From: Patescibacteria group bacterium | GTDB lineage: Bacteria > Patescibacteriota > Microgenomatia > Levybacterales > UBA12049 | Direction: 5' to 3' | DNA length: 64,000 nt | NCBI GenBank assembly: GCA_038063415.1 | Contig: JBBTVD010000006.1 | Coordinates: forward strand, 137,948-201,947 | Position numbers and translations under genes: made by a program | The notes under the pieces: generated by a model | The model's input: the letters and a program-made list of their open reading frames with translations, nothing else | Told to the model about the DNA's origin: nothing | Database searches by the model: none | Part shown: piece by piece, positions 1 through 64,000 of the stretch | Numbering within the stretch: the stretch's first letter is position 1 | Layout of the letters: the number at the start of each line of letters is the position of its first letter

Positions 1-687
1 ATTGGTTAACTTACGTTTTTGCCCTACTTCCCACAGCTTTGTCGTATTGGAGTACATGGTGTGTTCTGTCGCAACCTGCCTTCCGAGTCGTCCTTCATCT
101 CGCCAAAAGGTAGGATAGCCAACAGAAAACTGATTAATATCATTATGCTGAGCCCATCCATAATCAACGATCTGCCCTAGTGCATTGGCTGGCCCTGGGG
201 TATTGGCTCCACCAACATGAGCATACAAGGGATAATTGCCATAGCCTGAAATGAGATCAAGAAAATACGTACGAGCAGAACGTACAGGCCCGACAATACC
301 TGCATCGTTACAATAATAGATATTGAGAGTTCGAGTAATTCCCCCCTCGGCAACTGCTTCAAATGTCACGTCGGAAGCATTAATTCCTGACTGAGGACGA
401 GCATCAAGATGGTTTTCAACCATGACACCAAGCGGCCGATGTTTTTCCCACCAATTACGTTGGGTCTTTGAATACTTCTCACCCGTAAGAGGACACACTT
501 CCGTTTTTGGTTCATTGGGATTAAAAAGAATTGCTTGATAGTCATTTTCAAGGTTTGTTTTCAGAGGCATATCAGATGCTACAGGTGTTGTTTGCGTAGA
601 CTTCTGCTCTAAGAAAACATTATAGGAAAGAAACGCCGCAACTGCGTAAATTATCAGGCTTAAAATGCCAATGACGAGTTTATTCAT
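1..687 (-). CDS. DUF3048 domain lipoprotein-like protein (YerB-like); its C-terminal part is cut off by the window start
   Basis: Hand translation of the minus strand from the ATG at 687: MNKLVIGILSLIIYAVAAFLSYNVFLEQKSTQTTP...NPNEPKTEVCPLTGEKYSKTQRNWWEKHRPLGVMVENHLDARPQSGINASDVTFEAVAEGGITR. The N-terminal signal/TM segment, CPLTG motif and ENHxDARPQSG...AEGGITR block are typical of DUF3048. The ORF runs off the window edge, so it is absent from the ORF track. Confidence 0.6.
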   Translation of the reverse strand, partial: MNKLVIGILSLIIYAVAAFLSYNVFLEQKSTQTTPVASDMPLKTNLENDYQAILFNPNEPKTEVCPLTGEKYSKTQRNWWEKHRPLGVMVENHLDARPQSGINASDVTFEAVAEGGITRTLNIYYCNDAGIVGPVRSARTYFLDLISGYGNYPLYAHVGGANTPGPANALGQIVDYGWAQHNDINQFSVGYPTFWRDEGRLGRQVATEHTMYSNTTKLWEVGQKRKLTN

Positions 688-707
688 AAGGCAGAACCAA
701 AAAAATG

Positions 708-1193
708 CTATTTGGTATGCTCAGCTAGACTTAAGGCTCTCTTCTCTTCATCAGAGAGTTCATGTTCGATACCCTTACCTTTTACTACCCTCTTTGCGTA
801 CCATCGCATCCCTGTTCGAGCGTAGAGCGCAGTAATGACGACACCGGTATCGTACGAATCTGCCAGTGTCAGAATGAAACTATGATCACCTCCAGTATCT
901 TTAAAAGGGTTAAATCGAAGGAGGCCTATCTTCTGAATGTGCAATCGCTCTTCTTTTTCTATTGTAGCACAGCGACTCATCAGTTCAGCAATGGCTTGTT
1001 GTGACTTAGTATTTTCCTTGATAATTTTGGTCAGCACGGTATCAAGTGTATTGCGGCTTACTCCTCCGGTAAAGAGCATATATCGAGCATGTAATCGACG
1101 GAAAGAAAACGTCAACCATCCAACCCAAACAAGCAAAATAAGTAATAGTATAAAAATAGGCGTATCCATATGAATCAAACTGTCTCCTGCCAT
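708..1193 (-). CDS. DUF4446 family protein
   Basis: 161-aa ORF with an N-terminal TM segment and an LLRFNPFKDTGGDHSFILTLAD block resembling the DUF4446 family. Confidence 0.5.
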   Translation of the reverse strand: MAGDSLIHMDTPIFILLLILLVWVGWLTFSFRRLHARYMLFTGGVSRNTLDTVLTKIIKENTKSQQAIAELMSRCATIEKEERLHIQKIGLLRFNPFKDTGGDHSFILTLADSYDTGVVITALYARTGMRWYAKRVVKGKGIEHELSDEEKRALSLAEHTK

Positions 1194-1242
1194 ATTAGCC
1201 TCTTGACAGCCTGAGTGTCAATAGTGTAATCTAGGCTCATTC

Positions 1243-1539
1243 ATGCCTAAAAAGAGAAAAACTCGCCAGCAAAAGATGCAAAGCGTTGATCGGCAAAAAA
1301 GTCCCGTTGCTCAAGCCAAACAGGATCTTTCTCCTGAGCCATATACTTACTCTCTCCCTCAAACAACGGTATCGGCAATTGGTCTAAAGACACCTTCTGT
1401 TGCCCAAAAGACTGCATCGATAACCGTTAGTGAATATGCATATCTTGGAGGTGACCTCCGCAAAACACTCCTTCTGACATTAGCAATTGTTATCTGTCAG
1501 CTATTACTGTTTTTCTTTTTACCAGGCGTTTATAAATAA
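1243..1539 (+). CDS. hypothetical protein with C-terminal hydrophobic segment
   Basis: 98-aa ORF with a Lys/Gln-rich N-terminus and a C-terminal TM-like stretch. No recognisable family. Confidence 0.3.
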   Translation: MPKKRKTRQQKMQSVDRQKSPVAQAKQDLSPEPYTYSLPQTTVSAIGLKTPSVAQKTASITVSEYAYLGGDLRKTLLLTLAIVICQLLLFFFLPGVYK

Positions 1540-1566
1540 GTAAACGTGAAGGGGGGTGATTATACT

Positions 1567-1710
1567 ATGGCATCAATGTATTGTGTAAAATGTCGCGACA
1601 AGCGAGATGTTGAAGACCCAGAACAAGTAACCATGAAAAATGGTAAACCAGCTTTGAAGGCAAAATGTCCAGTTTGTGGTACAGGAATGTACAAAATCGG
1701 ATCAAAGTAA
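1567..1710 (+). CDS. small zinc-ribbon protein (DUF5679-like), 47 aa
   Basis: Hand-found ORF MASMYCVKCRDKRDVEDPEQVTMKNGKPALKAKCPVCGTGMYKIGSK with a CxxC...CxxC arrangement. A strong RBS (GAAGGGGGGTG) lies 8 nt upstream and a rho-independent terminator follows. It falls below the ORF-track length cutoff. Confidence 0.55.
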   Translation: MASMYCVKCRDKRDVEDPEQVTMKNGKPALKAKCPVCGTGMYKIGSK

Positions 1711-1730
1711 TTTGTTTCCTAAGAAACAAT

Positions 1731-1758
1731 AAAACCCCGCATTATTGCGGGGTTTTTG
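1731..1758. terminator. rho-independent terminator hairpin (AAAACCCCGC-ATTATT-GCGGGGTTTTT), potentially bidirectional
   Basis: Perfect 6-bp GC-rich stem (1735-1740 and 1747-1752), flanked by an A-run upstream and a T-run downstream. Confidence 0.6.
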
Positions 1759-1781
1759 GTATGATGAAATAGTAGCCACGT

Positions 1782-3383
1782 ATGTTTACTTCGATCAAAC
1801 ACTTTTTTGCAGCAATTGATAAAGCACTCGCTGTCTCAGAAAAATATATTGACAAACGAATCCTTACGGGAAAATTTGTTGAGGATCTTGTAACACTTAC
1901 TGTGTTAGGCAAAAAGTATCTCAAAAAGCATTGGCCTGATTGGTGCAAAAAGATTCTGGCCGCACCTATCACCAAACTACTCATTAAGATCGCTCTTTTC
2001 AGTATAGGAATCATGAGAAAAATCCCCATCTTCGGAGAGATTGTACCGCTCAGTGCAGATGGTTTTAATCTGTGGGGAAAGTTTTTTAACCAACTTTCTT
2101 TACTTTTTCTGAGTACCTTGCTTCTCTTTTTTGGACAAGTTTTACTCCTCAATAATTCTCTTTTACTCTTTTTTATTACCCTCCCCCTTTCGCTGCTTCT
2201 GCTTCTTTTAACCATCATAACAACCTATGCTCTCTTGCAAAAAAGGGATGAAAAAAAGCCCACAAAGTCATTGGCTGAAATAAAAGAAATACTCAAACAG
2301 TCTTTTTTCTCTTTTTCATTTTTATTTTTCTATCACCTTTTTATTTTATTGAATATCTTGATACTTTTCTTTTTGTTTGCTTTCTTTTTACAAACAAGCT
2401 TTAACGAGTTTACAAGTACATGGACTTCTTCGTTTATTTTCTGGTTAAGTATTCTTTTTGTTGGCTCACTGCTTCTTTTCTGCGCAACTCTTTTTAGCTT
2501 GATAGCCTGGCAGGCATATTTTGGCGTTATTTTTGCGCAACAAAAAACTTTTTCTTCGCTTGTTCTTAGTTGGCAATTGCTCAAGAGGCATGCTTCAGTT
2601 CTTTGTTTTTTCCCTTTATGTATCGTTTTTCTTTCCATTCCTGCCGTAGAATGGGCAGGACTCCAACATACTATCTCGGGCAGCAGTTTAGGTCTTTTTC
2701 TCCTCTTTCATATTCTTCTCTTTCTGGGGTGGCTGATGCGAAGAAGATTTCTAGATACCCAGCAACCAGAAGGAATCAAGCGGCCAGCAAATATGCGAGT
2801 TTTTCATATACTTTTTGGCATTGGAGTACTCAACTATATACTGCTCACTACCACGATGGTTCAGTTTAACCCGCAGATTTCTGTTTACATTCAAGAGCTA
2901 CGAAATCAACTCCTTCTCTTACGAGTTTTTGAGACCTATACCAACAAGCAATTTGGCTATACGATCCAATATCCTACCTCATGGAGCGTCTATGAATGGG
3001 ATCAACGGAAACAATCAGTAACTCTTTATACCAACGAAACCAAAACAGAAAACGGAGGTATCTGGGTAACAATTACCGTACTGCCTGTGAAGGAAACAGA
3101 GTTTGAAAACTTGCTGTCTGAAAAACCAGGACTTATTAGCTATGATACAGGAACTAGAGACCTTGTTAGCAAAATTACTAATTTTTCTCTGCAAGAATAT
3201 CAAGGACTTGAGTATACCTACATAAAAGAGGCCAAACCTTATGCAGAATACCAAAAACACTACCTTATCAGACGTGGTGACAATGTCTATGATATCTCCC
3301 TCCGAACAAATAGCAGAGAAGTTGAGGCACAGAATAGTATGCTTTTTAGAAAGATTATCGATTCATTCAGACTCACTAACTGA
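1782..3383 (+). CDS. polytopic membrane protein with a C-terminal soluble domain (PsbP-like/DUF-type fold suspected)
   Basis: 533 aa. About 10 hydrophobic helices fill the first 380 aa. The C-terminal ~150 aa (YTNKQFGYTIQYPTSWSVYEWDQ...) is non-membrane and resembles PsbP-like beta domains. No catalytic motif recognised. Confidence 0.35.
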   Translation: MFTSIKHFFAAIDKALAVSEKYIDKRILTGKFVEDLVTLTVLGKKYLKKHWPDWCKKILAAPITKLLIKIALFSIGIMRKIPIFGEIVPLSADGFNLWGKFFNQLSLLFLSTLLLFFGQVLLLNNSLLLFFITLPLSLLLLLLTIITTYALLQKRDEKKPTKSLAEIKEILKQSFFSFSFLFFYHLFILLNILILFFLFAFFLQTSFNEFTSTWTSSFIFWLSILFVGSLLLFCATLFSLIAWQAYFGVIFAQQKTFSSLVLSWQLLKRHASVLCFFPLCIVFLSIPAVEWAGLQHTISGSSLGLFLLFHILLFLGWLMRRRFLDTQQPEGIKRPANMRVFHILFGIGVLNYILLTTTMVQFNPQISVYIQELRNQLLLLRVFETYTNKQFGYTIQYPTSWSVYEWDQRKQSVTLYTNETKTENGGIWVTITVLPVKETEFENLLSEKPGLISYDTGTRDLVSKITNFSLQEYQGLEYTYIKEAKPYAEYQKHYLIRRGDNVYDISLRTNSREVEAQNSMLFRKIIDSFRLTN

Positions 3384-4928
3384 TGGATTGTAGGGAACAA
3401 GCTTGTAGAGTGTACCTACTGCTACTGGCCACTCAGCAACGATCTCTGCACGACCAAAGCCGGCAATCTCCCATAATGAATTTCCAAGTGGCTCACAGGG
3501 TCCCTCACAGAGGACAAACAGCTGTGCTGTTGTCGTATCCCTTTTAGGATCGATAGCATCACTCTCAATGAGAACTGGGTCTTGCTTGTAATAAGAAAAA
3601 TAATAACGATAAGCATGATCAGAATTTCCACCGGAAAGCAATGCAAAGTTGAACGGTTTTCCTCCTGTTTTAGATAAAATAAACTGAGAAAGTTTTTGTA
3701 CCTGAATTTTCTGTTTGTGAGAGGGGTAGCGGAAAGGAGCATCAATAAGATTAAAAAGGAATAAGGAGAAAAACAGTACTATACTCAAAACCAAGCATAC
3801 TTTCTTTGTCCCTTTCTTTTTTCCCCAAGAAGAAAAAACAGAAAGTGCATTACCAACAAGAAGAAAAGGTAGTGGAAAAAGGATTACCATATGATAGTCC
3901 AAAATTTCTTTTTTATTAATACCAAAAAGGATAAGACTCATACTAAGCCAAAGGGATAAAAGCAAAGTAACGAGTTTATTTTTGATAAAAAGCATACCGA
4001 TGAGTGCAGCTAACCCCAGAAGAACAGCAGCCGTTAACCAAAGAAACAATGTCGTTTGTGGAAACATTGCTGAGATATCGGGCAATGGGTAATGGAAAAG
4101 TAGCCGACCAAATAAACGGAAGAATGCGTCGTATATGTGTCCAAAAAATGAACCATTGCCTTCATATGTTCCTCCTTGCAGCGTATCTCCAAAGATAAAA
4201 AGAAAGATTGCTTGCGTATTGGGGAATCCATGACGAACTTCAAAGGCAATAAAGGCGATAAATCCAATAAGAAAACCAAGAAATAACTGTGCATATTTTT
4301 TAAGATAGATTAGCAGTTGTATTTTTCGCTGTTGATACCAGAGACCGAGAGGAAGATAGACCACAACTATAGCAAAAAGAAATAACGAGAGATAATGCAG
4401 TTGGATTGCAATACCAAGCAAGAAGCCGGTTAGGATAACGTATCGATAAGATTTTACTGCCGTAATACTTTTATAGGTTGTATAGATAAGCAGCAAAGCA
4501 ACAAAGGGAAGCACATTGGGATTCCAGGAAGAGCGTGAATAATGAATTATTAAGGGAGAAACAGCATATAATGCTGCTGCCATAATCCCCGCTCTTTCAC
4601 TAAAAAAGCGTTTACCGACAAAATAGATAAGAAAAACGGTTGCTACACCGACAAGCGCAACCATCACAGCCGGCCCCACAGGATCGTACTGAAAAAGCCA
4701 AAGGAAGGGGGTAATCATATAATAATACGCTGGCCCCATGAAAAAATCTCCAGCAGAGGATCGTGGGCCAAGTAACGTGAGGTTACCTTCAAGTATTCCT
4801 TTGGCAATCAAAACATCTCGTCCTTCGTCGCCTAGAAAGGTCATATAATCCGAGATATTGTACAGCCGGAGAAAAGTTGCTAGCAGCAAAATACCAATAA
4901 GTAGGGCAAGCGATATTTTGTTTTTCAT
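3363..4928 (-). CDS. GT-C family glycosyltransferase (GT39/GT83, PMT/ArnT-like dolichyl- or polyprenyl-phosphate-sugar:protein/lipid glycosyltransferase)
   Basis: 521 aa and polytopic. It has a DE motif in the first extracytoplasmic loop (FLGDEGRDVLIAKG) and the YYYMITP...HYSRSSWNPN pattern typical of ArnT/PMT GT-C enzymes. Confidence 0.7.
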   Translation of the reverse strand: MKNKISLALLIGILLLATFLRLYNISDYMTFLGDEGRDVLIAKGILEGNLTLLGPRSSAGDFFMGPAYYYMITPFLWLFQYDPVGPAVMVALVGVATVFLIYFVGKRFFSERAGIMAAALYAVSPLIIHYSRSSWNPNVLPFVALLLIYTTYKSITAVKSYRYVILTGFLLGIAIQLHYLSLFLFAIVVVYLPLGLWYQQRKIQLLIYLKKYAQLFLGFLIGFIAFIAFEVRHGFPNTQAIFLFIFGDTLQGGTYEGNGSFFGHIYDAFFRLFGRLLFHYPLPDISAMFPQTTLFLWLTAAVLLGLAALIGMLFIKNKLVTLLLSLWLSMSLILFGINKKEILDYHMVILFPLPFLLVGNALSVFSSWGKKKGTKKVCLVLSIVLFFSLFLFNLIDAPFRYPSHKQKIQVQKLSQFILSKTGGKPFNFALLSGGNSDHAYRYYFSYYKQDPVLIESDAIDPKRDTTTAQLFVLCEGPCEPLGNSLWEIAGFGRAEIVAEWPVAVGTLYKLVPYNPSVSESE

Positions 4929-4932
4929 AATA

Positions 4933-6090
4933 CTAATTATTTTTCAAATGTTGTGTTTTCCAAATAATATAATTATAGATAAAGTAATTCATAGGAATAA
5001 TGATAAGAATAATAGTAGGCACAAGGATGATAAGTGAGGTTGGAACGTCATAGCCAAAAAGATATTGATGAGAACCTAAGAAATTTACGGCGAGATAGAC
5101 AACTCCACCTTGAGTGAAAATAGAAGCAAGAGAAGCAACATTAAACTTGATCAGACGATTAAAGAAATGGCCTTGCTCTTTGATATGTTTGGTATCACCA
5201 AATGTCCATGTGTTATTAATTAAGAAGTTAGAGAGGATAGCAACTTCCCCACCAATCATTGCTGCGATAAACTGTTCGGCACCTAGCTGGATGCTTACGG
5301 CTGTGGTAACCATTTGTAGAAAAAATCCCGTTCCTCCCGTAACAAGGAACTTAAAGAATCTCTTGTGGTCATAAATTCCAAGTCTCAGAACAACATAGAG
5401 CGATTCAAATTGATCACTCGTACTGATCTTACTTTTACCCTCTCCTCGTTCTTTAAAGACAATCGGCACTTCAACTACTTTTGCTTTTAGTTGTAAGATA
5501 TCATGGAGAATCTGCATTTTATAAGCAAAGGTATGAGACAGTAGATTATCGAGATCTATCTTACGCAGATAGCTAGACTTCGTTAATTTAAAGCCAGATG
5601 TGACATCATGAACAGTAAAATTAAACCAGACAACACGAGCCACCCAGTTTCCGACAACACTGAGAAACTTCCGATCAAATCCCCACTCTTTTGGAATGCT
5701 CCCTCCAGCGATGTATCTACTACCAATGACACAATCTGCTCCTTTATCCATTGCTGAAATAAGTCGAGGGATATCATAAGGATCGTGCTGAAAATCAGCA
5801 TCAAATTCCATAACGGCATCTGCTTGCATTTCTTTCATGGCATATTGCATACCACGGACATACGCTGCTCCCAAACCTTGTTTGGTTCCCGAAAGTAACT
5901 TAATCGTATGCCATTTGTGCATAAAAGCTTTTACCTCATCAGCCGTTCCATCAGGAGAAGTATCATCCACAATAAGCAGTGACACCTGATGGTTTTTAAT
6001 TGTTGGGAGAATTTCTTGTTGCAGAAGCGGAATCATCTTTCTGATGTTTTCCCGTTCGTTATAGGTAGGTAAAATAATAACAATCTTCAT
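4933..6090 (-). CDS. GT2 polyprenyl-phosphate glycosyltransferase (DPM1/Ppm-like) fused to a C-terminal GtrA-like membrane domain
   Basis: IILPTYNEREN...LIVDDTSPDGT...EFDADFQHDP is the DPM synthase-type GT2 signature. The C-terminal 120 aa has four TM helices of GtrA type. Confidence 0.75.
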   Translation of the reverse strand: MKIVIILPTYNERENIRKMIPLLQQEILPTIKNHQVSLLIVDDTSPDGTADEVKAFMHKWHTIKLLSGTKQGLGAAYVRGMQYAMKEMQADAVMEFDADFQHDPYDIPRLISAMDKGADCVIGSRYIAGGSIPKEWGFDRKFLSVVGNWVARVVWFNFTVHDVTSGFKLTKSSYLRKIDLDNLLSHTFAYKMQILHDILQLKAKVVEVPIVFKERGEGKSKISTSDQFESLYVVLRLGIYDHKRFFKFLVTGGTGFFLQMVTTAVSIQLGAEQFIAAMIGGEVAILSNFLINNTWTFGDTKHIKEQGHFFNRLIKFNVASLASIFTQGGVVYLAVNFLGSHQYLFGYDVPTSLIILVPTIILIIIPMNYFIYNYIIWKTQHLKNN

Positions 6091-7049
6091 GCGTTTCTAA
6101 AATAGTCTATCGTCCTTTTCAACCCTTCATCCAGACCAATCGTTGGCTCCCAATTTAAAAGCTTCTTTGCCTTTGTTATGTCCGGCTTCCGCTGTAATGG
6201 ATCATCAGCAGGCAGTTCATCAAAAAATAATTGAGAGGTTGATCCGGTCATTTTTTTAATTATTTCGGCAATTTCGACGATGGATCGTTCGTCAGGATTG
6301 CCAAGGTTCATTACCTCGCCATCGGTGCCTTCCGTCATCATTGCCCGAATAATACCTTCAATCAGATCGTCAACAAAACAGAAGCTTCTTGTTTGTTTAC
6401 CGTCACCAAATACGGTTATTGCAGCTCCAGTTAATGCCTGATTAATAAAAGATGAAACAACTCTTCCATCGTCCTTTTGCATATTTGGGCCATAGGTATT
6501 AAAGATGCGGATAATTCTTGTATCAACTCCGTATCTTCTTCTATGCCCAAAGGTCATTGCTTCACCAAATCGTTTTGCTTCATCATAGACAGATCGTGCG
6601 CCATTCGGGTTTACATTGCCAAAATAGGTCTCTGGCTGTGGGGAGATACTCGGATTGCCATACACTTCGGAAGTAGAAGCAAAAAGAAATTTAGCTTTCT
6701 TTTCCCGTGCCAGATTGAGTAAGTTATGCGTACCCACAGAACCAACTAAGAGTGTTGCAATTGGATGAGCAATGTAACTTCGGGTGCTGTATTTGTTGGG
6801 AGAAGCTGGTGAAGCAAGATGGTAAATATAGTTCACATCTTCAAATCGATCAGCAATAGCATCAAGTGGCTTAGTCACATCATGTCCAAAAAAAGCAAAT
6901 TGTGGGTTATCAAGAAAAGGAACAATGTTGTTTTTGTCCCCAGTAAGCAGATTATCAATACAAAAAACTTTTTGTCCCTCATCTAAGAGACGTTTACACA
7001 AATGTGAGCCAAGGAATCCTGCCCCACCGGTAATTAAGGATGTCACCAT
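6087..7049 (-). CDS. uxs: UDP-glucuronate decarboxylase (UDP-xylose synthase, UXS/ArnA-decarboxylase type SDR)
   Basis: TGGAGFLGSHLCKRLL Rossmann motif, YDEAKR catalytic YxxxK, and an overall UXS-like sequence (FNTYGPNM). Confidence 0.75.
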   Translation of the reverse strand: MVTSLITGGAGFLGSHLCKRLLDEGQKVFCIDNLLTGDKNNIVPFLDNPQFAFFGHDVTKPLDAIADRFEDVNYIYHLASPASPNKYSTRSYIAHPIATLLVGSVGTHNLLNLAREKKAKFLFASTSEVYGNPSISPQPETYFGNVNPNGARSVYDEAKRFGEAMTFGHRRRYGVDTRIIRIFNTYGPNMQKDDGRVVSSFINQALTGAAITVFGDGKQTRSFCFVDDLIEGIIRAMMTEGTDGEVMNLGNPDERSIVEIAEIIKKMTGSTSQLFFDELPADDPLQRKPDITKAKKLLNWEPTIGLDEGLKRTIDYFRNA

Positions 7050-7146
7050 AGCCTCTATCTTACTAAATTTGGAAGCTTTTTGGAAGAGAGAGTATTTTTG
7101 GGGATTGCAACTACTTGGTAAAATTAGTATTATAATTTCATTCTGT

Positions 7147-8151
7147 ATGGCAAAGAAAGCATTAATTATCGGCGTTTCTTCACAAGATGGATCATACCTT
7201 GCTGACCTGCTGCTGGAAAAAGGCTATGATGTCACAGGAACGATTAGAAGAACAACAAACTACTACCATCCGAATATTACTCACCTCTACGGAAAAATAG
7301 CTATTGAAGCAGCAGATCTTATCGATAGTGAAAGTATCATTAACGCAATTAAAAAAAGTACACCTGATGAAGTCTACAATATTGCAGCACAATCCGTTCC
7401 TGGTGATTGCTGGACACATCCTTTTTATACCGGTGAAGTAACTGGTCTTGGACCTGTACGAGTTGCCGAGGCAATAAGACATTTCGCTCCCAATGCGAAA
7501 TTTTATCAAGCTACTTCTCGTGAAATTTTTGGCAATATTGCATCTGAATCTGCAAATGAATCAACACTCTTTGATGCCAACAATCCCTACGGCATCGCAA
7601 AAGCGTATGCACATATGATGATACGCTCTTACCGTGAGTCTTATGGTATGTTTGCCTGTGGAGGTATTTTATTTAACCACGAAAGCCCACGTCGAGGATT
7701 ACATTTTGTTACCCGAAAAATTACTGCCGGGGTTGCTTGTATCAAAAATAAAGTTAAAAATCTGCCAATGAATGAATTAGGAGAACCTCTCATCAGTAAC
7801 GATGGCAAACTACATATGGGCGATATAACGATGAAGCGAGATTGGGGATATGCCAAAGAATATGTTGAAGCAATGTGGCTGATGCTGCAACAAGATAAAC
7901 CAAATGACTATGTTATTGGGACAAACACCACCTACTCCATTGAGGATGCCTGTCGTATTGCATTTGCACACGTAGGGCTTGATTGGAAAGACTATGTCGT
8001 CAGTAACAAAAAACTCTTCAGACCTACCGAAATCAAAGAACTCAAGGGAGATTATGCGCGTGCAAAGAAAGATTTAGGCTGGGAACCAAAAACATCATTT
8101 GAGGAGCTTATTACCATGATGGTTGATGCGGATCTTAAGCACTTTAGTTAA
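7147..8151 (+). CDS. gmd: GDP-mannose 4,6-dehydratase
   Basis: MAKKALIIGVSSQDGSYLADLLLEKGYDVTG...ATSREIFG...NPYGIAKAYAHMMIRSY...GILFNHESPRRG are classic Gmd blocks. The track ORF 6925-8151 carries an N-terminal extension across the divergent promoter region, so the ATG at 7147 was chosen. Confidence 0.85.
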   Translation: MAKKALIIGVSSQDGSYLADLLLEKGYDVTGTIRRTTNYYHPNITHLYGKIAIEAADLIDSESIINAIKKSTPDEVYNIAAQSVPGDCWTHPFYTGEVTGLGPVRVAEAIRHFAPNAKFYQATSREIFGNIASESANESTLFDANNPYGIAKAYAHMMIRSYRESYGMFACGGILFNHESPRRGLHFVTRKITAGVACIKNKVKNLPMNELGEPLISNDGKLHMGDITMKRDWGYAKEYVEAMWLMLQQDKPNDYVIGTNTTYSIEDACRIAFAHVGLDWKDYVVSNKKLFRPTEIKELKGDYARAKKDLGWEPKTSFEELITMMVDADLKHFS

Positions 8152-8170
8152 ATTAAGACGAACTCTCCAG

Positions 8171-9127
8171 TTACACTTCTTTTCTCCAGTAATCAAGAAT
8201 TGCTTTAAGGCTCTCTTCAAGTGAAATTTCAGGCTTCCAACCAGTCAGATTATGCATCTTACTTGTATCTGCACGGATTTCAGGGACATCACTTGGTCGC
8301 AATTTTGTTGCATCTACTTCAGGATGAATAGCGACCGATGATAAAGAAAGTAAGATATCAAGCACTTCTTGTATTGAATGAGAGACACCTGAACCAATAT
8401 TGTAGACCTCTCCCTCTTTACCTCTTTCGAGGAGTAGGACATATGCTCGTACCATATCGCGAACATCAGTAAAGTCTCGACGAGCCTCTAGGTTGCCAAT
8501 ATGGATGATTGGTTTTTGTTTACCTTTTTCTATATGTGCAATTTGTCTAGCGAAGTCTGAGGTGACAAATCCTGTTTTTTGACGAGGGCCAATATGGTTA
8601 AATGGCCGTACACGGATAAGTGGTAATTGATATGAAAGGTAATACTGTAGTGCTATATAATCCTGGGTTATCTTTGATACAGCATAAGGATTTACTGGAC
8701 GAAATGGCGTTGTTTCTTTTATAGGAATATCTTGCGGATCAAGTCTTCCGTACGTCTCAGCTGAACCGACAATCAGTACTCGTGTCGATACGAACGATTG
8801 CTCACGAAGGACATCAAGAAGATATATTTGTGAATCAATATTTGCATGAAGGGTTTTAATTGGATCCTCAAAACTCTGTGGGACATTTGATTGGGCAGCT
8901 AAGTGATAGACATAATCAGGATGACTCTGTGCAATGGCAACTCGAACTGCTTGTTTATCGGTAAAATCTGCTTTAATGAAATGAATGTTGTCTTTGACTG
9001 GTGAACGATCAAGACTTCCCTCAGAAGAATAGGTTCCGTAGATTTCTGCTTCACCTTTTTGCAACAAGTATTCACACAGATATCCACCAACAAAGCCAGA
9101 GGCCCCAGTAATTAATATGCTTTTCAT
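8171..9127 (-). CDS. rmd: GDP-4-dehydro-6-deoxy-D-mannose reductase (GDP-D-rhamnose synthase, Rmd-type SDR)
   Basis: ITGASGFVGGYL...SAETYG...NPYAVSK...RPFNHIGPRQKTGFVTSDFARQIA...DFTDVRD closely parallels Pseudomonas Rmd. It sits next to gmd. Confidence 0.7.
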   Translation of the reverse strand: MKSILITGASGFVGGYLCEYLLQKGEAEIYGTYSSEGSLDRSPVKDNIHFIKADFTDKQAVRVAIAQSHPDYVYHLAAQSNVPQSFEDPIKTLHANIDSQIYLLDVLREQSFVSTRVLIVGSAETYGRLDPQDIPIKETTPFRPVNPYAVSKITQDYIALQYYLSYQLPLIRVRPFNHIGPRQKTGFVTSDFARQIAHIEKGKQKPIIHIGNLEARRDFTDVRDMVRAYVLLLERGKEGEVYNIGSGVSHSIQEVLDILLSLSSVAIHPEVDATKLRPSDVPEIRADTSKMHNLTGWKPEISLEESLKAILDYWRKEV

Positions 9128-10410
9128 CGTCCAACACCAACGTAGGTAAATCCTAATCCTTTGACTGTTTCAGGATCGTAGATATTTCGTCCATCAATAA
9201 TGGTTGGTTTCTTAATTAGTTTTTTTACCTTTTGCAGATCAATCTGCTTAAATTCATTCCATTCGGTGACTATTACCAGAATATCTGCCCCCTCGACACA
9301 GGTATAAGGATCATCAACAAAAGTGACCTTATCTTTAAAGACTGCTCGTGTCTTTGGAATACCTTCAGGATCATACGCTGTTACCTTAAATCCTTTTTGC
9401 AGGAGGTCTTGAATTAAATATGTTGCAGGTGCTTCTCGGATATCATCAGTATTTGGCTTGAAGCTCAACCCCCAAACTGCAACATTCTTCCCTTTTGTAT
9501 TGTCCAAAATTTTCTGTAACACATTTTCTCGAGCTTGAGTGTTTACACTATCAACGCCATCAAGAAGTGTCGTATCAATCCCAAGCGAATGACCTATTTG
9601 AATGAGGGCTTTCACATCCTTTGGAAAGCATGAGCCACCATACCCAATACCTGGGTTCATAAAAACACGCCCAATCCGTTTATCAAGGCCAACAGCATCA
9701 AGAACCTCCTCAATGTTGGCACCTGTTTTTTCACTATAAAATGAAATTAAATTCGCAAAAGAAATTTTTGTGGAAAGAATTGCATTTGCCGTATATTTAA
9801 TCAATTCTGCTGATGCCAAATTGGTAATAACACGAGGCGCATCAATTCCTTCGTGAAGTGTCACCATACTATCAATTGCTCTTTTTGAGTCTGAACCAAT
9901 AACTACTCTATCAGGGTGGAGTGTATTGGCAAGGGCAGTTCCCTGGCTTAAGAATTCAGGACAGGAAGCAATCGCAAATGCAGCGTCTTTTGGCTTTACG
10001 GAATTAAGAATTTCTGCTACCTTTTCATTTGTACCGATCGTTACGGTACTCTTACAAGAAACAACAGTAAAGCCTTTTTTCAAATGTTTACCAATTTTTT
10101 CGGCGACAGTAAATACAGCAGAGAGATCAGCAGCACCTGATGTCTGGGGTGGAGTACCGACAGCAATAAAGACCACATCAGATTCACTAACTGCTTTCTC
10201 ATATTCTGTGGTAAAGTTCATTCGCTTTGCCTTAAGATTCTTTTTGAGTAGCTCTTCAAGCCCTGGCTCAAAGATTATTGGATCACCCTTTTTGAGGCGT
10301 TCAATTTTTTCTGGAGTATGTCCGATGACATGTACCGTATTGCCCAAATCAGCAAAGACGCTTGCAGTAACCAGTCCTACGTATCCATGGCCGACAAAAG
10401 TAATCGTCAT
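9124..10410 (-). CDS. ugd: UDP-glucose 6-dehydrogenase
   Basis: MTITFVGHGYVGLVTA N-terminal NAD motif, catalytic Cys region GGSCFPKDV, and a UDP-Glc/GDP-Man dehydrogenase family architecture. It is adjacent to uxs. Confidence 0.8.
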   Translation of the reverse strand: MTITFVGHGYVGLVTASVFADLGNTVHVIGHTPEKIERLKKGDPIIFEPGLEELLKKNLKAKRMNFTTEYEKAVSESDVVFIAVGTPPQTSGAADLSAVFTVAEKIGKHLKKGFTVVSCKSTVTIGTNEKVAEILNSVKPKDAAFAIASCPEFLSQGTALANTLHPDRVVIGSDSKRAIDSMVTLHEGIDAPRVITNLASAELIKYTANAILSTKISFANLISFYSEKTGANIEEVLDAVGLDKRIGRVFMNPGIGYGGSCFPKDVKALIQIGHSLGIDTTLLDGVDSVNTQARENVLQKILDNTKGKNVAVWGLSFKPNTDDIREAPATYLIQDLLQKGFKVTAYDPEGIPKTRAVFKDKVTFVDDPYTCVEGADILVIVTEWNEFKQIDLQKVKKLIKKPTIIDGRNIYDPETVKGLGFTYVGVGR

Positions 10411-10463
10411 ATAAGAATAAAACTAAGAATAAACTAATAACCCAGTAAATGCAATAGTTAATT

Positions 10464-11345
10464 TCACTCTATCACCGGGCTAACCTCATGTATTGCATCT
10501 GAAAAAGACCGCATCGTTAGCCCAAGTTCTGTAATCTTGTTATTGTTTAATGCTATATTATACGGACGAGGAGCCTTCCCGGAGAAATATTCTGCGCGGG
10601 TTGTCTCGCTAATCAGTGAACGATCATAGCCAAACCTCTCGGCAATGAGTAAGGAAGCTTCGTACGGAGTAAGACTCTGCCCCCCAACAATATGATAAAT
10701 ACCTTGGGAATCGCTTGTTATAAGCTTATCAAGAGCAAATGCAATATCGTCAATATAAGTTGGACTCATAACATGGTCCGTAACAGCACGGATTTCTTGT
10801 CCTGTTGATAATCGATCCATAATTGCATGAACAAAGTCTTTTTTCACTGCAAAGGCATCCTTACGGAATGGATAAGCAAGCCTTGCAATAATAAATGGCA
10901 AGCTCGACTCACGAACATGTTCTTCTCCTAAATACTTTGTCTGCGCATACCAATTGACTGGGTTACAATCATCCTCTTCAGTGTATCCTCCCTCTGGAGC
11001 GTTTTCTCCGTCAAAAACAAAATCAGTTGAGATATAGATAAATTTTTTATTTGTCGGAAGACAGGCATCAAGGACGTTTTGCGTTCCCAAAACGTTTATT
11101 TTGTAAGCGGAACCATCCTCACCAAGCAAACGATCTGCCTCACACCCATCAACGTCTGCTTTTGCAGCCATGTGGATCAACAACTCATGTTCTTTGTCAT
11201 TGCGTATTGGCCCAAGTGTTGTCGGGTCCGTTATATCTACGCCACTTTCAAGACTAAATTGATCAACAATATAATTCTTAGAAAGAAGCTCTACGACACG
11301 AGAGCCAACAAGGCCAGATCCACCGATCATAAAAATCTTCTTCAT
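10464..11345 (-). CDS. rfbD: dTDP-4-dehydrorhamnose reductase
   Basis: MKKIFMIGGSGLVGSRV...ISTDFVFDG...NWYAQTKYLGE is the RmlD signature (STDxVFDG, YxxxK). Confidence 0.8.
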   Translation of the reverse strand: MKKIFMIGGSGLVGSRVVELLSKNYIVDQFSLESGVDITDPTTLGPIRNDKEHELLIHMAAKADVDGCEADRLLGEDGSAYKINVLGTQNVLDACLPTNKKFIYISTDFVFDGENAPEGGYTEEDDCNPVNWYAQTKYLGEEHVRESSLPFIIARLAYPFRKDAFAVKKDFVHAIMDRLSTGQEIRAVTDHVMSPTYIDDIAFALDKLITSDSQGIYHIVGGQSLTPYEASLLIAERFGYDRSLISETTRAEYFSGKAPRPYNIALNNNKITELGLTMRSFSDAIHEVSPVIE

Positions 11346-11890
11346 AGCTGTACCTTCCCTTCTTTTAATAACGTATTGAGTAATAAAATACCAGCTACAT
11401 GCGAAGCGACAAGTATTTCTCCAGATAATGCTTTTGCAACAGCCTCTGAAAAAGGCATCTTTACCACAGAAATGGCCTCATCAGCATTAGGACTCGCTGT
11501 ACCTTCTTGCACATCAAAAGCAGCAAAGATATAATTCGTTGAACGCATATTTGCTGAGACTTCCCAGGTAGCAATTTTTTCTAATCGACCGGCAGTTAAA
11601 CCCGTTTCTTCCTTTAGCTCTCGCTTTGCTGTTTCAATCGGATCGTCTCCAGACTCAATTGTTCCAGCGCAAATTTCCAATATTTCTTTCTGAAATGAAT
11701 CACGATATTGTTGCAATAAATATATTTCTCCATTTTTGCTTAGAGGAAGGATGAGAGCAGCTGCATTTCTCTCGATAAAATCTTTGGTAAAAGTTCTGCC
11801 ATTTCTCTCTATCTGTTTTTGTACCACACGAAAATACTTAGCCTGATACATTGTTTTTTCTGAGAGAATCCGGGTCGAATTATTTGCCAT
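11342..11890 (-). CDS. NUDIX hydrolase (possibly GDP-sugar/ADP-ribose pyrophosphatase)
   Basis: NUDIX box GTIESGDDPIETAKRELKEETGL. The track ORF extends to 11950 and overlaps rfbB. The ATG at 11888-11890 (MANNS...) overlaps the rfbB stop by 11 nt in ATGGCAAATAA, suggesting translational coupling. The ATG at 11851 is an alternative start. Confidence 0.65.
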   Translation of the reverse strand: MANNSTRILSEKTMYQAKYFRVVQKQIERNGRTFTKDFIERNAAALILPLSKNGEIYLLQQYRDSFQKEILEICAGTIESGDDPIETAKRELKEETGLTAGRLEKIATWEVSANMRSTNYIFAAFDVQEGTASPNADEAISVVKMPFSEAVAKALSGEILVASHVAGILLLNTLLKEGKVQL

Positions 11891-12890
11891 ATTGCTTTGC
11901 GTAATACTCTTGATACTCCCCTGATTTAATACTTTTCCACCACGATTCATGTTCTGTATACCAAGTTACTGTCTTTTCGAGCCACTCCTCGAACGTATGT
12001 TGTGGTTGCCATCCCAGTTCGTTTTTGATCTTTGACCAGTCGACATCATACTTACGATCATGCCCTGGCCTATCTTTGACAAATGCAATAAAGCTTTCGT
12101 CTTTGCCAAGCAATTGAACAATCATTTTGACAATTTCAATATTGGGCTTAAGTTCGGTCATTCCACCGACAAGATAGGTCTCTCCTATTTTGCCTTTCTG
12201 CAACACCAAATCGATAGCACGAGCATGGTCATCAACATATAACCAATCACGAACATACAGCCCATCACCATACACAGGAACCTTTTTGCCTTCCAGTAGG
12301 TTGGTAATAGCCAGTGGAATTAATTTCTCCGGAAACATATAGGGGCCAAAATTGTTTGAACAATTGGTAATCGTAATTGGCAACCCATAGGTTATGTTAT
12401 ATGCCCTGACCAAATGGTCAGATGCTGCTTTACTGGCAGAGTACGGACTACGTGGAGAATAAGGAGTATCTTCAGTAAACTTCTTGTGATCTTCAAGTTC
12501 TAGTGATCCAAATACTTCGTCTGTTGAGACATGATGAAAGTGTTTAATGTTCTTTTTGAGAGCCGCATCCAGAAGCACTTGCGTACCAAGCACATTTGTT
12601 TCTATAAAAACGGCAGGTCCGATAATAGATCTGTCTACATGCGTCTCAGCAGCAAAATGAACGATAGTATCGATTCCTTCCATTGCGGAGGATACAGCCG
12701 CAGGATCACAAATATTTCCATGAACAAACGCGTAGTGAGGGTTATCTTGCACAGAGCGAAGATTTCCCAAATTACCAGCATAAGTTAATTGGTCAAAATT
12801 AACAATGTGATCACCAGGATGTTCACGCATCCAATAAAGGATAAAGTTAGAACCAATAAATCCAGCTCCACCGGTAACAAGCAGTTTCAT
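11880..12890 (-). CDS. rfbB: dTDP-glucose 4,6-dehydratase
   Basis: MKLLVTGGAGFIGSNF...VSTDEVFG...YSASKAASDH is the canonical RmlB. Confidence 0.9.
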   Translation of the reverse strand: MKLLVTGGAGFIGSNFILYWMREHPGDHIVNFDQLTYAGNLGNLRSVQDNPHYAFVHGNICDPAAVSSAMEGIDTIVHFAAETHVDRSIIGPAVFIETNVLGTQVLLDAALKKNIKHFHHVSTDEVFGSLELEDHKKFTEDTPYSPRSPYSASKAASDHLVRAYNITYGLPITITNCSNNFGPYMFPEKLIPLAITNLLEGKKVPVYGDGLYVRDWLYVDDHARAIDLVLQKGKIGETYLVGGMTELKPNIEIVKMIVQLLGKDESFIAFVKDRPGHDRKYDVDWSKIKNELGWQPQHTFEEWLEKTVTWYTEHESWWKSIKSGEYQEYYAKQYGK

Positions 12891-12897
12891 AAATGTA

Positions 12898-13623
12898 TTA
12901 TGCCAATTCGCCTTTCTTTACTTTTTCGGCGATAAAGTTATTTACACGCAGAAGTCCATCAAAAGTTCCAGCATCTTCCCACCAGCCATTGAGGACGCTT
13001 ACCTTCAATTCTTTGGTCTTAAAGTACTGCATATAGAGATCAACAATCTCGATCTCTCCCCGATCTGAAGGCTTGAGATCGAGAGCAAATTCCGAAGCAC
13101 GGTTATCAAAAACGTAAATACCAGGTACAGCAAAGTTGCTCTTTGGCTCTTTTGGTTTCTCAACAACAGAAAGCACATTGCCCTCTGAGTCAAATTCAAC
13201 GACAGCTGACTTCTCAGGATCTGCGACTTTTTTTGCAAAAATATGTCCTCCACTTTTAAAGTTTTTGATAGGATCAGTGAAGTCATCCTCAAAAATATTA
13301 TCTCCAAGAATCATCGTTACATTGTCTCCCTTGATAAAATCCTTCCCGACAATAAACGCGTCGGCCAATCCCCGCGGCTCTTCCTGAATTTCATACGTAA
13401 ACTTTACGCCAAATTCTCTCCCTGAACCGAGTAAATTAAGAAAATGACCAGCATATTGTGGAGCAATAATGATAAGAATTTCCTTAATTCCTGCCTGAAT
13501 AAGCGTATTCAGTGGATAAAAAATCATGGGTTTATTATAGACAGGCAAAAGCTGCTTCGAGGTTATTTTGGTCAATGGTCGAAGGCGTGTAGCACTTCCT
13601 CCAGCAAGAATAATTCCTTTCAT
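12898..13623 (-). CDS. rfbA: glucose-1-phosphate thymidylyltransferase (short form)
   Basis: MKGIILAGGSATRLRPLT...KQLLPVYNKPMI...GDN... 241 aa, short RmlA type. Confidence 0.8.
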   Translation of the reverse strand: MKGIILAGGSATRLRPLTKITSKQLLPVYNKPMIFYPLNTLIQAGIKEILIIIAPQYAGHFLNLLGSGREFGVKFTYEIQEEPRGLADAFIVGKDFIKGDNVTMILGDNIFEDDFTDPIKNFKSGGHIFAKKVADPEKSAVVEFDSEGNVLSVVEKPKEPKSNFAVPGIYVFDNRASEFALDLKPSDRGEIEIVDLYMQYFKTKELKVSVLNGWWEDAGTFDGLLRVNNFIAEKVKKGELA

Positions 13624-13639
13624 AATGTACTGTTCATCC

Positions 13640-13900
13640 TTAGAAATTAAAAAGAAACAAGGACAGGATGAACCCTAAGCTTCCTATTAGGACATATTCT
13701 ATCACAATTTTTAATGGGATGTTATGATGAATTGCATGGTGGAGTAGCCCCCAGGTAATGTAGAAGAGAGTCAAACCTAAAACAATAACAATCTGCATAT
13801 TTTTGTCTCCTTGCACCAAAAAGAGTAACAAAATACACACGCTTGCAACAACGAAAGAGACGCAGTAGTACCAAATATGCTTCATAAAGTCGCTATTCAT
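13640..13900 (-). CDS. small membrane protein (2-3 TM)
   Basis: 86 aa and highly hydrophobic. It is tightly spaced between rfbA and the CAP-domain gene. Confidence 0.3.
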   Translation of the reverse strand: MNSDFMKHIWYYCVSFVVASVCILLLFLVQGDKNMQIVIVLGLTLFYITWGLLHHAIHHNIPLKIVIEYVLIGSLGFILSLFLFNF

Positions 13901-14805
13901 TATAAAATTACTCCTTTCCCAATGAGTATACCAGCAATAAGCAGCGCCGTTAGAAAGATAATATGATCAATGTTGTGCGCCACGATACGCGTTACTTGTT
14001 TACGCCCAATGACAATTGCGTCGATAATAAGTACACCAATAAAGAGAATAAAAATAAATAATGCGATATTTCTTGTGGTTGATTTACTATCAATAAGTGG
14101 TCTGTTTTCCAGAGATGCAACAATCTCTGGAGCGCCTCGTTGTTCGTCATTAAAAGGATTGACTGATGCTTCAAAACTTACTCGAGGGATAGCTGGTGTC
14201 GGGAAAGTCTGTCCAAGCGTTGTGGGTTGTTGTTCCTGAGCAATATATTTTGTGCCAAACATTTCTACCACAAGTACCGTATCTGAACCAGTCAATTCAC
14301 CTGTTTTAATAGCAAAACCAACCTCATTATAATTTGGTGAAAGCATATTTTCTTTGTGAGAAGGACTATGTATCCATGCCGTGACTACCTCAGGAGCGGT
14401 AGTAAATCCACGAGCAAGATTTTCTCCCGCATAAAGATATTCATAGCCGCTATTTCTGATAAATAACCACGGGGTTGTTCCATCGGGAGCAATATGTGCC
14501 CAGTAATTCTTGGTAAACATATGATCAGCTTTTAACGTAGCTGCGGTTGAAAGTTGGTCATTGAGACGCAATGGTGTTAAGCCTTCTTTTTCCCGTTCTT
14601 TGTTGGTTAAGGTGAGAAGCTCTTGCGCTGAGATATCGGCGGTAATACTCAGAACAGCAGGATAGTCACGTCGTACAAGAGTACTGGATACACTGATGAT
14701 GCAGAGAGCAATAACAAGCACAAAGAGACTCTGGTGATGTAATACTTTGGGACGGTGGTTATTGGTATGATGTGGTACAAAAAGATGCCGCAAAAAACTG
14801 AACAT
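13900..14805 (-). CDS. CAP/SCP (cysteine-rich secretory protein family) domain protein, membrane-anchored
   Basis: N-terminal TM, then a CAP domain (GLTPLRLNDQLSTAATLKADHM...WIHSPSHKENMLSPNYNEVGFA), then a two-TM C-terminal anchor. Confidence 0.6.
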   Translation of the reverse strand: MFSFLRHLFVPHHTNNHRPKVLHHQSLFVLVIALCIISVSSTLVRRDYPAVLSITADISAQELLTLTNKEREKEGLTPLRLNDQLSTAATLKADHMFTKNYWAHIAPDGTTPWLFIRNSGYEYLYAGENLARGFTTAPEVVTAWIHSPSHKENMLSPNYNEVGFAIKTGELTGSDTVLVVEMFGTKYIAQEQQPTTLGQTFPTPAIPRVSFEASVNPFNDEQRGAPEIVASLENRPLIDSKSTTRNIALFIFILFIGVLIIDAIVIGRKQVTRIVAHNIDHIIFLTALLIAGILIGKGVIL

Positions 14806-14851
14806 ATAGTAAGGGTAACATAGACTTCACGATAATCTCAATATGGAATTA

Positions 14852-15166
14852 TCACGAATACTGGGGAAGCACACTCTCTCCAATAGGATGATCATTAACG
14901 GGGATCTGCAACAAAAATCCAAGGGTATTCGCAATAGCAACACCCACCCGAAGTCCCGTAAATGACCCTGGACCAGGTGAAACCTGAATCGCCGTAATAT
15001 CTTTTAGTTTATGGCCAGTATCATGCAATAGCTTTTCAAGTAAAGGGAGTACTACTTGAGCCTTTTGCCGATCCAACAGTTGACTGAAATGAATATTTTT
15101 TCCATTAATCCGTAATGCTACCGTTACTTGCTTATTATCTGAGGTATCAATAAAAAGAACCATCAT
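14852..15166 (-). CDS. tsaB: tRNA t6A biosynthesis protein TsaB (short, N-terminal-domain-only form)
   Basis: MMVLFIDTSDNK...QVSPGPGSFTGLRVGVAIAN is the YeaZ/TsaB N-terminal signature at 104 aa. Confidence 0.7.
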   Translation of the reverse strand: MMVLFIDTSDNKQVTVALRINGKNIHFSQLLDRQKAQVVLPLLEKLLHDTGHKLKDITAIQVSPGPGSFTGLRVGVAIANTLGFLLQIPVNDHPIGESVLPQYS

Positions 15167-15194
15167 GGGAATATTATAGCATGCATAAGCTTCC

Positions 15195-15776
15195 TTACTC
15201 TTTCAGGGAAACTGCCCCTTGTCGAAGAATCTCCCACGGCTCAACAGCACAGTTAATAACGGTTGACGCTTCTTTGACAGTACATTCCCCCGGTAGAACA
15301 AAATCGACAAGTTTCATAAGTTCACGATCTAATCCCTCGATGCTATAGGGAGTTTGTTCTCCATGAAAATTTGCTGAAGGTCCAAGAAGAGGCACTCCTA
15401 CCCCCGCAATAAGTGATTGGGCTACCTGATGATTTGGCTGTCGGACACCCAAATTATTTCCTTCCCCCCGTACAAACTCCGACACTTTTTCTTTTTTGCA
15501 AGGAAGAACAATAGTCAGAGCACCTGGCCAATATTTTTCTAGCAAATCTCTTTTTACTTGTTCAGGAATTGGCAACAGATATGCCTGTGCCATAGCAATC
15601 CCACTGACAAGCACGGGTGTTGCTTGTGTTTTCGGACGTCGTCGCAGTCGAAAGAGACGTGTGATAGCCACTTCATTATCCATTCGACAGCCAATGCCAA
15701 AGGCCGTATCCGTGGGAAAAATACCCACACCACCCTGATTAAGAATAGTAATTGCCTGTTGTATTGTAATAACCAT
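15195..15776 (-). CDS. tsaC: L-threonylcarbamoyladenylate synthase (YrdC/Sua5 domain)
   Basis: ILNQGGVGIFPTDTAFGIGC...LRRRPKTQATPVLV...GALTIVLP...SANFHGEQTP are YrdC motifs. The start was moved to the ATG at 15776 (MVITIQQ), because the longer track ORF overlaps the GIY-YIG gene. Confidence 0.75.
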   Translation of the reverse strand: MVITIQQAITILNQGGVGIFPTDTAFGIGCRMDNEVAITRLFRLRRRPKTQATPVLVSGIAMAQAYLLPIPEQVKRDLLEKYWPGALTIVLPCKKEKVSEFVRGEGNNLGVRQPNHQVAQSLIAGVGVPLLGPSANFHGEQTPYSIEGLDRELMKLVDFVLPGECTVKEASTVINCAVEPWEILRQGAVSLKE

Positions 15777-15784
15777 AGTTATAT

Positions 15785-15849
15785 TGTCATCCTGAGCGAG
15801 CGAAGGATCTTGGCTAAAAAAGATTCTTCGGCAACGCCTCAGAATGACA
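15785..15849. repeat. 65-bp palindromic MITE-like element (TGTCATCCTGAG ... CTCAGAATGACA termini) between tsaC and the GIY-YIG gene
   Basis: 12-bp terminal inverted repeats with one mismatch, plus an internal GAAGGATCTT...AAGATTCTTC sub-palindrome. The right terminus encodes the last codons and stop of the GIY-YIG gene. Confidence 0.6.
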
Positions 15850-16123
15850 AAGAGAGATCCTTCCATTCAGAATTTCTAGATTCGATTAGAGAAACTTTTT
15901 TTATTCTTATCCACCCTTTCATTTTCTTTTCACTTGCTATTGCTTCATCTATTAATTGAAATTCTTCAAAGTATACTAACTTAGATACATTATATTTCTT
16001 TGTAAATCCTTCCACCAACTTATTTTTATGCTCATAAACTCTCCTTCTTAAATCATTCGTTACTCCAATATACAGAATCTTATTATTCCAGTTAGTAAGA
16101 ATATAAACCCAATATGATCTCAT
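15839..16123 (-). CDS. GIY-YIG nuclease family protein (UPF0213/YhbQ-like, stand-alone 94 aa)
   Basis: YWVYILTNWNNKILYIGVTNDLRRRVYEHK is the GIY-YIG motif (GIY...YIG...R...E). Confidence 0.75.
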   Translation of the reverse strand: MRSYWVYILTNWNNKILYIGVTNDLRRRVYEHKNKLVEGFTKKYNVSKLVYFEEFQLIDEAIASEKKMKGWIRIKKVSLIESRNSEWKDLSLSF

Positions 16124-16521
16124 CTTTCAACTTCTATAAGATGTACTCGCTCCACATCATGCTGTTTGGCATCAGCCCATTCATACATGATTGCTGGAAT
16201 CTTTCCTCTATTCACAACAGCATGAGGAATATAAGGAGGAAGAGAAAAAAGTGTGAGACCATGGCCTTCTGTTGGTCCCATTTTTTCTTCACGCTTACCT
16301 GTTTCATCTTTCCAGACAAGCACCAAGCCATCAGTTACGGCAAGAAATATTTCACGTCTTGGATGCTTGTGGTTCCCCCCAACCTCACTTGGAGGAATCG
16401 AGACAAGACTGTGGGTAACAGGAGTAAATCCTTCAGGCAGCGACACCTGTTCTATAAAGAGATTCCATAACCCTTGCTTTGTTTTCTTTGTTGGTGTTAT
16501 CCCAATTTTTTCAACGTTCAT
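16120..16521 (-). CDS. cupin domain protein
   Basis: 133 aa with a GNHKHPRREIFLAVTDG...HAVVN two-motif cupin pattern. Confidence 0.5.
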   Translation of the reverse strand: MNVEKIGITPTKKTKQGLWNLFIEQVSLPEGFTPVTHSLVSIPPSEVGGNHKHPRREIFLAVTDGLVLVWKDETGKREEKMGPTEGHGLTLFSLPPYIPHAVVNRGKIPAIMYEWADAKQHDVERVHLIEVER

Positions 16522-16961
16522 AACTTTTCTTCAACAATAATTTCTCGTGTAGATTCATCAATTGGGTGAAACGATAACGCAAGATGTTTCTCGGGAAGTA
16601 AGTCTCCAAGTTTTTCCGGCCATTCGATGACGACAATATTTTGGGTATCCTGCATAATGTCAAAGAGCCCAATCTCTTCAATCTCATCGGTATGTTCAAT
16701 CCGGTACAGATCTACATGGTACAAGAATTTCTTTCTGCTTTTACTAGCATCTGGAAGCATGTACGTTCGTATAATAATAAACGTCGGAGAAATAATAGCC
16801 TGGGTGATACCAAGTCCTTGAGCAAAGCCTTGTGTAAAGGTTGTCTTCCCACTACCCAAATCTCCTTGTAAAGTAATTACTTGGAACTGTTCTTTTTGCT
16901 TAGCAATAGTGCGGGCAAGCTCTTGTGTTTCTTGAACATGTTTTGTCGTATAGGTTTTCAT
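16518..16961 (-). CDS. tsaE: tRNA t6A biosynthesis ATPase TsaE (YjeE)
   Basis: ITLQGDLGSGKTTFTQGFAQGLG...SPTFIII...HVDLYRI. Confidence 0.8.
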   Translation of the reverse strand: MKTYTTKHVQETQELARTIAKQKEQFQVITLQGDLGSGKTTFTQGFAQGLGITQAIISPTFIIIRTYMLPDASKSRKKFLYHVDLYRIEHTDEIEEIGLFDIMQDTQNIVVIEWPEKLGDLLPEKHLALSFHPIDESTREIIVEEKL

Positions 16962-16962
16962 C

Positions 16963-17826
16963 TTAGTTCCCTCTTCTTATTTTATTGTATAGCAGTATAC
17001 CACAACTTACTAGTAATACCGAGCCTGCTAAAAGAAATGGAGCTGCTTTTGGTACAGCACTTTGTATATCTTTAACCAATACTGCAGTTTTTTTCTTGGC
17101 ACTTTGTGATGCTTCCTTTTTCTTGGCAGAGCTTGTACTTACCCCAAGTATGGGTGAAGGATAAAATCTTTTGGAGGTAGCACTCGGTGAAGCTTTTGCT
17201 CCTGGACTGAGTTTTATAAACAATTCATCTGTTGTTTGCGACATATCCTCCTCTTTTATCGTTGGATTTTTTGTCGCATTGAGTTCATTTTCAAGTTTTT
17301 CAGTGGGTGCTGGTTTCTGTGTCGGAATAGGAGTAGGAGTGATGGTAGGTGCTGGCGGATTATTACTTTCTCCTTTTGATGGAGAGGAGAGTATCTGGAA
17401 CTGACCAGTTGCATTAGGATATCTTCCAATGGTTACCTCCACTCCAGAGTCTTGGGTATAGCTATACTGATCAACAATCGTCCCTTCAGCAGTAAAGAGT
17501 ACTACCGTGTCGCTATTGTTGTTAAATAATGAACTTACTTCCATGATAAAGTAATCAGAAGCATAGCCTGCGACACTATTTTCTAAACTTCTTTTTGATC
17601 CATTACCGGCATCATCCATAAAACTCGTATCATCATCGATCCAATAGGTCGTAAGTTGTATATCTGATGGAGCAACTATTTCTACCCATTCTTTATTCTC
17701 GCTACTTGGATGAGTAGAAAACTCATTAATAACGGGAGTAGACAGAGCAAATACCCTAGGTGGAATAAAGAAAACAAATGCAAAAAAGACCCAAATTAAT
17801 CTTTTTAAATTAGCTATATATCTCAT
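16963..17826 (-). CDS. secreted lamin-tail-domain (LTD) protein with Pro/Thr-rich linker and C-terminal membrane anchor
   Basis: Signal peptide, LTD signature (PVINEF...EWVEIV...N), PAPTITPTPIPTQKPAPT linker, and a C-terminal TM plus basic tail. Confidence 0.55.
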   Translation of the reverse strand: MRYIANLKRLIWVFFAFVFFIPPRVFALSTPVINEFSTHPSSENKEWVEIVAPSDIQLTTYWIDDDTSFMDDAGNGSKRSLENSVAGYASDYFIMEVSSLFNNNSDTVVLFTAEGTIVDQYSYTQDSGVEVTIGRYPNATGQFQILSSPSKGESNNPPAPTITPTPIPTQKPAPTEKLENELNATKNPTIKEEDMSQTTDELFIKLSPGAKASPSATSKRFYPSPILGVSTSSAKKKEASQSAKKKTAVLVKDIQSAVPKAAPFLLAGSVLLVSCGILLYNKIRRGN

Positions 17827-17896
17827 ATGATTTAAGTTTAGTATATTTTACTTGGGAGAGTAAAGAGGCTTATTTACTCATATTACACAATGCTCC

Positions 17897-17966
17897 GTCA
17901 TTCTGGCTTGTCCAGAATCCGTCATATGATCCTGGATGCGCTCGTACCTTGCTTACCAGGATGACG
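17897..17966. repeat. palindromic element copy (GTCATTCTGG-CTTGT-CCAGAATC hairpin plus CGTCATATGATCCTGG...CCAGGATGACG inverted repeat)
   Basis: Same TGTCATyC termini family as at 15785. The 23-nt hairpin is identical to 23917-23939. Confidence 0.55.
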
Positions 17967-18032
17967 TTGGCGTAACGTGAATTATTTAGTTTAGCTACAA
18001 AAAGAACGGTGAGGAGTTATACTCGTAGATTA

Positions 18033-19274
18033 TTAGTTATACCAACCGTACTGAAAGATTTGCCCGGTGGAGTAATATTGGTTAAACGAAAGATCAGTAC
18101 CATTCCATGGGTCGTTCATTACATAGCTCCCTCCAGAGCCACTCTTAAGAACGATAAAGTGGGTTCCAAAGGGACCTGCTTTCACCCCTACAATCACTGG
18201 TTCTCCACCCGAAAGCTTGTCATCAATTGCACTTTGGCTAAAGCCCCAGGATGATGAAATTTTGCCACCTGCCCACGGGATTAACATATAAGCAGTATTG
18301 GAGAAGAAGTAGCCACCATTGCTGGTAATATCAGCTGGCGTTACACCTTGACCATGTTTCTTCATAACCATCGCGATTGAGGTAGCAAGACAACCAACTT
18401 CCCATACCTTTTCGCCAGATGAACCCATATTGCCATTCCCCCATCGTTCATCTCGTTGGTTGTAATACCAACCATCTGGACTTGCCTGCGCAGGAAGGAT
18501 TGAAGCACCTGATCCTACACGAGATGTGGCAAACGATTTAAATGAGTTAATCTGTGCTCGCGCTTCTGAAAGCATCCGTTGGTATCTCGCCTCATCGTTT
18601 TTGGTCACAGAGAGTAACTCCTGTTTGGTTGCTTTGTCTTTATCAAGTTGTGCGGTATATCCCTGAAGCTCAGTCTTGAGATCTTCCACTTTTTTCTTCT
18701 TACCTTCTAGCAGTGATTTTTGATTGGCATAATCATTGCGTGCTTGTTGCGTATTATAGAGAAGTTCCTTATCATGAGCTTGCACAATACGAAGATAATT
18801 TGCTTTGGTAATTAAATCTTCTGCATCTCCTGAAGCAAGCAGCATCTGCATTGGACCACCACCGCCATTTTGGTAGGTAGCAACAATCCTATTGAGTAAA
18901 GTCTCAGATACCTTTTCAAGAGAGTCTTCCAGATTTTCCATACGCTTCCCGGCAGAATCAATATCAAGCGTTAGATCCATAATCTGTTGTTCATTGGACT
19001 GTATTTTATATTCGGTCAGTTTAATTTGATTATCCATGGCGTCTATCTGAGAAGAAAGCGAGTTGCCTTGAGAACGCAGGTCAGAGACTTTTCCTTCCAG
19101 TTCCACAATACGATCATTGAGTTCTTTAATTCTTGAGGAATTATCTGTCGTTGCAGGTGTAGTACTTGGAGTTTGTGCGTGAACCGTACCCTGCCACACA
19201 AATGATACGCTGAGTAACAAAAGAAAAATACTTGTAAAGAGAATGTTGTTCTTAGACATAGATAGGTAAAGCAC
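18033..19274 (-). CDS. secreted coiled-coil protein with C-terminal C39-like (papain-fold) cysteine peptidase domain; candidate FtsEX-controlled peptidoglycan hydrolase (PcsB/EnvC analog)
   Basis: Signal peptide and ~250 aa of heptad-rich coiled coil. The C-terminal domain has a catalytic Cys context (WEVGCLATSIAMVMKKHG) and His (GTHFIVL), like the Peptidase_C39_2 family. The gene lies immediately downstream of ftsE-ftsX. Confidence 0.6.
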   Translation of the reverse strand: MLYLSMSKNNILFTSIFLLLLSVSFVWQGTVHAQTPSTTPATTDNSSRIKELNDRIVELEGKVSDLRSQGNSLSSQIDAMDNQIKLTEYKIQSNEQQIMDLTLDIDSAGKRMENLEDSLEKVSETLLNRIVATYQNGGGGPMQMLLASGDAEDLITKANYLRIVQAHDKELLYNTQQARNDYANQKSLLEGKKKKVEDLKTELQGYTAQLDKDKATKQELLSVTKNDEARYQRMLSEARAQINSFKSFATSRVGSGASILPAQASPDGWYYNQRDERWGNGNMGSSGEKVWEVGCLATSIAMVMKKHGQGVTPADITSNGGYFFSNTAYMLIPWAGGKISSSWGFSQSAIDDKLSGGEPVIVGVKAGPFGTHFIVLKSGSGGSYVMNDPWNGTDLSFNQYYSTGQIFQYGWYN

Positions 19275-19289
19275 TGGGATTAGCCCATT

Positions 19290-20156
19290 TTACTTCAAAT
19301 AGCGGAGAACTGCAAGTGAGCTGGCAATGATACCCAAGACAACCGCAATCAGAAGTTCAATTCCGAGCAAGATAAAGAGGAATAAAGGCGATGCGGGAAG
19401 TACTGGTACGCCTTGAAGGAAGGTCTCAAGATATGGAGTCGCGTACAAAAGTCCTGCGGAAGCAAACAGCCAGCCAAAGACAGTCCCAACAACGCCATAG
19501 AAGATCCCTTCAATGACAAAAGGCCAACGGATATACCAATTGGTAGCGCTGAGTAGCTTCATAATCTCAATCTCATCTTTCTTTTGGGCAACCTTAAATC
19601 CAATGACCGTCATCATGATAAAGATAGAAACGAGTGCAAGGGTAGCAATAAGCGTAACACCAATAATACGAATAGCATTCGTCCAAGCCGTTAAGGTTGA
19701 AACGATATCTTTTTGATAGACTACTTCTGAAATTGACGGATTCTGCTTGAGGGTCTCTGAAATTTCATCCAAATCATCAAGTTGTGTGGTCGAAATTTCA
19801 ATCGAAGCTGGTAAGATATCTTCGGTTACTAAATCCAAAAGCAATGGATCTTCTTTATTTTGTTCTTTATAAATTTCAAGTGCTTCTTCTTTGGAAACAT
19901 ATTTCATCGTGGCAACTTTACCAGTTTGATCAAGTGAACTACGAAGCGTATCGACATCTACTTGGGTTGCTTCATCTTTAAAGAAAGCAGTTACCTGAGG
20001 TTTTGATTCAAAGTAACTAATGATCATGGAAGACCCGACAACAATAAAAGCAAAGACTGAAATAGAGAGAAAGGTCAACAGCATAATAAAAATAGCAGCT
20101 ATTGCCTGATAGGGACTTCTTCTGATATGTTTCCAACTGGTTTTTGCGTGTCGCAT
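19290..20156 (-). CDS. ftsX: cell division permease FtsX
   Basis: 288 aa with TM1, a large extracytoplasmic loop and three C-terminal TMs. The N-terminus reads MRHAKTSWKHIRRSPYQAIAAI. Confidence 0.8.
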   Translation of the reverse strand: MRHAKTSWKHIRRSPYQAIAAIFIMLLTFLSISVFAFIVVGSSMIISYFESKPQVTAFFKDEATQVDVDTLRSSLDQTGKVATMKYVSKEEALEIYKEQNKEDPLLLDLVTEDILPASIEISTTQLDDLDEISETLKQNPSISEVVYQKDIVSTLTAWTNAIRIIGVTLIATLALVSIFIMMTVIGFKVAQKKDEIEIMKLLSATNWYIRWPFVIEGIFYGVVGTVFGWLFASAGLLYATPYLETFLQGVPVLPASPLFLFILLGIELLIAVVLGIIASSLAVLRYLK

Positions 20157-20157
20157 A

Positions 20158-20835
20158 TTATCCTTTCTTTTCTCTTTTATCGTCTCGTGTTAAGACGCCT
20201 TTTTCAAGTACCAATACTCGCTTCATCAGACTGTTTACAATATCAGCGTTGTGTGTAGCCATGATAATTGTGGTCCCTGCAGCGTTGATATCCTGTAGCA
20301 GCTTTACAATTTCCCATGATGTTGCATTATCAAGATTGCCGGTTGGCTCGTCAGCAAGTAAGATTTCTGGCGAGAAGGCAAGCGCGCGGGCTATGGCTGC
20401 TCGCTGTAGTTCACCTCCAGAGAGCTGTACGGGAAATTTGTCACTGTGTTCGGATATCCCTACCTGAGCAAGAATCTCATCAACTCGTCTCCGAGCAGCA
20501 TTGTCTTCCATATCTGCTACCTCCAAAGGAAAAAGAACATTTTCAAAAATTGTTCGATCACGAAGTAACTTGAGATCTTGAAAGACTACGCCAACACGCT
20601 TACGGAGATGAGGAATTTTCTTCCGTGAAAGCTTCACCAGATCCCAATCGCCAATCATAACTGAACCAGTCGAGGGAACCATATCCCGGATAAGGAGACG
20701 GAAAAGCGTTGTCTTACCGGAACCAGAAGGCCCTACGAGAAAAACGAATTCACCAGGCTCAATAGCAAAGGAAACATCTTCCAAAGCAGTATTGCCGGTA
20801 GGATATTTTTTGGTTACATTTTCAAATTTAATCAT
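20158..20835 (-). CDS. ftsE: cell division ATP-binding protein FtsE
   Basis: MIKFENVTKKY...GPSGSGKTT...LSGGELQRAAIARAL...LLADEPTGNLD. The start was set at MIKFENV; the longer track ORF overlaps the upstream gene. Confidence 0.85.
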   Translation of the reverse strand: MIKFENVTKKYPTGNTALEDVSFAIEPGEFVFLVGPSGSGKTTLFRLLIRDMVPSTGSVMIGDWDLVKLSRKKIPHLRKRVGVVFQDLKLLRDRTIFENVLFPLEVADMEDNAARRRVDEILAQVGISEHSDKFPVQLSGGELQRAAIARALAFSPEILLADEPTGNLDNATSWEIVKLLQDINAAGTTIIMATHNADIVNSLMKRVLVLEKGVLTRDDKREKKG

Positions 20836-20837
20836 AC

Positions 20838-21299
20838 TTACTCCACTACTTCTACTTTGCCTACATCCATAAGCCAACCAGCTTTTTGCGCTTGCTGTGT
20901 CTCGCCCCACACTTTGATCTTTCTTCCAACGAACAACGATAGGTCAATGACCGAGGAGGTCAGATAGACATTTTGACTTTCTCCGCCTTTGCGTACGAGA
21001 TGATATTGTCCTTCTCCCTCAATACCACCTTCTTGCAAATCTCCCTCAGCCGTGTCGGTAAACGTTGCCCGATCATCTGAGCCATATGTTTGTCCGACAG
21101 CAACCTCTTGCTTGGTTACAGGAGCCTTCTGAACTCCTCCACCAGGCTCTGACATGACGGTAACAAGTGCCCATCCAGAACCGATACCAAGAACTGCCGA
21201 AAGAGCAAGTACTGTCAGAGCCTTTCCGACAGAAACACCTTCTTTTTGTTCTGCAAAGCTATGCATTACCGGCGCTGGTGTTCTTTCTTGCTGTTCCAT
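20838..21299 (-). CDS. hypothetical membrane-anchored protein upstream of ftsE
   Basis: 153 aa, one TM (ALTVLALSAVLGIGSGWALVTV) and a soluble C-terminal domain. No family recognised. Confidence 0.4.
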   Translation of the reverse strand: MEQQERTPAPVMHSFAEQKEGVSVGKALTVLALSAVLGIGSGWALVTVMSEPGGGVQKAPVTKQEVAVGQTYGSDDRATFTDTAEGDLQEGGIEGEGQYHLVRKGGESQNVYLTSSVIDLSLFVGRKIKVWGETQQAQKAGWLMDVGKVEVVE

Positions 21300-21404
21300 G
21301 TGTCATTTCAGTAAGTTATCCCTATGCTTAGTAAAACACATTTTCTTTTTTTTGGCAACCCGACACCTATTGACAGAGGCATGTTCTTCATATAGAGTGA
21401 CTGC

Positions 21405-22250
21405 ATGAATCTCCCAACACTTCTCAGACAAAAACGTACCATTATTATGGGTATTATAAATAGTACCCCTGATTCATTCTCGGATGGTGGAGACTACTAT
21501 AATAATACAGACAAAACACTTAATCGAATCAAAAACATGCTTACACAAGGAGCAGATATTATTGATATTGGGGGCGAATCAACCAGACCAGGCTCTGAAC
21601 TCATCAATAGCGACGAAGAATTACGAAGAGTGCTTCCCCTTATTACCGCTATGAGACAAGCTTTAGGAGAAGAAATTATTATTAGTATTGATACCTGGAA
21701 ACATACCGTGGCACAGGAAGCACTCAGAGCTGGAGCAACGATGATTAATAGTCTGGGTGGATTGCAACTCGATCATAAGCTGGCAGATGTGGTAGCCCAC
21801 TATCACTGCCCTATCGTCATCTATCATATTAAAGGTGAACCCAAAACCATGCAGCAAGGGGAAATAACCTATACTGACGTCATGCAAGCAATTGCAGACT
21901 TTTTTACTGAGCAATTAAGGCTAGGAGAAAAAGCAGGTATCACAAGAAAGAATTTTATTCTTGATCCTGGTATTGGATTTGGCAAGACAGTTGAACAGAA
22001 TCTCGAAGTTATCAAACGATTAAAAGAATTACAGCAGTTTGATCTGCCGGTACTTATTGGTGTTTCACGAAAGAGTCATCTGGCAATGATTTTGCAAGAA
22101 GAGCTTGGAGAAGAAATTCTTCCAAAGGACAGACTTGAAGCATCACTTGCTGAGACTGCTATTGCGATCCAGAACGGAGCACAGATCGTCAGAACACATG
22201 ACGTCTGGGAAACCAAAAAGTTTGTAACAGTCCTTGAGAAATTTTTATAA
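21405..22250 (+). CDS. folP: dihydropteroate synthase
   Basis: IMGIINSTPDSFSDGG...IIDIGGESTRPG...DTWK...DPGIGFGK. Confidence 0.85.
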   Translation: MNLPTLLRQKRTIIMGIINSTPDSFSDGGDYYNNTDKTLNRIKNMLTQGADIIDIGGESTRPGSELINSDEELRRVLPLITAMRQALGEEIIISIDTWKHTVAQEALRAGATMINSLGGLQLDHKLADVVAHYHCPIVIYHIKGEPKTMQQGEITYTDVMQAIADFFTEQLRLGEKAGITRKNFILDPGIGFGKTVEQNLEVIKRLKELQQFDLPVLIGVSRKSHLAMILQEELGEEILPKDRLEASLAETAIAIQNGAQIVRTHDVWETKKFVTVLEKFL

Positions 22251-22252
22251 TT

Positions 22253-22606
22253 ATGGATACTCTTTTTATCAACGATATTACGCTTCCTTGTACCATCGGT
22301 GTTACGGAGTTGGAAAGAAAAGAGAAACAAACCCTTATTATTACTGTGGCACTTTCCGTTGACCTACAAAAGGCAGGAGAAACAGATAATGTAAACGATA
22401 CGGTAAATTATAGTACTCTTTATCAACACATCGTTAAAGTCACAACAGGCTCAAAATTTTTCCTTATGGAGGCTCTCGCTCAACAAATTGCAACCGTTTG
22501 TCTTGAGGATAAACGAGTAAAACAAGCAAAAATTCGTATTGAAAAACCGAAGACGGTACGACTGGCCCGTTCTGCTGCCGTAGAAATAATAAGAACCAAT
22601 GAGTAA
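22253..22606 (+). CDS. folB: dihydroneopterin aldolase
   Basis: 117 aa. [34 protein letters not shown] is the FolB pattern. Confidence 0.75.
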
Positions 22607-23162
22607 TAAAAAAATTGAATTACTAATCACACAACTATTGCAAGAATTGGGAGAAGACCCCTCTCGTGAGGGACTTAAAAAAACACCCAGAAGAGTGAGT
22701 CACATGTTTACCGATCTGACCAAAGGATACACTACTACTCGGGCAACAACCATCAATAAAGCACTTTTTACTGAACAAGTGCACAATATGATTATCCTTC
22801 GAGATATCGAGCTCTATAGTCTGTGCGAACATCACCTCTTACCTTTTTTTGGCAAGTGTCATATCGGCTACATTACCAAAGGCAAAGTAATTGGCGTCAG
22901 TAAAATTGCCAGAATTGTCGATCGATTCGCAAGGCGACTACAAATCCAGGAACGATTAACACAAGAAATAGCCAACGAGCTACAAGAAGTATTACAACCT
23001 TTGGGAGTTGGTGTAGTTATTGAAGCACAGCATCTTTGCATGATGATGCGAGGTGTAGAAAAGCAAAACTCCGTTATGGTGACAGCAGCAGTCCTTGGCA
23101 ATTTCCGAAGCGAACTGGCTACCAGACAAGAATTTATGACGATTATTCACAAAAATATATGA
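22599..23162 (+). CDS. folE: GTP cyclohydrolase I
   Basis: GLKKTPRRV...[20 protein letters not shown]...QERLT...HLCMMMRGV. Confidence 0.85.
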
Positions 23163-23860
23163 AGATTCCAGGCGTTTTTACGACAATTAAGATTACTCAT
23201 GGACAACCGATCTTTCTTGAGAAACATCAAGCAAGACTTATCGCTCATGCCAAACAAGCAGGTTTCCAAATCCATACGACTGCTATAACACAAAAAATAG
23301 TAACATGGTTGCAAGATCATCCGCTAAAAGATTGTGTACTCAAAATAAGTATTTTAGGAGAGTATAAGGAACCAGAAATTCTTTTTGCTACCCGAGAGTT
23401 ACCACAAACCTCAGGTTCAATTCGCCTCATTAGTGTTCCTGATAATCGCGATGTGTCAAAAGTTATCAAAAGTATTGATCGGACAATGTATGAGCAAGCA
23501 AAGCAAATGGCGCAAGCAAAAGGAGCTGATGATGCGATCTTTGAAGAAGATGGATACCTGATCGAATCAACGATCTGTAATCTTTTTTCTCTCAATAAGA
23601 AAGGTGAAATTATTACTCCACCAATTGCTGGTAAAGGGTTAGCAGGAGTTATGCGGGCAAGCATTATGGAAAATTTTCCGGTTCGTGAAGAACCTATCCC
23701 AAAGACAACAAACGGACCATTGGTTTTGACAAATAGTTTACGGGTACAAAAAGCAAGTTCGCTTGATGGAAGAATACTCGCTGACGGAGAAGTATTGTTA
23801 GAAAAACTAAAAATAACAATAAATAAAGCCGAATTTAAATATCTGTCATCCCGTACTTGA
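23159..23860 (+). CDS. pabC: aminodeoxychorismate lyase (class IV PLP aminotransferase fold)
   Basis: MKIPGVFTT...[12 protein letters not shown]...GVMR is a PabC-like pattern. The ATG at 23159 overlaps the folE stop. The track ORF extension 23036-23158 was rejected. The stop codon lies within the terminal repeat of a palindromic element. Confidence 0.6.
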
Positions 23861-23939
23861 TACGGAATCCATGGATTCCCGCTTTTGCTGGAATGACAAT
23901 TCTAAGTTTTTTATTCGTCATTCTGGCTTGTCCAGAATC
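23844..23939. repeat. composite palindromic element (TGTCATCCCG...GGAATGACA with internal 16-bp perfect palindrome GGAATCCATGGATTCC, followed by GTCATTCTGGCTTGTCCAGAATC hairpin)
   Basis: Termini are inverted repeats with one mismatch. The second hairpin is identical to 17897-17919. The element occupies the entire pabC-pabB intergenic region. Confidence 0.55.
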
Positions 23940-23950
23940 TTTTATTTAAA

Positions 23951-25375
23951 ATGCACAATAAAAAATTACCAATCTGGGTCGATCCCAAAGCAGTCTTTAC
24001 TGATCTTTTTGCCGCGGCTCCGGCAGCCTTTTGGCTTGATACAAGTCTGCCCAACGATGAAAAGAGATTCTCCTATATGGGCCTACCCAAAGAAATTATC
24101 TCCTACGACCTTCAAACTAATACAATAACCATACAGAAAGATTCTCACATCACAAAAATAACCCAAGATATCTTTACTTATCTCAATAGGAAGCTACAAC
24201 AACAGGCTTTTGAAGACAAAACACTTCCTTTTCCCTTTATCGGAGGATACGTCGGTTACTTCGGTTATGAATTAAAAGCACTCTGCGGAGTGAAAAACAC
24301 CTACCAGTCTCCTTATCCTGATAGTGTATGGTTCAAGGTTGAGCAATATATTGTCTTTGACCATCAAGAAAAAGAGGTTTACCTTGCTTGTCTAACAAAA
24401 AAAAAGCAACTTGCAGACAAATGGTTCCAGGACATACAAAAAAATTTATTGTCATCCCGAGTACCCCATAGAAAGTCGAGGAATCTCACACCGCAGAGAA
24501 ACTTGTTTGCAACAGACCCCTCCACTCGTTCCTCGGTCGGGATGACATTTTCCCGTGAACAACAACAATATCTTAAGGACATACAAACAGCTAAAAAATA
24601 TCTTAACAAAGGAGAAAGCTATCAAATTTGTCTTACCAATACCCTTACCAAAAAAGTAACAATTGACCCCCTTCTTCTTTATCAAACGCTGAGAAAAAGT
24701 AACCCTGCTCCGTATGCTGCGTATCTTCGCTATAATGATCTCACCGTTCTCTGCTCTTCTCCCGAACAGTTTCTCAAAATTGATGCAGGTGGAACAGTCA
24801 CAACCAAACCAATCAAAGGAACAATAGCTCGTGGTAATACCTTGCAAGAAGATATCTTGCTTAAAAAACAACTCGCAGAAAGCAAAAAGGACTGGTCAGA
24901 GAACGCTATGATTATTGACTTACTACGAAATGATCTGGGGAAAGTATGTACGTTCGGTTCGGTAAAAGTAACAAAACCAATGGCAATAGAGACGTATCAA
25001 ACAGTACATCAACTTGTTTCAACGGTACAGGGCAAATTACATAAGGATACTTCAGTTATTGATTGCATCAAAGCCTGCTTTCCCGGCGGATCAATGACCG
25101 GAGCGCCAAAAACACGAACAATGGAAATTATTGAAAAATTAGAAAAGCAAGCACGAGGCATCTATTCTGGAGCACTTGGATTTCTTAGCTACAATAAAAC
25201 AGCGTCACTGAACATCGTTATCAGGACGATGGTCATGCAAAAAGATGCGGTAAGTATTGGCGCTGGTGGAGCCATTTTGATTGATTCAGATCCAGAGAAA
25301 GAATATGAAGAAATGCTACTCAAAACAACAGCTTTACAAAACGCGATTCAAAATTCTTTAGAGAGTGAGGAATAA
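23951..25375 (+). CDS. pabB: aminodeoxychorismate synthase component I
   Basis: Chorismate-binding domain blocks SYQICLTN, PEQFLKI, TKPIKGT, DLLRNDLG and FPGGSMTGAPK. It carries an in-frame ~33-aa insert at residues ~167-200, encoded by a palindromic element. Confidence 0.8.
   Translation: MHNKKLPIWVDPKAVFTDLFAAAPAAFWLDTSLPNDEKRFSYMGLPKEIISYDLQTNTITIQKDSHITKITQDIFTYLNRKLQQQAFEDKTLPFPFIGGYVGYFGYELKALCGVKNTYQSPYPDSVWFKVEQYIVFDHQEKEVYLACLTKKKQLADKWFQDIQKNLLSSRVPHRKSRNLTPQRNLFATDPSTRSSVGMTFSREQQQYLKDIQTAKKYLNKGESYQICLTNTLTKKVTIDPLLLYQTLRKSNPAPYAAYLRYNDLTVLCSSPEQFLKIDAGGTVTTKPIKGTIARGNTLQEDILLKKQLAESKKDWSENAMIIDLLRNDLGKVCTFGSVKVTKPMAIETYQTVHQLVSTVQGKLHKDTSVIDCIKACFPGGSMTGAPKTRTMEIIEKLEKQARGIYSGALGFLSYNKTASLNIVIRTMVMQKDAVSIGAGGAILIDSDPEKEYEEMLLKTTALQNAIQNSLESEE
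24450..24547. repeat. 98-bp palindromic MITE-like element inserted in-frame inside pabB (perfect 11-bp terminal inverted repeats TGTCATCCCGA / TCGGGATGACA)
   Basis: The termini are exact reverse complements. It belongs to the same terminus family as the elements at 15785 and 23844. The pabB reading frame stays open through it. Confidence 0.6.
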
Positions 25376-25469
25376 ATTTTTTCGCAGTGATCAATAGTGA
25401 AAAAATGATTCGGTAAAGATCTATAAAAGTTACTGCACGTGGAGCACAAGAAAAAATTTCATTCCGAAC
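25365..25469 (+). repeat. copy 1 of a ~100-bp direct repeat (GTGAGGAATAAATTTTTCGCAnTGATCAATAGnGAAAA ... CGTGGAnCAnAAGAAAAAATTTCATTCCGAAC), spanning the pabB stop and the folK upstream region
   Basis: The 5' ~40 nt and 3' ~35 nt are near-identical to copy 2 at 25969-26069, and the centre is divergent. It contains the pabB stop codon. Confidence 0.6.
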
Positions 25470-25514
25470 GACAACGCTAATGACAAAAAGCATCTAAGTC
25501 CCTATAATACCACC

Positions 25515-25979
25515 ATGCACACAATCTATCTCGCTCTTGGATCCAATGTCGGAAAAAAAGCAACATTTCTTACCCAAGCAATTGACAAGCTAAAAAAACA
25601 ACTGCAAAACGTGACGCTAGCAGATTTCTATACAACCCAACCAATGTATGTGGAAGATCAAGAAGAATTTTTAAATACAGTGATGCGGGCGGAGACATCT
25701 CTCTCTCCTGAATCACTCCTTACCTTTGTTAAAGGTCTGGAAAAAGAAATCGGAAGAAAAGAACGATTTCGGAATGGTCCCCGTGAGATTGACATCGACA
25801 TTCTTTTTTATAATGATGTGATTATGCACACAAACTTATTGCAAATTCCTCACCCTCGGATACAGGAACGAAACTTTGTTCTTCGACCTTTTATGGATAT
25901 TGCTCCAGAGTTTATGCATCCAGTGCTAAAAAAAACAATAAAAGAGATTTACAAAAAATTAAATATGCGTGAGGAATAA
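25515..25979 (+). CDS. folK: 2-amino-4-hydroxy-6-hydroxymethyldihydropteridine pyrophosphokinase
   Basis: IYLALGSNVG...REIDIDILFY...RPF is the HPPK pattern. Confidence 0.8.
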   Translation: MHTIYLALGSNVGKKATFLTQAIDKLKKQLQNVTLADFYTTQPMYVEDQEEFLNTVMRAETSLSPESLLTFVKGLEKEIGRKERFRNGPREIDIDILFYNDVIMHTNLLQIPHPRIQERNFVLRPFMDIAPEFMHPVLKKTIKEIYKKLNMREE

Positions 25980-26069
25980 ATTTTTCGCAATGATCAATAG
26001 CGAAAAGAATGGTAGTATGAGTAGTAAAGCATCTACGCGTGGATCATAAGAAAAAATTTCATTCCGAAC
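25969..26069 (+). repeat. copy 2 of the ~100-bp direct repeat, spanning the folK stop and the upstream region of the CofE-like gene
   Basis: See copy 1. It contains the folK stop codon (MREE* versus pabB ESEE*). Confidence 0.6.
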
Positions 26070-26084
26070 AGAATCCTAACGACG

Positions 26085-26825
26085 ATGATTGTAAAACCAT
26101 ACAAAACACATAAAATAACACCAAACGAAAATTTGTTTGAGATTCTCGATCGCTATTTGCCAAAAATTGAGGAAGGCAGTATCGTCGCAATTGCCTCAAA
26201 AATTGTCGGTATTTGTGAAGGGAGAGTGAGCAAAAAAGAATCACAAGAACAAAAGGACGAATTTATCAAACAAGAAGCGGAGTACTACTTACCAGAAAAA
26301 CATATGGAACTCCTACTGACGATTAATCACAATACCCTCGTCGTAAATGCAGGTATCGACGAATCAAATAGCAATGGCTTGCTTTCTCTCTGGCCTAACG
26401 ATCCACAACAAAGTGCCAACGTTATTCGCGAATATCTTAGCAAAAAATATAACATACAACGGATTGGCGTTATCCTAACTGACAGCAAAATAACACCACT
26501 TCGTTGGGGAGTTACCGGCTACATGCTAACACATAGTGGCTTTTTAGCATTAAAAAATTATATTGGCAAACAAGATATCTTTGGACAAACTATGCACGTC
26601 GAGCAAGCAAGCATTGCCGATTCTTTGGCAACGGCTGCAGTAGCTGTTACCGGTGAAGGTGATGAACAACAACCATTGGCAGTAATAACTGATGTTCCTT
26701 TTGTGGAGTTCCAACAACGAAATCCTACACACGAAGAATTGGAAGCACTCAAGATAACTCTTGAAGATGATGTCTATGCACCACTCCTCAAAGCAGTCAT
26801 CTGGCAAAAAGGGAAACAAAAATAG
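26085..26825 (+). CDS. CofE-like (F420-0:gamma-glutamyl ligase family, COG1478) protein; candidate FolC2-type dihydrofolate synthase/folylpolyglutamate ligase
   Basis: 246 aa with the CofE-like layout (IASKIVGICEGR, NAGIDESN, GVILTDSK) in a folate operon. Established knowledge: CofE homologs (FolC2) substitute for FolC in some bacteria. The functional assignment here is inference. Confidence 0.45.
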   Translation: MIVKPYKTHKITPNENLFEILDRYLPKIEEGSIVAIASKIVGICEGRVSKKESQEQKDEFIKQEAEYYLPEKHMELLLTINHNTLVVNAGIDESNSNGLLSLWPNDPQQSANVIREYLSKKYNIQRIGVILTDSKITPLRWGVTGYMLTHSGFLALKNYIGKQDIFGQTMHVEQASIADSLATAAVAVTGEGDEQQPLAVITDVPFVEFQQRNPTHEELEALKITLEDDVYAPLLKAVIWQKGKQK

Positions 26826-26826
26826 G

Positions 26827-27831
26827 TTATAATGCTCGTAGCTCTTCTTCGATAAACGAATCCAGGTCTCCGTCAAGAATCTTGTCAGGATTACCACTCT
26901 CCACATTAGTTCGCAAATCTTTCACCATTTTATACGGATGGAGGACATATGAGCGGATCTGATTCCCCCAACCAGGCGTTTTGTACCCACCTTTAAGGGC
27001 TGCTTCTTGCTTCTTGCGTTCTTCTTCACGAATTACCCATAACTTGGCCCGAAGCAATTTCATGGCAAACTCACGATTTTGGCTTTGAGAACGTTCTACT
27101 TGAGCTGTCACCACAAGACCCGTTGGTTTATGCTTTAGCCGCACTGCGGTTGATACTTTATTGACGTTTTGCCCACCATGCCCACCACTACGAAAAGCAT
27201 CAAATTCGATATCGTCTTCTTTGAGAAGTTCCGTATCATCATCAGGAACCTCAGGCATTATCTCAACAAGTGCAAATGATGTTTGGCGCAAACTGTCCGA
27301 ATTAAAAGGAGACAATCTCACTAGTCGATGTGTCCCCGCTTCATGTTTTAAGTGTCCATACGCATACATACCCGTGATCGCGATCGTAATACTTTTGAGA
27401 CCTGCCTCCTCTCCTGGTGTTTGATCAAGAATTTCATACGACCATCCTTTTCGTTCGCAATACCTGGTATACATACGAAAAAGCATCTCTGTCCAATCCA
27501 TAGCTTCCGTTCCTCCTTGACCGGAGTGAATACCAAGAATAGCATTGGATTTATCGTATGATCCCGAAAAGAAGAGAAGCGCTTCTAGCTTTTTAAGTAA
27601 TTTTTCTGCTTCAGCAGTCTCACCTTCTTCCTGCCACATTTGCAGGAGTTCTATTTCTTCAATCTCTTTCTGGAGCGTCGTTAACTCTTTCATTTTCTTC
27701 CCAGCAGTCTGATGATCCTGCCAGAAGTCGGCATGCATACTTTCTTTTTCCAGCTCAAGAATTCGTTTTTGCTTCTCCGGGATGTTTACCGTCGTTACCA
27801 ATTTATTAATACGTTCTTTAAGATTTTCCAT
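26827..27831 (-). CDS. prfB: peptide chain release factor 2 (no programmed frameshift)
   Basis: RLSPFNS (the SPF motif of RF2) and GGQ in [18 protein letters not shown] single continuous 334-aa ORF. Confidence 0.85.
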
Positions 27832-27834
27832 AGA

Positions 27835-28206
27835 TTATTTTGTCGTTTCTAGTACTCCATTCACCTGATCTGTCACAAATTCCTTTCCTACTTCTATATC
27901 CTGAGGAACTTTTTGCAGCCGCATAATTGCTCCAAGTATATCAGAAATCTTTGTATCAAGAATGTCTTCTTTGACAACTTCTGCATTTTTGCCAAGATCT
28001 TTGACAATTTGTTCATTGATCTTTTCTGCACGCTTTGTTTCTGCACCTTTTACTACTTTTTCCTCTTCTTCTTCAGTTTCTTCAGCAGCAGGAAGCAAGG
28101 ATGCAAGATCAACCGTAGGAATTGAAGGAATACCTGAAGAAAAGACAAAAAAGCCAATGCCGCCAAGGAAAACGGTTATCAAAAATATTTTGAGAAAAAA
28201 GAACAT
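27835..28206 (-). CDS. hypothetical membrane protein with acidic stretch
   Basis: One TM, an EETEEEEEK stretch and a Lys-rich C-terminus. The start is ambiguous between 28251 and 28206; the longer form overlaps the ldhA-like gene. Confidence 0.3.
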   Translation of the reverse strand: MFFFLKIFLITVFLGGIGFFVFSSGIPSIPTVDLASLLPAAEETEEEEEKVVKGAETKRAEKINEQIVKDLGKNAEVVKEDILDTKISDILGAIMRLQKVPQDIEVGKEFVTDQVNGVLETTK

Positions 28207-28216
28207 ATAAAACTGA

Positions 28217-29218
28217 TCAGGCAACCATATTCTGTGGCTTTTGCTCGGCAAAGTCGAGGATATTTTGAACCGTCACATCAAGAATCATCTGGAGTGCTTC
28301 ACGACTATTAAAAGCATTATGTGGCGTCACAATGACATTCTCATTGTTCATCAAGAGATGATTATAGTACAAGGTTTCAAAATCAGGACGTTTTTGGAAA
28401 CGCTCTGTCAAAATCTCGCGTTCTTCTTCAATAATCCCTTCTTGTTCAAGCACATCAAGTCCAGCTCCTCCCAGGATCCCTTTTTCAAGACCAAACAAAA
28501 TAGCTTCTGTCTCAACAATTCCTCCGCGTGCCGTATTGATCAACAAGCTTCCCTTTTTGAATCGTTTAATATTTCGTTTATTAATGAGATGTTGGGTTTG
28601 TTTGGTATACGGTAGGTGGATACTTACGATATCTGATGCACCAAGAAGTTGGTTAACGGTAAGAAAGGTAATGCCATATTTTCTTGCCAATTTTTCATCC
28701 GGGTGACGCGCATAGGCAACGACCTTCATCCCAAACCCTTTGGCAATCTTTGAAACTGCTATACCGATATCTCCAAGTCCTAAAATACCGAGTGTCTTCC
28801 CGGAGATATCCATTCCCGTTAATTCGTGATGATCAAATTGGCCTTGTTTGGTTCGTTGCAACGAAGCATAAATCTTGCGAGTAAGACCCAGAATAAGTGC
28901 AAAGGTATGTTCGGCAACGGTATGGGTGCCATAGTGTGGAACATAACAGACAACTACTCGTTTCTTCCGACAAAAAGGGACATCGATATGATCATATCCT
29001 GTTGAACGGGTCGAAATAAGTTTGAGATTGGGCATTTTATCAAGTACTTCTTTGGTGGGATGGGAAGTAATAAAGATAGAAACGATGTCTACATCCGCAA
29101 ATTGAGAAGCATTTTCTTTGGTAAGAGGCTCTGGATGAAAGATAAGGGTATGGTCAGCCAACTTTTTCTGAAGGTATATTTGTTCCCATGTTTCTACTTC
29201 AAAAAAGGCTATTTTCAT
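28217..29218 (-). CDS. D-isomer-specific 2-hydroxyacid dehydrogenase (D-lactate dehydrogenase-like)
   Basis: GILGLGDIGIAVSKIAKGFGMKV NAD motif with catalytic R/E/H context (NTARGGIV...E...HNAF). Confidence 0.75.
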   Translation of the reverse strand: MKIAFFEVETWEQIYLQKKLADHTLIFHPEPLTKENASQFADVDIVSIFITSHPTKEVLDKMPNLKLISTRSTGYDHIDVPFCRKKRVVVCYVPHYGTHTVAEHTFALILGLTRKIYASLQRTKQGQFDHHELTGMDISGKTLGILGLGDIGIAVSKIAKGFGMKVVAYARHPDEKLARKYGITFLTVNQLLGASDIVSIHLPYTKQTQHLINKRNIKRFKKGSLLINTARGGIVETEAILFGLEKGILGGAGLDVLEQEGIIEEEREILTERFQKRPDFETLYYNHLLMNNENVIVTPHNAFNSREALQMILDVTVQNILDFAEQKPQNMVA

Positions 29219-29356
29219 ACAGCCATCATAGCACAGGCCAGCCTATGACTGTCAAATTACGATAATTTATTTTACCTGAGTATGCGTATCTGAATATGAT
29301 TGAAAAAATTATTGGAGAAATTAAAAATAGGGAGAAATTTAGGCTAGAGTAGGAAC

Positions 29357-31744
29357 TTATCTACTGAATCTCTTTCGTGGAGGGAATTTTGCATCGCGCT
29401 CTTCACGGCTTTCTCGGCGAAGCTGACGTGCAAGTGGATGTTCATTTCCAGCCTCTGCAGGCTGTTGTCTATCTGAAGAAAAGTTCCGTGGTCCTCGGTT
29501 ATTGTCTCGAGAGAAGCGTGATGATCCTCCGCCGGACCTGTTGCCACCACCAAAAGAACGTTGTGGACGATCTGAACGATAGCCGCCGCCTTGTCCTCCT
29601 TGTGGAGCTGAACCACCTTCACCTTGTGGCTGTTCAGGTGCATCACCAAAGAGCATAGAAAGATTAATTCTTCCTTGTTGGTCTTTTTCTTCAACGCGAA
29701 CCTTTACAATATCACCAACAGAGACTACCTCAGATGGATCATTAACAAATCCATGACGCATCTTTGAAACATGAACCATACCTTCACGACCTGGAAGATA
29801 TTCAATAAATGCTCCAAAAGGCAATAATTTCTTTACAGGACCTTCAAATACTTCACCAGGAACAACATCTCGAGTCATGCCACTAATCCAATCAACTGCT
29901 TTTTTGACGGCATCTTCAGAAAGACCTGAGACAGCAACGGTTCCATCATCTTCAACATCAACCTGTGCACCAGTCTGTGCAATGATAAGTCGAATGTTTT
30001 TGCCTCCAGGACCAATAACTTCACCAATTTTGTCGACAGGAACTTGGATAAGTTCAATCTTTGGTGCATATTCTGAAACACTTGTTCGTGGTTGAGGGAT
30101 AATTGCGAGCATCTTCTCAAGAATCTGCATACGTGCACTGCGTGCTCTTGCCAAAATCTCAACAACTTGCTGATCGGTCAGACCAAGAATCTTCACATCA
30201 AGTTGAATTGCAGTAATACCAGTTTCTGTTCCAGCAACTTTGAAGTCCATATCTCCTGAGAAGTCTTCAATACCGATAATATCCGTCAATAATTCATACT
30301 TATCTCCATCAGACATCATACCAACAGAAATACCGGCAACTGGTTTGGTGATTGGGACACCAGCATCCATAAGTGCAAGTGTTGAGCCACACGTTGAAGC
30401 CATAGAGCTAGAACCATTTTGCGAAAGTACTTCAGAAACCAAACGAATCGTGTATGGGAATTCTTTTTGTGATGGGATAACCGCTTTGAGTGCACGTTCT
30501 GCAAGTGCACCGTGACCGATTTCTCGACGTGATGCACCCATAACTCGGCCTGTTTGACCAAAAGAGTATGGAAGTCCTGAGTAATGATGAATAAATCGCT
30601 TTATTTCTTCACCTTCTGCAGATTCAATAACCTGCTCAAGACGAGGTGAACCAAGTGTTGCAATAGTAAGCGCTTGTGTTAAGCCTCTTTGGAAGAGTGC
30701 TGAGCCATGCGTTCTTGGAAGCACACCTGTTTCGATACCGAGTTCTCGAATTTCATCAAGCTTTCGGCCATCCATACGCTGTTGTTTTTCAACCACATTT
30801 CGACGAATAATCTTAAACATGACTGTCTCAAGTGCCTGTAAAATAATTTTCTTATCAAACTCTGCACTTGCATCTTTGGCTTTTTCTTGATCAAAAATCA
30901 TATCAACCAGTTTATCGGTTCCATCGCCGCTGGTTTCTTTTTGTGCTCGCTCTTTTGCGAGTTCAAGGATTTCTTTTTGATACCCTTTATCAATCAGAGC
31001 AACCATAGCTGCCATAGCTGCATTTGGGATGACTTCTGATTTTGGTTGACCTACTTTTGAGACCAATTCTTCTATTGAAGCAATCATCTTGCTAGTCTCT
31101 TCATGAGCAAAAGCAACTGCTTCAGCCATGTGAGCTTCAGATACTTGCAACGCACCAGCTTCAATCATGTGTGTTTTTTCTTTGGTTTGTGAGACAACAA
31201 TATCAAGTTCTGAGGTTTCCTGATCAGTAATCGTAGGGTTAAATAAGTAGTCGTATTTACCTTCTTCGTTCTTGACGAGTCCCATACGGATGGCACCAAT
31301 TGGACCTTTCCAAGGGATACGAGACATACTGAGCGCTGCAGACACTGCATTGAGTGCCAGGATATCAGCATCGTTCTCAGCATCTACTGAAAGCACAGTA
31401 ACAATTACTTGTACTTCTTTTTTGTATTCTTTAGGGAAAAGCGGACGAATAGAACGATCAATTAACCGACCACTGAGAACTGCTTCATCAGAAGGACGGC
31501 CTTCTCTTTTTACCCAACGACTTCCTTTGATCTTTCCACCAGCATAGAGACGTTCTCCGTATTCAACACTGAGTGGGAAATAGTCCATGTCAGGACGGAG
31601 TTTACCTTCAACGACAGTTGCAAGCACAACGGTATCACCAAGGCGAGCTACGATTGCTGCTGTTGCTTGTGGTGCAAGATGGCCTGTCTCGAGTGTGAGT
31701 GTTTTTCCTGCGAATTCTAACGAAACTGAAACTTTTTTATTCAT
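29357..31744 (-). CDS. pnp: polynucleotide phosphorylase with ~100-aa C-terminal Gly/Arg-rich (RGG-like) extension
   Basis: Two RNase PH domains, then KH and S1 domains. The tail reads GGQGGGYRSDRPQRSFGGGNRSGGGSSRFSRDNNRGPRNFSSDRQQ...PPRKRFSR. Confidence 0.85.
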   Translation of the reverse strand: MNKKVSVSLEFAGKTLTLETGHLAPQATAAIVARLGDTVVLATVVEGKLRPDMDYFPLSVEYGERLYAGGKIKGSRWVKREGRPSDEAVLSGRLIDRSIRPLFPKEYKKEVQVIVTVLSVDAENDADILALNAVSAALSMSRIPWKGPIGAIRMGLVKNEEGKYDYLFNPTITDQETSELDIVVSQTKEKTHMIEAGALQVSEAHMAEAVAFAHEETSKMIASIEELVSKVGQPKSEVIPNAAMAAMVALIDKGYQKEILELAKERAQKETSGDGTDKLVDMIFDQEKAKDASAEFDKKIILQALETVMFKIIRRNVVEKQQRMDGRKLDEIRELGIETGVLPRTHGSALFQRGLTQALTIATLGSPRLEQVIESAEGEEIKRFIHHYSGLPYSFGQTGRVMGASRREIGHGALAERALKAVIPSQKEFPYTIRLVSEVLSQNGSSSMASTCGSTLALMDAGVPITKPVAGISVGMMSDGDKYELLTDIIGIEDFSGDMDFKVAGTETGITAIQLDVKILGLTDQQVVEILARARSARMQILEKMLAIIPQPRTSVSEYAPKIELIQVPVDKIGEVIGPGGKNIRLIIAQTGAQVDVEDDGTVAVSGLSEDAVKKAVDWISGMTRDVVPGEVFEGPVKKLLPFGAFIEYLPGREGMVHVSKMRHGFVNDPSEVVSVGDIVKVRVEEKDQQGRINLSMLFGDAPEQPQGEGGSAPQGGQGGGYRSDRPQRSFGGGNRSGGGSSRFSRDNNRGPRNFSSDRQQPAEAGNEHPLARQLRRESREERDAKFPPRKRFSR

Positions 31745-31842
31745 GTAATTCTTTTTTCTTTCTTTTCCTTCTTCTTCAAATGCGTAGATTATCTGTCTTC
31801 AACGATCTCTGAAGTATGCTAACTTTTGTATTATACCTGTTC

Positions 31843-32112
31843 TTAGTCTTTAAGTCCAATCTTTTGTAAAATAGTCTTCGTACGACCTTCGTCAACTTTC
31901 TTTAAGAAGTTAATAAGTCTTCGACGTTTTGCAATCATTGAGAGTAAACCACGTCGGCTGTGTACGTCATGGATATGTTCTTTCAAATGTTCTGCAAGTC
32001 TTGCAATTCTGTTACTCAAAAGAGCAATCTGTACTTCAGGGCTTCCGGTATCACCCTCTGCGGTCTGGTATTGCTTAATAATATCTTGTTTTTGCACTGT
32101 TGATAGCGGCAT
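31843..32112 (-). CDS. rpsO: 30S ribosomal protein S15
   Basis: MPLSTVQKQDIIKQYQTAEGDTGSPEVQIALLSNRIARLAEHLKEH..HDVHSRRGLL. The start was chosen at residue 55 of the longer track ORF. Confidence 0.85.
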   Translation of the reverse strand: MPLSTVQKQDIIKQYQTAEGDTGSPEVQIALLSNRIARLAEHLKEHIHDVHSRRGLLSMIAKRRRLINFLKKVDEGRTKTILQKIGLKD

Positions 32113-32129
32113 AGTGTGTATTATAACAT

Positions 32130-32426
32130 TTATTTTCCTGACGTGCAAGGAATGACATAGCGTATATCTTGAAAAGAGATGGTTCCGCAGCGGAACGTAA
32201 AGATCGCAACAATAATAACTATCAGAACCAACAGCAGTATTATCCACGGAGCATACGATAAACCAATCTGCCAACGGGATTTTGCTTGATTTTCCAAAGC
32301 AAGACGTGCCTTATCAATAACGATGATACTTTGCTTGTAGTCATTTCGTACTTGCTGTAAATCTTTATTCCAAGCACTAAGCGTTTCAAGCAGCTTACGC
32401 AAGAGTTCTTGTTCGGTTGTGTTCAT
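32130..32426 (-). CDS. small coiled-coil protein with one TM helix
   Basis: 98 aa, helical N-terminus and one TM. No family recognised. Confidence 0.3.
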   Translation of the reverse strand: MNTTEQELLRKLLETLSAWNKDLQQVRNDYKQSIIVIDKARLALENQAKSRWQIGLSYAPWIILLLVLIVIIVAIFTFRCGTISFQDIRYVIPCTSGK

Positions 32427-32643
32427 AATAAGTAGGAGCGGGCTAGGCAGAGAACAGTTTTGGATGCTTTTGTCTCATCTGTTTTCTCGTTTTTCTGAGT
32501 AAAAGAAGATTTTTATCAATCTCTTGCAACAAAGAAAAGAGTTGCGGTATGACTTCATTTTTTGATAATTGTTCTTGATTGTTTCCGGCTGATCTCATCT
32601 TCATACTCATTGTAGTACCAAAAACCCAATTTGGCAAGGTTTC

Positions 32644-33588
32644 TTACCCTTCAAAATTTGAAGAGCCTTTGTACACTTTTGGAGACAACCAATCAACTGG
32701 TGGACGATCTTCAGGAGAGGGAACATCGCTACTCGTTAGTGGAGGCTGGGGCATGGGTTGTGTTGGCTGTGGTACTTGCATAGGTACTGGTGGTTGCTGG
32801 GGCAATGTTCCAAAAGGATTTGCTGATGGCTGCATAGTCGATACTGGAGTTGCTATCCGTTTTGCTCCTCTTTTCATAAGGATGGAGACAATTTCAAAAG
32901 CTAGTGCACTCGTTGATGGATCTTGGAAACCCTTTGTCGCAGAACTAATACCATTAAAAAGATTTTGTGCTGAGTCCTGATCAAACTGAAAACCAAGTGA
33001 CAACAGAATATCTGCCATGTGTTCACTAACAGAAGATCTGTTTGTGGCAACCATCACGACGTCTCCAAATCTTTGATTGTGTTGCTTCACATCAATATTG
33101 ACAATCTTAATGTCTTGCAATTTTTGTGCATCGATAACGCTGGAAAGATCAGCAAGCGAAGGCGTGCCAACAACAATGAGCAGATCAATAGATCCACTTC
33201 CTTTAACATATTGCACGTCTTTCTCTTCAAAAGAAAGCCCTAATTCTCCAGCTTTGACAATAATATTCAGAAGTCCTTTTTGTTCATCAAGTGTATAGGA
33301 AACTTTTTCGATTTCGCCATCACGATAAGGGAAAGAAACAACGAGATCACCAGCTTCGCCACCTCCAAGTTTTTCCTGGACATGATTTATACCCACTAAC
33401 CCGGAAACTTCTACTATGGGACTTGTTGCAGAAGCAATAGATACCTGTTTATTTGCATTTTTAAGAAGCAGATAGAAAGAGAGCGCTGCTGCCATATCAT
33501 CCAAAGATGGATGTGGCCCCACTGCAATACCAATACTAGTACTGGTACTAAGTGCTTCTTTTATCTTTTGTAGTACATTACTATCCAT
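32644..33588 (-). CDS. DHH/DHHA1 phosphoesterase-like protein (NrnA-like) with degenerate catalytic motifs
   Basis: NrnA-like layout: motif I reads GPHPSLDDMAAALSFYLLL (expected HxxPDGDAxGS), and motif III reads NIDVKQHN (expected IDHH). A DHHA1-like C-terminal domain (NRSSVSEHMADIL) is present. Position downstream of infB is typical of this family. The Pro/Gln-rich C-terminal tail is unusual. Confidence 0.4.
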   Translation of the reverse strand: MDSNVLQKIKEALSTSTSIGIAVGPHPSLDDMAAALSFYLLLKNANKQVSIASATSPIVEVSGLVGINHVQEKLGGGEAGDLVVSFPYRDGEIEKVSYTLDEQKGLLNIIVKAGELGLSFEEKDVQYVKGSGSIDLLIVVGTPSLADLSSVIDAQKLQDIKIVNIDVKQHNQRFGDVVMVATNRSSVSEHMADILLSLGFQFDQDSAQNLFNGISSATKGFQDPSTSALAFEIVSILMKRGAKRIATPVSTMQPSANPFGTLPQQPPVPMQVPQPTQPMPQPPLTSSDVPSPEDRPPVDWLSPKVYKGSSNFEG

Positions 33589-33609
33589 AGTTTTTATTAG
33601 TAGAGATTA

Positions 33610-35076
33610 CTAACTATGGGATATTAGCATATCGCCTACTAAAATGTCAAGTGGTGCAGTAAAGACAAGACCGGCTTCATGGCCTTTTTCTACTTTTGAC
33701 GTGGGATTTTTATTAATACGCAACGATTGGAGGGTAGTTTCACCGACAACTGTCTCTCCACGCATAATTCGAACCTTGTCACTTCGAGCAATTCTTCCCT
33801 CTATAACTGATATCCCAAAGGCATAGGTCTTTTCAAAGGGAAATTTTGCCAAAATAGTTGCTTTTCCAAAAACCTGTTCCATTTGTGACAATAGCTTTCC
33901 TTCAAGTGCATCAGAAAGCTCATCAAGGAGTTCATAAATAATCTCGTAGTTTCTTAATAAAACTTTCTCTGTGTAGGCAAGCCGTACAACGTCAGGTCTC
34001 AGTTTGGTGTTGAAGCTTAAGATGATGCTTCCGGTTGATTTTGCAAGAAGCACGTCAGCTTCAGTGACCTCTCCTGTTTTTTTGGATATAACGCTAATTT
34101 CTTCTGGAAATGCTTGAATAATAGCTTCAAGAGAACCCTGGGTATCTGCTATTAAAATAACAGAAATCCCTGTCTTTTCTTTTTCTATTTGGCGGTACAC
34201 TAACTCTCGTTGCAATGGAGCAGATGGCGTCTCTTTTTCTTCGCGAGTGGATTGTTTTTGACGAACAACAGCACCAACTTCAGGTACTTTTTGTAAGCCA
34301 ATAACTTCGACTGCTTCTCCAACGGTTGCTTGCTGTACCTGGTTACCAGTTGGCGAGACAAGTGCCCGTACCTTAAAGATATCCGAGGCTACCTGGAATT
34401 CGCTGCGAACGGTAATGGTACCGTTTTTGATAACAATGGTTGCTTTTGGCCCTGCTCGATTATCGAGACGTGATTCAATCACAATAGCCTGAAGAGGAGC
34501 CTCAGAGGATACTTCCTTTGTATATTCTGGAGACTTGTGCATATCAAAATAGAGTAAAATCAAATCTAACAGTTCTTGAATATTTTGGTTGGTCTTTGCT
34601 GAAACAGCAATGGTCGGAATATCGCCTCCATAACCTTCGAGTGATACTTGCTCAGCAAGAAGCGATTGTTTCGCTTTCTCAGGATTAGCAGTTGGTAAAT
34701 CGATCTTGGTAATAACAACAATAAAAGGGGTTTTGGTAGCTCTAAGGACTTCGATACTTTCTCTCGTTTGTGGCTTAACCCCATCAGTAGCAGAAAGAAT
34801 CAGCAGGGCAATATCGGCAACTTGTGCGCCTCGACCACGCATCTTGGTAAAAGCTTCATGACCTGGTGTGTCAATAAAGGTAATATTTCGATGTTTGCCT
34901 TCATGTTCGATTTCGATTGAAGAAGCACCAATAGTCTGCGTAATACCACCTTTCTCACGTGTAGCCAGAGACGTTTGGCGGATGGCATCAAGGAGGGTAG
35001 TTTTACCATGGTCAACATGGCCGAGAACGGCTACGACAGGAGGATAGACTGAGTGTGACGTATTTTTTTCATCCAT
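33610..35076 (-). CDS. infB: translation initiation factor IF-2 (minimal form starting at the G domain)
   Basis: VVAVLGHVDHGKTTLLD...DTPGHEAF...ITKID are the G motifs, beginning at residue 14. The protein is only 488 aa. Confidence 0.85.
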   Translation of the reverse strand: MDEKNTSHSVYPPVVAVLGHVDHGKTTLLDAIRQTSLATREKGGITQTIGASSIEIEHEGKHRNITFIDTPGHEAFTKMRGRGAQVADIALLILSATDGVKPQTRESIEVLRATKTPFIVVITKIDLPTANPEKAKQSLLAEQVSLEGYGGDIPTIAVSAKTNQNIQELLDLILLYFDMHKSPEYTKEVSSEAPLQAIVIESRLDNRAGPKATIVIKNGTITVRSEFQVASDIFKVRALVSPTGNQVQQATVGEAVEVIGLQKVPEVGAVVRQKQSTREEKETPSAPLQRELVYRQIEKEKTGISVILIADTQGSLEAIIQAFPEEISVISKKTGEVTEADVLLAKSTGSIILSFNTKLRPDVVRLAYTEKVLLRNYEIIYELLDELSDALEGKLLSQMEQVFGKATILAKFPFEKTYAFGISVIEGRIARSDKVRIMRGETVVGETTLQSLRINKNPTSKVEKGHEAGLVFTAPLDILVGDMLISHS

Positions 35077-35125
35077 ACTATGCTTTGCATCTGTTTTTCC
35101 ATACCTAATTGAGAATTCAGAAGAT

Positions 35126-36133
35126 TTATGCTTTTTCTTCCTTAACAGGTTCTGAATCTTCTACTGATGCTTGCTCTCCTTCTGCAGCTTTCCCTTCAAT
35201 CTCAATTCGGTATTTCGTTAATTTGTAAGCAAGTCTTACATTTTGTCCATCCTTACCAATAGCCAAAGAAAGCTCTTCTTGAGGGACAAAAACGTGTGCA
35301 ATCTTTTCAGCTTCATCAAGCTCAACACGAACGTTTTTGGCAGGAGAGAGAGCCTGAACGATATAGGTTTTACTATCTTCTGACCATTGAATAATATCAA
35401 TTTTTTCAAGTCCACCCAATTCCTGGATAATTGCCTGTACTCGGACACCCTTCTGGCCGACACAAGAACCAACTGGATCAATACCAGGCTGTGCTGAATA
35501 GACAGCTACCTTTGAACGATTACCTGGTTCACGAACAACATCTTTGATCTCAACACTTCCTTGAGCAACTTCAGGGACTTCTCTTCTAAATAACTCTTCA
35601 AGCAGTCCATTTGCAGCTCGAGAAACGATAATCTCGTCCCCTTTTGTTCCCTGACGGATATCAACAAGGTAAAAAACGAGTCGTTGATTGAGATGATATT
35701 TCTCATTTTGGATTTGCTCAGAGACTGGCATGATTGCCTCAGCTTTGCCTAAATCGACAATAATATTGGGTCCGGCAAACCGAAGCACCATCCCATTGAC
35801 GAGTGTACCGATTTTCACTTTGTAATCTGAGAAAATTGCTTCTTTTTCTTTCTCACGAATTTTCTGAAGAATAACTTGCTTTGCTGTTTGAGCAGCGATT
35901 CTACCAAATCCTGGTGGTGTAACATCTTTATCTTCTTGGAGGATATGTGCTTCACCAGTATTTGGGTCAAGTTCTGCGGTGAAGGTTTCAAGGTCAGCTT
36001 CCGGGTGATCTTTACGGTATGCGGCAAGGATAGCGTTCTTGACTGTTTCAAGAACGACTTTGACGTCAACTCCTCTTTCTGAAGCGACTTGATTTAGAGC
36101 TAATGCAAATTCACTACGTTGTATCGCTGGCAT
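35126..36133 (-). CDS. nusA: transcription termination/antitermination factor NusA
   Basis: N-terminal domain, S1 (GTLVNGMVLRFA) and KH1/KH2 (SCVGQKGVRVQAI...AIGKDGQNVRLA). The start was chosen at M16 of the track ORF. Confidence 0.85.
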   Translation of the reverse strand: MPAIQRSEFALALNQVASERGVDVKVVLETVKNAILAAYRKDHPEADLETFTAELDPNTGEAHILQEDKDVTPPGFGRIAAQTAKQVILQKIREKEKEAIFSDYKVKIGTLVNGMVLRFAGPNIIVDLGKAEAIMPVSEQIQNEKYHLNQRLVFYLVDIRQGTKGDEIIVSRAANGLLEELFRREVPEVAQGSVEIKDVVREPGNRSKVAVYSAQPGIDPVGSCVGQKGVRVQAIIQELGGLEKIDIIQWSEDSKTYIVQALSPAKNVRVELDEAEKIAHVFVPQEELSLAIGKDGQNVRLAYKLTKYRIEIEGKAAEGEQASVEDSEPVKEEKA

Positions 36134-36247
36134 ATGGGTAAGTATACCAGAATGAGGGAAAACCTTCAAGCAGTGCATCTTAAGGGTTTGTTATAAAAGA
36201 TATAGTAAATACTTTCTCTTTTTAGTAGAATAATATAAATTTGTTTT

Positions 36248-36892
36248 ATGAACCGCATTAAGGTCTTTATCAGTTACTCGTCTAAGCAAAAAATTATTGG
36301 AGGAAGGTTTAAATACTACCTTAACAATTATTGTGGCTATGAAACTTTTATTGCACACGACGATATTCCGCCATCGTCTATTTTTGAGGAAGAAATATTA
36401 AAAGCAATTGAGAGTACCGATCTCTTTATTCCGCTACTTTCTGATAAATTCAAAACCTCTGACTTTACTGATCAAGAAACAGGAGTCGCAGTAGGTATGA
36501 AAAAGAAAATTTTTCCCATAAAGCTACAAGATCTCAACCCTTATGGCTTTATTAACAAATATCATGCTTTACAATATAAGGAATATCCATCAAATTATTT
36601 TCCCAAGGACAACAGTAAAGAACTTGTTCTAGCGATCGCTCAGGTGTGTTTAAAAAATGAAGTATATCGAAGTAAGGCAATTGACTCGCTCCTTTATGCC
36701 TTTTGTCGAAGCACTTCTTTCGAAATAACAAACACTATTATAGAGCTCCTTTCTCGTCATGATCAGATGACATCAGAACAGCTTGATAAAATTACTACGG
36801 CAATAAAGACTAATGTACAAATTTCTGGAGCATGGGGCTTAGAAGAATTTAAGAAATTCTTACATACTAAGTACAACTGGAGCATTGACTGA
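36248..36892 (+). CDS. TIR-domain protein (stand-alone, TIR + ~85-aa C-terminal helical domain)
   Basis: KVFISYSSKQK N-terminal TIR strand, an FIPLLSDKF...FTDQETGVAV core with a conserved Glu, and a unique C-terminal extension. It is markedly AT-rich relative to flanking genes, divergent from nusA and convergent with the Clp operon. Confidence 0.65.
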   Translation: MNRIKVFISYSSKQKIIGGRFKYYLNNYCGYETFIAHDDIPPSSIFEEEILKAIESTDLFIPLLSDKFKTSDFTDQETGVAVGMKKKIFPIKLQDLNPYGFINKYHALQYKEYPSNYFPKDNSKELVLAIAQVCLKNEVYRSKAIDSLLYAFCRSTSFEITNTIIELLSRHDQMTSEQLDKITTAIKTNVQISGAWGLEEFKKFLHTKYNWSID

Positions 36893-36922
36893 AGAAAGAG
36901 GTGCTTGTAAGATATAAATAAG

Positions 36923-37063
36923 ATGAAAACTAAAATGCAACAAGATACAAAAGAAAAATATGAGGAAGTTATTAAGCTTGTGAAAAAAGCTGAAAAAACT
37001 GCACAAAAATTTATAGAGGAAAATAAACGTACTGAGTCGAAGCTACGAATAGGGTACTCTTAA
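36923..37063 (+). CDS. possible 46-aa Lys/Glu-rich helical micro-protein downstream of the TIR gene
   Basis: Hand-found ORF MKTKMQQDTKEKYEEVIKLVKKAEKTAQKFIEENKRTESKLRIGYS. Purine-rich stretch upstream. It could be spurious. Confidence 0.2.
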   Translation: MKTKMQQDTKEKYEEVIKLVKKAEKTAQKFIEENKRTESKLRIGYS

Positions 37064-37089
37064 CAGCCTCTTTAGGATTTCTTTATAAT

Positions 37090-39501
37090 CTACTCCACAG
37101 AGATATCCAAAGCACCTGTCCCATTCAAAAAGAAATTAACTTTCTTTCCACGAGTAATATCCTTGGTTAGTGTATGTTGCGCAAGAAGATCCTCGATATT
37201 GTCCTGAATATACCGCCGAAGTGGTCTCGCACCAAAATCCTTATCAAATCCTTCGGAAACTATCTTTTCAATAACCGCCTCATCAAAAGTGACCGCAACA
37301 TCTTGCTCTGCCAAATGCTTTATCAGTTCATTCAGCATCAAATGAACGACTTTTGTTATTTGCTCGGGACCAAGTGGTTTAAAGGTAACCACATCATCAA
37401 ACCGATTGAGAAGCTCAGGTTTGAAAATCCCTTTTGTTTGTAAATACTGTACTAATTTCTGATGAAAAGCCTTATTAAAAGTCGTGCCGTGACTTAACTC
37501 CTCACGGATAAATTCTGAGCCAGCGTTGGAAGTGGCAATAATAATAGCGTTACGAAAAGATACTGTCTCACCTTTGTTGTCAGTCAAACGGCCATCATCA
37601 AGTATCTGTAAAAAGAGGTTATGAATTGCCGGATGTGCTTTCTCAAACTCATCAAGCAAGATAAGTGAGGCGGGATTATCACGTATTTGCTCTGTTAACA
37701 GGCCTCGTTCGCTTCCTTTACCAGGAGGTGAACCGAGAAGCCTTAGCAAGCCTGCTTCATCAGTATACTCACTCATATCAAAACGAATCATGTTTTTCTC
37801 TCCACCAAAGTAGTAACTTGCAAGCGCTTTGGCTGTTTCTGTCTTTCCTACACCAGTTGGCCCCAGAAAAAGGAACGATATTGGCCGCTCTGAGGTCATG
37901 ACACCAGAGCGTATACGACGCATTGCTTCAGCAATAGCGGTTACTGCATACTCTTGATCAATAAGCCGTTCATGAATCTTTTCTTCAAGATGCAGAAGGG
38001 TATTAATTTCTGATTGAGAGGGTGCGGCTATGGCTACATGGACTGTTTGTTCAACTTTTGTAATAACATCTTTCTCAAGTACGATTTTATGGTGCGTTTT
38101 TTCGAAAGTATCTGCATTGTCAGAGAGCGAGACCGTATTTGCCACTGTGCCAAGGAGTGCAATTGCACTTCCCGGAAGCACTTGATCCTGTAGGAATCGA
38201 TCGGCAAGCTCAACCGATGCAACAATTGCCCGATAACTAAGGATTACTTTGTATTTTTTTTCAATGACACTTGCTTCAGCAAGTACCATCTGCATTGTTG
38301 CTTCTTTGTCAGGCTCCTTCATCGGTATAATGGTAAAGGCTTCCTTTAAAGGATTCCTATCCATATAGGCCTTATAGCTACCAGTTGTCATGGTTGCAAT
38401 AATTGGCATATTGCCCGACTGGAGGTAAGGGAGAATAGCCCCTGAAAGATCAAGATTATAGGAAGTTGCGCCGACGATATTTTGAAATTCTGGAATATAA
38501 AGCACCACATCACTGGCATGTGAAAGCTCGCCAATAATAGCCTGTAGACGTACTTCCAAATCACTCCTGGTGGAAGCTCCAGCAGTGAGCGCACCGACAA
38601 GCAGTTGATAAAACTTCTTATAATTGAGGCCACCACCAAGATTACCCTCAAAACTATGATACGCCAAAGCTCGAATCAGATGTTCTTTTCCGACGCCACT
38701 TTCGCCAACAAGCAGTACATTATTACTTTCAAGTCTGAGAATACTCTCAAGCATCGTTTTGAATTCAGCCTCACGCCCTTTGATAAACGGTTCTCCACGA
38801 GTTGCGAGCGAGGTAAAGTCTGCTGTATATTTTTGGGTTTCGGGAGTCCAGCCATCAACTAATGCGTCACCAAACCCTCCCCCTTCAATATGTATTTGTA
38901 TTTTCTTCGGATTTTCTTCTTGAGGGAAAGCTACGCGTGCCCAAGTAACAATACTCACCAAATCCTGGGTTTTTAACTGCTTGGCAAATAATAGCTTGGT
39001 ATCTTTTTCAATCATAAGCAGATACGCAAGGAAAATATCAATCGTTGTTACATAGTTACCACGAAATGTTTTTGCTGTATCAAAAGCACTTTGTGCTAAT
39101 GTCTCACTTTTTAACGGTTCCAAAGGCAGATCTGTATGCGTAATTGTCGTTTTCTGCATAATTGCTTTTATTTGCGGATATTTAATAAGCTTCTGAAGAA
39201 TCTGGGTTGTTGTCTGACCTGTAGCAAAGCCATCAACTGCTTGTAACGTAAATGAATCATAGATTTTTTTACCATCGTTTTTTTCCACAGGAATTGCTGG
39301 TAAAACCCTGCTCACTTTATAATGGAAAAACAGTTCAATCATGACAAAAATATTAAAGAAGAATTGTGGGAGAACAGGAGAGAGACCATTGGTTAGATTA
39401 TAATAAAGAATGTAGACTAACAAGAAAAAGATAAGTAATCGGATACTCCGAAGCAAAGCATTTCTGTACCATTTATATAATTTTGAGTAAAGAACCATCA
39501 T
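37090..39501 (-). CDS. membrane-anchored Clp/Hsp100-family double-AAA+ ATPase (ClpC/ClpA-like)
   Basis: Two N-terminal TM helices, Clp_N-like repeats, NBD1 (LLVGESGVGKEHL) and NBD2 ([17 protein letters not shown]...LLDEFEKAHP...GRLTDNKG...ATSNAGS...GARPLRR). Confidence 0.75.
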   Translation of the reverse strand: MMVLYSKLYKWYRNALLRSIRLLIFFLLVYILYYNLTNGLSPVLPQFFFNIFVMIELFFHYKVSRVLPAIPVEKNDGKKIYDSFTLQAVDGFATGQTTTQILQKLIKYPQIKAIMQKTTITHTDLPLEPLKSETLAQSAFDTAKTFRGNYVTTIDIFLAYLLMIEKDTKLLFAKQLKTQDLVSIVTWARVAFPQEENPKKIQIHIEGGGFGDALVDGWTPETQKYTADFTSLATRGEPFIKGREAEFKTMLESILRLESNNVLLVGESGVGKEHLIRALAYHSFEGNLGGGLNYKKFYQLLVGALTAGASTRSDLEVRLQAIIGELSHASDVVLYIPEFQNIVGATSYNLDLSGAILPYLQSGNMPIIATMTTGSYKAYMDRNPLKEAFTIIPMKEPDKEATMQMVLAEASVIEKKYKVILSYRAIVASVELADRFLQDQVLPGSAIALLGTVANTVSLSDNADTFEKTHHKIVLEKDVITKVEQTVHVAIAAPSQSEINTLLHLEEKIHERLIDQEYAVTAIAEAMRRIRSGVMTSERPISFLFLGPTGVGKTETAKALASYYFGGEKNMIRFDMSEYTDEAGLLRLLGSPPGKGSERGLLTEQIRDNPASLILLDEFEKAHPAIHNLFLQILDDGRLTDNKGETVSFRNAIIIATSNAGSEFIREELSHGTTFNKAFHQKLVQYLQTKGIFKPELLNRFDDVVTFKPLGPEQITKVVHLMLNELIKHLAEQDVAVTFDEAVIEKIVSEGFDKDFGARPLRRYIQDNIEDLLAQHTLTKDITRGKKVNFFLNGTGALDISVE

Positions 39502-39503
39502 TG

Positions 39504-39881
39504 TTATAAAAATAATAACGCTAGTGTCAAAATAGGAAAGGCAAGAAAGCTGACAAAGATAATTGCTTCAAAAGTAAGGAGCATCAAGAACAGAACAACT
39601 TCAATTGGAATAAGCATTGTTTTGAGGGTAATTCCCATGGCTCTTGAGAAACCTACGAGGCCTTCACGATATTCATTTTTCAAAGGTTTGAAAAACGTTT
39701 TAATAAAGAGCGGTAAAGAAAATATTCGTAAAAACGCATCATTCACTGACCGCAAAAAGACAAACAATCCAACAGGAGCTTCTACATACCAAAAATGTAA
39801 AAAATGAAAAGGAAGAAAAGTATATTGTTTCATAGGGCAGCGTGTTGTTCTTAGTATAAAAAGTATGGGTGCAAAATACAA
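39504..39881 (-). CDS. small polytopic membrane protein (125 aa, ~4 TM)
   Basis: Hydrophobic. Its stop overlaps the start of the downstream Clp gene by 4 nt (ATGA), consistent with operon membership. Confidence 0.4.
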   Translation of the reverse strand: MYFAPILFILRTTRCPMKQYTFLPFHFLHFWYVEAPVGLFVFLRSVNDAFLRIFSLPLFIKTFFKPLKNEYREGLVGFSRAMGITLKTMLIPIEVVLFLMLLTFEAIIFVSFLAFPILTLALLFL

Positions 39882-39896
39882 CCTAACGAACCAGTA

Positions 39897-41588
39897 CTAG
39901 TATCCAAGCAGAGAAAATAGCTTCTGTAAAAACGATAGAATAAGCGACAAAAGTTTATAGACTAATCCTTTTTGACTTTCTTGCCCATCTGATTGCATAG
40001 TTTTGTTGGGATGATCAGAAGGAATGACCGTCATAACATCTGAAGGAGATACTGTTTGGAGAGACACGACAGGTGAAAGTGAAGCATCTTCTATTGGAGC
40101 TGTGGGGGTTAAGGATGGAGGATGGGTAGTAAGCGTTAGACATCCCCCAAGGCAATACATAAAACTCGTAGGAGTTGCTGAGGCTTCTGTTGTTGAAGGA
40201 GATGGATCACTGTAGCCTACTGCTTTTGCGGCGTTTATCCGTCCTGCTTGCCAAAACGTTCCTGTTCCTTCAATGTGATCAGCCGTCGCGTATAACCGCT
40301 GCACAACGTGGGTATTGGATCCACCATAAGCGGAATCCCATACCAATGCAGCAATGCCACTTACAAGAGGTGCGGCCATTGATGTCCCGGAAAGATAATC
40401 ATAGTTTGTTTGAAGAGACAAAACATTTTGCATACCAAAGGCGTGCGTGGGGAAAGTCGAATAACTATTTTCTCCAGGTGCGGATATTTGAACCCATGAA
40501 CCATGATTGGAAAAAATTGCTTTTTGATCAAGATTATTGGTTGCAGCAACAGACATAACATTGGTTAATGCTCCCGGATAAAATTTGGTAGTATTTCCCT
40601 GATTACCCACCGCAGCAACAACGAGCGATCCCTTTTCCCAAGCATAGGCTACTGCATCGGACTGTACTTGGGTAAAATCATTACCACCAAGGCTAATGTT
40701 AATAATATGTGCACCATTATCGACAGCCCAAATAATACCTTCCGCAACGACTGCCGTATCACTCATGCCATCGTCTCCGACTGTCTTTGCAATCAGTAAT
40801 TGACAACGAGGACAAGCGCCGGCAATACCTCGCTCGTTATTTGTCTTAGCAGCAATAACCCCTGCGACATGTGTCCCATGACCATATTTATCGTCAACCG
40901 TATTGGTAATAAAATTCTTCTGAGCAATCACTTGTGAGGCAATGTCTGGGTGCGTCAGATCAATGCCCGTATCAAGTACAGCAATCTTAATCCCCTCTCC
41001 TTGACTCACATCCCAAGCAGCAGTAATTTGGACATCGGCATGAGCGAGACCACTTTTCCCCTTTATTGTTTGGGCAGTATTCAGTAACCCCCATTGATTT
41101 CTAAAATAGGTATCATTGGGGATCATCTGAATCTGTTGTCGATAATTTTGCTCTACATAAGCAAGTAATTCCGACGCAAGAAGTGCATCCTCAAGCATTG
41201 TCTCTTGTTCTTCTGGAACGGAAATGACATAGGTGGAGAGGGCTGGAATTTTTTTCTCAATCTTGGCATTGTATCTTGTCAGCAAATCAGTCAATTGCGC
41301 TTCAGTAACACTCTCCTTTACCCGAATGACAAGTTGTCCCGCGATAGCGGTATTTTCTTTAGTTGATGATGGAACAATATTGACTACTGCATTTTGGTCA
41401 GGCATTTCGGAAGGACCAATTGTCGGAGAAGGACTTAAGGGGGAAGTATTGTTTGTAAAATAAGAAAAATAAAAAAATACACCAAGCAGGATAAAAAAGG
41501 TAATAAGTATTATGGGGATATGCAGGTTTGTTTTTTTACGAAGCTGCTCCGGAAGAGCCTCTGGAGGAAGCACTGAATGTTCTGACAT
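39897..41588 (-). CDS. membrane-anchored subtilisin-like serine protease (peptidase S8)
   Basis: N-terminal TM, propeptide-like region, catalytic triad contexts VLDTGID, HGTHVAGVIAA and GTSMAAPLVSG, plus a Ser/Thr/Pro-rich C-terminal tail. Confidence 0.8.
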   Translation of the reverse strand: MSEHSVLPPEALPEQLRKKTNLHIPIILITFFILLGVFFYFSYFTNNTSPLSPSPTIGPSEMPDQNAVVNIVPSSTKENTAIAGQLVIRVKESVTEAQLTDLLTRYNAKIEKKIPALSTYVISVPEEQETMLEDALLASELLAYVEQNYRQQIQMIPNDTYFRNQWGLLNTAQTIKGKSGLAHADVQITAAWDVSQGEGIKIAVLDTGIDLTHPDIASQVIAQKNFITNTVDDKYGHGTHVAGVIAAKTNNERGIAGACPRCQLLIAKTVGDDGMSDTAVVAEGIIWAVDNGAHIINISLGGNDFTQVQSDAVAYAWEKGSLVVAAVGNQGNTTKFYPGALTNVMSVAATNNLDQKAIFSNHGSWVQISAPGENSYSTFPTHAFGMQNVLSLQTNYDYLSGTSMAAPLVSGIAALVWDSAYGGSNTHVVQRLYATADHIEGTGTFWQAGRINAAKAVGYSDPSPSTTEASATPTSFMYCLGGCLTLTTHPPSLTPTAPIEDASLSPVVSLQTVSPSDVMTVIPSDHPNKTMQSDGQESQKGLVYKLLSLILSFLQKLFSLLGY

Positions 41589-41631
41589 ATCTTAAGCCTA
41601 CGAGAACCGTCTGCGTCTGTCAAGCCATAGA

Positions 41632-44600
41632 CTATTGCTGCGGCTGTAATGCTGCTCCGTTGATGTCAACGGGAGTAACAGCAGGAGCTGCTTGCTGTGG
41701 TTGTTGAAATGGAGTAGCAACCGGTGGTTGGAACACTGGCGTTGTTGGCTGCTCTGGCATGGCTGGCATCTGTGGGACTGTCCCAGATGCCGCCAATGAG
41801 TCAACCGTCACAACAGTAGGAATTTGAATAATTGGGTTCACCATTGCTGGTTGCTGAGCAATTTGCTCAAAAGGTGCTGGGTTTACCGAAGCGGGAGCAA
41901 TCGGGGCAGCAACCGCTGGAGCCTCTGTCCTCCCAAATGTACCTGCAACTGCATCAAGGATGAGCAACCCTACCATATCATTCTGTATTTTTGCTTGCTC
42001 CAATTGTTGTTTAAGCTGTGTAAGCTCTTCATTGGTCGTAGCCTCGGTTATAGCAAGCACCATAGCCGCAAGCTTATTGCTATTTTCGGCTTCATGGGAT
42101 ATCTTTGCCTGCAAGTCCGTGTATTGTGTTCTTTCTGCCTCTGATGCTGCTGCTATCGGATTAATCAACAGGTTCAGTGTTTGGCGAAGATCATTGACAT
42201 CAGCATTCTTTAGTTCCTCCGCAACTGCTGTAAGGATTTCTATTGCCAATGGATCTCCGTTTTTCTTTGCCAATTCTAGTTTGTTATATACATCTTGAAT
42301 ATCTGCATCTGAAGTAATATCAGTAATGGCCAATATTGCAGCTGCAAGTTGATGATTTTGTTTGCTGGCTTCCGTAATTTTCTCATTAAGCTGGCTAAAC
42401 TTCGCTTTATTCTCAGGAGAGGCCAGATAGAGTGGATTACTTAGTTGCCTAAAGATTTTTTTGTATTGAGAACCAGGATTGGCTGTTTTTGACTGAGCTG
42501 AGTCCGCTACCATTGCATTGACAGCTGCAAGCACATCTGTCGCGAATTCACTCCCCTGATTTTTTGCTTGCTCCAAATCATGCATCAGTGTCTCAATTAT
42601 CTGTGGTGGAGTGGCATCATTTACCGCCATGATGCTCACTGCAAGTTGATTTTGCTGTTGCTGTTCGGCAAGCAGTCGCTCATGAAGTGCAACAAACTTT
42701 TCTTTTTCTACCGGAGAGGTAACGGTAGCTGGATTAATAATCTGTAACAACACTTTCTTAAAGGTTGTCGCTGTTTGGATTTGCTTTGCAACACTATTTG
42801 CCAAATCCAACAATTCAATCGCAAAAGCATCCCCTTTCTTCTTTGCATCTTCAAGATCTTTACGAATCTTTTGAATCTCAGTGGTTGAAGAGGTTGAATT
42901 TACTGACAAAATTGCTGTAGCTGTCCCGTTGCCTCCAGTACTTGCTTGAACACATTTATCATGGAGTGCACTAAATTTCATTTTTTCTTCTGCATCCGTA
43001 ATACTTTCAGGCTGGGCAACTTTTTGAAGGACTTCTTTGAATTGTTCATCAGTTAGTACAATTGCCGTCTCTGAAGAAGTATCTTTGACGAAAACAAACT
43101 CGTTGGTATCAGTACTGTAATCGATAACGATCGTATCTCCAACAACAAATTTCTTCCCAATAATAGCAAGCGCAATTGGATTCTCTATGGCAGTTTGAAT
43201 CAGACGGCGAAGTGGACGTGCCCCATAGACAGGATCATAGCCATCCTTAGCAAGCTGTGCCACTGCTTTTTCGGTAATCTGGAGAGTATACCCTTCTTCT
43301 TTTAAAAGCTTTGCTGTCTTTGCAATTTCGAGACGGACAATGCCTGCCATATGCTCTGGTCGAAGTGGCTTAAAGATAACTACCTCATCAAAACGATTCA
43401 GCACCTCAGGACGAAGGAACTTCGTCAGCTCTTCTTTTACGATTTTTTGTAGATCCGTAAACTGTTTGTTGAGCTGTTCTGCTGTTGGCTTTGCTTGTGC
43501 ATCAATTGCACTGAGTTGTTGCTGAATGAGTGAACTTCCAATGTTGGAAGTACAAATCACAATGGTATTTTTGAAGGAAATAGTATTCCCTTTGTTATCT
43601 GTCAATCGACCATCCTCAAGAAGTTGCAAGAGGATATTGAAGACATCAGGATGTGCTTTTTCGATTTCGTCCATAAGCACAATTGAATAGGGTTTCTTTC
43701 GGACAGCTTCAGTCAGTACCCCACCTTCTTCATAACCGACATATCCGGGAGGAGCACCAATAAGTTTGGCGACTTCGTGTTTTTCCATGTACTCAGACAT
43801 ATCAAGCCGAGCCATCGCATCATCACGTCCAAAAAGTAATTCAGCTAAGGTCTTGGCAAGTTCTGTTTTACCAACACCAGTAGGTCCAAGGAAGATAAAC
43901 GAAGCAATTGGCCGCTTACCAGAAGCAAGACCAATTCGACCACGTCTGACAGCTTCAGAGACGGCACTTACCGCTTCTTCTTGATCAATCAATCGTTGGT
44001 GAATACGGTCCTCAAGTTTGAGCAATTTTTCACTTTCATCTTCAGTAAGTTTGGTAATCGGGATACCTGTCCATGCACTCACCACTTTTTCGATATCTGA
44101 CTTTTTGATTTGATTATCACCACGTTTCCCTCCATCCATTTGCAATTTGACTTCAGAAGAGGCTTCATCAAGTAAATCGACCGCTTTGTCAGGGAGATAT
44201 CGCTCACCGATATATTTCTTAGAAAGCTTGACACATTCCTTAAGCGCATCGTCAGGGATGGTTACATGATGGAATTTCTCATATTTAGGACGGATAACTT
44301 TGAGCATCTCAACGGCATTTTCTTCACTTGGTTCTTCAGCAGTTACTGGCTGGAAGCGTCGCTCAAAAGCTTTATCTTTTTCAAAATTTTTACGATACTC
44401 AGTCGTCGTGGTCGCTCCAATTAATTGAAAATGTCCACGAGCCAGATGTGGCTTGATGATATTGGCAGCACTCATACCTTCGTCACCACCAGCACCCATC
44501 AAGGTATGAATTTCATCAATGAAGAGAACGATTTTATTATTTGCACCAAGCACTTCGTTAATTACTCCTCGAAGTCTTTCTTCAAACTCTCCCCGGTGAC

Positions 44601-45621
44601 TTGCGCCAGCAACAAGGGAAGCTACATCAAGTTGAAAAATTCGTTTGTCTTGCAAATCTTTTGGTATTTTCCCATTTACAATCATTTGAGCGAGCCCTTC
44701 AACAATAGCAGTCTTTCCAACACCCGTCTCACCAATAATGATTGGGTTATTTTTGGTTCTTCGAAGAAGGATGTGGACAATACGGTCGACTTCCTTTTCG
44801 CGTCCAGCAACAGGATCAAGCCGTCCGGCTCGAGCCTCTTCTGTCAAATCAAGACCATATTTTTCAAGAATGGTCTTGTGACTATAGTTTGCTTTTGGAT
44901 TTTTTGATAGCTTATCAACAATAGCTTCTTTTTTGAGCCCCTTCTTTTGCAAATAAGCTCCTGTCGTATAGGTGGGAGAAGAAAGCACAATCAAAAGATC
45001 TTCAGGAGAAATAAAATTTGACCCACGCATCTTTGCATCGCGATATGCCTGATCAAAAACTTCTTGAGCAGTTTTGCTCAGAACTGGTTGTTCTTTAAAC
45101 GTACCCATTTTTTCGGCAGCTTGTACTTCTTTTGATAATGCCCCCCCATCTTGTTGAAAATCAGCTAGTAACTGGTAAATCTGCTGATCGTAAAGCAATC
45201 CAATAAGCAATTGATCAGGCTCTATAAACTGTTGTTTGATCCTTTTTGTCTCTTCCTGCGCATGTGTCAGTACTTGTGAAGTACGTGGATCTAAGTGACT
45301 AAGCGCTGAGACATCCGACGTAACGGGAGTCCCAGTATCCACATTGGAGGTTGAGACAGGAGTAGTTACTGCCGCAGGATCAGTTGTAGGTACTATGGTA
45401 GGATCGCTCGTTACAGTAGGATCAGTAGCGGACGGAGATGTGGGATCGCTTGCACTTGTTGAGGACGAAACAACTGGGGTTTGCGCCTGTGAAGGTGATG
45501 CCGTAGGTGCAGCAGAAGGCGGTGCTACTGGCTGTTGAGATTGATCCACTGGAGCTGCCGCTGTTGAATCAGCAGATGGATCATCTTTCCCTTTTTTTTG
45601 ATTGAAAATTCCTCCAAACAT
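41632..45621 (-). CDS. giant (1329 aa) Clp/Hsp100-family double-AAA+ ATPase with N-terminal Pro/Ser/Thr-rich region, Clp_N domain, and C-terminal ~370-aa array of ~72-aa repeats plus Pro/Gln-rich tail
   Basis: NBD1 ([18 protein letters not shown]...LFIDEIHTL), a short ClpA/C-type linker, and NBD2 ([17 protein letters not shown]...[14 protein letters not shown]...GRLTDNKG...CTSNIGS...GARPLRR). The C-terminal repeats read [LV]LQ.IxNPAxVTSPxEKEKFxxLHxxL...LAxxIxAxxDxT...IxxLxxxLExAKxxGxxxA. The same repeat family occurs in the adjacent membrane protein. Confidence 0.8.
41930..43040 (-). repeat. array of about five ~72-aa protein repeats (approximate DNA span) within the AAA+ ATPase gene
   Basis: Seen in the translation. 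Example unit: [78 protein letters not shown]. Confidence 0.6.
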
Positions 45622-45673
45622 AGGCAGTACTAGTACTATTAAATACTAATTTCAGAAAAAGGGCAAGGCCTTT

Positions 45674-48600
45674 TTACTCTTCACTTTTCATTTCTTTTTG
45701 CTCTTTTGTGCCTTGCTGAGCAGGAACGCTTATTTTTTGTTCTTCCTCGTTGGTCATTGCTTTGAGTACTGTTTCTGCTGCTTCACGTTTTGTTTGTAAA
45801 TAAGCAATAATTTCATTGAAAGAGAAGCCGCCCAGCAACAGGAATGGTAGAATATCGGTTACTTTTTTCATCCCTTCTTCTTTCTTTTCTTTCTCGGGTG
45901 AAACCAGTAAGTTAACCGTATCAGTCATTTGCTGCATATCGGCTTTTATCCAATCCATTCTTCCCTTATCATCTTCTGTATAACCTTGAGGAACAAGCAG
46001 TTTTTGATAGTTTTCTTCCCACATCTTCTTTACTTCTGTGTATTCTTCATTATTAACTTGTTGTGTTGTGTTTACCGAGGTGAGAAGGGCACTCCCCATA
46101 CTACCAAGAACTTTTGCCGCGATAGGATCATTATTTTTCTTTGCTTCTTGCAGTTGATCAAAAAGCTTTTGTATGTCTTGAGCAGGAGCCGTTTCTTTTA
46201 CCACCAATACTTGGGTGGCCGTAGCATTTCCATCAGTACTTGCCTTTGTTAGTTCATCGTGTAATTTGGTAAAGTATGCTTTGTCGGCATCAGACGAAAG
46301 TTTTTCGGGATGATTGATATGATCCAACACCTTTCGCAACTCTTTAAGAGTAACTACTTGATCAAGGACATTTACCACCTGTGTAGCAATTGGACTTCCT
46401 TGTTGTTTCTCAGAAGCAAGTTTTCCTTTTAATGTTTCAATATCGGCAACGGAGGTCTGATCACTCACTGCAAGAACCTGTGTCGCAAGTTCATTCTTCG
46501 ACTCGCTTTCTTTGACAAGGAATTCGTGTAGCCGTGTATAGAAGTCTCTCTCCGCCTCAACAGGAACTTTTGTAGGATCAGCAATTTGTACGAGTACGTT
46601 TTTTAGTTCTGCGAGTGTTAGTGCAAGCATTTCAACTTCTCCACTCAGATTCTGAGCTGCAGAAAGGATCGCACCAGCGGTGATATCTCCTTTTTGCCCA
46701 GCAAGCACCAAGCGTTCTCGTAATGCTTCATATTTTTCTCGTTCAGGACTCGCTGTTAGTTGCATTGGATTTGCAATATGGGTAAGTATCTCCTTTGCTT
46801 TAGCAACTCCCTCTTGCTGCGTTTTATCTCGTGAGAGTAGACGAGTTTCATACCGCGCAATATCACGCATTTTCGGGATCTTTAAATCAACGATGTTCAT
46901 AATGTCATTTGAAATAGTAGGAGTAACAACGGTTGTTTTGCTTATACCACTTGCTAACAAGCTCTCATCACCTTCCTCGGTACCGCTTGCAACTGAAGCT
47001 GAGTTACTTGCTGAGGGCTCATCCATAGTAGCAGCCATGGTTGCTTGATTTTCAGCTTTCCTCGTCGTGACGGTAACTTTCTCTTCCTCATCTTGCACAA
47101 GTGCAACGGATATCTCTTTGGCAGCATCTTGTTTTGCCTTCAGATATCCGACAACTTCTGTCTGAGAAAATCCTCCGACAAGAAGAAAAGGAAGAATGTC
47201 AGAGACTTCTTGCATTCCTTGATTAACGACATCAGGATCAGCAGCGGTAAGCATACCGACGATTTCATCTATCTTTGCGATATCATCACGAATCCATTCA
47301 CTTCTATTACCAGCCATGCCTTCTGGTACTTCAAGGTTTTGGTAATTCTCTTTCCACATATCCTTAATGGCCTTGTAATCCTGTTGGCTAACGTTCTGCA
47401 CTCGATTAACTGAGGGGAGAGAGACTCGGGCAGCTGTTTCTCCAACCTTAGCAAGCTCGGTCGCAATAGGCTCTCCCTTCTCTTTTGCCTGAAGAATTTT
47501 CTCTTGAAGTTTCTCAATATCTGCAGTTGAAGTTTTTTCTGTCATACCAAGAATTGATCCTGCAAGCTCATTTCCTTCTTTACTTGCTTTAGACAATGAA
47601 TCTTTAAGTTTAGTAAGTCTCTCTTTTTCAACAGGAGAGACTGCCACTGCTGGATTAGCAATTTGCTGAAGGACACTACGCACTTGCTCGGTTGATTGCA
47701 CTTGTTTGACTGACGAATCAATTGTTGACAAAACAGAGGATGCAACACTGTTCTCTTTGGCTTGCATAATCTGATTTTGAATCTTCTCAATCTCTACTGT
47801 TGAGGTTTTATCGGTAACCGAAAGGATAGAGGTTGCAAGCTGATTATTATTCTCTTTACTTTCCTTAGAAAGGGTATCATGAAGCTTAGTCATTTTTTCC
47901 CGATCAGCAACATTGGTAATAGAGGCTGGATTGGCAATTTGTTGTAGGACTGTTTGCATTTGAGCTGTACTTACTTGTTGCTTCTGTCCCCCTGAAATCG
48001 TATTCATAACACTCACCGCAACCTCCTGCTGTTTTGCCTGCATCAATGTATCTCGGATTTTTTCTACCTCTTTTGCCGAAGTGTTTTCATTTACGGACAA
48101 AATGGACGAAGCAAGGGCATTGTTATTCTCCTTACTTTCCTTAGAAAGCATTTGATTAAGCTTTGTCATCCGCTCTCGATCTACAATATTATTTACTGAA
48201 GCTGGATTTGCAATCTGTTGTAGCACATTTTTAATTTGACTATTGGTTGCCATTGATTGCGACATTGTACTTGCAGCATTCAAGATAGATGCTGCCATAT
48301 TATTCCCTTGCTGAGTCTCTTTACGTAATCGATCACGGAGCTGATTATATTGTTGTCTATCTGTTGTTGCTGTCACTGCCATAGGATTGGCAATACGTTC
48401 AAGTTTTTCTCGTACTTGTGTAACTTCTTGACGTTGACTTGCATCCTTTGATAAGAGTGCCGTTTCATATTTAGCAATATCACGCATAGAAGGAAGAGAA
48501 AGATTTGCTACATTTAATATTTGTGCATTTGCTTGCGAAATAGGCATGACACGAGGCTGGCTTGCAGACATTGTCGCAGGGGTAGTTTCATAGACAATCT

Positions 48601-49951
48601 CTTTTGCTTCACCAGCTGGCTGCAAGCCCTTTGGAATATTAAATTTCTTTGCAAAAGGGATACTCATGGCAATTCCGGCATCACCAGGAGGAGTTGGTGC
48701 AGGAGGCTGCCCACCAGGAGTGATAGGAGTTCTATTTGCCGTTGCTAGATTAACAAGGGTTTTCATGACGGCACTATCACCAGGAGCGAAATTAGCAGCA
48801 TAATCAAGAAATATCTGCAAGAGGATCCATGGCAATAAAATAACCACCCATAACATAATAAGCGCAACCACATAGAGCGCGAATGTTTCAGTTAGGTTCA
48901 CACTGTTCGTTGGCGTTACCAACTGCTGTGGACCACCAAGAAGGATATTGACCGCTGTTGGATAAATGATTTGATCAGCCTGATTGATACCTGGATTATT
49001 AAAGATGAGCGGGACACCGCCGCCTCCCTGTCCAGCAGCCCCTGCATTATCACTTTGCCATCGCCACATAGAGACGAGTCCTTTTAAGAATATAGCAAAC
49101 AGTGGTGCATAGAGTAACCATCGGAAGAATTCACCAATCCAGATTTTCCCTGTGTTCCGAGTAGGATAATACAAAAGAAGCAATGGGAAAATTGGTGAAA
49201 CAATAATAAAGAACCAAAGAATAATCTTACGCATGAGTAAAATTCCAACCATGACAAAATAGGTCAGAGCAGTAAGTTTTGTTAATAAAAGAGAGATAAA
49301 AGCGGATTCAGCATTGTAATCGCCTAAGAGCCTAAGGCCAACAAAATTTCGATAATCCCATCCCACATACAATAAATCTGCTTGAGAGATACAGTTGGGT
49401 GGACAAGAGAGGTCGCTTTGGTCATCTGATTTTAGGAAGAAGCCTTGGATAAGATCAGTAAACTGATAAAAGAACTGTAAAATAGAATAGGAAAAGACAA
49501 TAAGCAAAATAACAGCCACAAAACGAGGAATGAACCGCATAATAGTGAGACTCCGCCCCCGAGTAATGATGATGACAAGCGCTGTAGCAAGAATGACAAA
49601 AAAGAGTAAAGGCACAACAATACTAATAACAATGAGTGACCAGAATTGAGCAAGTGGATTATCACTATTATCACAAACACGTGCCTGGTTTTCTGTAGGA
49701 GCTTGCGTTTCAGTCACACAAACCCAGTTATAGTTTTGTAGGGTCCAATCAAGCATGTTTCCAGCTCTCGCAGCATTTTTTCCAATGAAGGTTACCTCTG
49801 GATCAACGACCCAATAAGCCCCTGTTGGCTGAGGATTTACCTCCTCATCGACAGCATAAGCAGGAGAAGAAAAGGATAAAGCTCCAATAAAAAGGACAGC
49901 TATAACTATAAACGGAACAAAAAAACGAAAATTGGGCAGTAATTTTTTCAT
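45674..49951 (-). CDS. giant (1425 aa) signal-peptide + ~6-TM membrane protein (VirB6/TrbL-like topology suspected) with a ~1000-aa C-terminal domain built from the same ~72-aa repeats, arranged as a two-fold tandem super-repeat
   Basis: Signal peptide MKKLLPNFRFFVPFIVIAVLFIGALSFSSPAYA, Cys-containing extracytoplasmic segments, six hydrophobic helices and a Gly-rich loop. The repeats read VLQQIANPASxxNxxDREKMTKLHDTLSKESKENNNxLAxSILSVxxKTSxxEIEKIxxxIMQAKE. Two super-repeats each end in ...MWxENYQxLxVPxG...DILPFLLxGGFSxxExxxYL. Confidence 0.75.
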   Translation of the reverse strand: MKKLLPNFRFFVPFIVIAVLFIGALSFSSPAYAVDEEVNPQPTGAYWVVDPEVTFIGKNAARAGNMLDWTLQNYNWVCVTETQAPTENQARVCDNSDNPLAQFWSLIVISIVVPLLFFVILATALVIIITRGRSLTIMRFIPRFVAVILLIVFSYSILQFFYQFTDLIQGFFLKSDDQSDLSCPPNCISQADLLYVGWDYRNFVGLRLLGDYNAESAFISLLLTKLTALTYFVMVGILLMRKIILWFFIIVSPIFPLLLLYYPTRNTGKIWIGEFFRWLLYAPLFAIFLKGLVSMWRWQSDNAGAAGQGGGGVPLIFNNPGINQADQIIYPTAVNILLGGPQQLVTPTNSVNLTETFALYVVALIMLWVVILLPWILLQIFLDYAANFAPGDSAVMKTLVNLATANRTPITPGGQPPAPTPPGDAGIAMSIPFAKKFNIPKGLQPAGEAKEIVYETTPATMSASQPRVMPISQANAQILNVANLSLPSMRDIAKYETALLSKDASQRQEVTQVREKLERIANPMAVTATTDRQQYNQLRDRLRKETQQGNNMAASILNAASTMSQSMATNSQIKNVLQQIANPASVNNIVDRERMTKLNQMLSKESKENNNALASSILSVNENTSAKEVEKIRDTLMQAKQQEVAVSVMNTISGGQKQQVSTAQMQTVLQQIANPASITNVADREKMTKLHDTLSKESKENNNQLATSILSVTDKTSTVEIEKIQNQIMQAKENSVASSVLSTIDSSVKQVQSTEQVRSVLQQIANPAVAVSPVEKERLTKLKDSLSKASKEGNELAGSILGMTEKTSTADIEKLQEKILQAKEKGEPIATELAKVGETAARVSLPSVNRVQNVSQQDYKAIKDMWKENYQNLEVPEGMAGNRSEWIRDDIAKIDEIVGMLTAADPDVVNQGMQEVSDILPFLLVGGFSQTEVVGYLKAKQDAAKEISVALVQDEEEKVTVTTRKAENQATMAATMDEPSASNSASVASGTEEGDESLLASGISKTTVVTPTISNDIMNIVDLKIPKMRDIARYETRLLSRDKTQQEGVAKAKEILTHIANPMQLTASPEREKYEALRERLVLAGQKGDITAGAILSAAQNLSGEVEMLALTLAELKNVLVQIADPTKVPVEAERDFYTRLHEFLVKESESKNELATQVLAVSDQTSVADIETLKGKLASEKQQGSPIATQVVNVLDQVVTLKELRKVLDHINHPEKLSSDADKAYFTKLHDELTKASTDGNATATQVLVVKETAPAQDIQKLFDQLQEAKKNNDPIAAKVLGSMGSALLTSVNTTQQVNNEEYTEVKKMWEENYQKLLVPQGYTEDDKGRMDWIKADMQQMTDTVNLLVSPEKEKKEEGMKKVTDILPFLLLGGFSFNEIIAYLQTKREAAETVLKAMTNEEEQKISVPAQQGTKEQKEMKSEE
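45720..48540 (-). repeat. two-fold tandem internal duplication (~1.4 kb each, approximate) inside the giant membrane-protein gene, each copy containing four ~72-aa repeats plus a conserved terminal module
   Basis: Protein segments ~470-960 and ~965-1410 align (IAKYETALLSKD / IARYETRLLSRD starts; DILPFLLVGGFS / DILPFLLLGGFS ends). Confidence 0.55.
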
Positions 49952-49958
49952 AGATCGA

Positions 49959-50255
49959 TTAACTAAAACCAGGTACTTTCAAGATATCAATAAGCACGAC
50001 TTCGATAAACACAAAGCCAAAAATAGCAAGCAGGAGACCGCTAATGGCATAAAAAATATAACTTTTCCCAACACTCACCCGAGCAGGGTTTCCTTTCGAG
50101 GTAAGGATAGCGTACCCACCCAAAATAAGCGCTACCAGTGCTGCCATTGCCACAAAACCAAGCCCTATCCCATAAAAACGTTGCGCAAAACCAATAGGGT
50201 CATTGGGTAAGCAACCAAAATCTGTCTGAATTTCATTGGCGGGACAAGGTACCAT
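49959..50255 (-). CDS. small two-TM protein, pilin-like (VirB2/TrbC-like architecture suspected); first gene of the operon
   Basis: 98 aa. A Cys pair (CPANEIQTDFGC) is followed by two hydrophobic helices separated by a short basic loop (TSKGNPARVSVGKS). It lies 8 nt upstream of the giant membrane protein gene. Confidence 0.4.
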   Translation of the reverse strand: MVPCPANEIQTDFGCLPNDPIGFAQRFYGIGLGFVAMAALVALILGGYAILTSKGNPARVSVGKSYIFYAISGLLLAIFGFVFIEVVLIDILKVPGFS

Positions 50256-50334
50256 ATTTCCACACTAGCATACGAAAAAATGAAAAACAATACTCGTGTT
50301 TTGACAAATAATGGATTTAGACTTATAATTATCT

Positions 50335-51363
50335 ATGGATAATTTTCCGACATATCCTCTAGCCGAACTTCATGCACATATTTCTGCGTCTACTAGTCCA
50401 GCGACCTATTGGCAAATTGCCCACGACCAAGGAATAAAATTACCTCGAAAAGACTATTTTGATTTTGTGGACTATATAAGTCTTTCACAGAATAAGAAAA
50501 TGACTCTGGAAGCGTATTTGAAAAAAATCATGCATCCAATATTGGATAAGCTTGGATCAGGGACGTACGCACTGGAAAGATCGATGTATGAAATTATGAG
50601 TAGCGCCTATAGAAGAAATAATATTACACTCATCGAAATTCGTAATAATCCAATGAGGCATAATAATAATGGAGAGCATGACCTAGATTTAATTATTCTA
50701 GCAATGATTAGAGGAATGGAACGAGCATTACTCGAATACCCAAAACTTTCTGCTGGTATCATTTTTTGTCTCGCTCGTGAATTTCCTTTCGAAAAGAATG
50801 CAATTATTATAGAAAAGGCAATAAAATATCATAAACGAGGGATTGTTGGTATTGATTTTTCAGGAGGAACAAATCATAAGAGCTTTCAATTAAAAGAGTA
50901 TAAGGAGCTTATTCAAAAAGCAAGACGCGCAGGATTAAAAATAACAACACATTCAGGAGAACATATTAAGGATGACTTCGATAATGACATGTGGGAAGCC
51001 CTTGAATTTTTACAGCCGCAGAGAATTGGGCATGGTATTCGGGCAGCATATGATCCAGATCTAATGAAAGAGCTTGTAAAACAAAACACAGTACTTGAAG
51101 TATGTCCTGTATCAAATCTTATGACAAAAGCTATTGAAAATAAAGATGAGCTTAAGTTTATCCTAAAAACATTCCTTGAAAACCGAGTAAGATTCACTAT
51201 TAACTCAGATTGGCCAGAGATGCTTGAAGGAGGAAGGCTTCGTGACCAATATAAAATGCTTAGAGATGAGAAGGTACTGACAGCGGATGAGTTGCTCGAA
51301 TGTACACGAACTGCGTTTGCGAGCGCTTTTGCACCAAAGGGTGGACTTGATGCATACCTTTAA
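50335..51363 (+). CDS. add: adenosine deaminase family protein
   Basis: Metal-binding motifs LAELHAHIS, TTHSGEH, IGHGIR and INSDWPE match the ADA HxH...H...H...D pattern. Confidence 0.65.
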   Translation: MDNFPTYPLAELHAHISASTSPATYWQIAHDQGIKLPRKDYFDFVDYISLSQNKKMTLEAYLKKIMHPILDKLGSGTYALERSMYEIMSSAYRRNNITLIEIRNNPMRHNNNGEHDLDLIILAMIRGMERALLEYPKLSAGIIFCLAREFPFEKNAIIIEKAIKYHKRGIVGIDFSGGTNHKSFQLKEYKELIQKARRAGLKITTHSGEHIKDDFDNDMWEALEFLQPQRIGHGIRAAYDPDLMKELVKQNTVLEVCPVSNLMTKAIENKDELKFILKTFLENRVRFTINSDWPEMLEGGRLRDQYKMLRDEKVLTADELLECTRTAFASAFAPKGGLDAYL

Positions 51364-51821
51364 AGATAACTATCAATTGCTTTCTTCGTTATTTCCCAAC
51401 TAAAACCTCTGCGTGAGAGGAAGCTCCCAACCTTCTGATAGATTTCTTGCTTTGAACTCTCCTTCAGTTTTTCCATTTTTCTTTGAATAAGCTGTTTTGC
51501 CTGAGTTAATTCATCAGGGAGATCTTCTTGGTTTTCTGCGAAAATTTTTTCAATGATTTCGGCGGAAATTCCTTTTTGTTTGAGTTCCATCTCAAGAGCA
51601 TATCTCCCTTTTGGCTTTGATCTCGCGCGACTTCTGATCCATGAGCGAGCAAACAGCTCATCATTAAGGAATTTCTGAGCATAGAGTGAGACTATTATTT
51701 TATCAACTATTTCTGAGGTTATATCTTTTTTTGTAAAGTAATCTCTTACTTCCTTTTCTGAACGGTTCCGTATAGTGAGGTAACGATAGGCGAGTGGTAA
51801 ATACTTTCTATAATCCTCCAT
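51360..51821 (-). CDS. recX: recombination regulator RecX
   Basis: 153-aa helical-repeat protein immediately downstream of recA. YLTIRNRSEKEVRDYF matches the RecX pattern. Confidence 0.65.
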   Translation of the reverse strand: MEDYRKYLPLAYRYLTIRNRSEKEVRDYFTKKDITSEIVDKIIVSLYAQKFLNDELFARSWIRSRARSKPKGRYALEMELKQKGISAEIIEKIFAENQEDLPDELTQAKQLIQRKMEKLKESSKQEIYQKVGSFLSRRGFSWEITKKAIDSYL

Positions 51822-51826
51822 GGAGA

Positions 51827-52921
51827 CTATTCTTCTTCAGCATCTTCAGATTCTTCTGTTCCAACGACAAGAGGAGCTCTTCCATCTTTATTTTGTGCCA
51901 TAATTTTTGCGACGATTTCTTTTGCCAACTCAGGCTCTTCCTTTAACTTCTGCACGGTTGCTGCTTTGCCTTGTCCAAGCAGTTGCTCATTGTAGCGATA
52001 AAAAGCACCACTCTTTGCGATGATCCCCATTTCAACCGCAACGTCCACAATGCCTCCTTCACGAGAAATACCATCTTCAAGGATATCAAACTCAGCAAGA
52101 CGAAAAGGTGCTGCAATTTTATTTTTAACAACCTTCACCCGGTGACGTGAACCAAAAACTTTTTCACTATCCTTGAGTGTTTCAATCTTACGAATATCCA
52201 TACGAACAGACGCGTAGAACTTTAAAGCAACTCCTCCGGTGGTCGTCTCCGGGTTACCAAACATGACACCAATTTTTTGACGAAGTTGGTTGGTAAAGAT
52301 CACAATCGTTTTTGACTTAGAAATAACCCCCGTCAATTTACGCAGTGCCTGTGACATCAATCGTGCTTGCAGACCCATCACAGAATCTCCCATCTCCCCT
52401 TCGATCTCAGCTCGTGGGACCAGAGCCGCTACAGAGTCAATAACAAGCACATCAATACCTCCTGAACGAACAAGGCTTTCTGCAATTTCGAGCGCTTGCT
52501 CTCCAGTATCTGGTTGCGAAATAAGCAGTTCGTCGAGCTTAACACCAATTTTTTGCGCTCGAAGAGGATCAAGTGCATGTTCAGCATCAATAAAAGCAGC
52601 AATGCCACCATGTTTTTGTGCTTGCGCTATCGTTGAGAGACAAACAGTTGTCTTTCCAGAAGCTTCAGGACCATAAATTTCAACGATACGACCTCGTGGA
52701 AGCCCACCAACGCCGAGGGCAATATCTAACGGCAAGATCCCTGTTGAAATAACCGAAATATCAAACTTCTGTGCAGAATCACCAAAACGCATGATTGCAC
52801 CACGCCCATATTGTTTTTCGATTTGATCCATCGCAATCTTGATTGAATCAAGCTTCTGTGAGGTTTCATTTTTTTGTTCTACTACGTTTCCCTTCTGTGG
52901 ATTTGCTGCGCTTCTTGCCAT
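51827..52921 (-). CDS. recA: recombinase RecA
   Basis: [16 protein letters not shown]...FIDAEHALD...LVIDSVAAL...[23 protein letters not shown]. Confidence 0.95.
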
Positions 52922-53013
52922 AATTTATATACTAATAATAGCAATTCTATGCTAAAATACAAGATAGCAAAATAGATTTGCGATAGAGATTTATCTATTT
53001 TGATTTTTTTTAA

Positions 53014-53084
53014 CGGGGTGTAGTTTAACGGTAGAATGTGCGGCTGGGGGCCGTATGGCTGGAGTTCGACTCTCCGCACCCCGA
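53014..53084 (+). tRNA. tRNA-Pro (anticodon GGG)
   Basis: Hand-folded cloverleaf. The acceptor stem CGGGGTG/CACCCCG has the C1-G72 pair typical of bacterial tRNA-Pro. The D-stem GUUU/GAAU includes two G-U pairs, and the D-loop AACGGTA is 7 nt. The anticodon stem is TGCGG/CCGTA, and the loop C-U-GGG-G-G has U33 and G37. T-stem TGGAG/CTCCG with T-loop TTCGACT. Discriminator A, no encoded CCA, and a T-run follows. Confidence 0.7.
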
Positions 53085-53092
53085 CACGTTTT

Positions 53093-54271
53093 TTATTGAA
53101 ACATAACCGCCAAAAAAATAATGATCCCGGGAATAATAAATACCCATGGACTTATCTCAGGATAATAGGGTAGAGGGATCGAGGTTGGCGTAGGAGAAGG
53201 TCTAACGGTTCCTCCTCCCCCTCCAGTACCTGCTCCCCAGGTACTATAATCGACTCCTCCGCCAAGTCCATTCGCAGGGCTATTATTTCCAAAGAGTTCA
53301 AGGTATTTTGCTGACGATTGAGGAGCATCAACAGATCCTGCAGCTGGATAAATACCTGAGCCGACATTACCTGGCTCTATAGAGATTGGCGCATTATAGT
53401 AGGCTTCATAAGCAAGAATATCACGATTTTCCATAAATGTTTCAAACATCTTCTCTATATAAAATGGATTATCTCCTCCACCATCAGCACTGCCAACAGC
53501 AACTCCCCATTCTGCGACAGAGAAGAGCTTCCCATGTTCACGGGCAAAATTAATAACATAACATAATCCATTATTGGTATTACACTGGTTATCCCATGCA
53601 GCTTGATCATGACTGGGAGGATAATGATCATAGGAATCAATACCGATGATATCTACATACTCATCTCCAGGGTAGGCATCAAAAGGATTTCCACTTGCTG
53701 GGAAGGGGGAACCGTGTGCATTAAATGTCCAATCAAGAAGCACGTTGGGAGCTGTGGATCTAATTGCCTTTGCCACGTTATTCCAGCAAGTTTTAAAATT
53801 CGTTGGATCAGCATCACTGTGCCAATACATAAAATCTCCATTAAATTCCCAACCAATTCTGATAATAGTACTTGGGGAATTTCGACCAATGCTATCAAGA
53901 TAGCTGCCCGCTTCTTTCCAGTAGTTATCATAAGCGCCACTTGCACACGCAGCATTATTGCCCTGCCCTTGTGGATACATAGCTACGGAGAGTACAAGGA
54001 TACCGTCATAGCTTTTATAATTGAGTCCATCAAAAATATTGGTTGGTTTAGTAAGCGATCCCCATCCAGCATCACGCACATTAAATGAAGCAACAATAAC
54101 ATCCGTGGGATTGCCTCGCCAAGTCCCAAAATCAAGATGGGGCTGGAGTTCATTTGCTGTATGAACACCCGATGCCCACGGTAAATCCGAATTTGGAGCA
54201 GCTTCTATAACTGTCGTTGGGAAAAAAGCAAAGAAAGTAACAAGTAGTAATACAAAAAAGAAGTGTTTCAT
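53093..54271 (-). CDS. secreted glycoside hydrolase, GH26-like (beta-mannanase-type clan GH-A) with Gly-rich linker and C-terminal TM anchor
   Basis: Signal peptide. IIRIGWEFNGDFMYWH is the acid/base motif of GH26 WEFNG type, and SVAEWGVA holds the nucleophile Glu. The C-terminus is GGGGTVRPSPTPTS followed by a TM. Confidence 0.55.
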   Translation of the reverse strand: MKHFFFVLLLVTFFAFFPTTVIEAAPNSDLPWASGVHTANELQPHLDFGTWRGNPTDVIVASFNVRDAGWGSLTKPTNIFDGLNYKSYDGILVLSVAMYPQGQGNNAACASGAYDNYWKEAGSYLDSIGRNSPSTIIRIGWEFNGDFMYWHSDADPTNFKTCWNNVAKAIRSTAPNVLLDWTFNAHGSPFPASGNPFDAYPGDEYVDIIGIDSYDHYPPSHDQAAWDNQCNTNNGLCYVINFAREHGKLFSVAEWGVAVGSADGGGDNPFYIEKMFETFMENRDILAYEAYYNAPISIEPGNVGSGIYPAAGSVDAPQSSAKYLELFGNNSPANGLGGGVDYSTWGAGTGGGGGTVRPSPTPTSIPLPYYPEISPWVFIIPGIIIFLAVMFQ

Positions 54272-54349
54272 ATATCTACTTCTAGACTAAAGGATTTATA
54301 CTGCCCTGTCAAATAAAAATTGAACATAGCATTCCCTTGTTCATCAGTA

Positions 54350-55099
54350 CTATTGCAGACTTTGTGGATTATTAGCAGGTGGATATGTTTGTGTCTGAGA
54401 TTGTCCCCCCTGTTGTTGAATAGTATTATTTACCGCTGGAACTTCAGCGTTTGTTTGCCCTTGCCCTATTATGATTGTTGTACCAGTACTAGATTTTAAG
54501 ACTGATTGTGCCACTCCTCGTGCAGTCACAAGGGTGGTAGGTAACAAGTTAAATTGAGCTTGACTCCCAATTTGCCCCTTTGCGGTAAAAGTAATTGTTG
54601 CAACAGAACCAGTTCCTTTTAATGTAGGTCTATTTGGTGTTATACCGACAGCGTACGTTACTTTACCCTCTTGTGCGTTAACTTTGTTGATTAATACTAC
54701 GGGATTTTCGAATAACGCACCTGGTGTCAATTGCACATTGCTAACAAGTGTAGGATCATACGAAAGCTCCAATTGTACTGCAGTAACATCATTATCCGAA
54801 GTGTCTATTGCAACATCAATTTTCCCTTGTTGTCCTGGTGCAACAGCAAGTGGATTTGGCGAAAGAGAAAGTACCGAATGCGCAGGCACCGACGGTGCTG
54901 GGGTCCCTTGAGCTATTGGGGCAGAAGATGGAACGATTTGAGATTGCTGTTCTTGTTGTTGCCTGTTGGCGTTAAAAGCTACAATAAAAAGAATAATCGT
55001 TACTAATACCAATCCAGAGATAAGGGCAAGCGTTTTCTTCGGCATAATTTTATGATAGACATCTCTTTCGGGTTTTGCAACTAGTACTTTTGATAACAA
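54350..55099 (-). CDS. membrane-anchored cohesin-like domain protein
   Basis: N-terminal signal anchor, then a ~140-aa beta-rich domain (KIDVAIDTSDNDVTAVQLELSYDPTLV...GSVATITFTAKGQ) resembling type-I cohesin modules, then a Gln/Thr-rich tail. Confidence 0.4.
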   Translation of the reverse strand: MLSKVLVAKPERDVYHKIMPKKTLALISGLVLVTIILFIVAFNANRQQQEQQSQIVPSSAPIAQGTPAPSVPAHSVLSLSPNPLAVAPGQQGKIDVAIDTSDNDVTAVQLELSYDPTLVSNVQLTPGALFENPVVLINKVNAQEGKVTYAVGITPNRPTLKGTGSVATITFTAKGQIGSQAQFNLLPTTLVTARGVAQSVLKSSTGTTIIIGQGQTNAEVPAVNNTIQQQGGQSQTQTYPPANNPQSLQ

Positions 55100-55151
55100 A
55101 AAGGATCAGAGCTATTCCCCTTGCTAACGACATTTCTTCGTATTACACTAT

Positions 55152-55871
55152 ATGTCTAAGAGAACTTTTCTATCTATGCTTTTTGCCATACTTTTTTTTA
55201 TTGAGTTGTTTCTTCTTTTTTTTCTTTCAAAACAAGTAACAAAGCGTCTCTCTTTATGGTTATATCATCTCACGAGAAGTAGAACAAAAACAATTTTTAT
55301 TCTTGCATTTCTCTTTCTACCAGGGACATTTCTTCATGAGCTTGCCCATGCTTTTATGGCTATGATACTATTTGTTCCCGTAGGAAAAATGGAACTTATT
55401 CCAAAGATACAAGAAGATGGATATGTAAAACTAGGAAGCGTTGCAATCGGAAGAACCGACTTCTTTCGACGCTTCCTTATTGGGATAGCACCGCTTCTGA
55501 TAGGGACAACCATTCTTTTATTCTTACTTTTTTATGCAGCTACTCATGATCTTTTTACTCATTACACCTACTTACTTATTGTTCTTTACTGTGTTTTTGA
55601 GATAGGAAATACGATGTTCTCAAGTAAGAAAGATATGGAAGGAGCCTTGGAATTGTTGCTAACATGCTGCTTTGCGGCTGTAGTTGCCTTTATTCTCGGG
55701 GCAAGAATTCCGCTAAACTCTTTACAGCAATTTTTTGAACGTGACTCTATTATACAGATGTTTTACTATGGGAATCTTTTCCTTTTAATTCCTATCGTAA
55801 TAAATATTATTTGTATAGGAGTGCTCCATGTTATTACTTCCTACAAAAAAAACTCCCATCCACATGGATAA
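55152..55871 (+). CDS. membrane metalloprotease, M50B/site-2-protease-like (HExxH in TM helix)
   Basis: FLPGTFLHELAHAFMAM is embedded in a TM segment, with 5-6 TM helices overall. Confidence 0.5.
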   Translation: MSKRTFLSMLFAILFFIELFLLFFLSKQVTKRLSLWLYHLTRSRTKTIFILAFLFLPGTFLHELAHAFMAMILFVPVGKMELIPKIQEDGYVKLGSVAIGRTDFFRRFLIGIAPLLIGTTILLFLLFYAATHDLFTHYTYLLIVLYCVFEIGNTMFSSKKDMEGALELLLTCCFAAVVAFILGARIPLNSLQQFFERDSIIQMFYYGNLFLLIPIVINIICIGVLHVITSYKKNSHPHG

Positions 55872-55914
55872 TAAAACAAGAAAAATGACACTACAGGTTC
55901 GAAAAATCTCTGCC

Positions 55915-56118
55915 TTACTTGAGAGTTTTCCCGTAAGTAGTAGCAAGATAAACGGTTGCGACACCAACAACGGTATAAATAACCTCAGCCAACCATGGTA
56001 TGCTCCCAAAAATAACTTGTACTAAGTCAACGTTAAATAATCCAACTAGTCCCCAATTAAGTCCTCCAATAATTACTAAAACGAATGCAATTGTGTAGAG
56101 TGTTTTATTCTTGATCAT
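55915..56118 (-). CDS. DUF378 family small membrane protein
   Basis: IIGGLNWGLVGLF motif. Confidence 0.6.
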   Translation of the reverse strand: MIKNKTLYTIAFVLVIIGGLNWGLVGLFNVDLVQVIFGSIPWLAEVIYTVVGVATVYLATTYGKTLK

Positions 56119-56222
56119 AAAGTATCACCTCCTTTCTTATACTATCTAGATTACTGACAAAAGAGAGCACACGTCAAGTCAGACGTTTTATATGCAACTG
56201 TATCAAAAAATAACGATTCAGA

Positions 56223-56690
<468 letters not shown>

Positions 56691-56773
56691 AGTAACATGT
56701 TATTTGTCAAAGAGAAAGGAACTATTATGATATACTTTTTATCATTTGCAATCCCCATGTTATAATATAATTT

Positions 56774-57340
56774 ATGACACAAAAACAGCCAGAAATAACT
56801 GTAGAACTAGAAGACCAGGCAATTGTCATTGCTGAGGAAGTATTCGAGCTTATTCATGAATATACACATGATAGCGCACTTTCAAAGTTCTTTTTAACTG
56901 ATGAAATTGCAAACGCCTCATATGTCCTTGCTGGTGGATTTGCTGCAGTCATTTATAACCCAGCGTTAGATCCAAAGGAAGTAGAAGATACTGAAATACT
57001 TTCCTTCTTGTATGCAATGATTACCTATGGCTTTAATCTTGCATTGAAAGAAAGATCATTGCTGACAAATTCTTCGCCATATACACTTCCTAATGATAAA
57101 AAAAAGATTAAGGCTGTCCAAAAACATCTCTTGGAAAAGGCAAGCAAAGGGGATCTGGAAGCAACAGGATTAGGCAACAAAATTATTGCGATTATTGTCA
57201 ATAATATAAAAACGAAAATTGCAATTCGCGACTTTAGAATAAAAGATCATCGGATCCAAACAAAAAAATTCCATGAATATGCAAAGCTTTCTCTCTATTG
57301 GGGATATAATTTTGCACATTTGCTCTTAAAAAGTAACTAA
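56774..57340 (+). CDS. hypothetical protein
   Basis: 188-aa soluble helical protein. No family recognised. Confidence 0.35.
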   Translation: MTQKQPEITVELEDQAIVIAEEVFELIHEYTHDSALSKFFLTDEIANASYVLAGGFAAVIYNPALDPKEVEDTEILSFLYAMITYGFNLALKERSLLTNSSPYTLPNDKKKIKAVQKHLLEKASKGDLEATGLGNKIIAIIVNNIKTKIAIRDFRIKDHRIQTKKFHEYAKLSLYWGYNFAHLLLKSN

Positions 57341-58350
57341 TCAAGCACTTCCTTCGTTGGCTCTTTTTGTTTTTCAGCCATCATTGCATAATTGATAATA
57401 AGCAACATAAAGATATTTGCGGATAAGCTTATCAACTCATACCACTGTGATTGCATAAAAGCAAAAAATTCGGTAAGAAAGATGGTAACAAGAATTGCTA
57501 TTCGGAAAAACCGATAGCCTTCTTTGCGAGAAAATCTAAGGGCAAAAATGCCAATCAAAACAAATGTTCCAGAAAGTGTCGAAGAGTAAAGCTTGCCCCA
57601 TTCATCAAGAGGCAACTCAGGTCGAATAAAAAAAAGAACAACAGACTGTAACATTATTCCCACTGTTTGAAAAATTAAAAAAGCAATGACTATATTTAAG
57701 ATTAATCCTGATCGAGCCATACGGTAATACCATAGACGTAGTACATTACGCGCACGCCTATACATGCTTGGAGAACTTACCGGCTCGGCATCAATGCGGT
57801 GCAAAAGCCCTTTTAATGAACGAACAATTGGATCACTTTGATCACAATTTTTTAGATACTCCTTTGCTTGACGCTCATCTTCTTCGTCAAAATCATTTAC
57901 TGCTGACTCTTTAATTTTTTCGATAGTATTTACGAGGTATTCTTTCTCAGTACGTTTTTTATAGCGTGGTATAAAGCGAGAGATAAGATAAAGCAAGACA
58001 AAAATGATATAAATGAGAGCAATTGTCGGCTCAAAAAAATAGTCATTATCCCGAGTGACAAACTTACCTAATTCATCGATAAACGCACCAAAGCCAATAC
58101 CCCCAAGTACAGAAGCTATCCGCATAGCCGACGTATTTAAGAAAGAAAGAAGGATAACAATCGCACCAAGCATAAAAAAACCTCCCCAAAGAATATGTGC
58201 AATGTGGAAATCGCCTCCTCCTAGTTGTGGATAATCAGTAAGTTTAAGAAATATTCTAATACTAAAAATACTAAAAAGAGCTGAAATGAGAAAATGCTCC
58301 CAATAGCTCTCAGCATCAAAATTCCGAATAAGAATATCTTTAGAAAACAT
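57337..58350 (-). CDS. hypothetical polytopic membrane protein
   Basis: 337 aa with ~7 TM helices and a central acidic soluble loop (DFDEEDERQAKEYLKNCD). Confidence 0.4.
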   Translation of the reverse strand: MFSKDILIRNFDAESYWEHFLISALFSIFSIRIFLKLTDYPQLGGGDFHIAHILWGGFFMLGAIVILLSFLNTSAMRIASVLGGIGFGAFIDELGKFVTRDNDYFFEPTIALIYIIFVLLYLISRFIPRYKKRTEKEYLVNTIEKIKESAVNDFDEEDERQAKEYLKNCDQSDPIVRSLKGLLHRIDAEPVSSPSMYRRARNVLRLWYYRMARSGLILNIVIAFLIFQTVGIMLQSVVLFFIRPELPLDEWGKLYSSTLSGTFVLIGIFALRFSRKEGYRFFRIAILVTIFLTEFFAFMQSQWYELISLSANIFMLLIINYAMMAEKQKEPTKEVLD

Positions 58351-58403
58351 AGCTCCTATGCTGTATTATACATTCTTCTCTCAATATTTGTTACAATAGA
58401 TGT

Positions 58404-58886
58404 ATGTTAGAGAATCATCCTCATCACCAAAGAAAAGTGCGTCTGGCGACGATCATTTTACTAACTTGTCTTGTCTTTTTTTCACTCTATCTCATCCTGC
58501 AACCACACCTTCGTTCAGCAGTCACCAAGCCAGCCCCAACACCCTCTCCGGTAAGCTCCCAAAATATTATGATCTTCTCTCCATCAGTTAATGGAAGGGT
58601 TAGTCAAGACTTTAGCATTAGAGGAAAAGCGCGAGGTGAAAAAAATATGGTACTTATTAGAGTTTCACAACCCTTTACAAAGAAAATTTTAGTCTTTGAG
58701 TATGCAACGACTACGGCAACACAAGCTGGAGTATTTGGAGATTTTGCACACAGTGTTCATTTAACAGGAAACCGAACAATAAAACCTGGTGACGATCTTC
58801 TTGTTGAAGTTTTTCAAGAAGATATACGTAATGGGAGAGAGGTTAGTACGGTAAGTATTCCTGTACAATTTACTCCTTCACAATAA
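58404..58886 (+). CDS. hypothetical membrane-anchored extracytoplasmic protein
   Basis: N-terminal TM and a beta-rich domain (big_2/Ig-like folds possible). Confidence 0.35.
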   Translation: MLENHPHHQRKVRLATIILLTCLVFFSLYLILQPHLRSAVTKPAPTPSPVSSQNIMIFSPSVNGRVSQDFSIRGKARGEKNMVLIRVSQPFTKKILVFEYATTTATQAGVFGDFAHSVHLTGNRTIKPGDDLLVEVFQEDIRNGREVSTVSIPVQFTPSQ

Positions 58887-58906
58887 AAGCAGTATACTAT
58901 CAGCAT

Positions 58907-59539
58907 ATGAAAATTACTAAATACCTGCATTCTTGCTTGCTTATTGAAACACAAAATACCAAAATACTTATCGACCCAGGCAATATCACCTATGAAGCAA
59001 AAGTCTTTGATAAGCAGTCGCTTTCGAAACTAGATTATCTACTCATTACCCATGAACATGCAGATCATTGTCATATCCCTTTTATTAAGGATCTCGTTGC
59101 AGCTTTTCCAACCGTGACTATTATGAGCAATCCTTCAGTCGTACAATTATTGGCAAAAGAAAATATTACGGTACAAACTGAAGGGAATAACTTTATAGAA
59201 TTGACCCCCGTACCACATGAACGTGTGTTTGATAACAAGGCTCCTTCGAATGTACAATTTGATATTTTCAACCTGCTTACTCACCCTGGAGACTCTATGA
59301 GTTTTACGAAGACAAAGAAAATATTGGCATTACCACTCCTCGGTCCTTCCTGGATGATCACCCAAGCAGCAGAGAAAGCGCTCGCACTTAAGCCTCAATT
59401 TGTTATACCTATTCACGATTGGCATTGGAAAGAACATGTAAGAAAAACATATTATGAGCGTCTTGATCAGTTTTTTTCTGCACATAACATAACCTTTACA
59501 TCTTTTGAGTCAGGGGAAAGCGTACTGATACAAGAGTGA
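58907..59539 (+). CDS. MBL-fold metallo-hydrolase
   Basis: LLITHEHADHC (HxHxDH motif). Confidence 0.7.
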   Translation: MKITKYLHSCLLIETQNTKILIDPGNITYEAKVFDKQSLSKLDYLLITHEHADHCHIPFIKDLVAAFPTVTIMSNPSVVQLLAKENITVQTEGNNFIELTPVPHERVFDNKAPSNVQFDIFNLLTHPGDSMSFTKTKKILALPLLGPSWMITQAAEKALALKPQFVIPIHDWHWKEHVRKTYYERLDQFFSAHNITFTSFESGESVLIQE

Positions 59540-59578
59540 TGCTTGACAGCTACTAGTCAAGTGATGTAAGGTAAAAAT

Positions 59579-59875
59579 ATGATCGATTCTGTCCAGTTGA
59601 TTCTACTTCTTGTTATCGTTATTTTAACGATTCTTCTTGTTATCCTCGGTGTCCAAGTCTTCTTTATATTACGTGACCTCCGTAAGACAATCAATAAAAC
59701 GAATAAAGTGCTTGATAACGCAAATTCTATTACTGAAAATATTGATGGCCCCCTTGAAGCAATTTCATCTCTCGCTGGTGGATTAAAAGGTGGGTCGTTT
59801 TTTACCGTTGTTAAACTTATCAAAAGTTTTATCGGTAAAGAAAAAGATGATGATGATCGTAGATACAGAGATTAA
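59579..59875 (+). CDS. DUF948 family membrane protein
   Basis: N-terminal TM followed by a helical segment (LRDLRKTINKTNKVLDNANSITENI), typical of DUF948. Confidence 0.5.
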   Translation: MIDSVQLILLLVIVILTILLVILGVQVFFILRDLRKTINKTNKVLDNANSITENIDGPLEAISSLAGGLKGGSFFTVVKLIKSFIGKEKDDDDRRYRD

Positions 59876-59878
59876 GTT

Positions 59879-60238
59879 ATGGAAAATAAACAATCCTCAA
59901 ACAATCTAGGGAGTGGCTTTTTTCTAGGTCTTATCGTTGGCGTTATCGTGACGTTGCTTTTTACCACAAAAAAGGGGAGAAAAATATTGCATAATCTTAC
60001 AGAAAAAAGCATGGATAAGGTATCGACCATCGAAAATAGATTTCATGAAGTAAAAGAAAATGTCAAAGAGGATATTCAATCATTAAAAGCAGATCTGGAA
60101 GAAATTGAAGAGGATATTAGGGATACGATTGTCGATGAGCTTCCTGATAAGAAGATTGTTCACCATAAACCGCACGTTCATGAAGAAGAAGATGCTAAAA
60201 AATCTCCGGTGAAGAAATTCTTCAGTAAAAAGAACTAA
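59879..60238 (+). CDS. YtxH-like protein
   Basis: GSGFFLGLIVGVIVTLLFTTKKGRK N-terminus, then a Glu/Lys-rich helix, as in the YtxH family. Confidence 0.5.
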   Translation: MENKQSSNNLGSGFFLGLIVGVIVTLLFTTKKGRKILHNLTEKSMDKVSTIENRFHEVKENVKEDIQSLKADLEEIEEDIRDTIVDELPDKKIVHHKPHVHEEEDAKKSPVKKFFSKKN

Positions 60239-60301
60239 ACGCACCTACTCTACTACCTTTTGAGGATGAGGCAAGTGACTATCTGATTCACTCATACAGT
60301 A

Positions 60302-61270
60302 TTATAATCCAAATTTCTCAATATTCGCATTATGAGCCTCAAGCGTTGTCGTGTAATGGTTATAACCCTCGGAATCTGAAACATAATACATATAATCTGT
60401 TTCAGGTGCATGCATAACAGCCTTCAAAACATCCACGCCAGGGTTGGCAATTGGTGACGGAGGAAGGCCAATGTTGGTATAGGTATTATAAGGGGATACT
60501 ACTTTAAGGTCATTATAGGTTAAGCCTTTTTTCCACCATGTTTGTTTATTTGGCTCATAGCCAAGAGCATACTGAATAGTTGCATCTATATTAAGTACCG
60601 TTCCGGCGTCAATGCGATTAAAAATAACTGAGGCAACCAATGGACGATCTTCAGGATGCAATGCCTCTCGCTCTACCATAGAAGCAATAGTTACAATTTC
60701 ATCTTGAGAGAAATTGCTGCGTGAACCTGCAGGAATGCTCGCATATTTTTTATCAAAGTTTTCAGTCATTGTCGTAATGACTTGGTCAATCGTTACGTCT
60801 TGTGGGAAGGTATAGGTGTCAGGGAACAAATATCCTTCATGTTCTGCAAGCTGGGGAATCCAACTGTCATCGTAGGTAGAAAGATTCTGAGAAAGAATCG
60901 CGGCAACCTCTTCTGCACGCTTTCCTTCAGGTATTGTCACTTGTACATCAAATGTCCCAACCTGTAAAGCCTTTGCAATTTCTTCTGAAGACATGGCAGG
61001 GGAAAGGTAAAACTGACCTGCCTGAATGTTGTTATCAAGACCTAACTGTTTTACGAGGAGGAAAAAAAGGACTGGATCGCGTATTAACTTAGCTTCCTTT
61101 AATGCGTTAGCAATTTCTCGAATTCCGGCACCCTTTTCAACAGCAAATATTTCTTTTGTGGTAGCTTGCGGATCGACTGGAACGATGTTTGTTTGCCACC
61201 AGGCGATCCCTCCAAAAAGAGCAAGCAATAAAAAAACAACTAATAGAGAAAACCTTTTCATCTTATGCAA
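60302..61270 (-). CDS. mltG: endolytic murein transglycosylase MltG (YceG family)
   Basis: N-terminal TM and the YceG blocks GYLFPDTYTF...SIVEREA...SPYNTYTNIGLPPSPIANPG. Confidence 0.8.
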   Translation of the reverse strand: MHKMKRFSLLVVFLLLALFGGIAWWQTNIVPVDPQATTKEIFAVEKGAGIREIANALKEAKLIRDPVLFFLLVKQLGLDNNIQAGQFYLSPAMSSEEIAKALQVGTFDVQVTIPEGKRAEEVAAILSQNLSTYDDSWIPQLAEHEGYLFPDTYTFPQDVTIDQVITTMTENFDKKYASIPAGSRSNFSQDEIVTIASMVEREALHPEDRPLVASVIFNRIDAGTVLNIDATIQYALGYEPNKQTWWKKGLTYNDLKVVSPYNTYTNIGLPPSPIANPGVDVLKAVMHAPETDYMYYVSDSEGYNHYTTTLEAHNANIEKFGL

Positions 61271-62537
61271 CAGTAACTACTGGGAAATTTTCTAGCGTAT
61301 CTCTCCCTTCTTTTAAGTGATAAGCCGTTTCACTATATAAGGTAAGAATTGGTTCATTACCTCTGACTGACTCACCTATTTTTTTGTGTAAATAAATGCC
61401 GCTTTTCTTTTGCGTTGGTGCACCAAGCACTTTTGCGACCAACGATGCATTACGACTGTTAATCTTCTGAATTCCTCCCCGCTCATTTGCTTCCAGCGTA
61501 TAAAAATACTTTCCAGGAACAAGATCTTTACTTATTATAGCAGAATTTCCTCCTTGTGCCTGGATTATTTCTTTCATTTTTTTGAGAGCAGCACCGCTTT
61601 TGAGGAGGGCTTGTGCCCACTGCTTGCCTGTACCAAATTCGCCAAGAATACGTTTTTGCTCAGCAAAAGAGGTATCTTTTTGACAAAGATCAAGAAGATG
61701 TCCTGCCAGCATAATAGCGTGGTTTTCAAGGTCAACTGGACGGTCTGTTCGTTGCTCAAGGACACAGAGTGCATCTCTCGTCTCAAGAAGTGGCCCAAGG
61801 CCTCTTCCTGCTGGTTCTATTACTCGGTGAACAAGGACATCAATCTTTAGGCCAAACCGACGAGCAAGGAATTCAAATTTACGTTTGACCAATAGAGCAT
61901 CAGGTTCTGTATGCACTTTGACATATTTCCCGTAGGGAAGATCTATCACTACATGCGTTGCACCAAAGGCAACTTTTTTTGCCATAATAGAGACGAGAAT
62001 TTTATCAAAACTTTCAAGCAGTAGTGGTTGTTCAACTTTGATAAGCTCATCATCAGCAGGAGCAATATCAACTCCGCCTCCCCAGACAATACAAGCATGT
62101 ACTTTATTTACAATGTCATAAATCTGCTCTTTAGTAAAAGTAACCGGAGCAAGCACTTCCATATCATCACCTGTCCCTCCAGGAGTGGTAATTGCACGAG
62201 AAGAGCTCTTGGGAATAGTAAATCCTGCGGCAGCAATAATGGGAACAAGAATAAGTGTCGTTCGCGTGCCAGGAACTCCACCAACAGAATGTTTATCAGC
62301 AACAATACCAGGAAACTGTAAACGTTCACCGGTATCGATCATTGCTTTGGTCAAAAAATAGAGTTCTTCATTAGAAAAGCCTTGCGAGTAACCTGCTGCT
62401 GAAAAATAGGTTGTCAAGATATCCCCCAGACGATTGTGTGAGATGTCATCCATAATCGCAAATATTTCTTTGTAGGTTAAACGTTCACCCGTGATTTTCT
62501 TTTGTATTGCTTCAAGCGATTGCGGGATATCAGCCAT
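61263..62537 (-). CDS. thymidine/AMP phosphorylase family protein (DeoA-like; VGGVPG motif suggests archaeal-type AMP phosphorylase)
   Basis: ADKHSVGGVPGTRTTLILVPIIAAAG phosphate-binding loop, a glycosyltransferase family 3 fold, and a C-terminal alpha/beta domain. Confidence 0.65.
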   Translation of the reverse strand: MADIPQSLEAIQKKITGERLTYKEIFAIMDDISHNRLGDILTTYFSAAGYSQGFSNEELYFLTKAMIDTGERLQFPGIVADKHSVGGVPGTRTTLILVPIIAAAGFTIPKSSSRAITTPGGTGDDMEVLAPVTFTKEQIYDIVNKVHACIVWGGGVDIAPADDELIKVEQPLLLESFDKILVSIMAKKVAFGATHVVIDLPYGKYVKVHTEPDALLVKRKFEFLARRFGLKIDVLVHRVIEPAGRGLGPLLETRDALCVLEQRTDRPVDLENHAIMLAGHLLDLCQKDTSFAEQKRILGEFGTGKQWAQALLKSGAALKKMKEIIQAQGGNSAIISKDLVPGKYFYTLEANERGGIQKINSRNASLVAKVLGAPTQKKSGIYLHKKIGESVRGNEPILTLYSETAYHLKEGRDTLENFPVVTVA

Positions 62538-62540
62538 ATT

Positions 62541-62696
62541 AGATCTTACCTTTAAGTTGATCCATCGCGATTTTGACAGCTCCTTTTAAGAAACTGATAA
62601 TAGCGTAGATAATAAGATTGATAACTTTATAGACAGTCGGCCAAATCTTCTCCAAAATAAGTATTACTTTAGATTTTTGTCCGTTTTCTTCCATAG
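62541..62696 (-). CDS. possible 51-aa small membrane protein whose stop overlaps the deoA-like start (TAATATG)
   Basis: Hand-found ORF MEENGQKSKVILILEKIWPTVYKVINLIIYAIISFLKGAVKIAMDQLKGKI. Confidence 0.2.
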
Positions 62697-63428
62697 TTAT
62701 ATATTCTCAAGTTTTGCTTTAACAATCAAGCGCTTCCAGACAGTTCCGGGAGGAGTACAGGTGACAATCGTAAGATAACTACCTTCTTGAGGCTGGGCTA
62801 AAAAGGATGTCTCTTTAGAGTCAACAATCGTAATTTCTTGAATACGATAGGTATAGTCATTATTGTTAACCGTAACTTGCAGTGTGTCTCCGACAATCAA
62901 TGTATGTGCTTTGGCAAAAATAGTTTTATAATCCCTTGGATTAAAGAGCTGCGGGAGTGTCGAATGGCCAAAAATAGCAGTGTTACCCGTACTTGGAGGA
63001 GTAGCTGTCCCTCCATATTGTACGAGATGCTTGCCAATATCAGTATCTATTGTTGAGACAACAGCGTCATGGATTTCAAGTTTAGGAATTGAAAGATAAT
63101 AGTATGATACGTCTGTGGTAATTTCTGTTGCTTCATACGTCTCTGGAAGCCAATTTTGTACATTAGAATAGTCAATGCTACTGAGTGAATCCTGAACGTT
63201 TTGCACAAGACTTGAAAGATCAACTTGCGTCACAATTGTTTGTTTAGGAATAGGAGCAGCAAATGACTGCTCAGCAAAAGCTGGCTTCAAGTAAATTTGC
63301 CAGGAAATAAGAGGAAAAAGCATATAAAGACCCAGAAGAACCCCTGCAAGAGAAAGTACCATCCCACTAAAACGCATGATTTTTCGCACGTTTCTTTTTC
63401 GCCCTTTCGTATAAATAAATGTCTTCAT
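62697..63428 (-). CDS. sortase family transpeptidase
   Basis: N-terminal TM, His context AIFGHST, and the catalytic Cys in the TLxTC-type motif LTIVTCTPPGT. Confidence 0.65.
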   Translation of the reverse strand: MKTFIYTKGRKRNVRKIMRFSGMVLSLAGVLLGLYMLFPLISWQIYLKPAFAEQSFAAPIPKQTIVTQVDLSSLVQNVQDSLSSIDYSNVQNWLPETYEATEITTDVSYYYLSIPKLEIHDAVVSTIDTDIGKHLVQYGGTATPPSTGNTAIFGHSTLPQLFNPRDYKTIFAKAHTLIVGDTLQVTVNNNDYTYRIQEITIVDSKETSFLAQPQEGSYLTIVTCTPPGTVWKRLIVKAKLENI

Positions 63429-63434
63429 AGCAGC

Positions 63435-64000
63435 TTACTCAGATTTCATTTGCACATCAATCATATTGGGTAGTCTGGGGAAAAAATTGGAGATGAAGGG
63501 AATCGCAGGCGAGAAACTTATGTCACTTTTTGCGATCTGTGGTAATGACTGGAGCGTTTCTTTTGCACCACTCACTGATTGATTTTTTATGCTTCGAATA
63601 AGGTCTGCTTCCTCTATCTCTGGCAAAAGTCCAGCCTCTATCGATACGGTTGCCGTAATATCCTCAATATCTTTTGCTGAGACATCGCTAATCGTTGCCT
63701 TAACACTATTATCTGCCAGATTCACCTCTTGTTCTGAAGCAGTTTCTTTCACAACTGTTTTGGCATAGTCGAGTAAATCGTCATTGCTATATACTGCTCC
63801 CGCGAAATTGACGATACCGGTAATCTTTACTTGTTTGGCTTCTTCGTCAATTTTATTATCAAAAGATTCTTTTGCGAGTCCTGCAGGGATAACAGCAGAA
63901 AGTAATGCTTGGTCACTTGAGACTTGTTGTTCAAGCTGTTGTTGGGCTTTTGCCTGCAAACTCTTTGGCAAATCTGCTCGCAACTTTGCAATGTCATCTT
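63435..64000 (-). CDS. hypothetical secreted/acidic protein (likely N-terminally extended beyond the window)
   Basis: Track ORF 63435-63983. It is Ser/Ala/Glu-rich with no family recognised. The true start may lie outside the window. Confidence 0.3.
   Translation of the reverse strand, partial: DDIAKLRADLPKSLQAKAQQQLEQQVSSDQALLSAVIPAGLAKESFDNKIDEEAKQVKITGIVNFAGAVYSNDDLLDYAKTVVKETASEQEVNLADNSVKATISDVSAKDIEDITATVSIEAGLLPEIEEADLIRSIKNQSVSGAKETLQSLPQIAKSDISFSPAIPFISNFFPRLPNMIDVQMKSE

Follow-up and report, generated by a model that had tools for sequence, protein, structure and literature searches.

Related systems

In the Gram-positive three-component systems (CsbB/GtcA/YfhO, GacI/GacK/GacL, CsdA-F/CflA, and GtsABC), a GT-A enzyme produces a C55-P-monosaccharide and a GT-C enzyme of the PMT_2 type transfers the sugar outside the cell, with a GtrA-type membrane element as a further component. 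The PMT_2 domain is shared by GacL, CsdD/F, GtsC, GtlB, and YkcB, enzymes that attach sugars to teichoic acids, rhamnan, and secondary wall polysaccharides, and the top structural homologues of the GacL-type enzymes are ArnT, STT3, AglB, and PglB (PMC8035078). The GT-A and GT-C genes of these systems are adjacent, and the GAC and lactococcal rhamnan loci, for example, also have genes of the rhamnose pathway in the neighbourhood. These traits, including the structural neighbours, recur in a ten-gene island at positions 3363-13623 of the window (the whole 64-kb stretch of DNA analysed here) from a member of the Levybacteria, a lineage of ultra-small groundwater bacteria within the Patescibacteria/CPR. 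In contrast to the Gram-positive systems, however, the island encodes its GtrA element fused to the GT-A domain rather than as a separate protein, and this domain is of the DPMS type and not of the CsbB/GacI type. The island also belongs to a CPR host, and no polymer-assembly genes (Leloir glycosyltransferases, ABC or Wzx exporters, LCP ligases) were found in the 64-kb window.

The fused architecture, a GT2 domain followed by a four-helix GtrA/DPMS domain, is that of the type-III DPMS of Pyrococcus furiosus (PfDPMS, 5mlz), for which flipping of its own product by the transmembrane domain has been proposed (PMC12992685). The logic of a UDP-GlcA decarboxylase, a GT2 Pren-P-pentose synthase, and a GT-C enzyme acting in turn is that of the ArnA/ArnC/ArnT pathway for lipid A aminoarabinose, while the actinobacterial Ppm1/Pmt system (GT39) likewise combines a DPMS-family synthase with a GT-C enzyme having a loop-1 Asp-Glu and a PMT-clan Pfam match. 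The S-layer glycan clusters of Aneurinibacillus and Geobacillus (Gmd-Rmd for GDP-D-rhamnose, RmlABCD, FdtA) also unite D-rhamnose and dTDP-sugar branches, and the Rmd of the window was closest to that of A. thermoaerophilus. Unlike these clusters, the island has no Leloir glycosyltransferases, ABC exporter, or WsaB-type O-oligosaccharyltransferase.

Gene content and nucleotide-sugar branches

The ten genes, all on the minus strand except gmd, are as follows.

3363-4928, minus strand, GT-C fold membrane glycosyltransferase (521 aa; Pfam PMT_2, PF13231, 43 bits, E = 7e-11)
4933-6090, minus strand, GT2-GtrA fusion, type-III DPMS-like synthase of a polyprenyl-phosphate sugar (385 aa; PF00535, 88 bits; PF04138, 60 bits)
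6087-7049, minus strand, UXS, UDP-glucuronate decarboxylase (320 aa; 316 bits, E = 2e-93, human UXS1 4gll)
7147-8151, plus strand, Gmd, GDP-mannose 4,6-dehydratase (334 aa; 329 bits to 1rpn; PF16363, 336 bits)
8171-9127, minus strand, Rmd, GDP-6-deoxy-D-lyxo-4-hexulose reductase (318 aa; 280 bits to Aneurinibacillus Rmd 2pk3, 199 bits to 6x3b)
9124-10410, minus strand, Ugd, UDP-glucose 6-dehydrogenase (428 aa; three UDPG_MGDP_dh domains)
10464-11345, minus strand, RmlD-family 4-ketoreductase (293 aa; PF04321, 183 bits)
11342-11890, minus strand, Nudix hydrolase of the NudF/ADP-ribose-pyrophosphatase type (182 aa from the ATG at 11890; PF00293, 59 bits)
11880-12890, minus strand, RmlB, dTDP-glucose 4,6-dehydratase (336 aa; TIGR01181, 481 bits, cutoff 365)
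12898-13623, minus strand, RmlA, glucose-1-phosphate thymidylyltransferase (241 aa; 257 bits to 1lvw)

Every gene named in the original prediction was real and gave a strong family match at its coordinates, and genes were found for all three of the branches that it had proposed, namely those of UDP-xylose, GDP-D-rhamnose, and a dTDP-6-deoxyhexose; its inventory had, however, left out the Nudix hydrolase. Ugd scored 444 bits against the TuaD model and 430 bits against the NDP-sugar dehydrogenase subfamily (cutoff 190), and with UXS, whose close relatives are named "UDP-glucuronic acid decarboxylase family protein" at NCBI, it would provide UDP-GlcA and then UDP-xylose. From their sequences, Gmd and Rmd acting in succession would give GDP-D-rhamnose. 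A longer open reading frame for Gmd starting at 6925 was judged an upstream over-extension, and the gene was taken as 7147-8151.

In the dTDP branch, RmlA was a short form that aligned with residues 4-242 of the 295-residue 1lvw chain, missing about 50 C-terminal residues of the solved 290-300 aa enzymes, and scored 287 bits against TIGR01207, under the cutoff of 361. The RmlD-like protein was similarly under the cutoff of TIGR01214 (187 versus 224 bits); its closest PDB entry was nevertheless an RmlD (3sc6, 98 bits), and it carries the canonical motifs STDFVFDG and YAQTK. The absence of RmlC from the window, noted in the original prediction, was borne out: when five cupin/RmlC/FdtA representatives taken from related genomes were used as tblastn queries, neither RmlC nor another cupin was detected in the whole 64 kb (best E about 1). 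FdtA-type cupins were present in five related islands. RmlA, RmlB, and then the RmlD-like reductase would thus lead to a dTDP-6-deoxyhexose, which would be L-rhamnose only if RmlC is encoded elsewhere in the genome. The Nudix hydrolase (66 bits to NudF 5c7q), whose gene lies between rmlB and rmlD, overlaps them by 11 and 4 nt, respectively, and is predicted to be translationally coupled to both, was located within the rml segment in 40 of 54 related islands; it probably trims or regulates an NDP-sugar pool.

Conservation and organization of the island

The conservation was assessed in a census of 80 species-level genomes (loci labelled L###), in which the presence of the individual sugar genes was tallied in the 64 loci whose upstream sequence reached 9 kb or more. 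The whole island was kept as a super-operon across about 80 related genomes. The GT2-GtrA gene was directly upstream of the GT-C gene in 79 of 80 loci, these being the two that the original prediction had paired, and uxs was directly upstream of the GT2-GtrA gene in 70 of 77. Among the 64 loci, Gmd and Ugd were each present in 63, Rmd and RmlB in 61, the RmlD-like reductase in 59, UXS in 58, and RmlA in 51. Gene order and orientation were retained in about 60 of the 64 genomes with overlapping junctions, which would be hard to maintain without co-regulation. The downstream neighbours DUF4446, DUF3048, and SecDF, which look like housekeeping genes, were equally conserved.

Within the window, uxs is the first gene of a separate uxs/GT2-GtrA/GT-C transcription unit with 4-nt gene junctions, its stop being overlapped by the start codon of GT2-GtrA. 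This triad is set apart by the inverted gmd, which diverges from uxs across a 97-nt spacer and converges on rmd; the window Gmd shared 75-81% identity with the inverted Gmd proteins of seven related loci and about 50% with co-oriented ones. As rmd and gmd separate ugd from uxs, the latter groups with the transferases and not with its own pathway partner.

In the clade nearest to the window, rmlA is directly preceded by four tandem Leloir-type GT2 genes (L089), and GT2 open reading frames also occur in L008, L011, L012, and L029.

The GT2-GtrA fusion and the GT-C enzyme

The best solved relative of the GT2-GtrA protein was PfDPMS (162 bits, E = 2.6e-46, 33.6% identity over 345 aa), with ArnC and GtrB at 44 and 29 bits; a model search further matched PgfS (64 bits) and ArnC (47 bits). 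Nearly all the donor, metal, and acceptor-phosphate residues of DPMS were retained (Y10, E12, D39, G68, L69, DAD, Q93, H94, R117, R131, S135, F177, R202, and K208), together with the motifs PTYNEREN, SPDGT, and DADxQH, so that the Ppm/DPMS-like character originally assigned to this protein was supported. Differences from PfDPMS were that the position of K178 is occupied by Ala, Ser, Thr, or Ile in each of the 80 Levybacteria proteins, that the gene is welded to those of UXS and the GT-C enzyme, and that the host is bacterial, the lipid presumably being of the undecaprenyl type.

The GT-C enzyme, whose relatives belong mostly to Ca. Levybacteria, is 100% identical to a protein named [quoted passage not shown] at NCBI. 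In an alignment of 25 orthologues (51-65% identity), the loop-1 motif FLGDEGRD (D34, E35) was invariant, as were C474 and C478 in a C-terminal alpha/beta domain (about residues 400-521). PMT_2 was its sole Pfam domain. A profile search of PDB sequences revealed no significant relative among solved structures, ArnT included. The AlphaFold (AF2) model (pLDDT 85, pTM 0.85) was placed by Foldseek among ArnT/OST/PMT-type enzymes, closest to ArnT (5f15/5ezm, TM 0.61-0.63, E = 9e-8), whereas the C-terminal domain modelled by itself had no structural match at E<=0.001.

Alternative readings

A route resembling the Arn pathway, in which UDP-xylose from UXS is loaded onto polyprenyl phosphate by GT2-GtrA and transferred to an outside acceptor by the GT-C enzyme, is possible, though we do not favour it. 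The linkage of uxs to the pair, closer than that of any other island gene, its separation from ugd, the persistence of uxs, GT2-GtrA, and GT-C alone in L004 and L006, where other island genes were undetected in 8-10 kb upstream, and the ArnT-like fold all speak for this route. However, the GT2 domain resembles GDP-mannose enzymes and not those, like ArnC, that use a UDP-pentose, in seven related islands the pair has no UXS next to it (L008, L012, L029, L045, L062, L065, and L081; none of the 120 top UXS homologues listed came from these contigs), and our literature search found no paper tying polyprenyl-phosphate xylose to a gene. The likeness to Arn is further limited in that the UXS is a true UXS1-type enzyme (about 90 bits to ArnA) and that aminotransferase, formyltransferase, and deformylase are absent from the island; lipid A is not generally expected in CPR bacteria.

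The original prediction held that the pair mirrors actinobacterial Ppm1/Pmt, GT2-GtrA using GDP-mannose to make polyprenyl-phosphate mannose and the GT-C enzyme then O-mannosylating Ser/Thr of secreted proteins within their Pro/Thr/Ser-rich linkers. While the DPMS-like synthase, the loop-1 Asp-Glu resembling that of PMTs, the PF02366 match in 6 of 25 orthologues, and yeast Pmt2 as the sole PDB sequence matched agree with this view, the window GT-C itself matched neither PF02366 nor PMT_4TMC, the Pmt2 match was marginal (E = 0.029 over 90 residues), Pmt4 ranked only 23rd among structures (TM 0.53), and PMT_2 is common to wall-polymer glycosyltransferases. The structural result leans towards the grouping with ArnT or wall-polymer modifiers that the original prediction had named as speaking against protein glycosylation. 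The window enzyme instead has its extracytoplasmic C-terminal alpha/beta domain, and its gene is adjacent to that of the synthase and embedded in a nucleotide-sugar operon; the lineage-wide weld to UXS, Gmd/Rmd, and Rml would be left unexplained. The proposal of many Pro/Thr/Ser-rich surface proteins as substrates held only in part: with a cutoff of 60% P+T+S in 25 residues, segments were found, among the candidates named, in the LTD protein (residues 145-172) and in a ClpB-like ATPase of 1329 aa (N-terminal residues 31-102), but not in GH26 or the subtilase. The N-terminus of the ATPase is not hydrophobic in the manner of a signal peptide, and ATPases of the Clp family are located in the cytoplasm; the LTD protein, which is secreted, has a PT-rich linker. 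The case for these substrates is weak, and we consider the Ppm1/Pmt-type reading unlikely.

That the pair is a housekeeping envelope module merely co-located with genes whose sugars serve Leloir glycosyltransferases encoded elsewhere is very improbable, for although the island has no Leloir enzyme for dTDP-, GDP-, or UDP-sugars, so that enzymes encoded elsewhere must use two or more of its three products, and although its housekeeping-like downstream neighbours are conserved just as well, the retained order with overlapping junctions and the persistence of the triad without the other island genes argue against it.

Proposed function

Starting from the observed gene identities, architecture, fold, and lineage-wide operon conservation, we consider that the putative lipid-phosphate-sugar synthase/flippase and the GT-C enzyme probably constitute a module for glycosylation outside the cytoplasm that is supplied by the island. 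At the cytoplasmic face, the DPMS-type GT2 domain would move one sugar from its nucleotide carrier onto polyprenyl phosphate; the fused four-helix domain, a candidate flippase, would anchor it and may flip the product; and the ArnT-like GT-C enzyme would employ its acidic loop-1 motif to pass the lipid-carried sugar on to an extracytoplasmic acceptor.

The donor sugar may be mannose, as DPMS homology would suggest; xylose, suggested by the UXS linkage, is a weaker candidate, and D-rhamnose and any other sugar are each rather unlikely. The operon linkage points no less strongly to UXS, and thereby xylose, than to mannose. GDP-mannose, favoured by the DPMS-like signatures, is not specially made by the island, and the linkage favouring xylose is not universal.

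The acceptor may be a cell-wall glycopolymer, for example a rhamnose-containing polymer, at slightly less than an even chance; as polymer-assembly genes are absent from the window, this proposal draws on the relatives and on analogy. Ser/Thr of secreted proteins is a less probable acceptor, and a lipid or other acceptor is improbable; protein O-mannosylation is one option and not the favoured one. The Leloir-type GT2 genes of the relatives fit a polymer that is built in the cytoplasm and afterwards decorated outside the cell, and the region is best read as an island devoted to cell-surface glycans in a Levybacteria-type CPR bacterium.

Gene content and organization of the island

An ORF listing together with Pfam and NCBIfam scans revealed ten tightly packed genes at positions 3363-13623, nine on the minus strand and gmd on the plus strand. 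The gene list and coordinates of the original prediction were thus confirmed, and a Nudix hydrolase gene absent from that list was added.

Genes of the island (coordinates, strand, identification)
12898-13623, minus: rmlA; 257 bits to the solved thymidylyltransferase 1lvw; shortened, below the TIGR cutoffs
11880-12890, minus: rmlB; TIGR01181 481 bits, cutoff 365
11342-11890, minus: Nudix hydrolase of the NudF/ADP-ribose-pyrophosphatase type
10464-11345, minus: RmlD-family reductase; PF04321 183 bits; TIGR01214 187 bits, under the NCBIfam equivalog cutoff of 224
9124-10410, minus: ugd; three UDPG_MGDP_dh domains
8171-9127, minus: rmd; 280 bits to the GDP-6-deoxy-D-lyxo-4-hexulose reductase 2pk3
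7147-8151, plus: gmd; 329 bits to 1rpn
6087-7049, minus: uxs; 316 bits to human UXS1
4933-6090, minus: GT2-GtrA fusion; PF00535 and PF04138
3363-4928, minus: GT-C enzyme; Pfam PMT_2

Both Ugd and UXS of the UDP-xylose pathway, both Gmd and Rmd of the GDP-D-rhamnose pathway, and both RmlA and RmlB of the dTDP-L-rhamnose pathway were found. The inverted gmd was flanked by two minus-strand units, rmlA-rmlB-nudix-rmlD-ugd-rmd and uxs-GT2GtrA-GT-C, within which overlaps of 4 nt were observed at the uxs/GT2-GtrA, ugd/rmd, and Nudix/rmlD junctions, an overlap of 11 nt at the rmlB/Nudix junction with ATG 11890 as the Nudix start, and a gap of 4 nt between GT2-GtrA and GT-C. Promoters and terminators predicted between 3000 and 14200 were no more numerous than in shuffled sequence. 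The inverted gmd was 75-81% identical to the likewise inverted gmd of seven related loci (L025, L049, L052, L054, L070, L076, and L083) whereas its identity to the gmd genes of the remaining loci, which are co-oriented with their islands, was only approximately 50%, a pattern that looks like gene displacement in situ.

Conservation of the island among Levybacteria

The GT-C of the window was 100% identical to the NCBI entry [quoted passage not shown] and the contigs matching it were of Hainich groundwater origin. Its relatives numbered in the thousands, the best 120 being 51-65% identical. A genome-collection scan yielded 80 loci, mostly from Candidatus Levybacteria, which were all typed by ORF calling and BLAST against the window proteins (loci are designated by L numbers). 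The GT2-GtrA gene immediately preceded GT-C in 79 of the 80 loci, the exception being L046 with a 2.6-kb insertion, and was itself immediately preceded by UXS in 70/77, after correction by inspection of an ORF-calling artefact at L073. Where 9 kb or more of upstream sequence was available (64 loci), Gmd and Ugd were each present in 63, Rmd and RmlB in 61, the RmlD-like protein in 59, UXS in 58, RmlA in 51, and Nudix in 35, in the fixed order rmlA-(nudix/cupin)-rmlB-(nudix)-rmlD-ugd-rmd-gmd-uxs-GT2GtrA-GT-C. By these counts, the island is a lineage-wide super-operon, usually with a CAP-domain protein on its upstream side and DUF4446 on the other.

The triad of uxs, GT2-GtrA, and GT-C alone remained together in L004 and L006, where unrelated genes lie upstream. 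Seven loci (L008, L012, L029, L045, L062, L065, and L081) lacked the adjacent uxs and kept the GT2-GtrA/GT-C pair; no UXS from their contigs occurred among the top 120 UXS homologues, which were those inspected. UXS is also missing from the island of the complete Levybacteria genome OZ246394.1 (1.61 Mb). The calls at L087 (7034-9793 of a 1.14-Mb contig) were fragmentary, comprising a 284-aa GT2 without GtrA and a 240-aa PMT_2 protein plus a 236-aa piece, and represent either pseudogenisation or assembly frameshifts.

The dTDP-sugar branch

Neither RmlC nor any other cupin was detected in the 64-kb window by tblastn with representatives of the cupins from related genomes, so that the lack of RmlC recorded in the original prediction held for the whole window. 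The rml segment of related islands was found to carry several kinds of cupin: RmlC (PF00908, two types; L011, L016, L031, L032, L049, L054, L076, L078, and L083), the FdtA-type 3,4-ketoisomerase (PF05523; L015, L022, L030, L050, and L067), and a 147-aa cupin, here cupinA, with weak FdtA and Polysacc_synt_C matches only (12 loci, including L026 at 1684-2145). The position of the cupin within the segment varied. The dTDP-sugar product probably differs between Levybacteria species. In a census of the 54 related islands holding both rmlA and rmlB, a cupin of any of the three kinds was present in 19 and Nudix in 40 (both in 13, Nudix only in 27, cupin only in 6, and neither in 8). The caution already voiced over L-rhamnose as the dTDP product appeared reasonable, and it is mildly strengthened by the small number of related islands that encode a cupin.

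The Nudix protein was considered as a functional stand-in for RmlC, and this was rejected because the two co-occur in 13/54 islands and nothing sets the protein apart from ordinary NudF-type hydrolases. It may be an NDP-sugar hydrolase, by analogy with Gmm/NudD of colanic-acid clusters. The Nudix genes in the rml segments of related islands were of one of two types.

The RmlD-like protein, whose best solved relative scored 98 bits only, retained the canonical motifs STDFVFDG and YAQTK (YxxxK), and shared 53-60% identity with its counterparts in L016, L026, L031, and L032, islands with RmlC or a related cupin. A bifunctional epimerase-reductase of the plant/virus type was rejected on the basis of the canonical S-T-D-F motif and the lack of S/T-x-Cys. 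The RmlA encoded at 12898-13623 (minus) was a short form of 241 aa, likewise encoded by related islands, and its alignment to the solved enzymes of 290-300 aa ended at approximately residue 242. The C-terminal part of canonical RmlA contributes to the allosteric/tetramer region; with this part missing, feedback control of the short form may differ from that of the canonical enzyme.

The GT2-GtrA fusion as a predicted DPMS-type synthase

The closest solved structure to the 385-aa fusion protein was the dolichyl-phosphate mannose synthase of Pyrococcus furiosus (PfDPMS, PDB 5mlz; 162 bits, E 2.6e-46, 33.6% identity over 345 residues), and the alignment extended into the transmembrane (TM) region; the scores against ArnC and GtrB were 44 and 29 bits, respectively. 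The GT2 catalytic domain (PF00535, 88 bits) contained the DAD (DXD) motif D89-A-D91 and the metal-binding Q93, and was fused C-terminally to a four-helix GtrA/DPMS TM domain (PF04138, 59.8 bits, residues 247-377), as in DPMS of type III. The PfDPMS TM domain has recently been proposed to be the flippase of its glycolipid product (PMC12992685).

The GDP-, metal-, mannose-, and Dol-P-phosphate-binding residues of PfDPMS described by Gandini et al. (PMC5526996) were traced in the window protein and 80 aligned relatives. The window protein retained Y10, E12, D39, G68, L69, D89, H94, R117, R131, S135, F177, R202, and K208, with K178 replaced by Ala, and essentially all relatives retained Y10, E12, D39, G68, L69, D89-A-D91, R117, R131, S135, R202, and K208. 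Both Asp residues of the DAD motif were invariant in all 80 relatives, and position 177 was Phe or Tyr in all of them. The relatives fell into two subgroups, A and B, being 58-72% and 35-51% identical to the window protein, respectively; Q93 and H94 were kept in subgroup A, to which the window protein belongs, and were variable in part of subgroup B (Q93 in 15/15 A and 38/65 B proteins). The closeness to PfDPMS, the conserved binding residues, and the GtrA/DPMS TM domain thus supported the "Ppm-like" label given to this protein in the original prediction.

The subgroups were also distinguished by motifs, namely F-A-Y-K in A and G-Y-[T/I]-F-Q in B, and the identity of the partner GT-C varied smoothly (46-58%). 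The presence of two synthase subgroups beside a smoothly varying GT-C suggests that the synthase diverged faster or was replaced. This split did not track the presence of UXS, as the UXS-less loci comprised three of A and four of B. Lys178 of PfDPMS contacts the mannose hydroxyls. Throughout the Levybacteria proteins, this position was occupied by Ala, Ser, Thr, or Ile in place of Lys. The loss of K178 was rejected as a clue to donor specificity, given that human DPM1 presumably also lacks Lys at the equivalent position and that the two subgroups were similarly close to PfDPMS (33-34% identity).

The GT-C enzyme

The original prediction described the GT-C, a 521-aa protein, as like ArnT or a protein O-mannosyltransferase (PMT). 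Even at E ≤ 1, it matched only PF13231 (PMT_2); PF02366 (PMT) gave no match in the window protein and was matched by 6/25 orthologues, and PMT_4TMC was absent from all 25 at the same threshold. Where PMTs have PMT_4TMC, the C-terminus was a soluble alpha/beta domain. A profile of the 25 orthologues searched against PDB sequences returned a single marginal match, Pmt2 (E 0.029), with no ArnT chain at E ≤ 1, and the sole NCBIfam match was TIGR03663 (Agl23), at 31 bits where the cutoff is 126.

An AlphaFold model built on the 25-orthologue alignment (pLDDT 85, pTM 0.85) gave ArnT (5f15/5ezm) as the top Foldseek match (E 9e-8, TM 0.61-0.63, approximately 595 aligned columns), followed by ALG12, AglB, STT3, and PglB, whereas the first PMT, Pmt4 (9i5k), appeared at rank 23 (E 9e-5, TM 0.53). 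The predicted fold is thus ArnT-like, with a membrane core and a C-terminal periplasmic domain, and PMTs were not the nearest solved structures. The first extracytoplasmic loop contained FLGDEGRD with D34-E35, invariant in the 25 orthologues; such a loop-1 Asp-Glu motif is common to PMTs and other GT-C families. Cys474 and Cys478, also invariant, sit in the C-terminal alpha/beta domain. Modelled alone (pLDDT 83), this domain had no Foldseek match at E ≤ 0.001, and it was accordingly dropped as a clue to the acceptor.

PMT_2 is the domain of GacL, CsdD, CsdF, GtsC, GtlB, GttB, GtcC, and YkcB, GT-Cs that decorate lipoteichoic acid, wall teichoic acid, rhamnan, and secondary wall polysaccharides and have the same top structural homologues as the window GT-C (Rismondo, Gillis, Gründling, PMC8035078). 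Since the domain is common to these wall-polymer enzymes, a PMT_2 match is no sign of protein mannosylation.

Comparison with known systems and proposed mechanism

Like the Gram-positive multi-component transmembrane glycosylation systems, the island combines a GT-A enzyme, a GtrA-type element, a PMT_2 GT-C, and an extracellular acidic motif, and its layout and domain list match Tables 1 and 2 of PMC8035078. The window GT-C failed sequence-level membership both in GT39 PMTs and in ArnT/GT83; its predicted fold is ArnT-like. As for the Arn pathway, the window decarboxylase was UXS1-type (316 bits versus approximately 90 for ArnA), its GT2 scored 44 bits to ArnC, and no aminotransferase or deformylase partner was found in the island. 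The pair would work like the Gram-positive multi-component systems, Ppm1/Pmt, and ArnC/ArnT, and its architecture is that of the first. The earlier analogy with actinobacterial Ppm1/Pmt protein O-mannosylation was partly supported: the Ppm-like synthase stood, and GT39 membership at the sequence level did not.

Most probably, the pair is a two-protein module for lipid-linked extracytoplasmic glycosylation, in which a synthase of the DPMS type, carrying its own GtrA-like domain, acts with an ArnT-like GT-C. The module is embedded in the nucleotide-sugar operon and is probably fed by it. Three sugars are candidates for the donor. Mannose follows from the DPMS homology of GT2-GtrA, which makes GDP-mannose the default, although homology of this kind leaves the sugar unfixed. 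D-Rhamnose is GDP-linked and manno-configured, and rmd-gmd lies just upstream of the triad. For xylose, no gene is linked to the pair more tightly or more persistently than uxs (adjacent in 70/77 loci), and the succession of decarboxylase, GT2, and GT-C parallels ArnA/ArnC/ArnT. It is conceivable, if rather unlikely, that the triad is a polyprenyl-phosphate-xylose pathway, in which an enzyme of DPMS descent now takes UDP-xylose and the sugar is placed by an ArnT-like GT-C on the surface of a cell lacking an outer membrane. Dolichyl-phosphate D-xylosyltransferase activity was described biochemically decades ago; in the literature, we found no description of a gene for polyprenyl- or undecaprenyl-phosphate xylose, nor, in that on CPR glycosylation systems, of this island. 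The one related remark came from an older CPR genome paper, which records multiple copies of "dolichol-phosphate mannosyltransferase" (PMC4736985).

Regarding the acceptor, a wall glycopolymer is one candidate, consistent with the rhamnose-pathway genes within the island, the tandem array of four Leloir-type GT2 genes that immediately precedes rmlA in L089 (OZ246394.1, 1-3451), and the single GT2 ORFs occupying this place in L008, L011, L012, and L029. However, the 64 kb contained no other glycosyltransferases, exporters, or ligases; the position upstream of rmlA is occupied in the window by a CAP-domain protein in place of GT2 genes. The other candidate is secreted proteins, for which the case within the window is thin. 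The Pro/Thr/Ser-rich segments claimed as substrates were recovered in the LTD protein, with its 28-residue PT linker, and in the N-terminus of the ClpB-like ATPase, but not in GH26 or the subtilase at the threshold applied, and the ATPase belongs to a cytoplasmic family and has no signal-peptide-like start.

Other features of the window

Convergent with GT-C, and overlapping its 3' end by 21 nt, is a gene (1782-3383, plus) whose 533-aa product crosses the membrane several times and has a PsbP-like domain at its C-terminus; homologues with 23-36% identity occupy the same place in L008, L012, L015, L016, L019, L029, and L038. Farther on this downstream side of GT-C, 1243-1710 (plus) and 708-1193 (minus) encode a set of three proteins, one of 98 aa with a TM helix at its C-terminus, a zinc-ribbon DUF5679 protein of 54 aa, and DUF4446; the set is kept in L001, L003, L004, and L088, where DUF3048 and SecDF come next. 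Two ClpB-like AAA+ ATPases are encoded at 41632-45621 (minus) and 37090-39501 (minus), the 1329-aa one having a Pro/Thr/Ser/Ala-rich N-terminal extension of approximately 70 residues (31-102) and an extra C-terminus past the ClpB D2-small domain. A 1425-aa protein (45674-49951, minus) with a signal-peptide-like N-terminus had zero Pfam matches. A 104-aa ORF (14852-15166, minus) beside Sua5/TsaC and TsaE, matching the N-terminal part of the TsaD/TsaB family only, is either truncated or codes for a very short TsaB.

Biological implications

CPR/Patescibacteria live attached to other cells, and, to our knowledge, almost nothing is known experimentally of their surface chemistry. The island is nearly intact across approximately 80 species-level Levybacteria genomes, whose gene complements are very small, and what it makes is therefore probably a core feature of the cell surface in this lineage. 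The ten genes provide a compact, testable set for finding which sugars these bacteria display, and GT2-GtrA/GT-C is a two-protein system open to in vitro reconstitution. A xylose or D-rhamnose donor would mean a new lipid-linked sugar carrier in bacterial glycobiology; if the Pren-P-xylose pathway is true, it would provide the first gene assigned to a lipid-phosphate-xylose synthase and an Arn-like pentose modification outside Gram-negative lipid A. If the sugar is mannose and the acceptors are proteins, Pmt-type O-mannosylation would reach beyond Actinobacteria. The main value of the island lies in offering, for an uncultivated lineage, a surface-glycan locus that is conserved, compact, and amenable to experiment.

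Follow-up and report, generated by a model that had tools for sequence, protein, structure and literature searches.

The putative ssn locus and its hairpin units

The window analysed here, a 64-kb stretch of a groundwater Patescibacteria genome, contains nine hairpin units, all of which lie in four clusters (15785-15849, 17896-17966, 23844-23939 and 24450-24547) within 9 kb around an ssn homologue (15839..16123, minus strand). This gene encodes a 94-aa single-domain GIY-YIG nuclease (Pfam PF01541, E = 2e-16), annotated at NCBI as 'GIY-YIG nuclease family protein [Patescibacteria group bacterium]'. The original prediction had located all four elements and recognized the GIY-YIG gene correctly. 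By Pfam, the protein comprises only the catalytic domain and lacks an additional domain for DNA binding. Residues Y7, Y18, R28, H32, and E65 were invariant among 38 homologues; with a constant offset of +1, Y7, Y18, and E65 correspond to Y6, Y17, and E64 of the 94-aa SsnA of N. meningitidis, whose mutation abolishes cleavage (PMC11893778). Judging from its sequence, the protein probably belongs to the Ssn family and is, by family, a putative site-specific endonuclease of single-stranded DNA. In the window, units were found only at the 3' side of ssn, the 5' side being occupied by an overlapping cupin gene, and the ssn stop codon is located within the unit at 15822-15849. The closest Ssn relatives are found in different gene contexts, one of them between carA and carB, with unit pairs flanking both sides.

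The repeating entity is a single hairpin unit of 23-39 nt, present twice per cluster and three times at 23844-23939. Each unit is composed of [C/T]GTC, two complementary 5-nt arms around a variable core, the first arm beginning with AT, and a C directly 3' of the stem. The stem thus opens with an A-T pair followed by a T-A pair, and neither the GTC tag nor the 3' C varies between units. Two kinds of core closure occur: in one, a conserved GA...GA (tandem G.A pairs) encloses a mini-hairpin, and in the other the Watson-Crick pairing continues. Units stand in inverted order within each cluster, and the tags of the window dimers face outwards. The terminal inverted repeats described in the original prediction are indeed visible, but they arise because units are paired in inverted order.

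The first cluster consists of two GA-type units. Unit 1a (15785..15809, plus strand; T-GTC-ATCCT-GA-GCGAGC-GA-AGGAT-C) was the best match of covariance model R1, which was trained solely on other genomes, with the window excluded (38.7 bits, E = 2.9e-07). Unit 1b (15822..15849, minus strand; T-GTC-ATTCT-GA-GGCGTTGCC-GA-AGAAT-C; 34.6 bits, E = 2.8e-06) provides the final codons (LSF) of ssn together with its stop codon, and folds as DNA into the outer stem and an inner GGC/GCC stem. In the second cluster, unit 2a (17896..17919, plus strand; C-GTC-ATTCTGG-CTTGT-CCAGAAT-C) is of the Watson-Crick type and contains a 23-nt hairpin (DNA fold of -5.7 kcal/mol, z = -4.7; model R1 E = 0.13), and unit 2b (17928..17966, minus strand; C-GTC-ATCCTGG-(20 nt)-CCAGGAT-C) is of a long-loop type. 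The third cluster begins with unit 3a (23844..23869, plus strand; T-GTC-ATCCCGTA-CTTGA-TACGGAAT-C), which has one C.A stem mismatch and overlaps the end of pabC. It is followed by unit 3b (23874..23898, minus strand; T-GTC-ATTCCAGC-AAAA-GCGGGAAT-C; DNA fold z = -3.1), the nearest of the window units to the Neisseria NTS, and by unit 3c (23916..23939, plus strand; DNA fold z = -5.7, model R1 E = 0.011), in which the 23-nt hairpin of unit 2a recurs unchanged. The sub-palindrome GGAATCCATGGATTCC (23863-23878), reported earlier, is real and corresponds to the tail-to-tail junction of two units.

Three of the four clusters lie between genes or over gene ends, as had been predicted; the fourth is situated within the open frame of pabB (23951..25375, plus strand), which encodes aminodeoxychorismate synthase component I (Pfam domains at residues 9-145 and 204-458). 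Both of its units are of the GA type: 4a (24450..24485, plus strand; T-GTC-ATCCC-GA-(17 nt)-GA-GGAAT-C; 21.4 bits, E = 0.005) has one C.A mismatch, and 4b (24515..24547, minus strand; T-GTC-ATCCC-GA-(14 nt)-GA-GGGGT-C; E = 0.021) is a degenerate hairpin. The pair is in frame and covers residues 167-199, a variable linker between the two domains in an alignment of 16 homologues, with the frame open for 181 codons before it and 275 after it.

Each whole cluster folded as one long hairpin (z -2.7 to -5.5). Taken singly, units 1a, 4a, and 4b folded as DNA no better than shuffles with standard DNA energy parameters, a model that, in our judgement, gives tandem G.A pairs little credit. When model R1 was run on the 64 kb, its top seven matches were seven window units (E from 2.9e-07 to 0.25, the latter for unit 3b). 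An eighth, unit 3a, was matched weakly (E = 7.7), the long-loop unit 2b was missed, and no non-unit match was better than E = 0.39. The motif GTCATYCYG occurred nine times in the window versus 1.47 ± 1.27 times in dinucleotide shuffles, none of 100 shuffles reaching nine; eight of the nine matches fell in the four clusters. The ninth (8917, minus strand), located in coding sequence and without a hairpin, was attributed to chance.

The 23-nt hairpin in metagenomes

The hairpin GTCATTCTGG-CTTGT-CCAGAATC is present twice in the window in identical form (17897-17919 and 23917-23939), as noted previously, and copies beyond these were abundant, the exact 23-mer being found in more than 120 metagenome contigs (134 occurrences). 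The 5' flanks were unrelated among the 60 occurrences listed, and conservation ended exactly at the tag, the preceding base being T in 92 cases, C in 36, A in 6, and G in none. An inverted partner was present in 80 of the 134 occurrences, whereas the 23-mer stood alone in the other 54. Partners were of at least five types, with variable spacers; the type of unit 2b (GTCATCCTGGTA...) follows the 23-mer in other contigs too. In contigs carrying both the 23-mer and ssn, the 23-mer unit lay 8-21 nt from ssn in 9 out of 11 cases. Canonical NTS cores (GTCATTCCCGCGAAAGCGGGAAT) were also present in the set of contigs carrying the 23-mer. These data support a repeat family dispersed across many unrelated genomic contexts.

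Association of the units with ssn in 80 genomes

The association was examined in 80 genomes from many phyla encoding ssn homologues 55-71% identical to the window protein, using the anchor pattern GTC-AY-NNN-GA-N(3-40)-GA-NNN-RT-C and reversed sequences as controls. The pattern matched 307 times, versus 2 in the controls. A unit was located at most 200 nt from the ssn homologue in 57 of the 80 loci, and on both sides in 43. Units were placed symmetrically around ssn and in both orientations relative to transcription. The three unconstrained arm positions were all Watson-Crick paired in 268 of the 307 units, compared with a mean of 52 (maximum 72) for shuffled partners, and 12 distinct arm sequences were found among the 307 units. 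In alignment A3, 96.5% of cells were paired versus 80.1% in shuffles, and five of the seven pairs vary on both sides. The hairpin is thus maintained by compensatory change.

The proposal that the GIY-YIG gene is a partner of the elements was therefore borne out in other genomes: the proximity of units to ssn, together with the family biochemistry (PMC11893778), supports the gene as the specific partner of the repeats.

Comparison with known repeat systems

Chenal et al. (Nat Commun 2025; PMC11893778) described Ssn as a nuclease that, on single-stranded DNA, binds a hairpin and cuts a short distance upstream of it, the hairpins being called NTS or Ssn-related motifs (SRM). In Neisseria, cleavage is governed by three bases that precede the palindrome on its 5' side, and binding depends chiefly on the C that follows it; family members cut single-stranded DNA only, and SsnA does not bind RNA (PMC11893778). 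The window shares with this NTS/SRM-Ssn system a gene for a single-domain GIY-YIG protein of about 94 aa, short hairpin repeats next to that gene, palindromes oriented by an HGTC tag on the 5' side and a C directly 3', and a stem beginning with AT. As with SRMs, clusters of repeats lie around genes, and relatives of the window ssn show the SRM-ssn-SRM layout, although the window gene itself has units on one side only. The published degenerate SRM pattern, however, fits only one of the nine window units (3b) and nearly none of those around this homologue clade (5 matches versus 2 in controls). Whereas NTS have a continuous 8-9-bp stem, in most units here the outer stem is 5 bp long and leads into a GA...GA mini-hairpin, or the loop reaches up to 20 nt. 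One window pair is in frame in pabB, compared with only 2% of NTS being intragenic in N. meningitidis, and the host genome is a MAG of the Patescibacteria, which that paper does not mention (PMC11893778).

The units also resemble the CGTC-tagged REP superfamily, which includes Neisseria dRS3 and Rickettsia RPE-4 and RPE-6 and for which Di Nocera et al. (2013, BMC Genomics; PMC3733652) reported a CGTC/TGTC tag, AT-starting stems, dimers, intragenic copies, and no known transposase. Common features are the unpaired CGTC or TGTC tag, the A-T and T-A first stem pairs, a short unpaired tail (C in all units, CCA in 3a and 3b), frequent inverted dimers including heterodimers, in-frame intragenic copies, and no associated tyrosine transposase. 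They differ in stem length (5-8 bp here versus 8-9 bp) and loop length (4-20 nt versus 4-5 nt). The link between GIY-YIG genes and such repeats was not made in that study.

Homing endonucleases such as I-TevI and I-BmoI have the GIY-YIG catalytic domain in common with the window protein, but they carry a C-terminal DNA-binding domain and cut double-stranded intron-less alleles (PMC3664794). With a bare 94-aa domain, no intron, no cognate allele, and a family that cuts only single-stranded DNA, the homing role initially suggested does not hold.

Alternative explanations

The elements had been described as MITE-like and non-autonomous. Classical MITEs are cut-and-paste elements defined by terminal inverted repeats and moved in trans by a DDE transposase. 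Part of the earlier description stood: the elements are small, dispersed palindromes that encode nothing, share a conserved [C/T]GTCAT end, are far commoner than chance would give, and lie at gene junctions and occasionally within genes, like Correia/NEMIS, RUP, and Nezha, and near-perfect inverted termini (TGTCATYC...GRATGACA) and a whole-cluster hairpin are seen in each cluster. The anatomy is not that of a MITE, however. Inspection by eye revealed no target-site duplication at the ends of the four clusters; the repeating unit accounts for only half of what looks like one element, as also shown by the solitary 23-mers and the varied partners and spacers, which recall REP elements; conservation ends at the tag; and the internal stems co-vary, for which there would be no reason in a MITE interior. 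A rough probe search of the window gave no transposase, and we know of no cognate insertion sequence for these repeats. A classical MITE is thus highly improbable, and so are ordinary REPs or REPINs moved by an IS200/IS605-type transposase (RAYT) and merely neighbouring an unrelated GIY-YIG gene. GTAG-tagged REPs and BIMEs do share a tagged hairpin in single-stranded DNA, inverted doublets, intergenic and occasionally intragenic copies, and a small nuclease-type gene amid its own repeats, but the tag is [C/T]GTC here, no RAYT flanked by CGTC repeats was found by Di Nocera et al. (PMC3733652), and the gene closely adjoined by units in 57 of the 80 loci is ssn. Approximate Y1-transposase and RAYT probes gave no window match by tblastn (best E = 0.13). 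RAYTs are HUH tyrosine transposases, whereas GIY-YIG proteins are hydrolytic nucleases without a covalent intermediate; Ssn is not known to carry out strand transfer.

Conservation of the hairpins mainly as RNA, as intrinsic terminators or mRNA-stabilising stem-loops, appears very unlikely. The genes on either side of three clusters run in the same direction, unit 3c with its T-rich 3' tail scored as a terminator-like site, and many REPs have been argued to be transcribed (PMC3733652). Nevertheless, as to the terminator role raised earlier, the 12 terminator-like sites in the region did not exceed shuffles (7.9 ± 2.9), and a T tail is present on one unit out of nine. In Rfam, nothing was matched at a threshold as permissive as E <= 1. 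Units lie in both orientations and symmetrically around ssn, one pair is in the open pabB frame, and the invariant unpaired GTC and 3' C are useless for termination but fit the determinants of Ssn, whose member SsnA does not bind RNA (PMC11893778). A secondary effect of the units on transcripts is possible. Chance palindromes in AT-rich intergenic DNA might be suspected from the short stems and from the three units folding no better than shuffles, but this origin, of negligible probability, was refuted by the shuffle count, the anchor-pattern control, the recovery of units by a model trained elsewhere, and the spread of the 23-mer, twice here and in so many other contigs.

Identity and proposed function of the repeats

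We consider it probable (about 85%) that the elements are CGTC/TGTC-tagged REP/NTS/SRM hairpin units and the adjacent 94-aa gene an Ssn-family nuclease. Their probable identity with the published SRM class rests on shared features and not on the published search definition. The conserved GTC and 3' C match the functional data, since cleavage and binding in Neisseria depend on these positions.

A unit would fold when DNA becomes single-stranded during replication, repair, or DNA uptake. As in the published system, Ssn would then bind the hairpin, for which the hairpin sequence and the 3' C would be required, and nick a few bases 5' of the tag; the Patescibacteria Ssn may act in this way on the window units. 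In Neisseria, Ssn leaves homologous single-stranded DNA that enters the cell shorter and reduces transformation (PMC11893778). The repeat-nuclease pairing was already described in 2025, so the kind of element is not new; the window provides a further case of it, from a groundwater Patescibacteria genome. That the Ssn nuclease mobilises the repeats is a hypothesis in the literature, and the SRM-ssn-SRM module may spread as a selfish or domesticated unit.

Repeat units in the window

The four palindromic elements of the original prediction were confirmed at the coordinates it had given. When both strands were read, what repeats turned out to be shorter than the 65-98-nt 'element': a unit in which [C/T]GTC and a 5-nt arm beginning with AT are followed by a variable core, then by the complementary arm and finally by a C. 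Nine such units were observed in four clusters: 1a (15785-15809, +) and 1b (15822-15849, -); 2a (17896-17919, +) and 2b (17928-17966, -, with a 20-nt loop); 3a (23844-23869, +), 3b (23874-23898, -) and 3c (23916-23939, +); and 4a (24450-24485, +) and 4b (24515-24547, -). In all clusters, a unit on the plus strand precedes one on the minus strand, their tails facing each other, and inverted pairs (or a trio) take in all nine units. This arrangement accounts for the central GGAATCCATGGATTCC and for what look like 'terminal inverted repeats', TGTCAT...ATGACA.

The motif GTCATYCYG matched nine times in the 64-kb window, versus 1.47 ± 1.27 times in dinucleotide-preserving shuffles, none of which reached nine (0 out of 100). 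Eight of these matches fell within the four elements; the ninth, at 8917 (-), lies in coding sequence without a hairpin and was set aside as a chance match.

The [C/T]GTC tag (CGTC in three units, TGTC in six), the 3′ C and a stem beginning with AT were present in all nine units, and continuous stems measured 5 to 8 bp. Loops were 4-5 nt long in units 2a, 3a, 3b and 3c, and 10-20 nt long or GA-bracketed in the other units. The tail was a C throughout, and CCA in 3a and 3b. Overall, two types of units were observed: those with a core bracketed by GA...GA (1a, 1b, 4a and 4b), and the remaining five, in which Watson-Crick pairs extend the stem. The 23-nt hairpin GTCATTCTGGCTTGTCCAGAATC, which had been predicted to occur twice, was indeed found as two identical copies, in units 2a and 3c.

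When folded as single-stranded DNA, units of the Watson-Crick type performed clearly better than their shuffles (z -3.1 to -5.7), GA-type and degenerate units were no better than shuffles, and unit pairs folded as long hairpins (z -2.7 to -5.5). Since, as we judge it, tandem G.A pairs earn little under this energy model, the low scoring of GA-type units does not count heavily against their folding. No Rfam family was detected at the units, either in a gathering-threshold scan of the whole window or in a scan of 15500-26200 at E ≤ 1.

The neighbouring nuclease gene

Cluster 1 overlaps the 3′ end of ssn (15839-16123, -), an open reading frame encoding a 94-aa GIY-YIG protein; no unit pair was found on the 5′ side of the gene in the window, nor a second copy of ssn. 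The Pfam GIY-YIG domain spans residues 4-73, with no other real domain, and NCBI names the protein 'GIY-YIG nuclease family protein [Patescibacteria group bacterium]'. Correctly called homologues are 92-96 aa long. The homologue search returned at least 8000 matches, which indicates a very large family, and the best 120 of these were 63-78% identical to the window nuclease. Searches of solved structures and of NCBIfam gave no close relative that has been characterised, and only marginal similarity to the UPF0213/YhbQ structures 1zg2 (E = 0.014) and 1ywl (E = 0.36). In an alignment of 38 homologues, Y7, Y18, R28, H32 and E65 were invariant. Three of these, Y7, Y18 and E65, lie at a constant offset of +1 from Y6, Y17 and E64 of SsnA, the Neisseria meningitidis enzyme, which has the same length; judging from their position in the sequence, they would be equivalent residues.

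The last three codons of ssn and its stop (LSF*) are encoded by unit 1b, the ...DLSLSF* ending being read from the tag and arm of this unit at 15839-15849 (TTG TCA TTC TGA). Several homologues in the nuclease alignment share the DLSLSF ending, and the repeat therefore supplies the end of the gene in this subgroup. The same alignment contained over-extended homologue frames (P0031, P0035, P0054, P0074, P0093 and P0110), whose extensions carry recurrent peptides: VILSxxKDL (e.g., VILSGTKDL), CHSE..., DSSLRSE and DPSLRSG. These look like flanking units that have been translated, and like a widespread annotation artefact.

Association of the units with ssn in other genomes

A scan of one genome per species yielded 80 loci with homologues 55-71% identical to the window nuclease, from Gammaproteobacteria, Clostridia, Cyanobacteria, Chloroflexota, Bacteroidota, Patescibacteria, Omnitrophota and others. 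Such identity in a 94-aa protein across very distant phyla suggests that the gene has often been transferred horizontally, its repeats along with it. An anchor-only pattern, GTC-AY-NNN-GA-N3-40-GA-NNN-RT-C, matched 307 times in these loci versus twice in reversed-sequence controls, and a hairpin-aware detector found 316 units versus 5. The latter replaced a first detector (stem of at least 6 bp) that missed GA-type units and scored a unit near the gene in 14 of the 80 loci.

The GIY-YIG partner proposed for the repeat family proved to be real: a unit was located within 200 nt of ssn in 57 of the 80 loci, and on both sides of it in 43. The favoured layout consisted of a sense unit directly upstream of ssn and an antisense unit directly downstream, and pairs in the related loci were arranged tail-to-tail (63) or tag-to-tag (47). 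The two closest relatives of the window nuclease (78% and 74% identical) lie in unrelated contexts, with unit pairs on both sides. For the 74%-identical relative (locus L205, 2641-4549; GCA_964455825.1, contig CAYWCT010000007.1), the nuclease gene and unit pairs are located between carA and carB. The carA frame at this locus holds another unit pair (...SKLREESQSEGTRFFGFQPQNDK...), and a tandem array of five copies of the half-unit CAGGATGACAGGGGTGAAGGGGT lies downstream.

Co-variation of the stem and transfer of the model

The 307 matches comprised twelve different arm sequences. The three free arm positions were all Watson-Crick paired in 268 matches, versus a mean of 52 and a maximum of 72 when partners were shuffled. 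When 91 distinct units were aligned without gaps, 96.5% of the cells were paired, versus 80.1% after shuffling, and 0 out of 500 shuffles reached the observed value. Two-sided changes were seen in five of the seven pairs, among them both pairs of the inner mini-hairpin.

A covariance model, R1, was built solely from these 91 foreign units. Over the 64 kb, its top seven matches corresponded to seven of the window units (E from 2.9e-07 to 0.25); unit 3a was matched at E = 7.7 only and unit 2b, with its 20-nt loop, was missed. The best match outside the coordinates of the finding was no better than E = 0.39.

Dispersal of the 23-nt hairpin

The exact 23-mer shared by units 2a and 3c was found in more than 120 metagenome contigs, which is a lower bound and supports the prediction of a real, dispersed repeat family. 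Among the matches listed, the 5′ flanks were unrelated right up to the tag (60 occurrences), and the base preceding GTC was T in 92, C in 36, A in 6 and G in none of 134 occurrences. An inverted partner lay downstream in 80 of these 134 listed occurrences; the partners were of several recurrent types, including GTCATTCCCGCTTGTCGGGAATC and the type with a long loop seen in unit 2b. Sixteen of the 134 were located within long open frames. Nine of the listed loci also encode ssn, and the 23-mer was then 8-21 nt away in 9 out of 11 cases. The contigs bearing the 23-mer also contained canonical cores (GTCATTCCCGCGAAAGCGGGAAT) of NTS, the Neisseria form of the Ssn-related motif (SRM). Moreover, other contigs from the same sample as the window and with the same coverage carry further clusters, so the genome probably holds more than nine units.

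Gene context and the copy inside pabB

Contigs from Hainich groundwater metagenome assemblies are identical to the window. Genes of the region were identified by Pfam or by reading the list of open frames and their translations. Along with tsaC (15195-15779, -) and the GIY-YIG gene, they include genes for a cupin, TsaE, a lamin-tail-domain protein and a PcsB-like hydrolase; ftsX, ftsE, folP, folB and folE, which were named by reading of the frames and have matching Pfam families on an identical contig; and pabC, pabB, an HPPK gene and an F420-ligase-like gene. Clusters 1 to 3 lie between co-directional genes and cluster 4 lies within pabB.

Units 4a and 4b encode residues 167-199 of PabB (LSSRVPHRKSRNLTPQRNLFATDPSTRSSVGMT), between the Pfam domains Anth_synt_I_N (9-145) and Chorismate_bind (204-458), and the frame is open for 181 codons before the unit pair and 275 after it. 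In an alignment with 16 homologues, this region is the variable linker, and in most of the homologues it is a shorter, unrelated stretch. The closest full-length homologue (P0122, 61% identical, available as protein only) reads LSSR...SSVGMT at the same place, with unit-coded ends as in the window PabB and a longer middle. The pair is thus carried as coding sequence, and is either old or recurring at this site. Copies in coding sequence have been reported for RPE-4, RPE-6 and other CGTC REPs (PMC3733652); the in-frame pair in pabB, together with the like ends in P0122, strengthens the evidence that such repeats can be coding sequence. An apparent split of pabB in one ENA contig (ERZ1292660, our locus L003; window position ~24371-24389) was traced to a 10-N scaffold gap and represents an assembly artefact, not a strain difference.

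The genes folP, folB, folE, pabC, pabB, HPPK and the F420-ligase-like gene form a complete-looking folate/pABA cluster (21405-26825), and repeat clusters punctuate this operon. The best PabB matches were 57-62% identical and mostly HPPK-PabB fusions, one of them named by NCBI as from 'Candidatus Acidoferrales'; the cluster may have been acquired horizontally.

This region also holds another kind of palindromic repeat, about 100 nt long, with two copies at 25366-25470 and 25969-26070 (~79% identity). The copies begin in the last codons of pabB and of the HPPK gene, respectively, and end ahead of the next gene. Each forms one long imperfect hairpin (GGAATAAATTTTTTCGC...GAAAAAATTTCATTCC), in which seven predicted pairs are preserved by two-sided changes between the copies. 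Its arms, GGAAT/ATTCC with GA outside, recall those of SRMs. It had no match in Rfam and, among the loci compared, copies were found only in contigs identical to the window.

Relation to known systems

Di Nocera et al. 2013 (PMC3733652) described a superfamily of 'CGTC-tagged' REPs, including dRS3 of Neisseria and RPE-4 and RPE-6 of Rickettsia. Their tag, CGTC or TGTC, is unpaired; the stem measures 8-9 bp and nearly always starts with A-T, T-A; the loop is short (4-5 nt), and so is the tail, whose consensus is CCA. Inverted dimers predominate, intragenic copies occur occasionally and, unlike GTAG REPs, the superfamily has no associated transposase. The window units match these REPs in tag, AT start, inverted dimers and tail.

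Chenal et al. 2025 (PMC11893778) showed that about half of the dRS3 copies belong to a longer oriented motif, NTS (CGTCATTCCCGCGMAVGCGGGAATCYRG), and that, in many phyla, NTS-like SRMs flank homologues of ssnA (CDD cd10448), whose 94-aa product consists of a single GIY-YIG domain. In that work, SsnA bound the motif solely in single-stranded DNA, and its cut fell a few bases upstream; cleavage is governed by the three bases 5′ of the palindrome, the key binding base is the C directly 3′ of it, and mutation of Y6, Y17 or E64 abolishes cleavage. In N. meningitidis, SsnA lowers transformation when the DNA bears the motif. The NTS-ssnA-NTS layout is likened to an insertion sequence or a REP-RAYT unit, its mobilisation being a hypothesis. 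Patescibacteria are not mentioned in the paper.

The window protein matches the Ssn family in size, single GIY-YIG domain, flanking motif and, judging from residue positions, catalytic residues. Its units share with SRM/NTS the HGTC-type 5′ bases, the hairpin palindrome, with a co-varying stem, and the 3′ C, and the positions invariant across the window and the 80 genomes are exactly those found important by experiment in Neisseria and Wolbachia. The published SRM pattern, HGTCWYN(0-2)YYVSBRHN(0-5)WNVSBRGN(0-2)RNCYNB, fits only 23871-23898 (-), corresponding to unit 3b (0.1 match in shuffles), and was therefore replaced here by the anchor-only pattern and the covariance model. In the 80 ssn loci it matched 5 times (2 in controls), versus 307 matches to the GA-bracketed pattern. 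The dominant unit around these nucleases combines an outer stem of 5 bp with a conserved GA on either side and a mini-hairpin of 2 bp that closes a short loop, as in GTC-ATTCT-GA-GCGAAGC-GA-AGAAT-C; it lies outside the SRM pattern as given in the text of Chenal et al. 2025. In our reading, the poor fit is a limit of the published pattern and does not exclude the units from the SRM class. The evidence assigns the elements to the CGTC-REP/SRM class and the adjacent gene to the Ssn family; departures from the published system are of variant and host, not of kind.

Alternative explanations

The original prediction interpreted the elements as MITE-like, with a nuclease as possible mobilising or homing partner. 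The repeat family and its GIY-YIG partner held up, and the MITE and homing readings found no support. The inverted termini that suggest a classical MITE arise solely from two facing units; no direct repeat or target-site duplication was found at the ends of any of the four clusters, and the unit also occurs alone or with differing partners, with stems that co-vary. A REP/REPIN system driven by a RAYT would combine a GTAG tag with a Y1 (HUH) transposase. In the window, the tag is GTC and no such gene hugs the repeats; a crude tblastn search of the window with approximate probes, which is a weak negative, found no Y1-transposase-like or RAYT frame.

A role as transcription terminator or RNA stem-loop, also raised in the original prediction, agrees with unit 3c, which has a T tail. 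It is the only unit that does, terminator-like sites were not enriched, units occur in both orientations with one pair inside a reading frame, and the conserved unpaired bases make sense solely for the nuclease. We thus reject termination as the main role, and a side effect of the units on transcripts may exist. Chance palindromes are excluded by the shuffles (0 out of 100 reaching the observed count), the 307 versus 2 control matches, the recovery of window units by R1, and the presence of the 23-mer in more than 120 contigs.

Proposed mechanism and significance

On the model from the Neisseria and Wolbachia experiments, a unit would fold whenever its DNA is single-stranded, and Ssn would recognise the hairpin and the 3′ C and nick 5′ of the GTC tag. 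In the Patescibacteria cell, this may restrict incoming or replicating single-stranded DNA, or shape recombination around the flanked genes. A bolder proposal, to which we give about three chances in ten, is that the unit pairs are REPIN-like non-autonomous mobile elements and that the enzyme spreading CGTC-tagged REPs, missing for so long, is Ssn. If so, Ssn would be a hydrolytic nuclease in the role that HUH transposases play for GTAG REPs, and the GA-bracketed hairpin would represent a major class, from Patescibacteria to Proteobacteria and Clostridia, that was missed by the published pattern and is able to settle in frame within essential genes such as pabB and carA.

With these results, the Ssn/SRM pairing reaches an ultra-small Patescibacteria genome from groundwater, and a precise name is given to a repeat that would otherwise be annotated as a MITE or terminator, or translated into spurious protein tails. 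The published SRM pattern misses the commonest unit type of this clade (5-bp stem, GA...GA brackets), and censuses based on it probably undercount the system. Each new pair of Ssn and hairpin is a candidate site-specific cutter of single-stranded DNA, for which the window units provide concrete substrates.

Follow-up and report, generated by a model that had tools for sequence, protein, structure and literature searches.

In an uncultured Patescibacteria (Microgenomates) genome, the coiled-coil protein encoded after ftsE and ftsX is probably a division-site wall hydrolase under FtsEX control, with a catalytic cassette that has been swapped in its lineage. FtsEX and its coiled-coil partner form a conserved switch that licenses wall cleavage at division and is of interest as an antibiotic target. 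The known FtsEX partners carry LytM, CHAP or NlpC/P60 domains. The partner described here carries a domain that is C39-like in its sequence and in its modelled fold.

The window (the whole 64,000-nucleotide stretch of DNA analysed) holds the locus on its minus strand, as four genes separated by gaps of 1-30 nt. These are orf153 (20838..21299), the first gene of the cluster, encoding a predicted small single-pass membrane protein; ftsE (20158..20835), encoding the FtsEX ATPase subunit; ftsX (19290..20156), encoding the FtsEX membrane subunit with its extracellular domain; and the partner gene (18033..19274), encoding the putatively secreted coiled-coil protein with the C39-like cysteine peptidase domain. 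The sequence-only reading had described ftsE-ftsX followed by a coiled-coil protein with a C39-like domain, and all of these features are indeed present. The fourth gene in the interval, orf153, was absent from that first description.

FtsE starts at the ATG of MIKFENV (the mechanical open reading frame begins at GTG 20910, and the TIGR02673 alignment begins at its residue 26) and scores 271.2 bits against the equivalog model TIGR02673, above the cutoff of 264.85, with a further match to ABC_tran (8.7e-35). In FtsX, the extracellular domain model FtsX_ECD aligns over residues 54-145 and profile positions 2-96 of 96 (68.4 bits, cutoff 23.5; 8.2e-19), and the FtsX permease domain is matched at 46.7 bits (cutoff 25.5; 3.8e-12). 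The NCBIfam FtsX models score under their cutoffs (FtsX_Gpos, 187.6 bits against 225), as expected for such a divergent phylum. The order orf153-ftsE-ftsX-partner was found in 39 of the 47 Microgenomates genome loci, and the remaining 8 either have a contig end within the cluster or lack a detected orf153 match. Roizmanbacteria have the same order, and ftsEX-partner was read in 40 of 41 loci anchored on orf153. The cluster order is kept in nearly all loci whose sequence extends far enough to show it, and an arrangement repeated in dozens of independent loci is not due to chance.

The partner is 413 residues long from GTG 19274 (408 in the NCBI model, P0001, from ATG 19259) and has three parts, namely a signal peptide, a coiled coil of ~210 residues of the EnvC/PcsB/RipC type and a C-terminal papain-fold domain. 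Reading of the sequence places the signal peptide at residues 1-33 (19176..19274, minus strand), and the likely cleavage site between VHA and Q34. The AlphaFold secondary structure has a hydrophobic helix at residues 8-25, the V-x-A motif and the Gln that follows the cleavage site are kept in 37 relatives, and a Thr/Pro-rich linker comes after the signal peptide. The partner would be exported out of the membrane by this signal peptide.

The coiled-coil scaffold spans residues 46-253 (18516..19139, minus strand), as judged from AlphaFold, CC_PcsB, NCBIfam and Foldseek, and is therefore shorter than the ~250 residues first proposed. Its predicted helices cover residues 46-137 (with a kink at 70-72), 141-147 (short), 151-224 and 228-253. 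CC_PcsB aligns to residues 113-179 with 25.8 bits, just below its cutoff of 27 (E 1e-5), and the coiled coil is co-linear from the N-terminus with the NCBIfam models EnvC (4e-9), DIP1281 (8e-9) and RipA (4e-7), the EnvC equivalog alignment covering residues 44-241. When the full-length AlphaFold model (pLDDT 83) was searched with Foldseek, the top seven PDB matches included 4cgk (PcsB), 8idc_E (FtsEX/RipC), 8aud (Cg1735), 6tpi and 8tzl (EnvC) and 6ewy (RipA-N). Sequence profiles and modelled structure together point to a long antiparallel coiled coil related to those of the known FtsEX partners. Coiled-coil similarity can also arise by convergence. The JGI automatic annotation for the partner family is 'CwlO-like'.

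The C39-like papain-fold cysteine peptidase domain occupies residues 262-413 (18036..18491, minus strand), as assigned with Pfam, AlphaFold and Foldseek. Against Peptidase_C39_2 (PF13529), which has a cutoff of 24, the score is 25.0 bits for the full protein and 28.3 bits when the domain is taken by itself, in agreement with the Peptidase_C39_2-like assignment of the sequence-only reading. All 21 relatives searched match this family, as do more distant ones, at up to 58.9 bits. Among the same 21, Peptidase_C39 is matched by 19, weakly, and LytM, CHAP and NlpC/P60 by none. Peptidase C39 proper (PF03412) was considered for the window protein and rejected, as the score is 15.5 bits, below the cutoff of 22, there is no fusion to an ABC exporter, and the domain sits at the C-terminus of a putatively secreted coiled coil.

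The model of the catalytic domain has a pLDDT of 91.4, and its top Foldseek match is 3ERV, a C39-like peptidase of B. anthracis (E 1e-4, probability 1.00), which has the same Q...C...H...D order as the partner at an identity of only 13%. ComA and PCAT1 come after 3ERV (TM-score ~0.5), and the neighbours further comprise PeiR, a pseudomurein endoisopeptidase among the top ones, as well as SpeB, AvrRpt2, toxin domains of CdiA-CT and a toxin/immunity pair that is papain-like. No CHAP, NlpC/P60 or LytM structure was present in the top 50 matches of the domain, and no PDB relative was found by sequence profile. ComA and PCAT1 resemble the partner domain in the papain-like fold and in the His-to-Asp spacing, which is 16 residues here; they are domains of ABC exporters, whereas the partner domain is predicted to be extracellular, with a Gln-to-Cys spacing of 22. 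Phage relatives of the domain are weak (30-32% identity, E 8e-5 to 8e-3) and lie on unannotated phage contigs.

The candidate catalytic residues follow in the expected order, and the codon of each was verified on the minus strand. Gln273 in YYNQRD (18456..18458) is the candidate oxyanion-hole residue, Cys295 in VGCLATS (18390..18392) the candidate nucleophile, His372 in GTHFIV (18159..18161) the candidate general base, and Asp388 in MNDPW (18111..18113), 16 residues past the His, the candidate third triad residue. The Cys in GCLATSIAM and the His in GTHFIVL that had been proposed for catalysis are C295 and H372. All four residues are invariant in 37/37 relatives (51-72% identity), are kept in 16/16 metagenome C39 alleles, and are retained in a 26%-identical Moranbacteria homolog as well. 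This conservation bears on the idea that the C-terminal domain is catalytically silent and instead switches on a separate amidase by allostery. EnvC of E. coli, whose LytM domain is degenerate, works in this way and sets a precedent for the globular domain of an FtsEX partner as a non-enzymatic activator (PMC11627006). A silent domain would hardly be expected to hold Gln273, Cys295, His372 and Asp388 invariant, or its alternative M23 alleles to retain every zinc ligand; this reading is disfavoured and we regard it as highly improbable.

Among the characterised systems, PcsB of Streptococcus pneumoniae (4CGK) is the best whole-protein structural match of the partner and has the same layout of signal peptide, long helical coiled coil and C-terminal papain-fold Cys/His peptidase. 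PcsB, however, has a CHAP domain where the partner, which is clustered with ftsEX, has a C39-like one, and its coiled coil has five helices (PMC11627006) compared with two long and one shorter here. The coiled coil of EnvC from E. coli and Vibrio (6TPI, 8TZL) aligns with that of the partner both in sequence and in structure, and the EnvC architecture, a coiled coil with M23, is that of the corresponding slot in sister Microgenomates. EnvC is a LytM-type activator of amidases, whereas the partner is predicted to be a cysteine peptidase with an intact candidate catalytic set, and the Microgenomates M23 alleles differ from EnvC in keeping their zinc ligands and in being circularly permuted. RipC of mycobacteria and corynebacteria and CwlO of Bacillus subtilis resemble the partner in joining a coiled coil to a C-terminal papain-superfamily cysteine peptidase, which in their case is directly activated by FtsEX, and RipC (8idc_E) is the third structural match of the partner; their catalytic domain is NlpC/P60 and that of the partner is not. 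The coiled coil, the catalytic domain, the synteny and the natural swaps described below each support, independently, the earlier view of the partner as a PcsB/EnvC analog with a different hydrolase module. The module had been counted as a third catalytic type for this system; by our count it would rank fourth, as the NlpC/P60 domains of CwlO and RipC are established FtsEX partners as well (PMC11627006).

The slot after ftsX is not always filled by a C39-like protein. In the 41 orf153-anchored loci with enough sequence past ftsX, it holds a C39-type partner in 15, an M23-type partner in 25 and neither in 1. The M23-type partner combines a homologous coiled coil (in L052, 29% identical to that of the window over 197 aa with no gaps, E 1e-20) with a circularly permuted M23 domain, in which H-x3-D, H-x-H and the final His are kept in 24/24 alleles; with its zinc ligands intact, this domain is apparently active. 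C39 and M23 types are intermixed on the FtsE+FtsX tree. Furthermore, two contigs, L092 (C39) and L095 (M23), share 99.4% identity along 7.8 kb. Their partners are 100% identical up to residue 183 but have different catalytic modules. L132 and L133 show the same pattern with unlike catalytic modules. The flanks are ~98-99% identical in both pairs, which were drawn from metagenome assemblies, where chimeric joins are possible. As close strains have M23 on this scaffold, the catalytic domain looks like a cassette that can be exchanged.

The last helix (residues 226-250) seems to belong to this cassette. Partners of one module type have 54.7% identity in this helix and partners of different types 38.2%, whereas the main coiled coil is 45.1% identical both within and between types, and in L092/L095 the helix moves together with the module. 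In these alignments the helix and the catalytic module vary together, and the natural chimeras place the border between scaffold and cassette at ~residue 184 to 225.

M23 is a peptidoglycan endopeptidase family, and its alternation with the C39-like domain on one scaffold and at one operon position also bears on what the C39-like domain cuts. CHAP, NlpC/P60 and C39 are all three papain-like, and the canonical C39 peptidases act on double-glycine leader peptides rather than on the cell wall. The domain could be a protease of proteins or peptides, tethered and timed by FtsEX, that matures or sheds a secreted or divisome protein or a precursor of the double-glycine type. Of the characterised structural relatives whose substrates are known, the nearest are ComA and PCAT1, which are leader-peptide proteases, and SpeB and AvrRpt2, which cleave proteins. 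A classification of papain-like enzymes published in 2023 assigns C39 and C39_2 to the papain/cathepsin cluster and NlpC/P60 to a separate one; the C39_2 members that it describes are uncharacterised peptidases of a single domain near transporters, of unknown substrate (PMC10318531), whereas in the partner such a domain is joined to an FtsEX-partner coiled coil. In our literature searches, no member of Peptidase_C39_2 emerged for which hydrolysis of peptidoglycan has been proven. Besides the M23 exchange, however, the top structural matches include PeiR, a pseudomurein isopeptidase, and C39-like domains are listed, by bioinformatic assignment, among the catalytic domains of endolysins, as in the mycobacteriophage LysA 'N5' module and the Peptidase_C39_2 of phage lysins, where a C39-like fold is the predicted wall-cutting module (PMC8223927, PMC3314691). 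In addition, the cluster contained no gene that we recognised as a candidate for a double-glycine leader precursor. We therefore consider a protein or peptide substrate unlikely and favour the wall as the substrate of an FtsEX-controlled hydrolase.

The same swaps could be read in another way, with the protein serving no housekeeping role in division: an episymbiont would secrete it as a weapon or to interact with its host, its enzyme cassettes would be exchanged as in polymorphic toxins, and ftsEX would be either incidental or used only for export or anchoring. Cassette exchange among near-identical strains is typical of conflict systems, and the structural neighbours include the CdiA-CT toxin domains and the toxin/immunity pair mentioned above. 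Moreover, in Moranbacteria and other Parcubacteria a full-length homolog (26% identity and E 4e-39 in Moranbacteria) does not adjoin ftsEX and sits between gltX and a NUDIX gene, so that linkage backs coupling to FtsEX in Microgenomates only. In model bacteria, though, FtsEX partners are likewise often not linked to ftsEX, and a weapon would explain neither the conserved cluster order and the 1-30 nt gaps in the window nor a coiled coil homologous to those of known FtsEX partners. There is also no consistent small immunity-like gene 3' of the partner gene, which is followed in the genome loci by a lamin-tail-domain membrane protein or tsaE. The weapon reading is thus quite improbable, and a division-site hydrolase controlled by FtsEX remains the best explanation.

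Under the favoured explanation, the Sec signal peptide would export the partner, and its long antiparallel coiled coil would dock on the FtsX dimer, at the extracellular domains. As FtsE binds and hydrolyses ATP, the change could be passed on via FtsX and the coiled coil, whose movement would free or position the C-terminal catalytic domain, perhaps by relieving an autoinhibition imposed by the last helix. The C39-like domain, using Gln273, Cys295, His372 and Asp388, would cut peptide bonds of septal peptidoglycan, leading to separation of the daughter cells. The catalytic end, that is, the last helix with the enzyme domain, would be the exchangeable cassette in this lineage, and sister strains would use a circularly permuted M23 metallopeptidase, with its zinc ligands intact, on the same scaffold.

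If this is correct, the interchange of C39 and M23 on one scaffold would make the coiled coil a general-purpose actuator, independent of the chemistry it controls. It would also give the uncharacterised Peptidase_C39_2 family, which is large, a function that can be tested, and would provide a first handle on how the wall is split in the hard-to-culture bacteria of the Candidate Phyla Radiation. A more complete version, in which the Microgenomates scaffold carries a recombining C39 or permuted-M23 cassette that has been swapped repeatedly, even at ~99% identical flanks, with orf153, a membrane protein spread across the lineage and not recognised before, as a fourth component, is a possibility that we hold tentatively and rate slightly short of probable. 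In that case a core divisome enzyme would be polymorphic within populations, and Peptidase_C39_2 would gain its first physiological role.

The stop codon of orf153 lies 2 nt ahead of the ftsE ATG, and the gene is immediately upstream of ftsE in 39/47 genome loci. The predicted product crosses the membrane with a single helix and has its N-terminal tail in the cytoplasm; the part outside is a conserved domain of ~85 aa whose last residues are AGWLMDVG. Searches of Pfam and PDB detected no relatives. The CwlO and RipC systems have extra membrane cofactors of their own (SweCD, SteAB), which offers a possible analogy, and we regard orf153 as a candidate FtsEX accessory factor. As such it would bring a very large unannotated family into consideration as a new FtsEX cofactor, since the orf153 family comprises >4466 clusters, every one of them named 'hypothetical' and without a Pfam domain.

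The minus strand of the window carries a compact run of four genes, beginning with orf153 (21299-20838), which encodes a small membrane protein, and continuing with ftsE (20835-20158), whose ATG lies 2 nt past the orf153 stop, ftsX (20156-19290), which follows after a 1-nt gap, and the gene for the partner, a secreted protein of 413 residues (19274-18033) called by NCBI as 408 residues from an ATG at 19259. The NCBI record (P0001; [quoted passage not shown]) is identical to the window partner. FtsE passes the TIGR02673 equivalog cutoff (271.2 versus 264.85 bits), and FtsX has a complete FtsX_ECD domain as well as a permease domain. Since a promoter and terminator scan of 17600-21700 gave counts at or below shuffled expectation, the operon boundaries are drawn only from the intergenic gaps of 1-30 nt. 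The source of this sequence, with a G+C content of ~40%, is an uncultured, Microgenomates/Levybacteria-like member of the Patescibacteria.

The partner starts with a signal peptide (residues 1-33), whose V-H-A↓Q site is kept as V-x-A↓Q among relatives, followed by a short Thr/Pro-rich linker. In the full-length AlphaFold model (37 sequences, mean pLDDT 83 and >90 within the globular domain), helices at 46-137, 141-147, 151-224 and 228-253 precede a globular domain at 262-413. The helical part reaches 25.8 bits against Pfam CC_PcsB, slightly below the cutoff of 27, and the NCBIfam models EnvC (4e-9), DIP1281 NlpC/P60 protein (8e-9) and RipA (4e-7) are co-linear with the coil from its N-terminus, with generic coiled-coil matches such as SMC (~1e-4) clearly poorer. 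Furthermore, the top seven Foldseek matches in the PDB for the whole model include PcsB (4cgk), RipC in the FtsEX/RipC complex (8idc_E), C. glutamicum Cg1735 (8aud), FtsX-bound EnvC (6tpi, 8tzl) and the RipA N-terminal domain; a PDB sequence search with the full partner returned nothing beyond generic coiled-coil matches. By analogy, the partner would share the regulatory logic of EnvC, PcsB, CwlO and RipC, matching this class in export, coiled coil and genomic linkage but not in catalytic family, and this departure is its novel point.

The globular domain passes the Peptidase_C39_2 threshold of 24 bits both within the full protein (25.0 bits) and alone (28.3 bits), and the score rises to 58.9 bits in remoter relatives. 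Among 21 relatives searched with Pfam, all carry Peptidase_C39_2 and 19 also match Peptidase_C39. For a separate model of the domain (pLDDT 91.4), the best structural match is 3ERV, a C39-like peptidase of B. anthracis; papain-like CdiA toxins, PeiR (a pseudomurein endoisopeptidase), ComA, SpeB and PCAT1 rank behind it. CHAP or NlpC/P60 identity was rejected, as neither family was found in any of the 21 relatives or in the best 50 structural matches. CHAP, NlpC/P60 and C39 are all papain-like, and C39/C39_2 form a separate cluster of that superfamily (PMC10318531). A PDB profile search with the domain gave nothing meaningful; of the methods used, only the Pfam profile and the structural comparison reveal the C39 relationship. 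Just four phage matches to the domain turned up, all weak and from unannotated contigs.

All 37 relatives and all 16 metagenome C39 alleles have Gln273, Cys295, His372 and Asp388 unchanged, and the equivalent residues are kept in a Moranbacteria homolog of 26% identity. The sequence-only reading, which placed the Cys in GCLATSIAM and the His in GTHFIVL, was therefore correct on these two residues; the domain neither lacks a Cys/His dyad nor falls in a non-hydrolase family, both residues being invariant and the domain a Peptidase_C39_2. The same invariance argues against the domain being a silent, EnvC-like activator, a role that we rejected and consider very improbable. The proposal that this module would be the third catalytic type among FtsEX partners needs amending to the fourth, because CwlO and RipC are already established NlpC/P60 partners. 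The literature search yielded no link between FtsEX and a C39 or C39-like partner and no account of a Patescibacteria FtsEX partner; that on YvpB gave nothing useful.

The enzyme domain is not constant. In Collierbacteria, found via orf153, the orf153-ftsE-ftsX cluster is followed by a 393-residue protein whose coil is homologous to that of the window partner (29% identity over 197 ungapped residues, E 1e-20) and whose C-terminus is a Peptidase_M23 domain (40.5 bits, cutoff 28.7). An orf153-anchored metagenome scan gave 80 loci, and of the 41 with sufficient sequence past ftsX, 25 have the M23 type, 15 the C39 type and one has neither. The M23 type is found in, for example, L052 (7169-8350), L095 (7189-8379) and L132 (6937-8097), and in 22 other loci. 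In a neighbour-joining tree of FtsE plus FtsX the two types are intermingled, several nearest-neighbour pairs being opposite in type. L092 (C39) and L095 (M23) belong to two groundwater assemblies made independently, and a 7.8-kb stretch with orf153, ftsE and ftsX is 99.4% identical between them. Their partners are 100% identical over residues 1-183 and diverge beyond; the divergent tract also takes in the initial half of the downstream gene, inside which nucleotide identity returns (95%). L132 (M23) and L133 (C39) show the same pattern. These two pairs and L065/L079, contigs from different samples that may include assembly chimeras, are ~98-99% identical across orf153, ftsE, ftsX and the partner up to residues 183 to 209, and differ in their enzyme domains. 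Across all alleles, the main coil (residues 50-180) is 45.1% identical both within and between types, whereas identity in the last helix (226-250) is 54.7% for alleles of one type and 38.2% for alleles of opposite type, which indicates that the exchangeable unit is the last helix together with the enzyme domain.

The M23 domain of these Microgenomates partners is circularly permuted, with the HLHF motif ahead of H-x-G-x-D; after re-permutation of L052, its Pfam match grew from partial (profile positions 62-96, 40.5 bits) to full (2-96 of 96, 49.2 bits). A literature search found zero reports of a circularly permuted M23 domain. All zinc ligands are kept in 24 of 24 sequences, so the M23-type partners look catalytically active, unlike E. 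coli EnvC, whose LytM domain is degenerate (PMC11627006). The partner family is already loosely labelled in databases, all findings here are computational, and the modularity of such hydrolases is predictable; what is novel beyond the known logic is the natural exchange of M23 and C39 cassettes and the unannotated fourth gene, orf153. The cassette swaps could also mirror an arms race, with the partner acting as a conflict or host-interaction enzyme, which we regard as unlikely.

Peptidoglycan is the presumed substrate of the partner, on three grounds: its exchange with M23, the presence of PeiR among the structural neighbours, and C39-like domains predicted in endolysins. The alternative that the domain is a protease for proteins or peptides, yet tethered to FtsEX, is doubtful, although we give it slightly more weight than a conflict role. 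Overall, we favour as probable an FtsEX-controlled partner that cuts septal peptidoglycan. The FtsEX-EnvC and FtsEX-RipC complexes have been solved (PMC11627006, PMC10694151), and by analogy with them the secreted partner would dock through its coiled coil to the extracellular domains of FtsX. The coil would relay the ATP-driven movements of FtsEX, and the catalytic domain, thereby freed, would cleave peptide bonds in the septal peptidoglycan. The last helix co-varies with the module; it is a candidate module-specific autoinhibitory element and would be the counterpart of the restraining arm of EnvC. The hairpin tip, the expected FtsX contact, is not the conservation peak; per-block maxima lie at residues 71-90 and 161-190.

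orf153 encodes a single-pass membrane protein with a highly conserved outer domain bearing the motifs G-E-G, S-Q-x-V-Y-L-T-S-S and A-G-W-L-M-D-V-G. It directly precedes ftsE in the window and, wherever matched, in the compared loci L001-L046 and L052-L133, and the full orf153-ftsE-ftsX-partner order is present in 39 of 47 genome loci; the remaining eight either break off within the cluster at a contig end or gave no orf153 match. The family exceeds 4466 clusters, every one named "hypothetical", and searches against Pfam and the PDB returned zero relatives. orf153 is a candidate new FtsEX accessory factor, with a proposed role comparable to that of SweCD or SteAB.

The full-length partner architecture occurs in 1158 clusters at E<=1e-3. 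At E<=1e-10 a profile of the catalytic domain alone matches 426 representatives at the 50% identity level; among the best 150, nearly every protein is 400-450 residues long and has the domain at its C-terminal end. The source names found are Patescibacteria throughout (Levy-, Woese-, Shapiro-, Ames-, Roizman- and Moranbacteria). Automatic annotation calls them "CwlO-like peptidoglycan hydrolase" (JGI) or "C39 family peptidase" (NCBI), and older records wrongly call some of these proteins "Peptidase M23", including in a Moranbacteria/Parcubacteria sister subfamily where Pfam finds C39_2 only. This large subfamily (loci L048-L051; coiled coil plus C39_2) numbers 731 clusters at E<=1e-10, and its genes occupy a conserved neighbourhood made up of a sigma factor gene, three genes of unknown function, gltX, the partner homolog and a NUDIX gene; linkage to ftsEX, sought in Moranbacteria and other Parcubacteria, was absent, the homolog lying between gltX and the NUDIX gene. 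Many public MAG records with the Microgenomates-type cluster (e.g., L003, L004, L006-L008) are titled "uncultured Gammaproteobacteria" or "Pseudomonadales", which, from their gene content and similarity to Levybacteria loci, look like placeholder or wrong labels. One contig labelled Saccharimonadales (L047) opens, at 5-193, with the C-terminal 63 residues of a C39-type partner (54% identity), and tsaE comes next; either the family may reach Saccharibacteria or the contig may be mis-binned.

Downstream of the partner, 16963-17826 (minus strand) encodes a 287-residue protein with a signal-like N-terminus, a Pro/Thr-rich stretch, a C-terminal hydrophobic anchor and a weak match to the Lamin Tail Domain (30.2 bits, under the 34.3 cutoff); of the 47 related loci, ~16 have a counterpart at this position, with tsaE after it. 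Divergent from the cluster, 21405-25375 (plus strand) looks like a candidate folate/pterin biosynthesis block, and the equivalent position in Roizmanbacteria (L053, 1-4898) carries Pterin_bind, FolB, GTP_cyclohydroI, Chorismate_bind and HPPK genes. A cell-surface sugar block at 3363-13623 (minus strand) encodes a PMT_2-type glycosyltransferase, a GT2-GtrA fusion, several NDP-sugar epimerases/dehydratases, a UDP-glucose dehydrogenase, an RmlD-like reductase and a nucleotidyl transferase, a set suggestive of dTDP-rhamnose-type synthesis. At 13900-14805 lies a gene for a secreted CAP-domain protein, and a tRNA-Pro (GGG) at 53014-53085 (plus strand) is the sole RNA gene found by ARAGORN and Rfam in the 64 kb.
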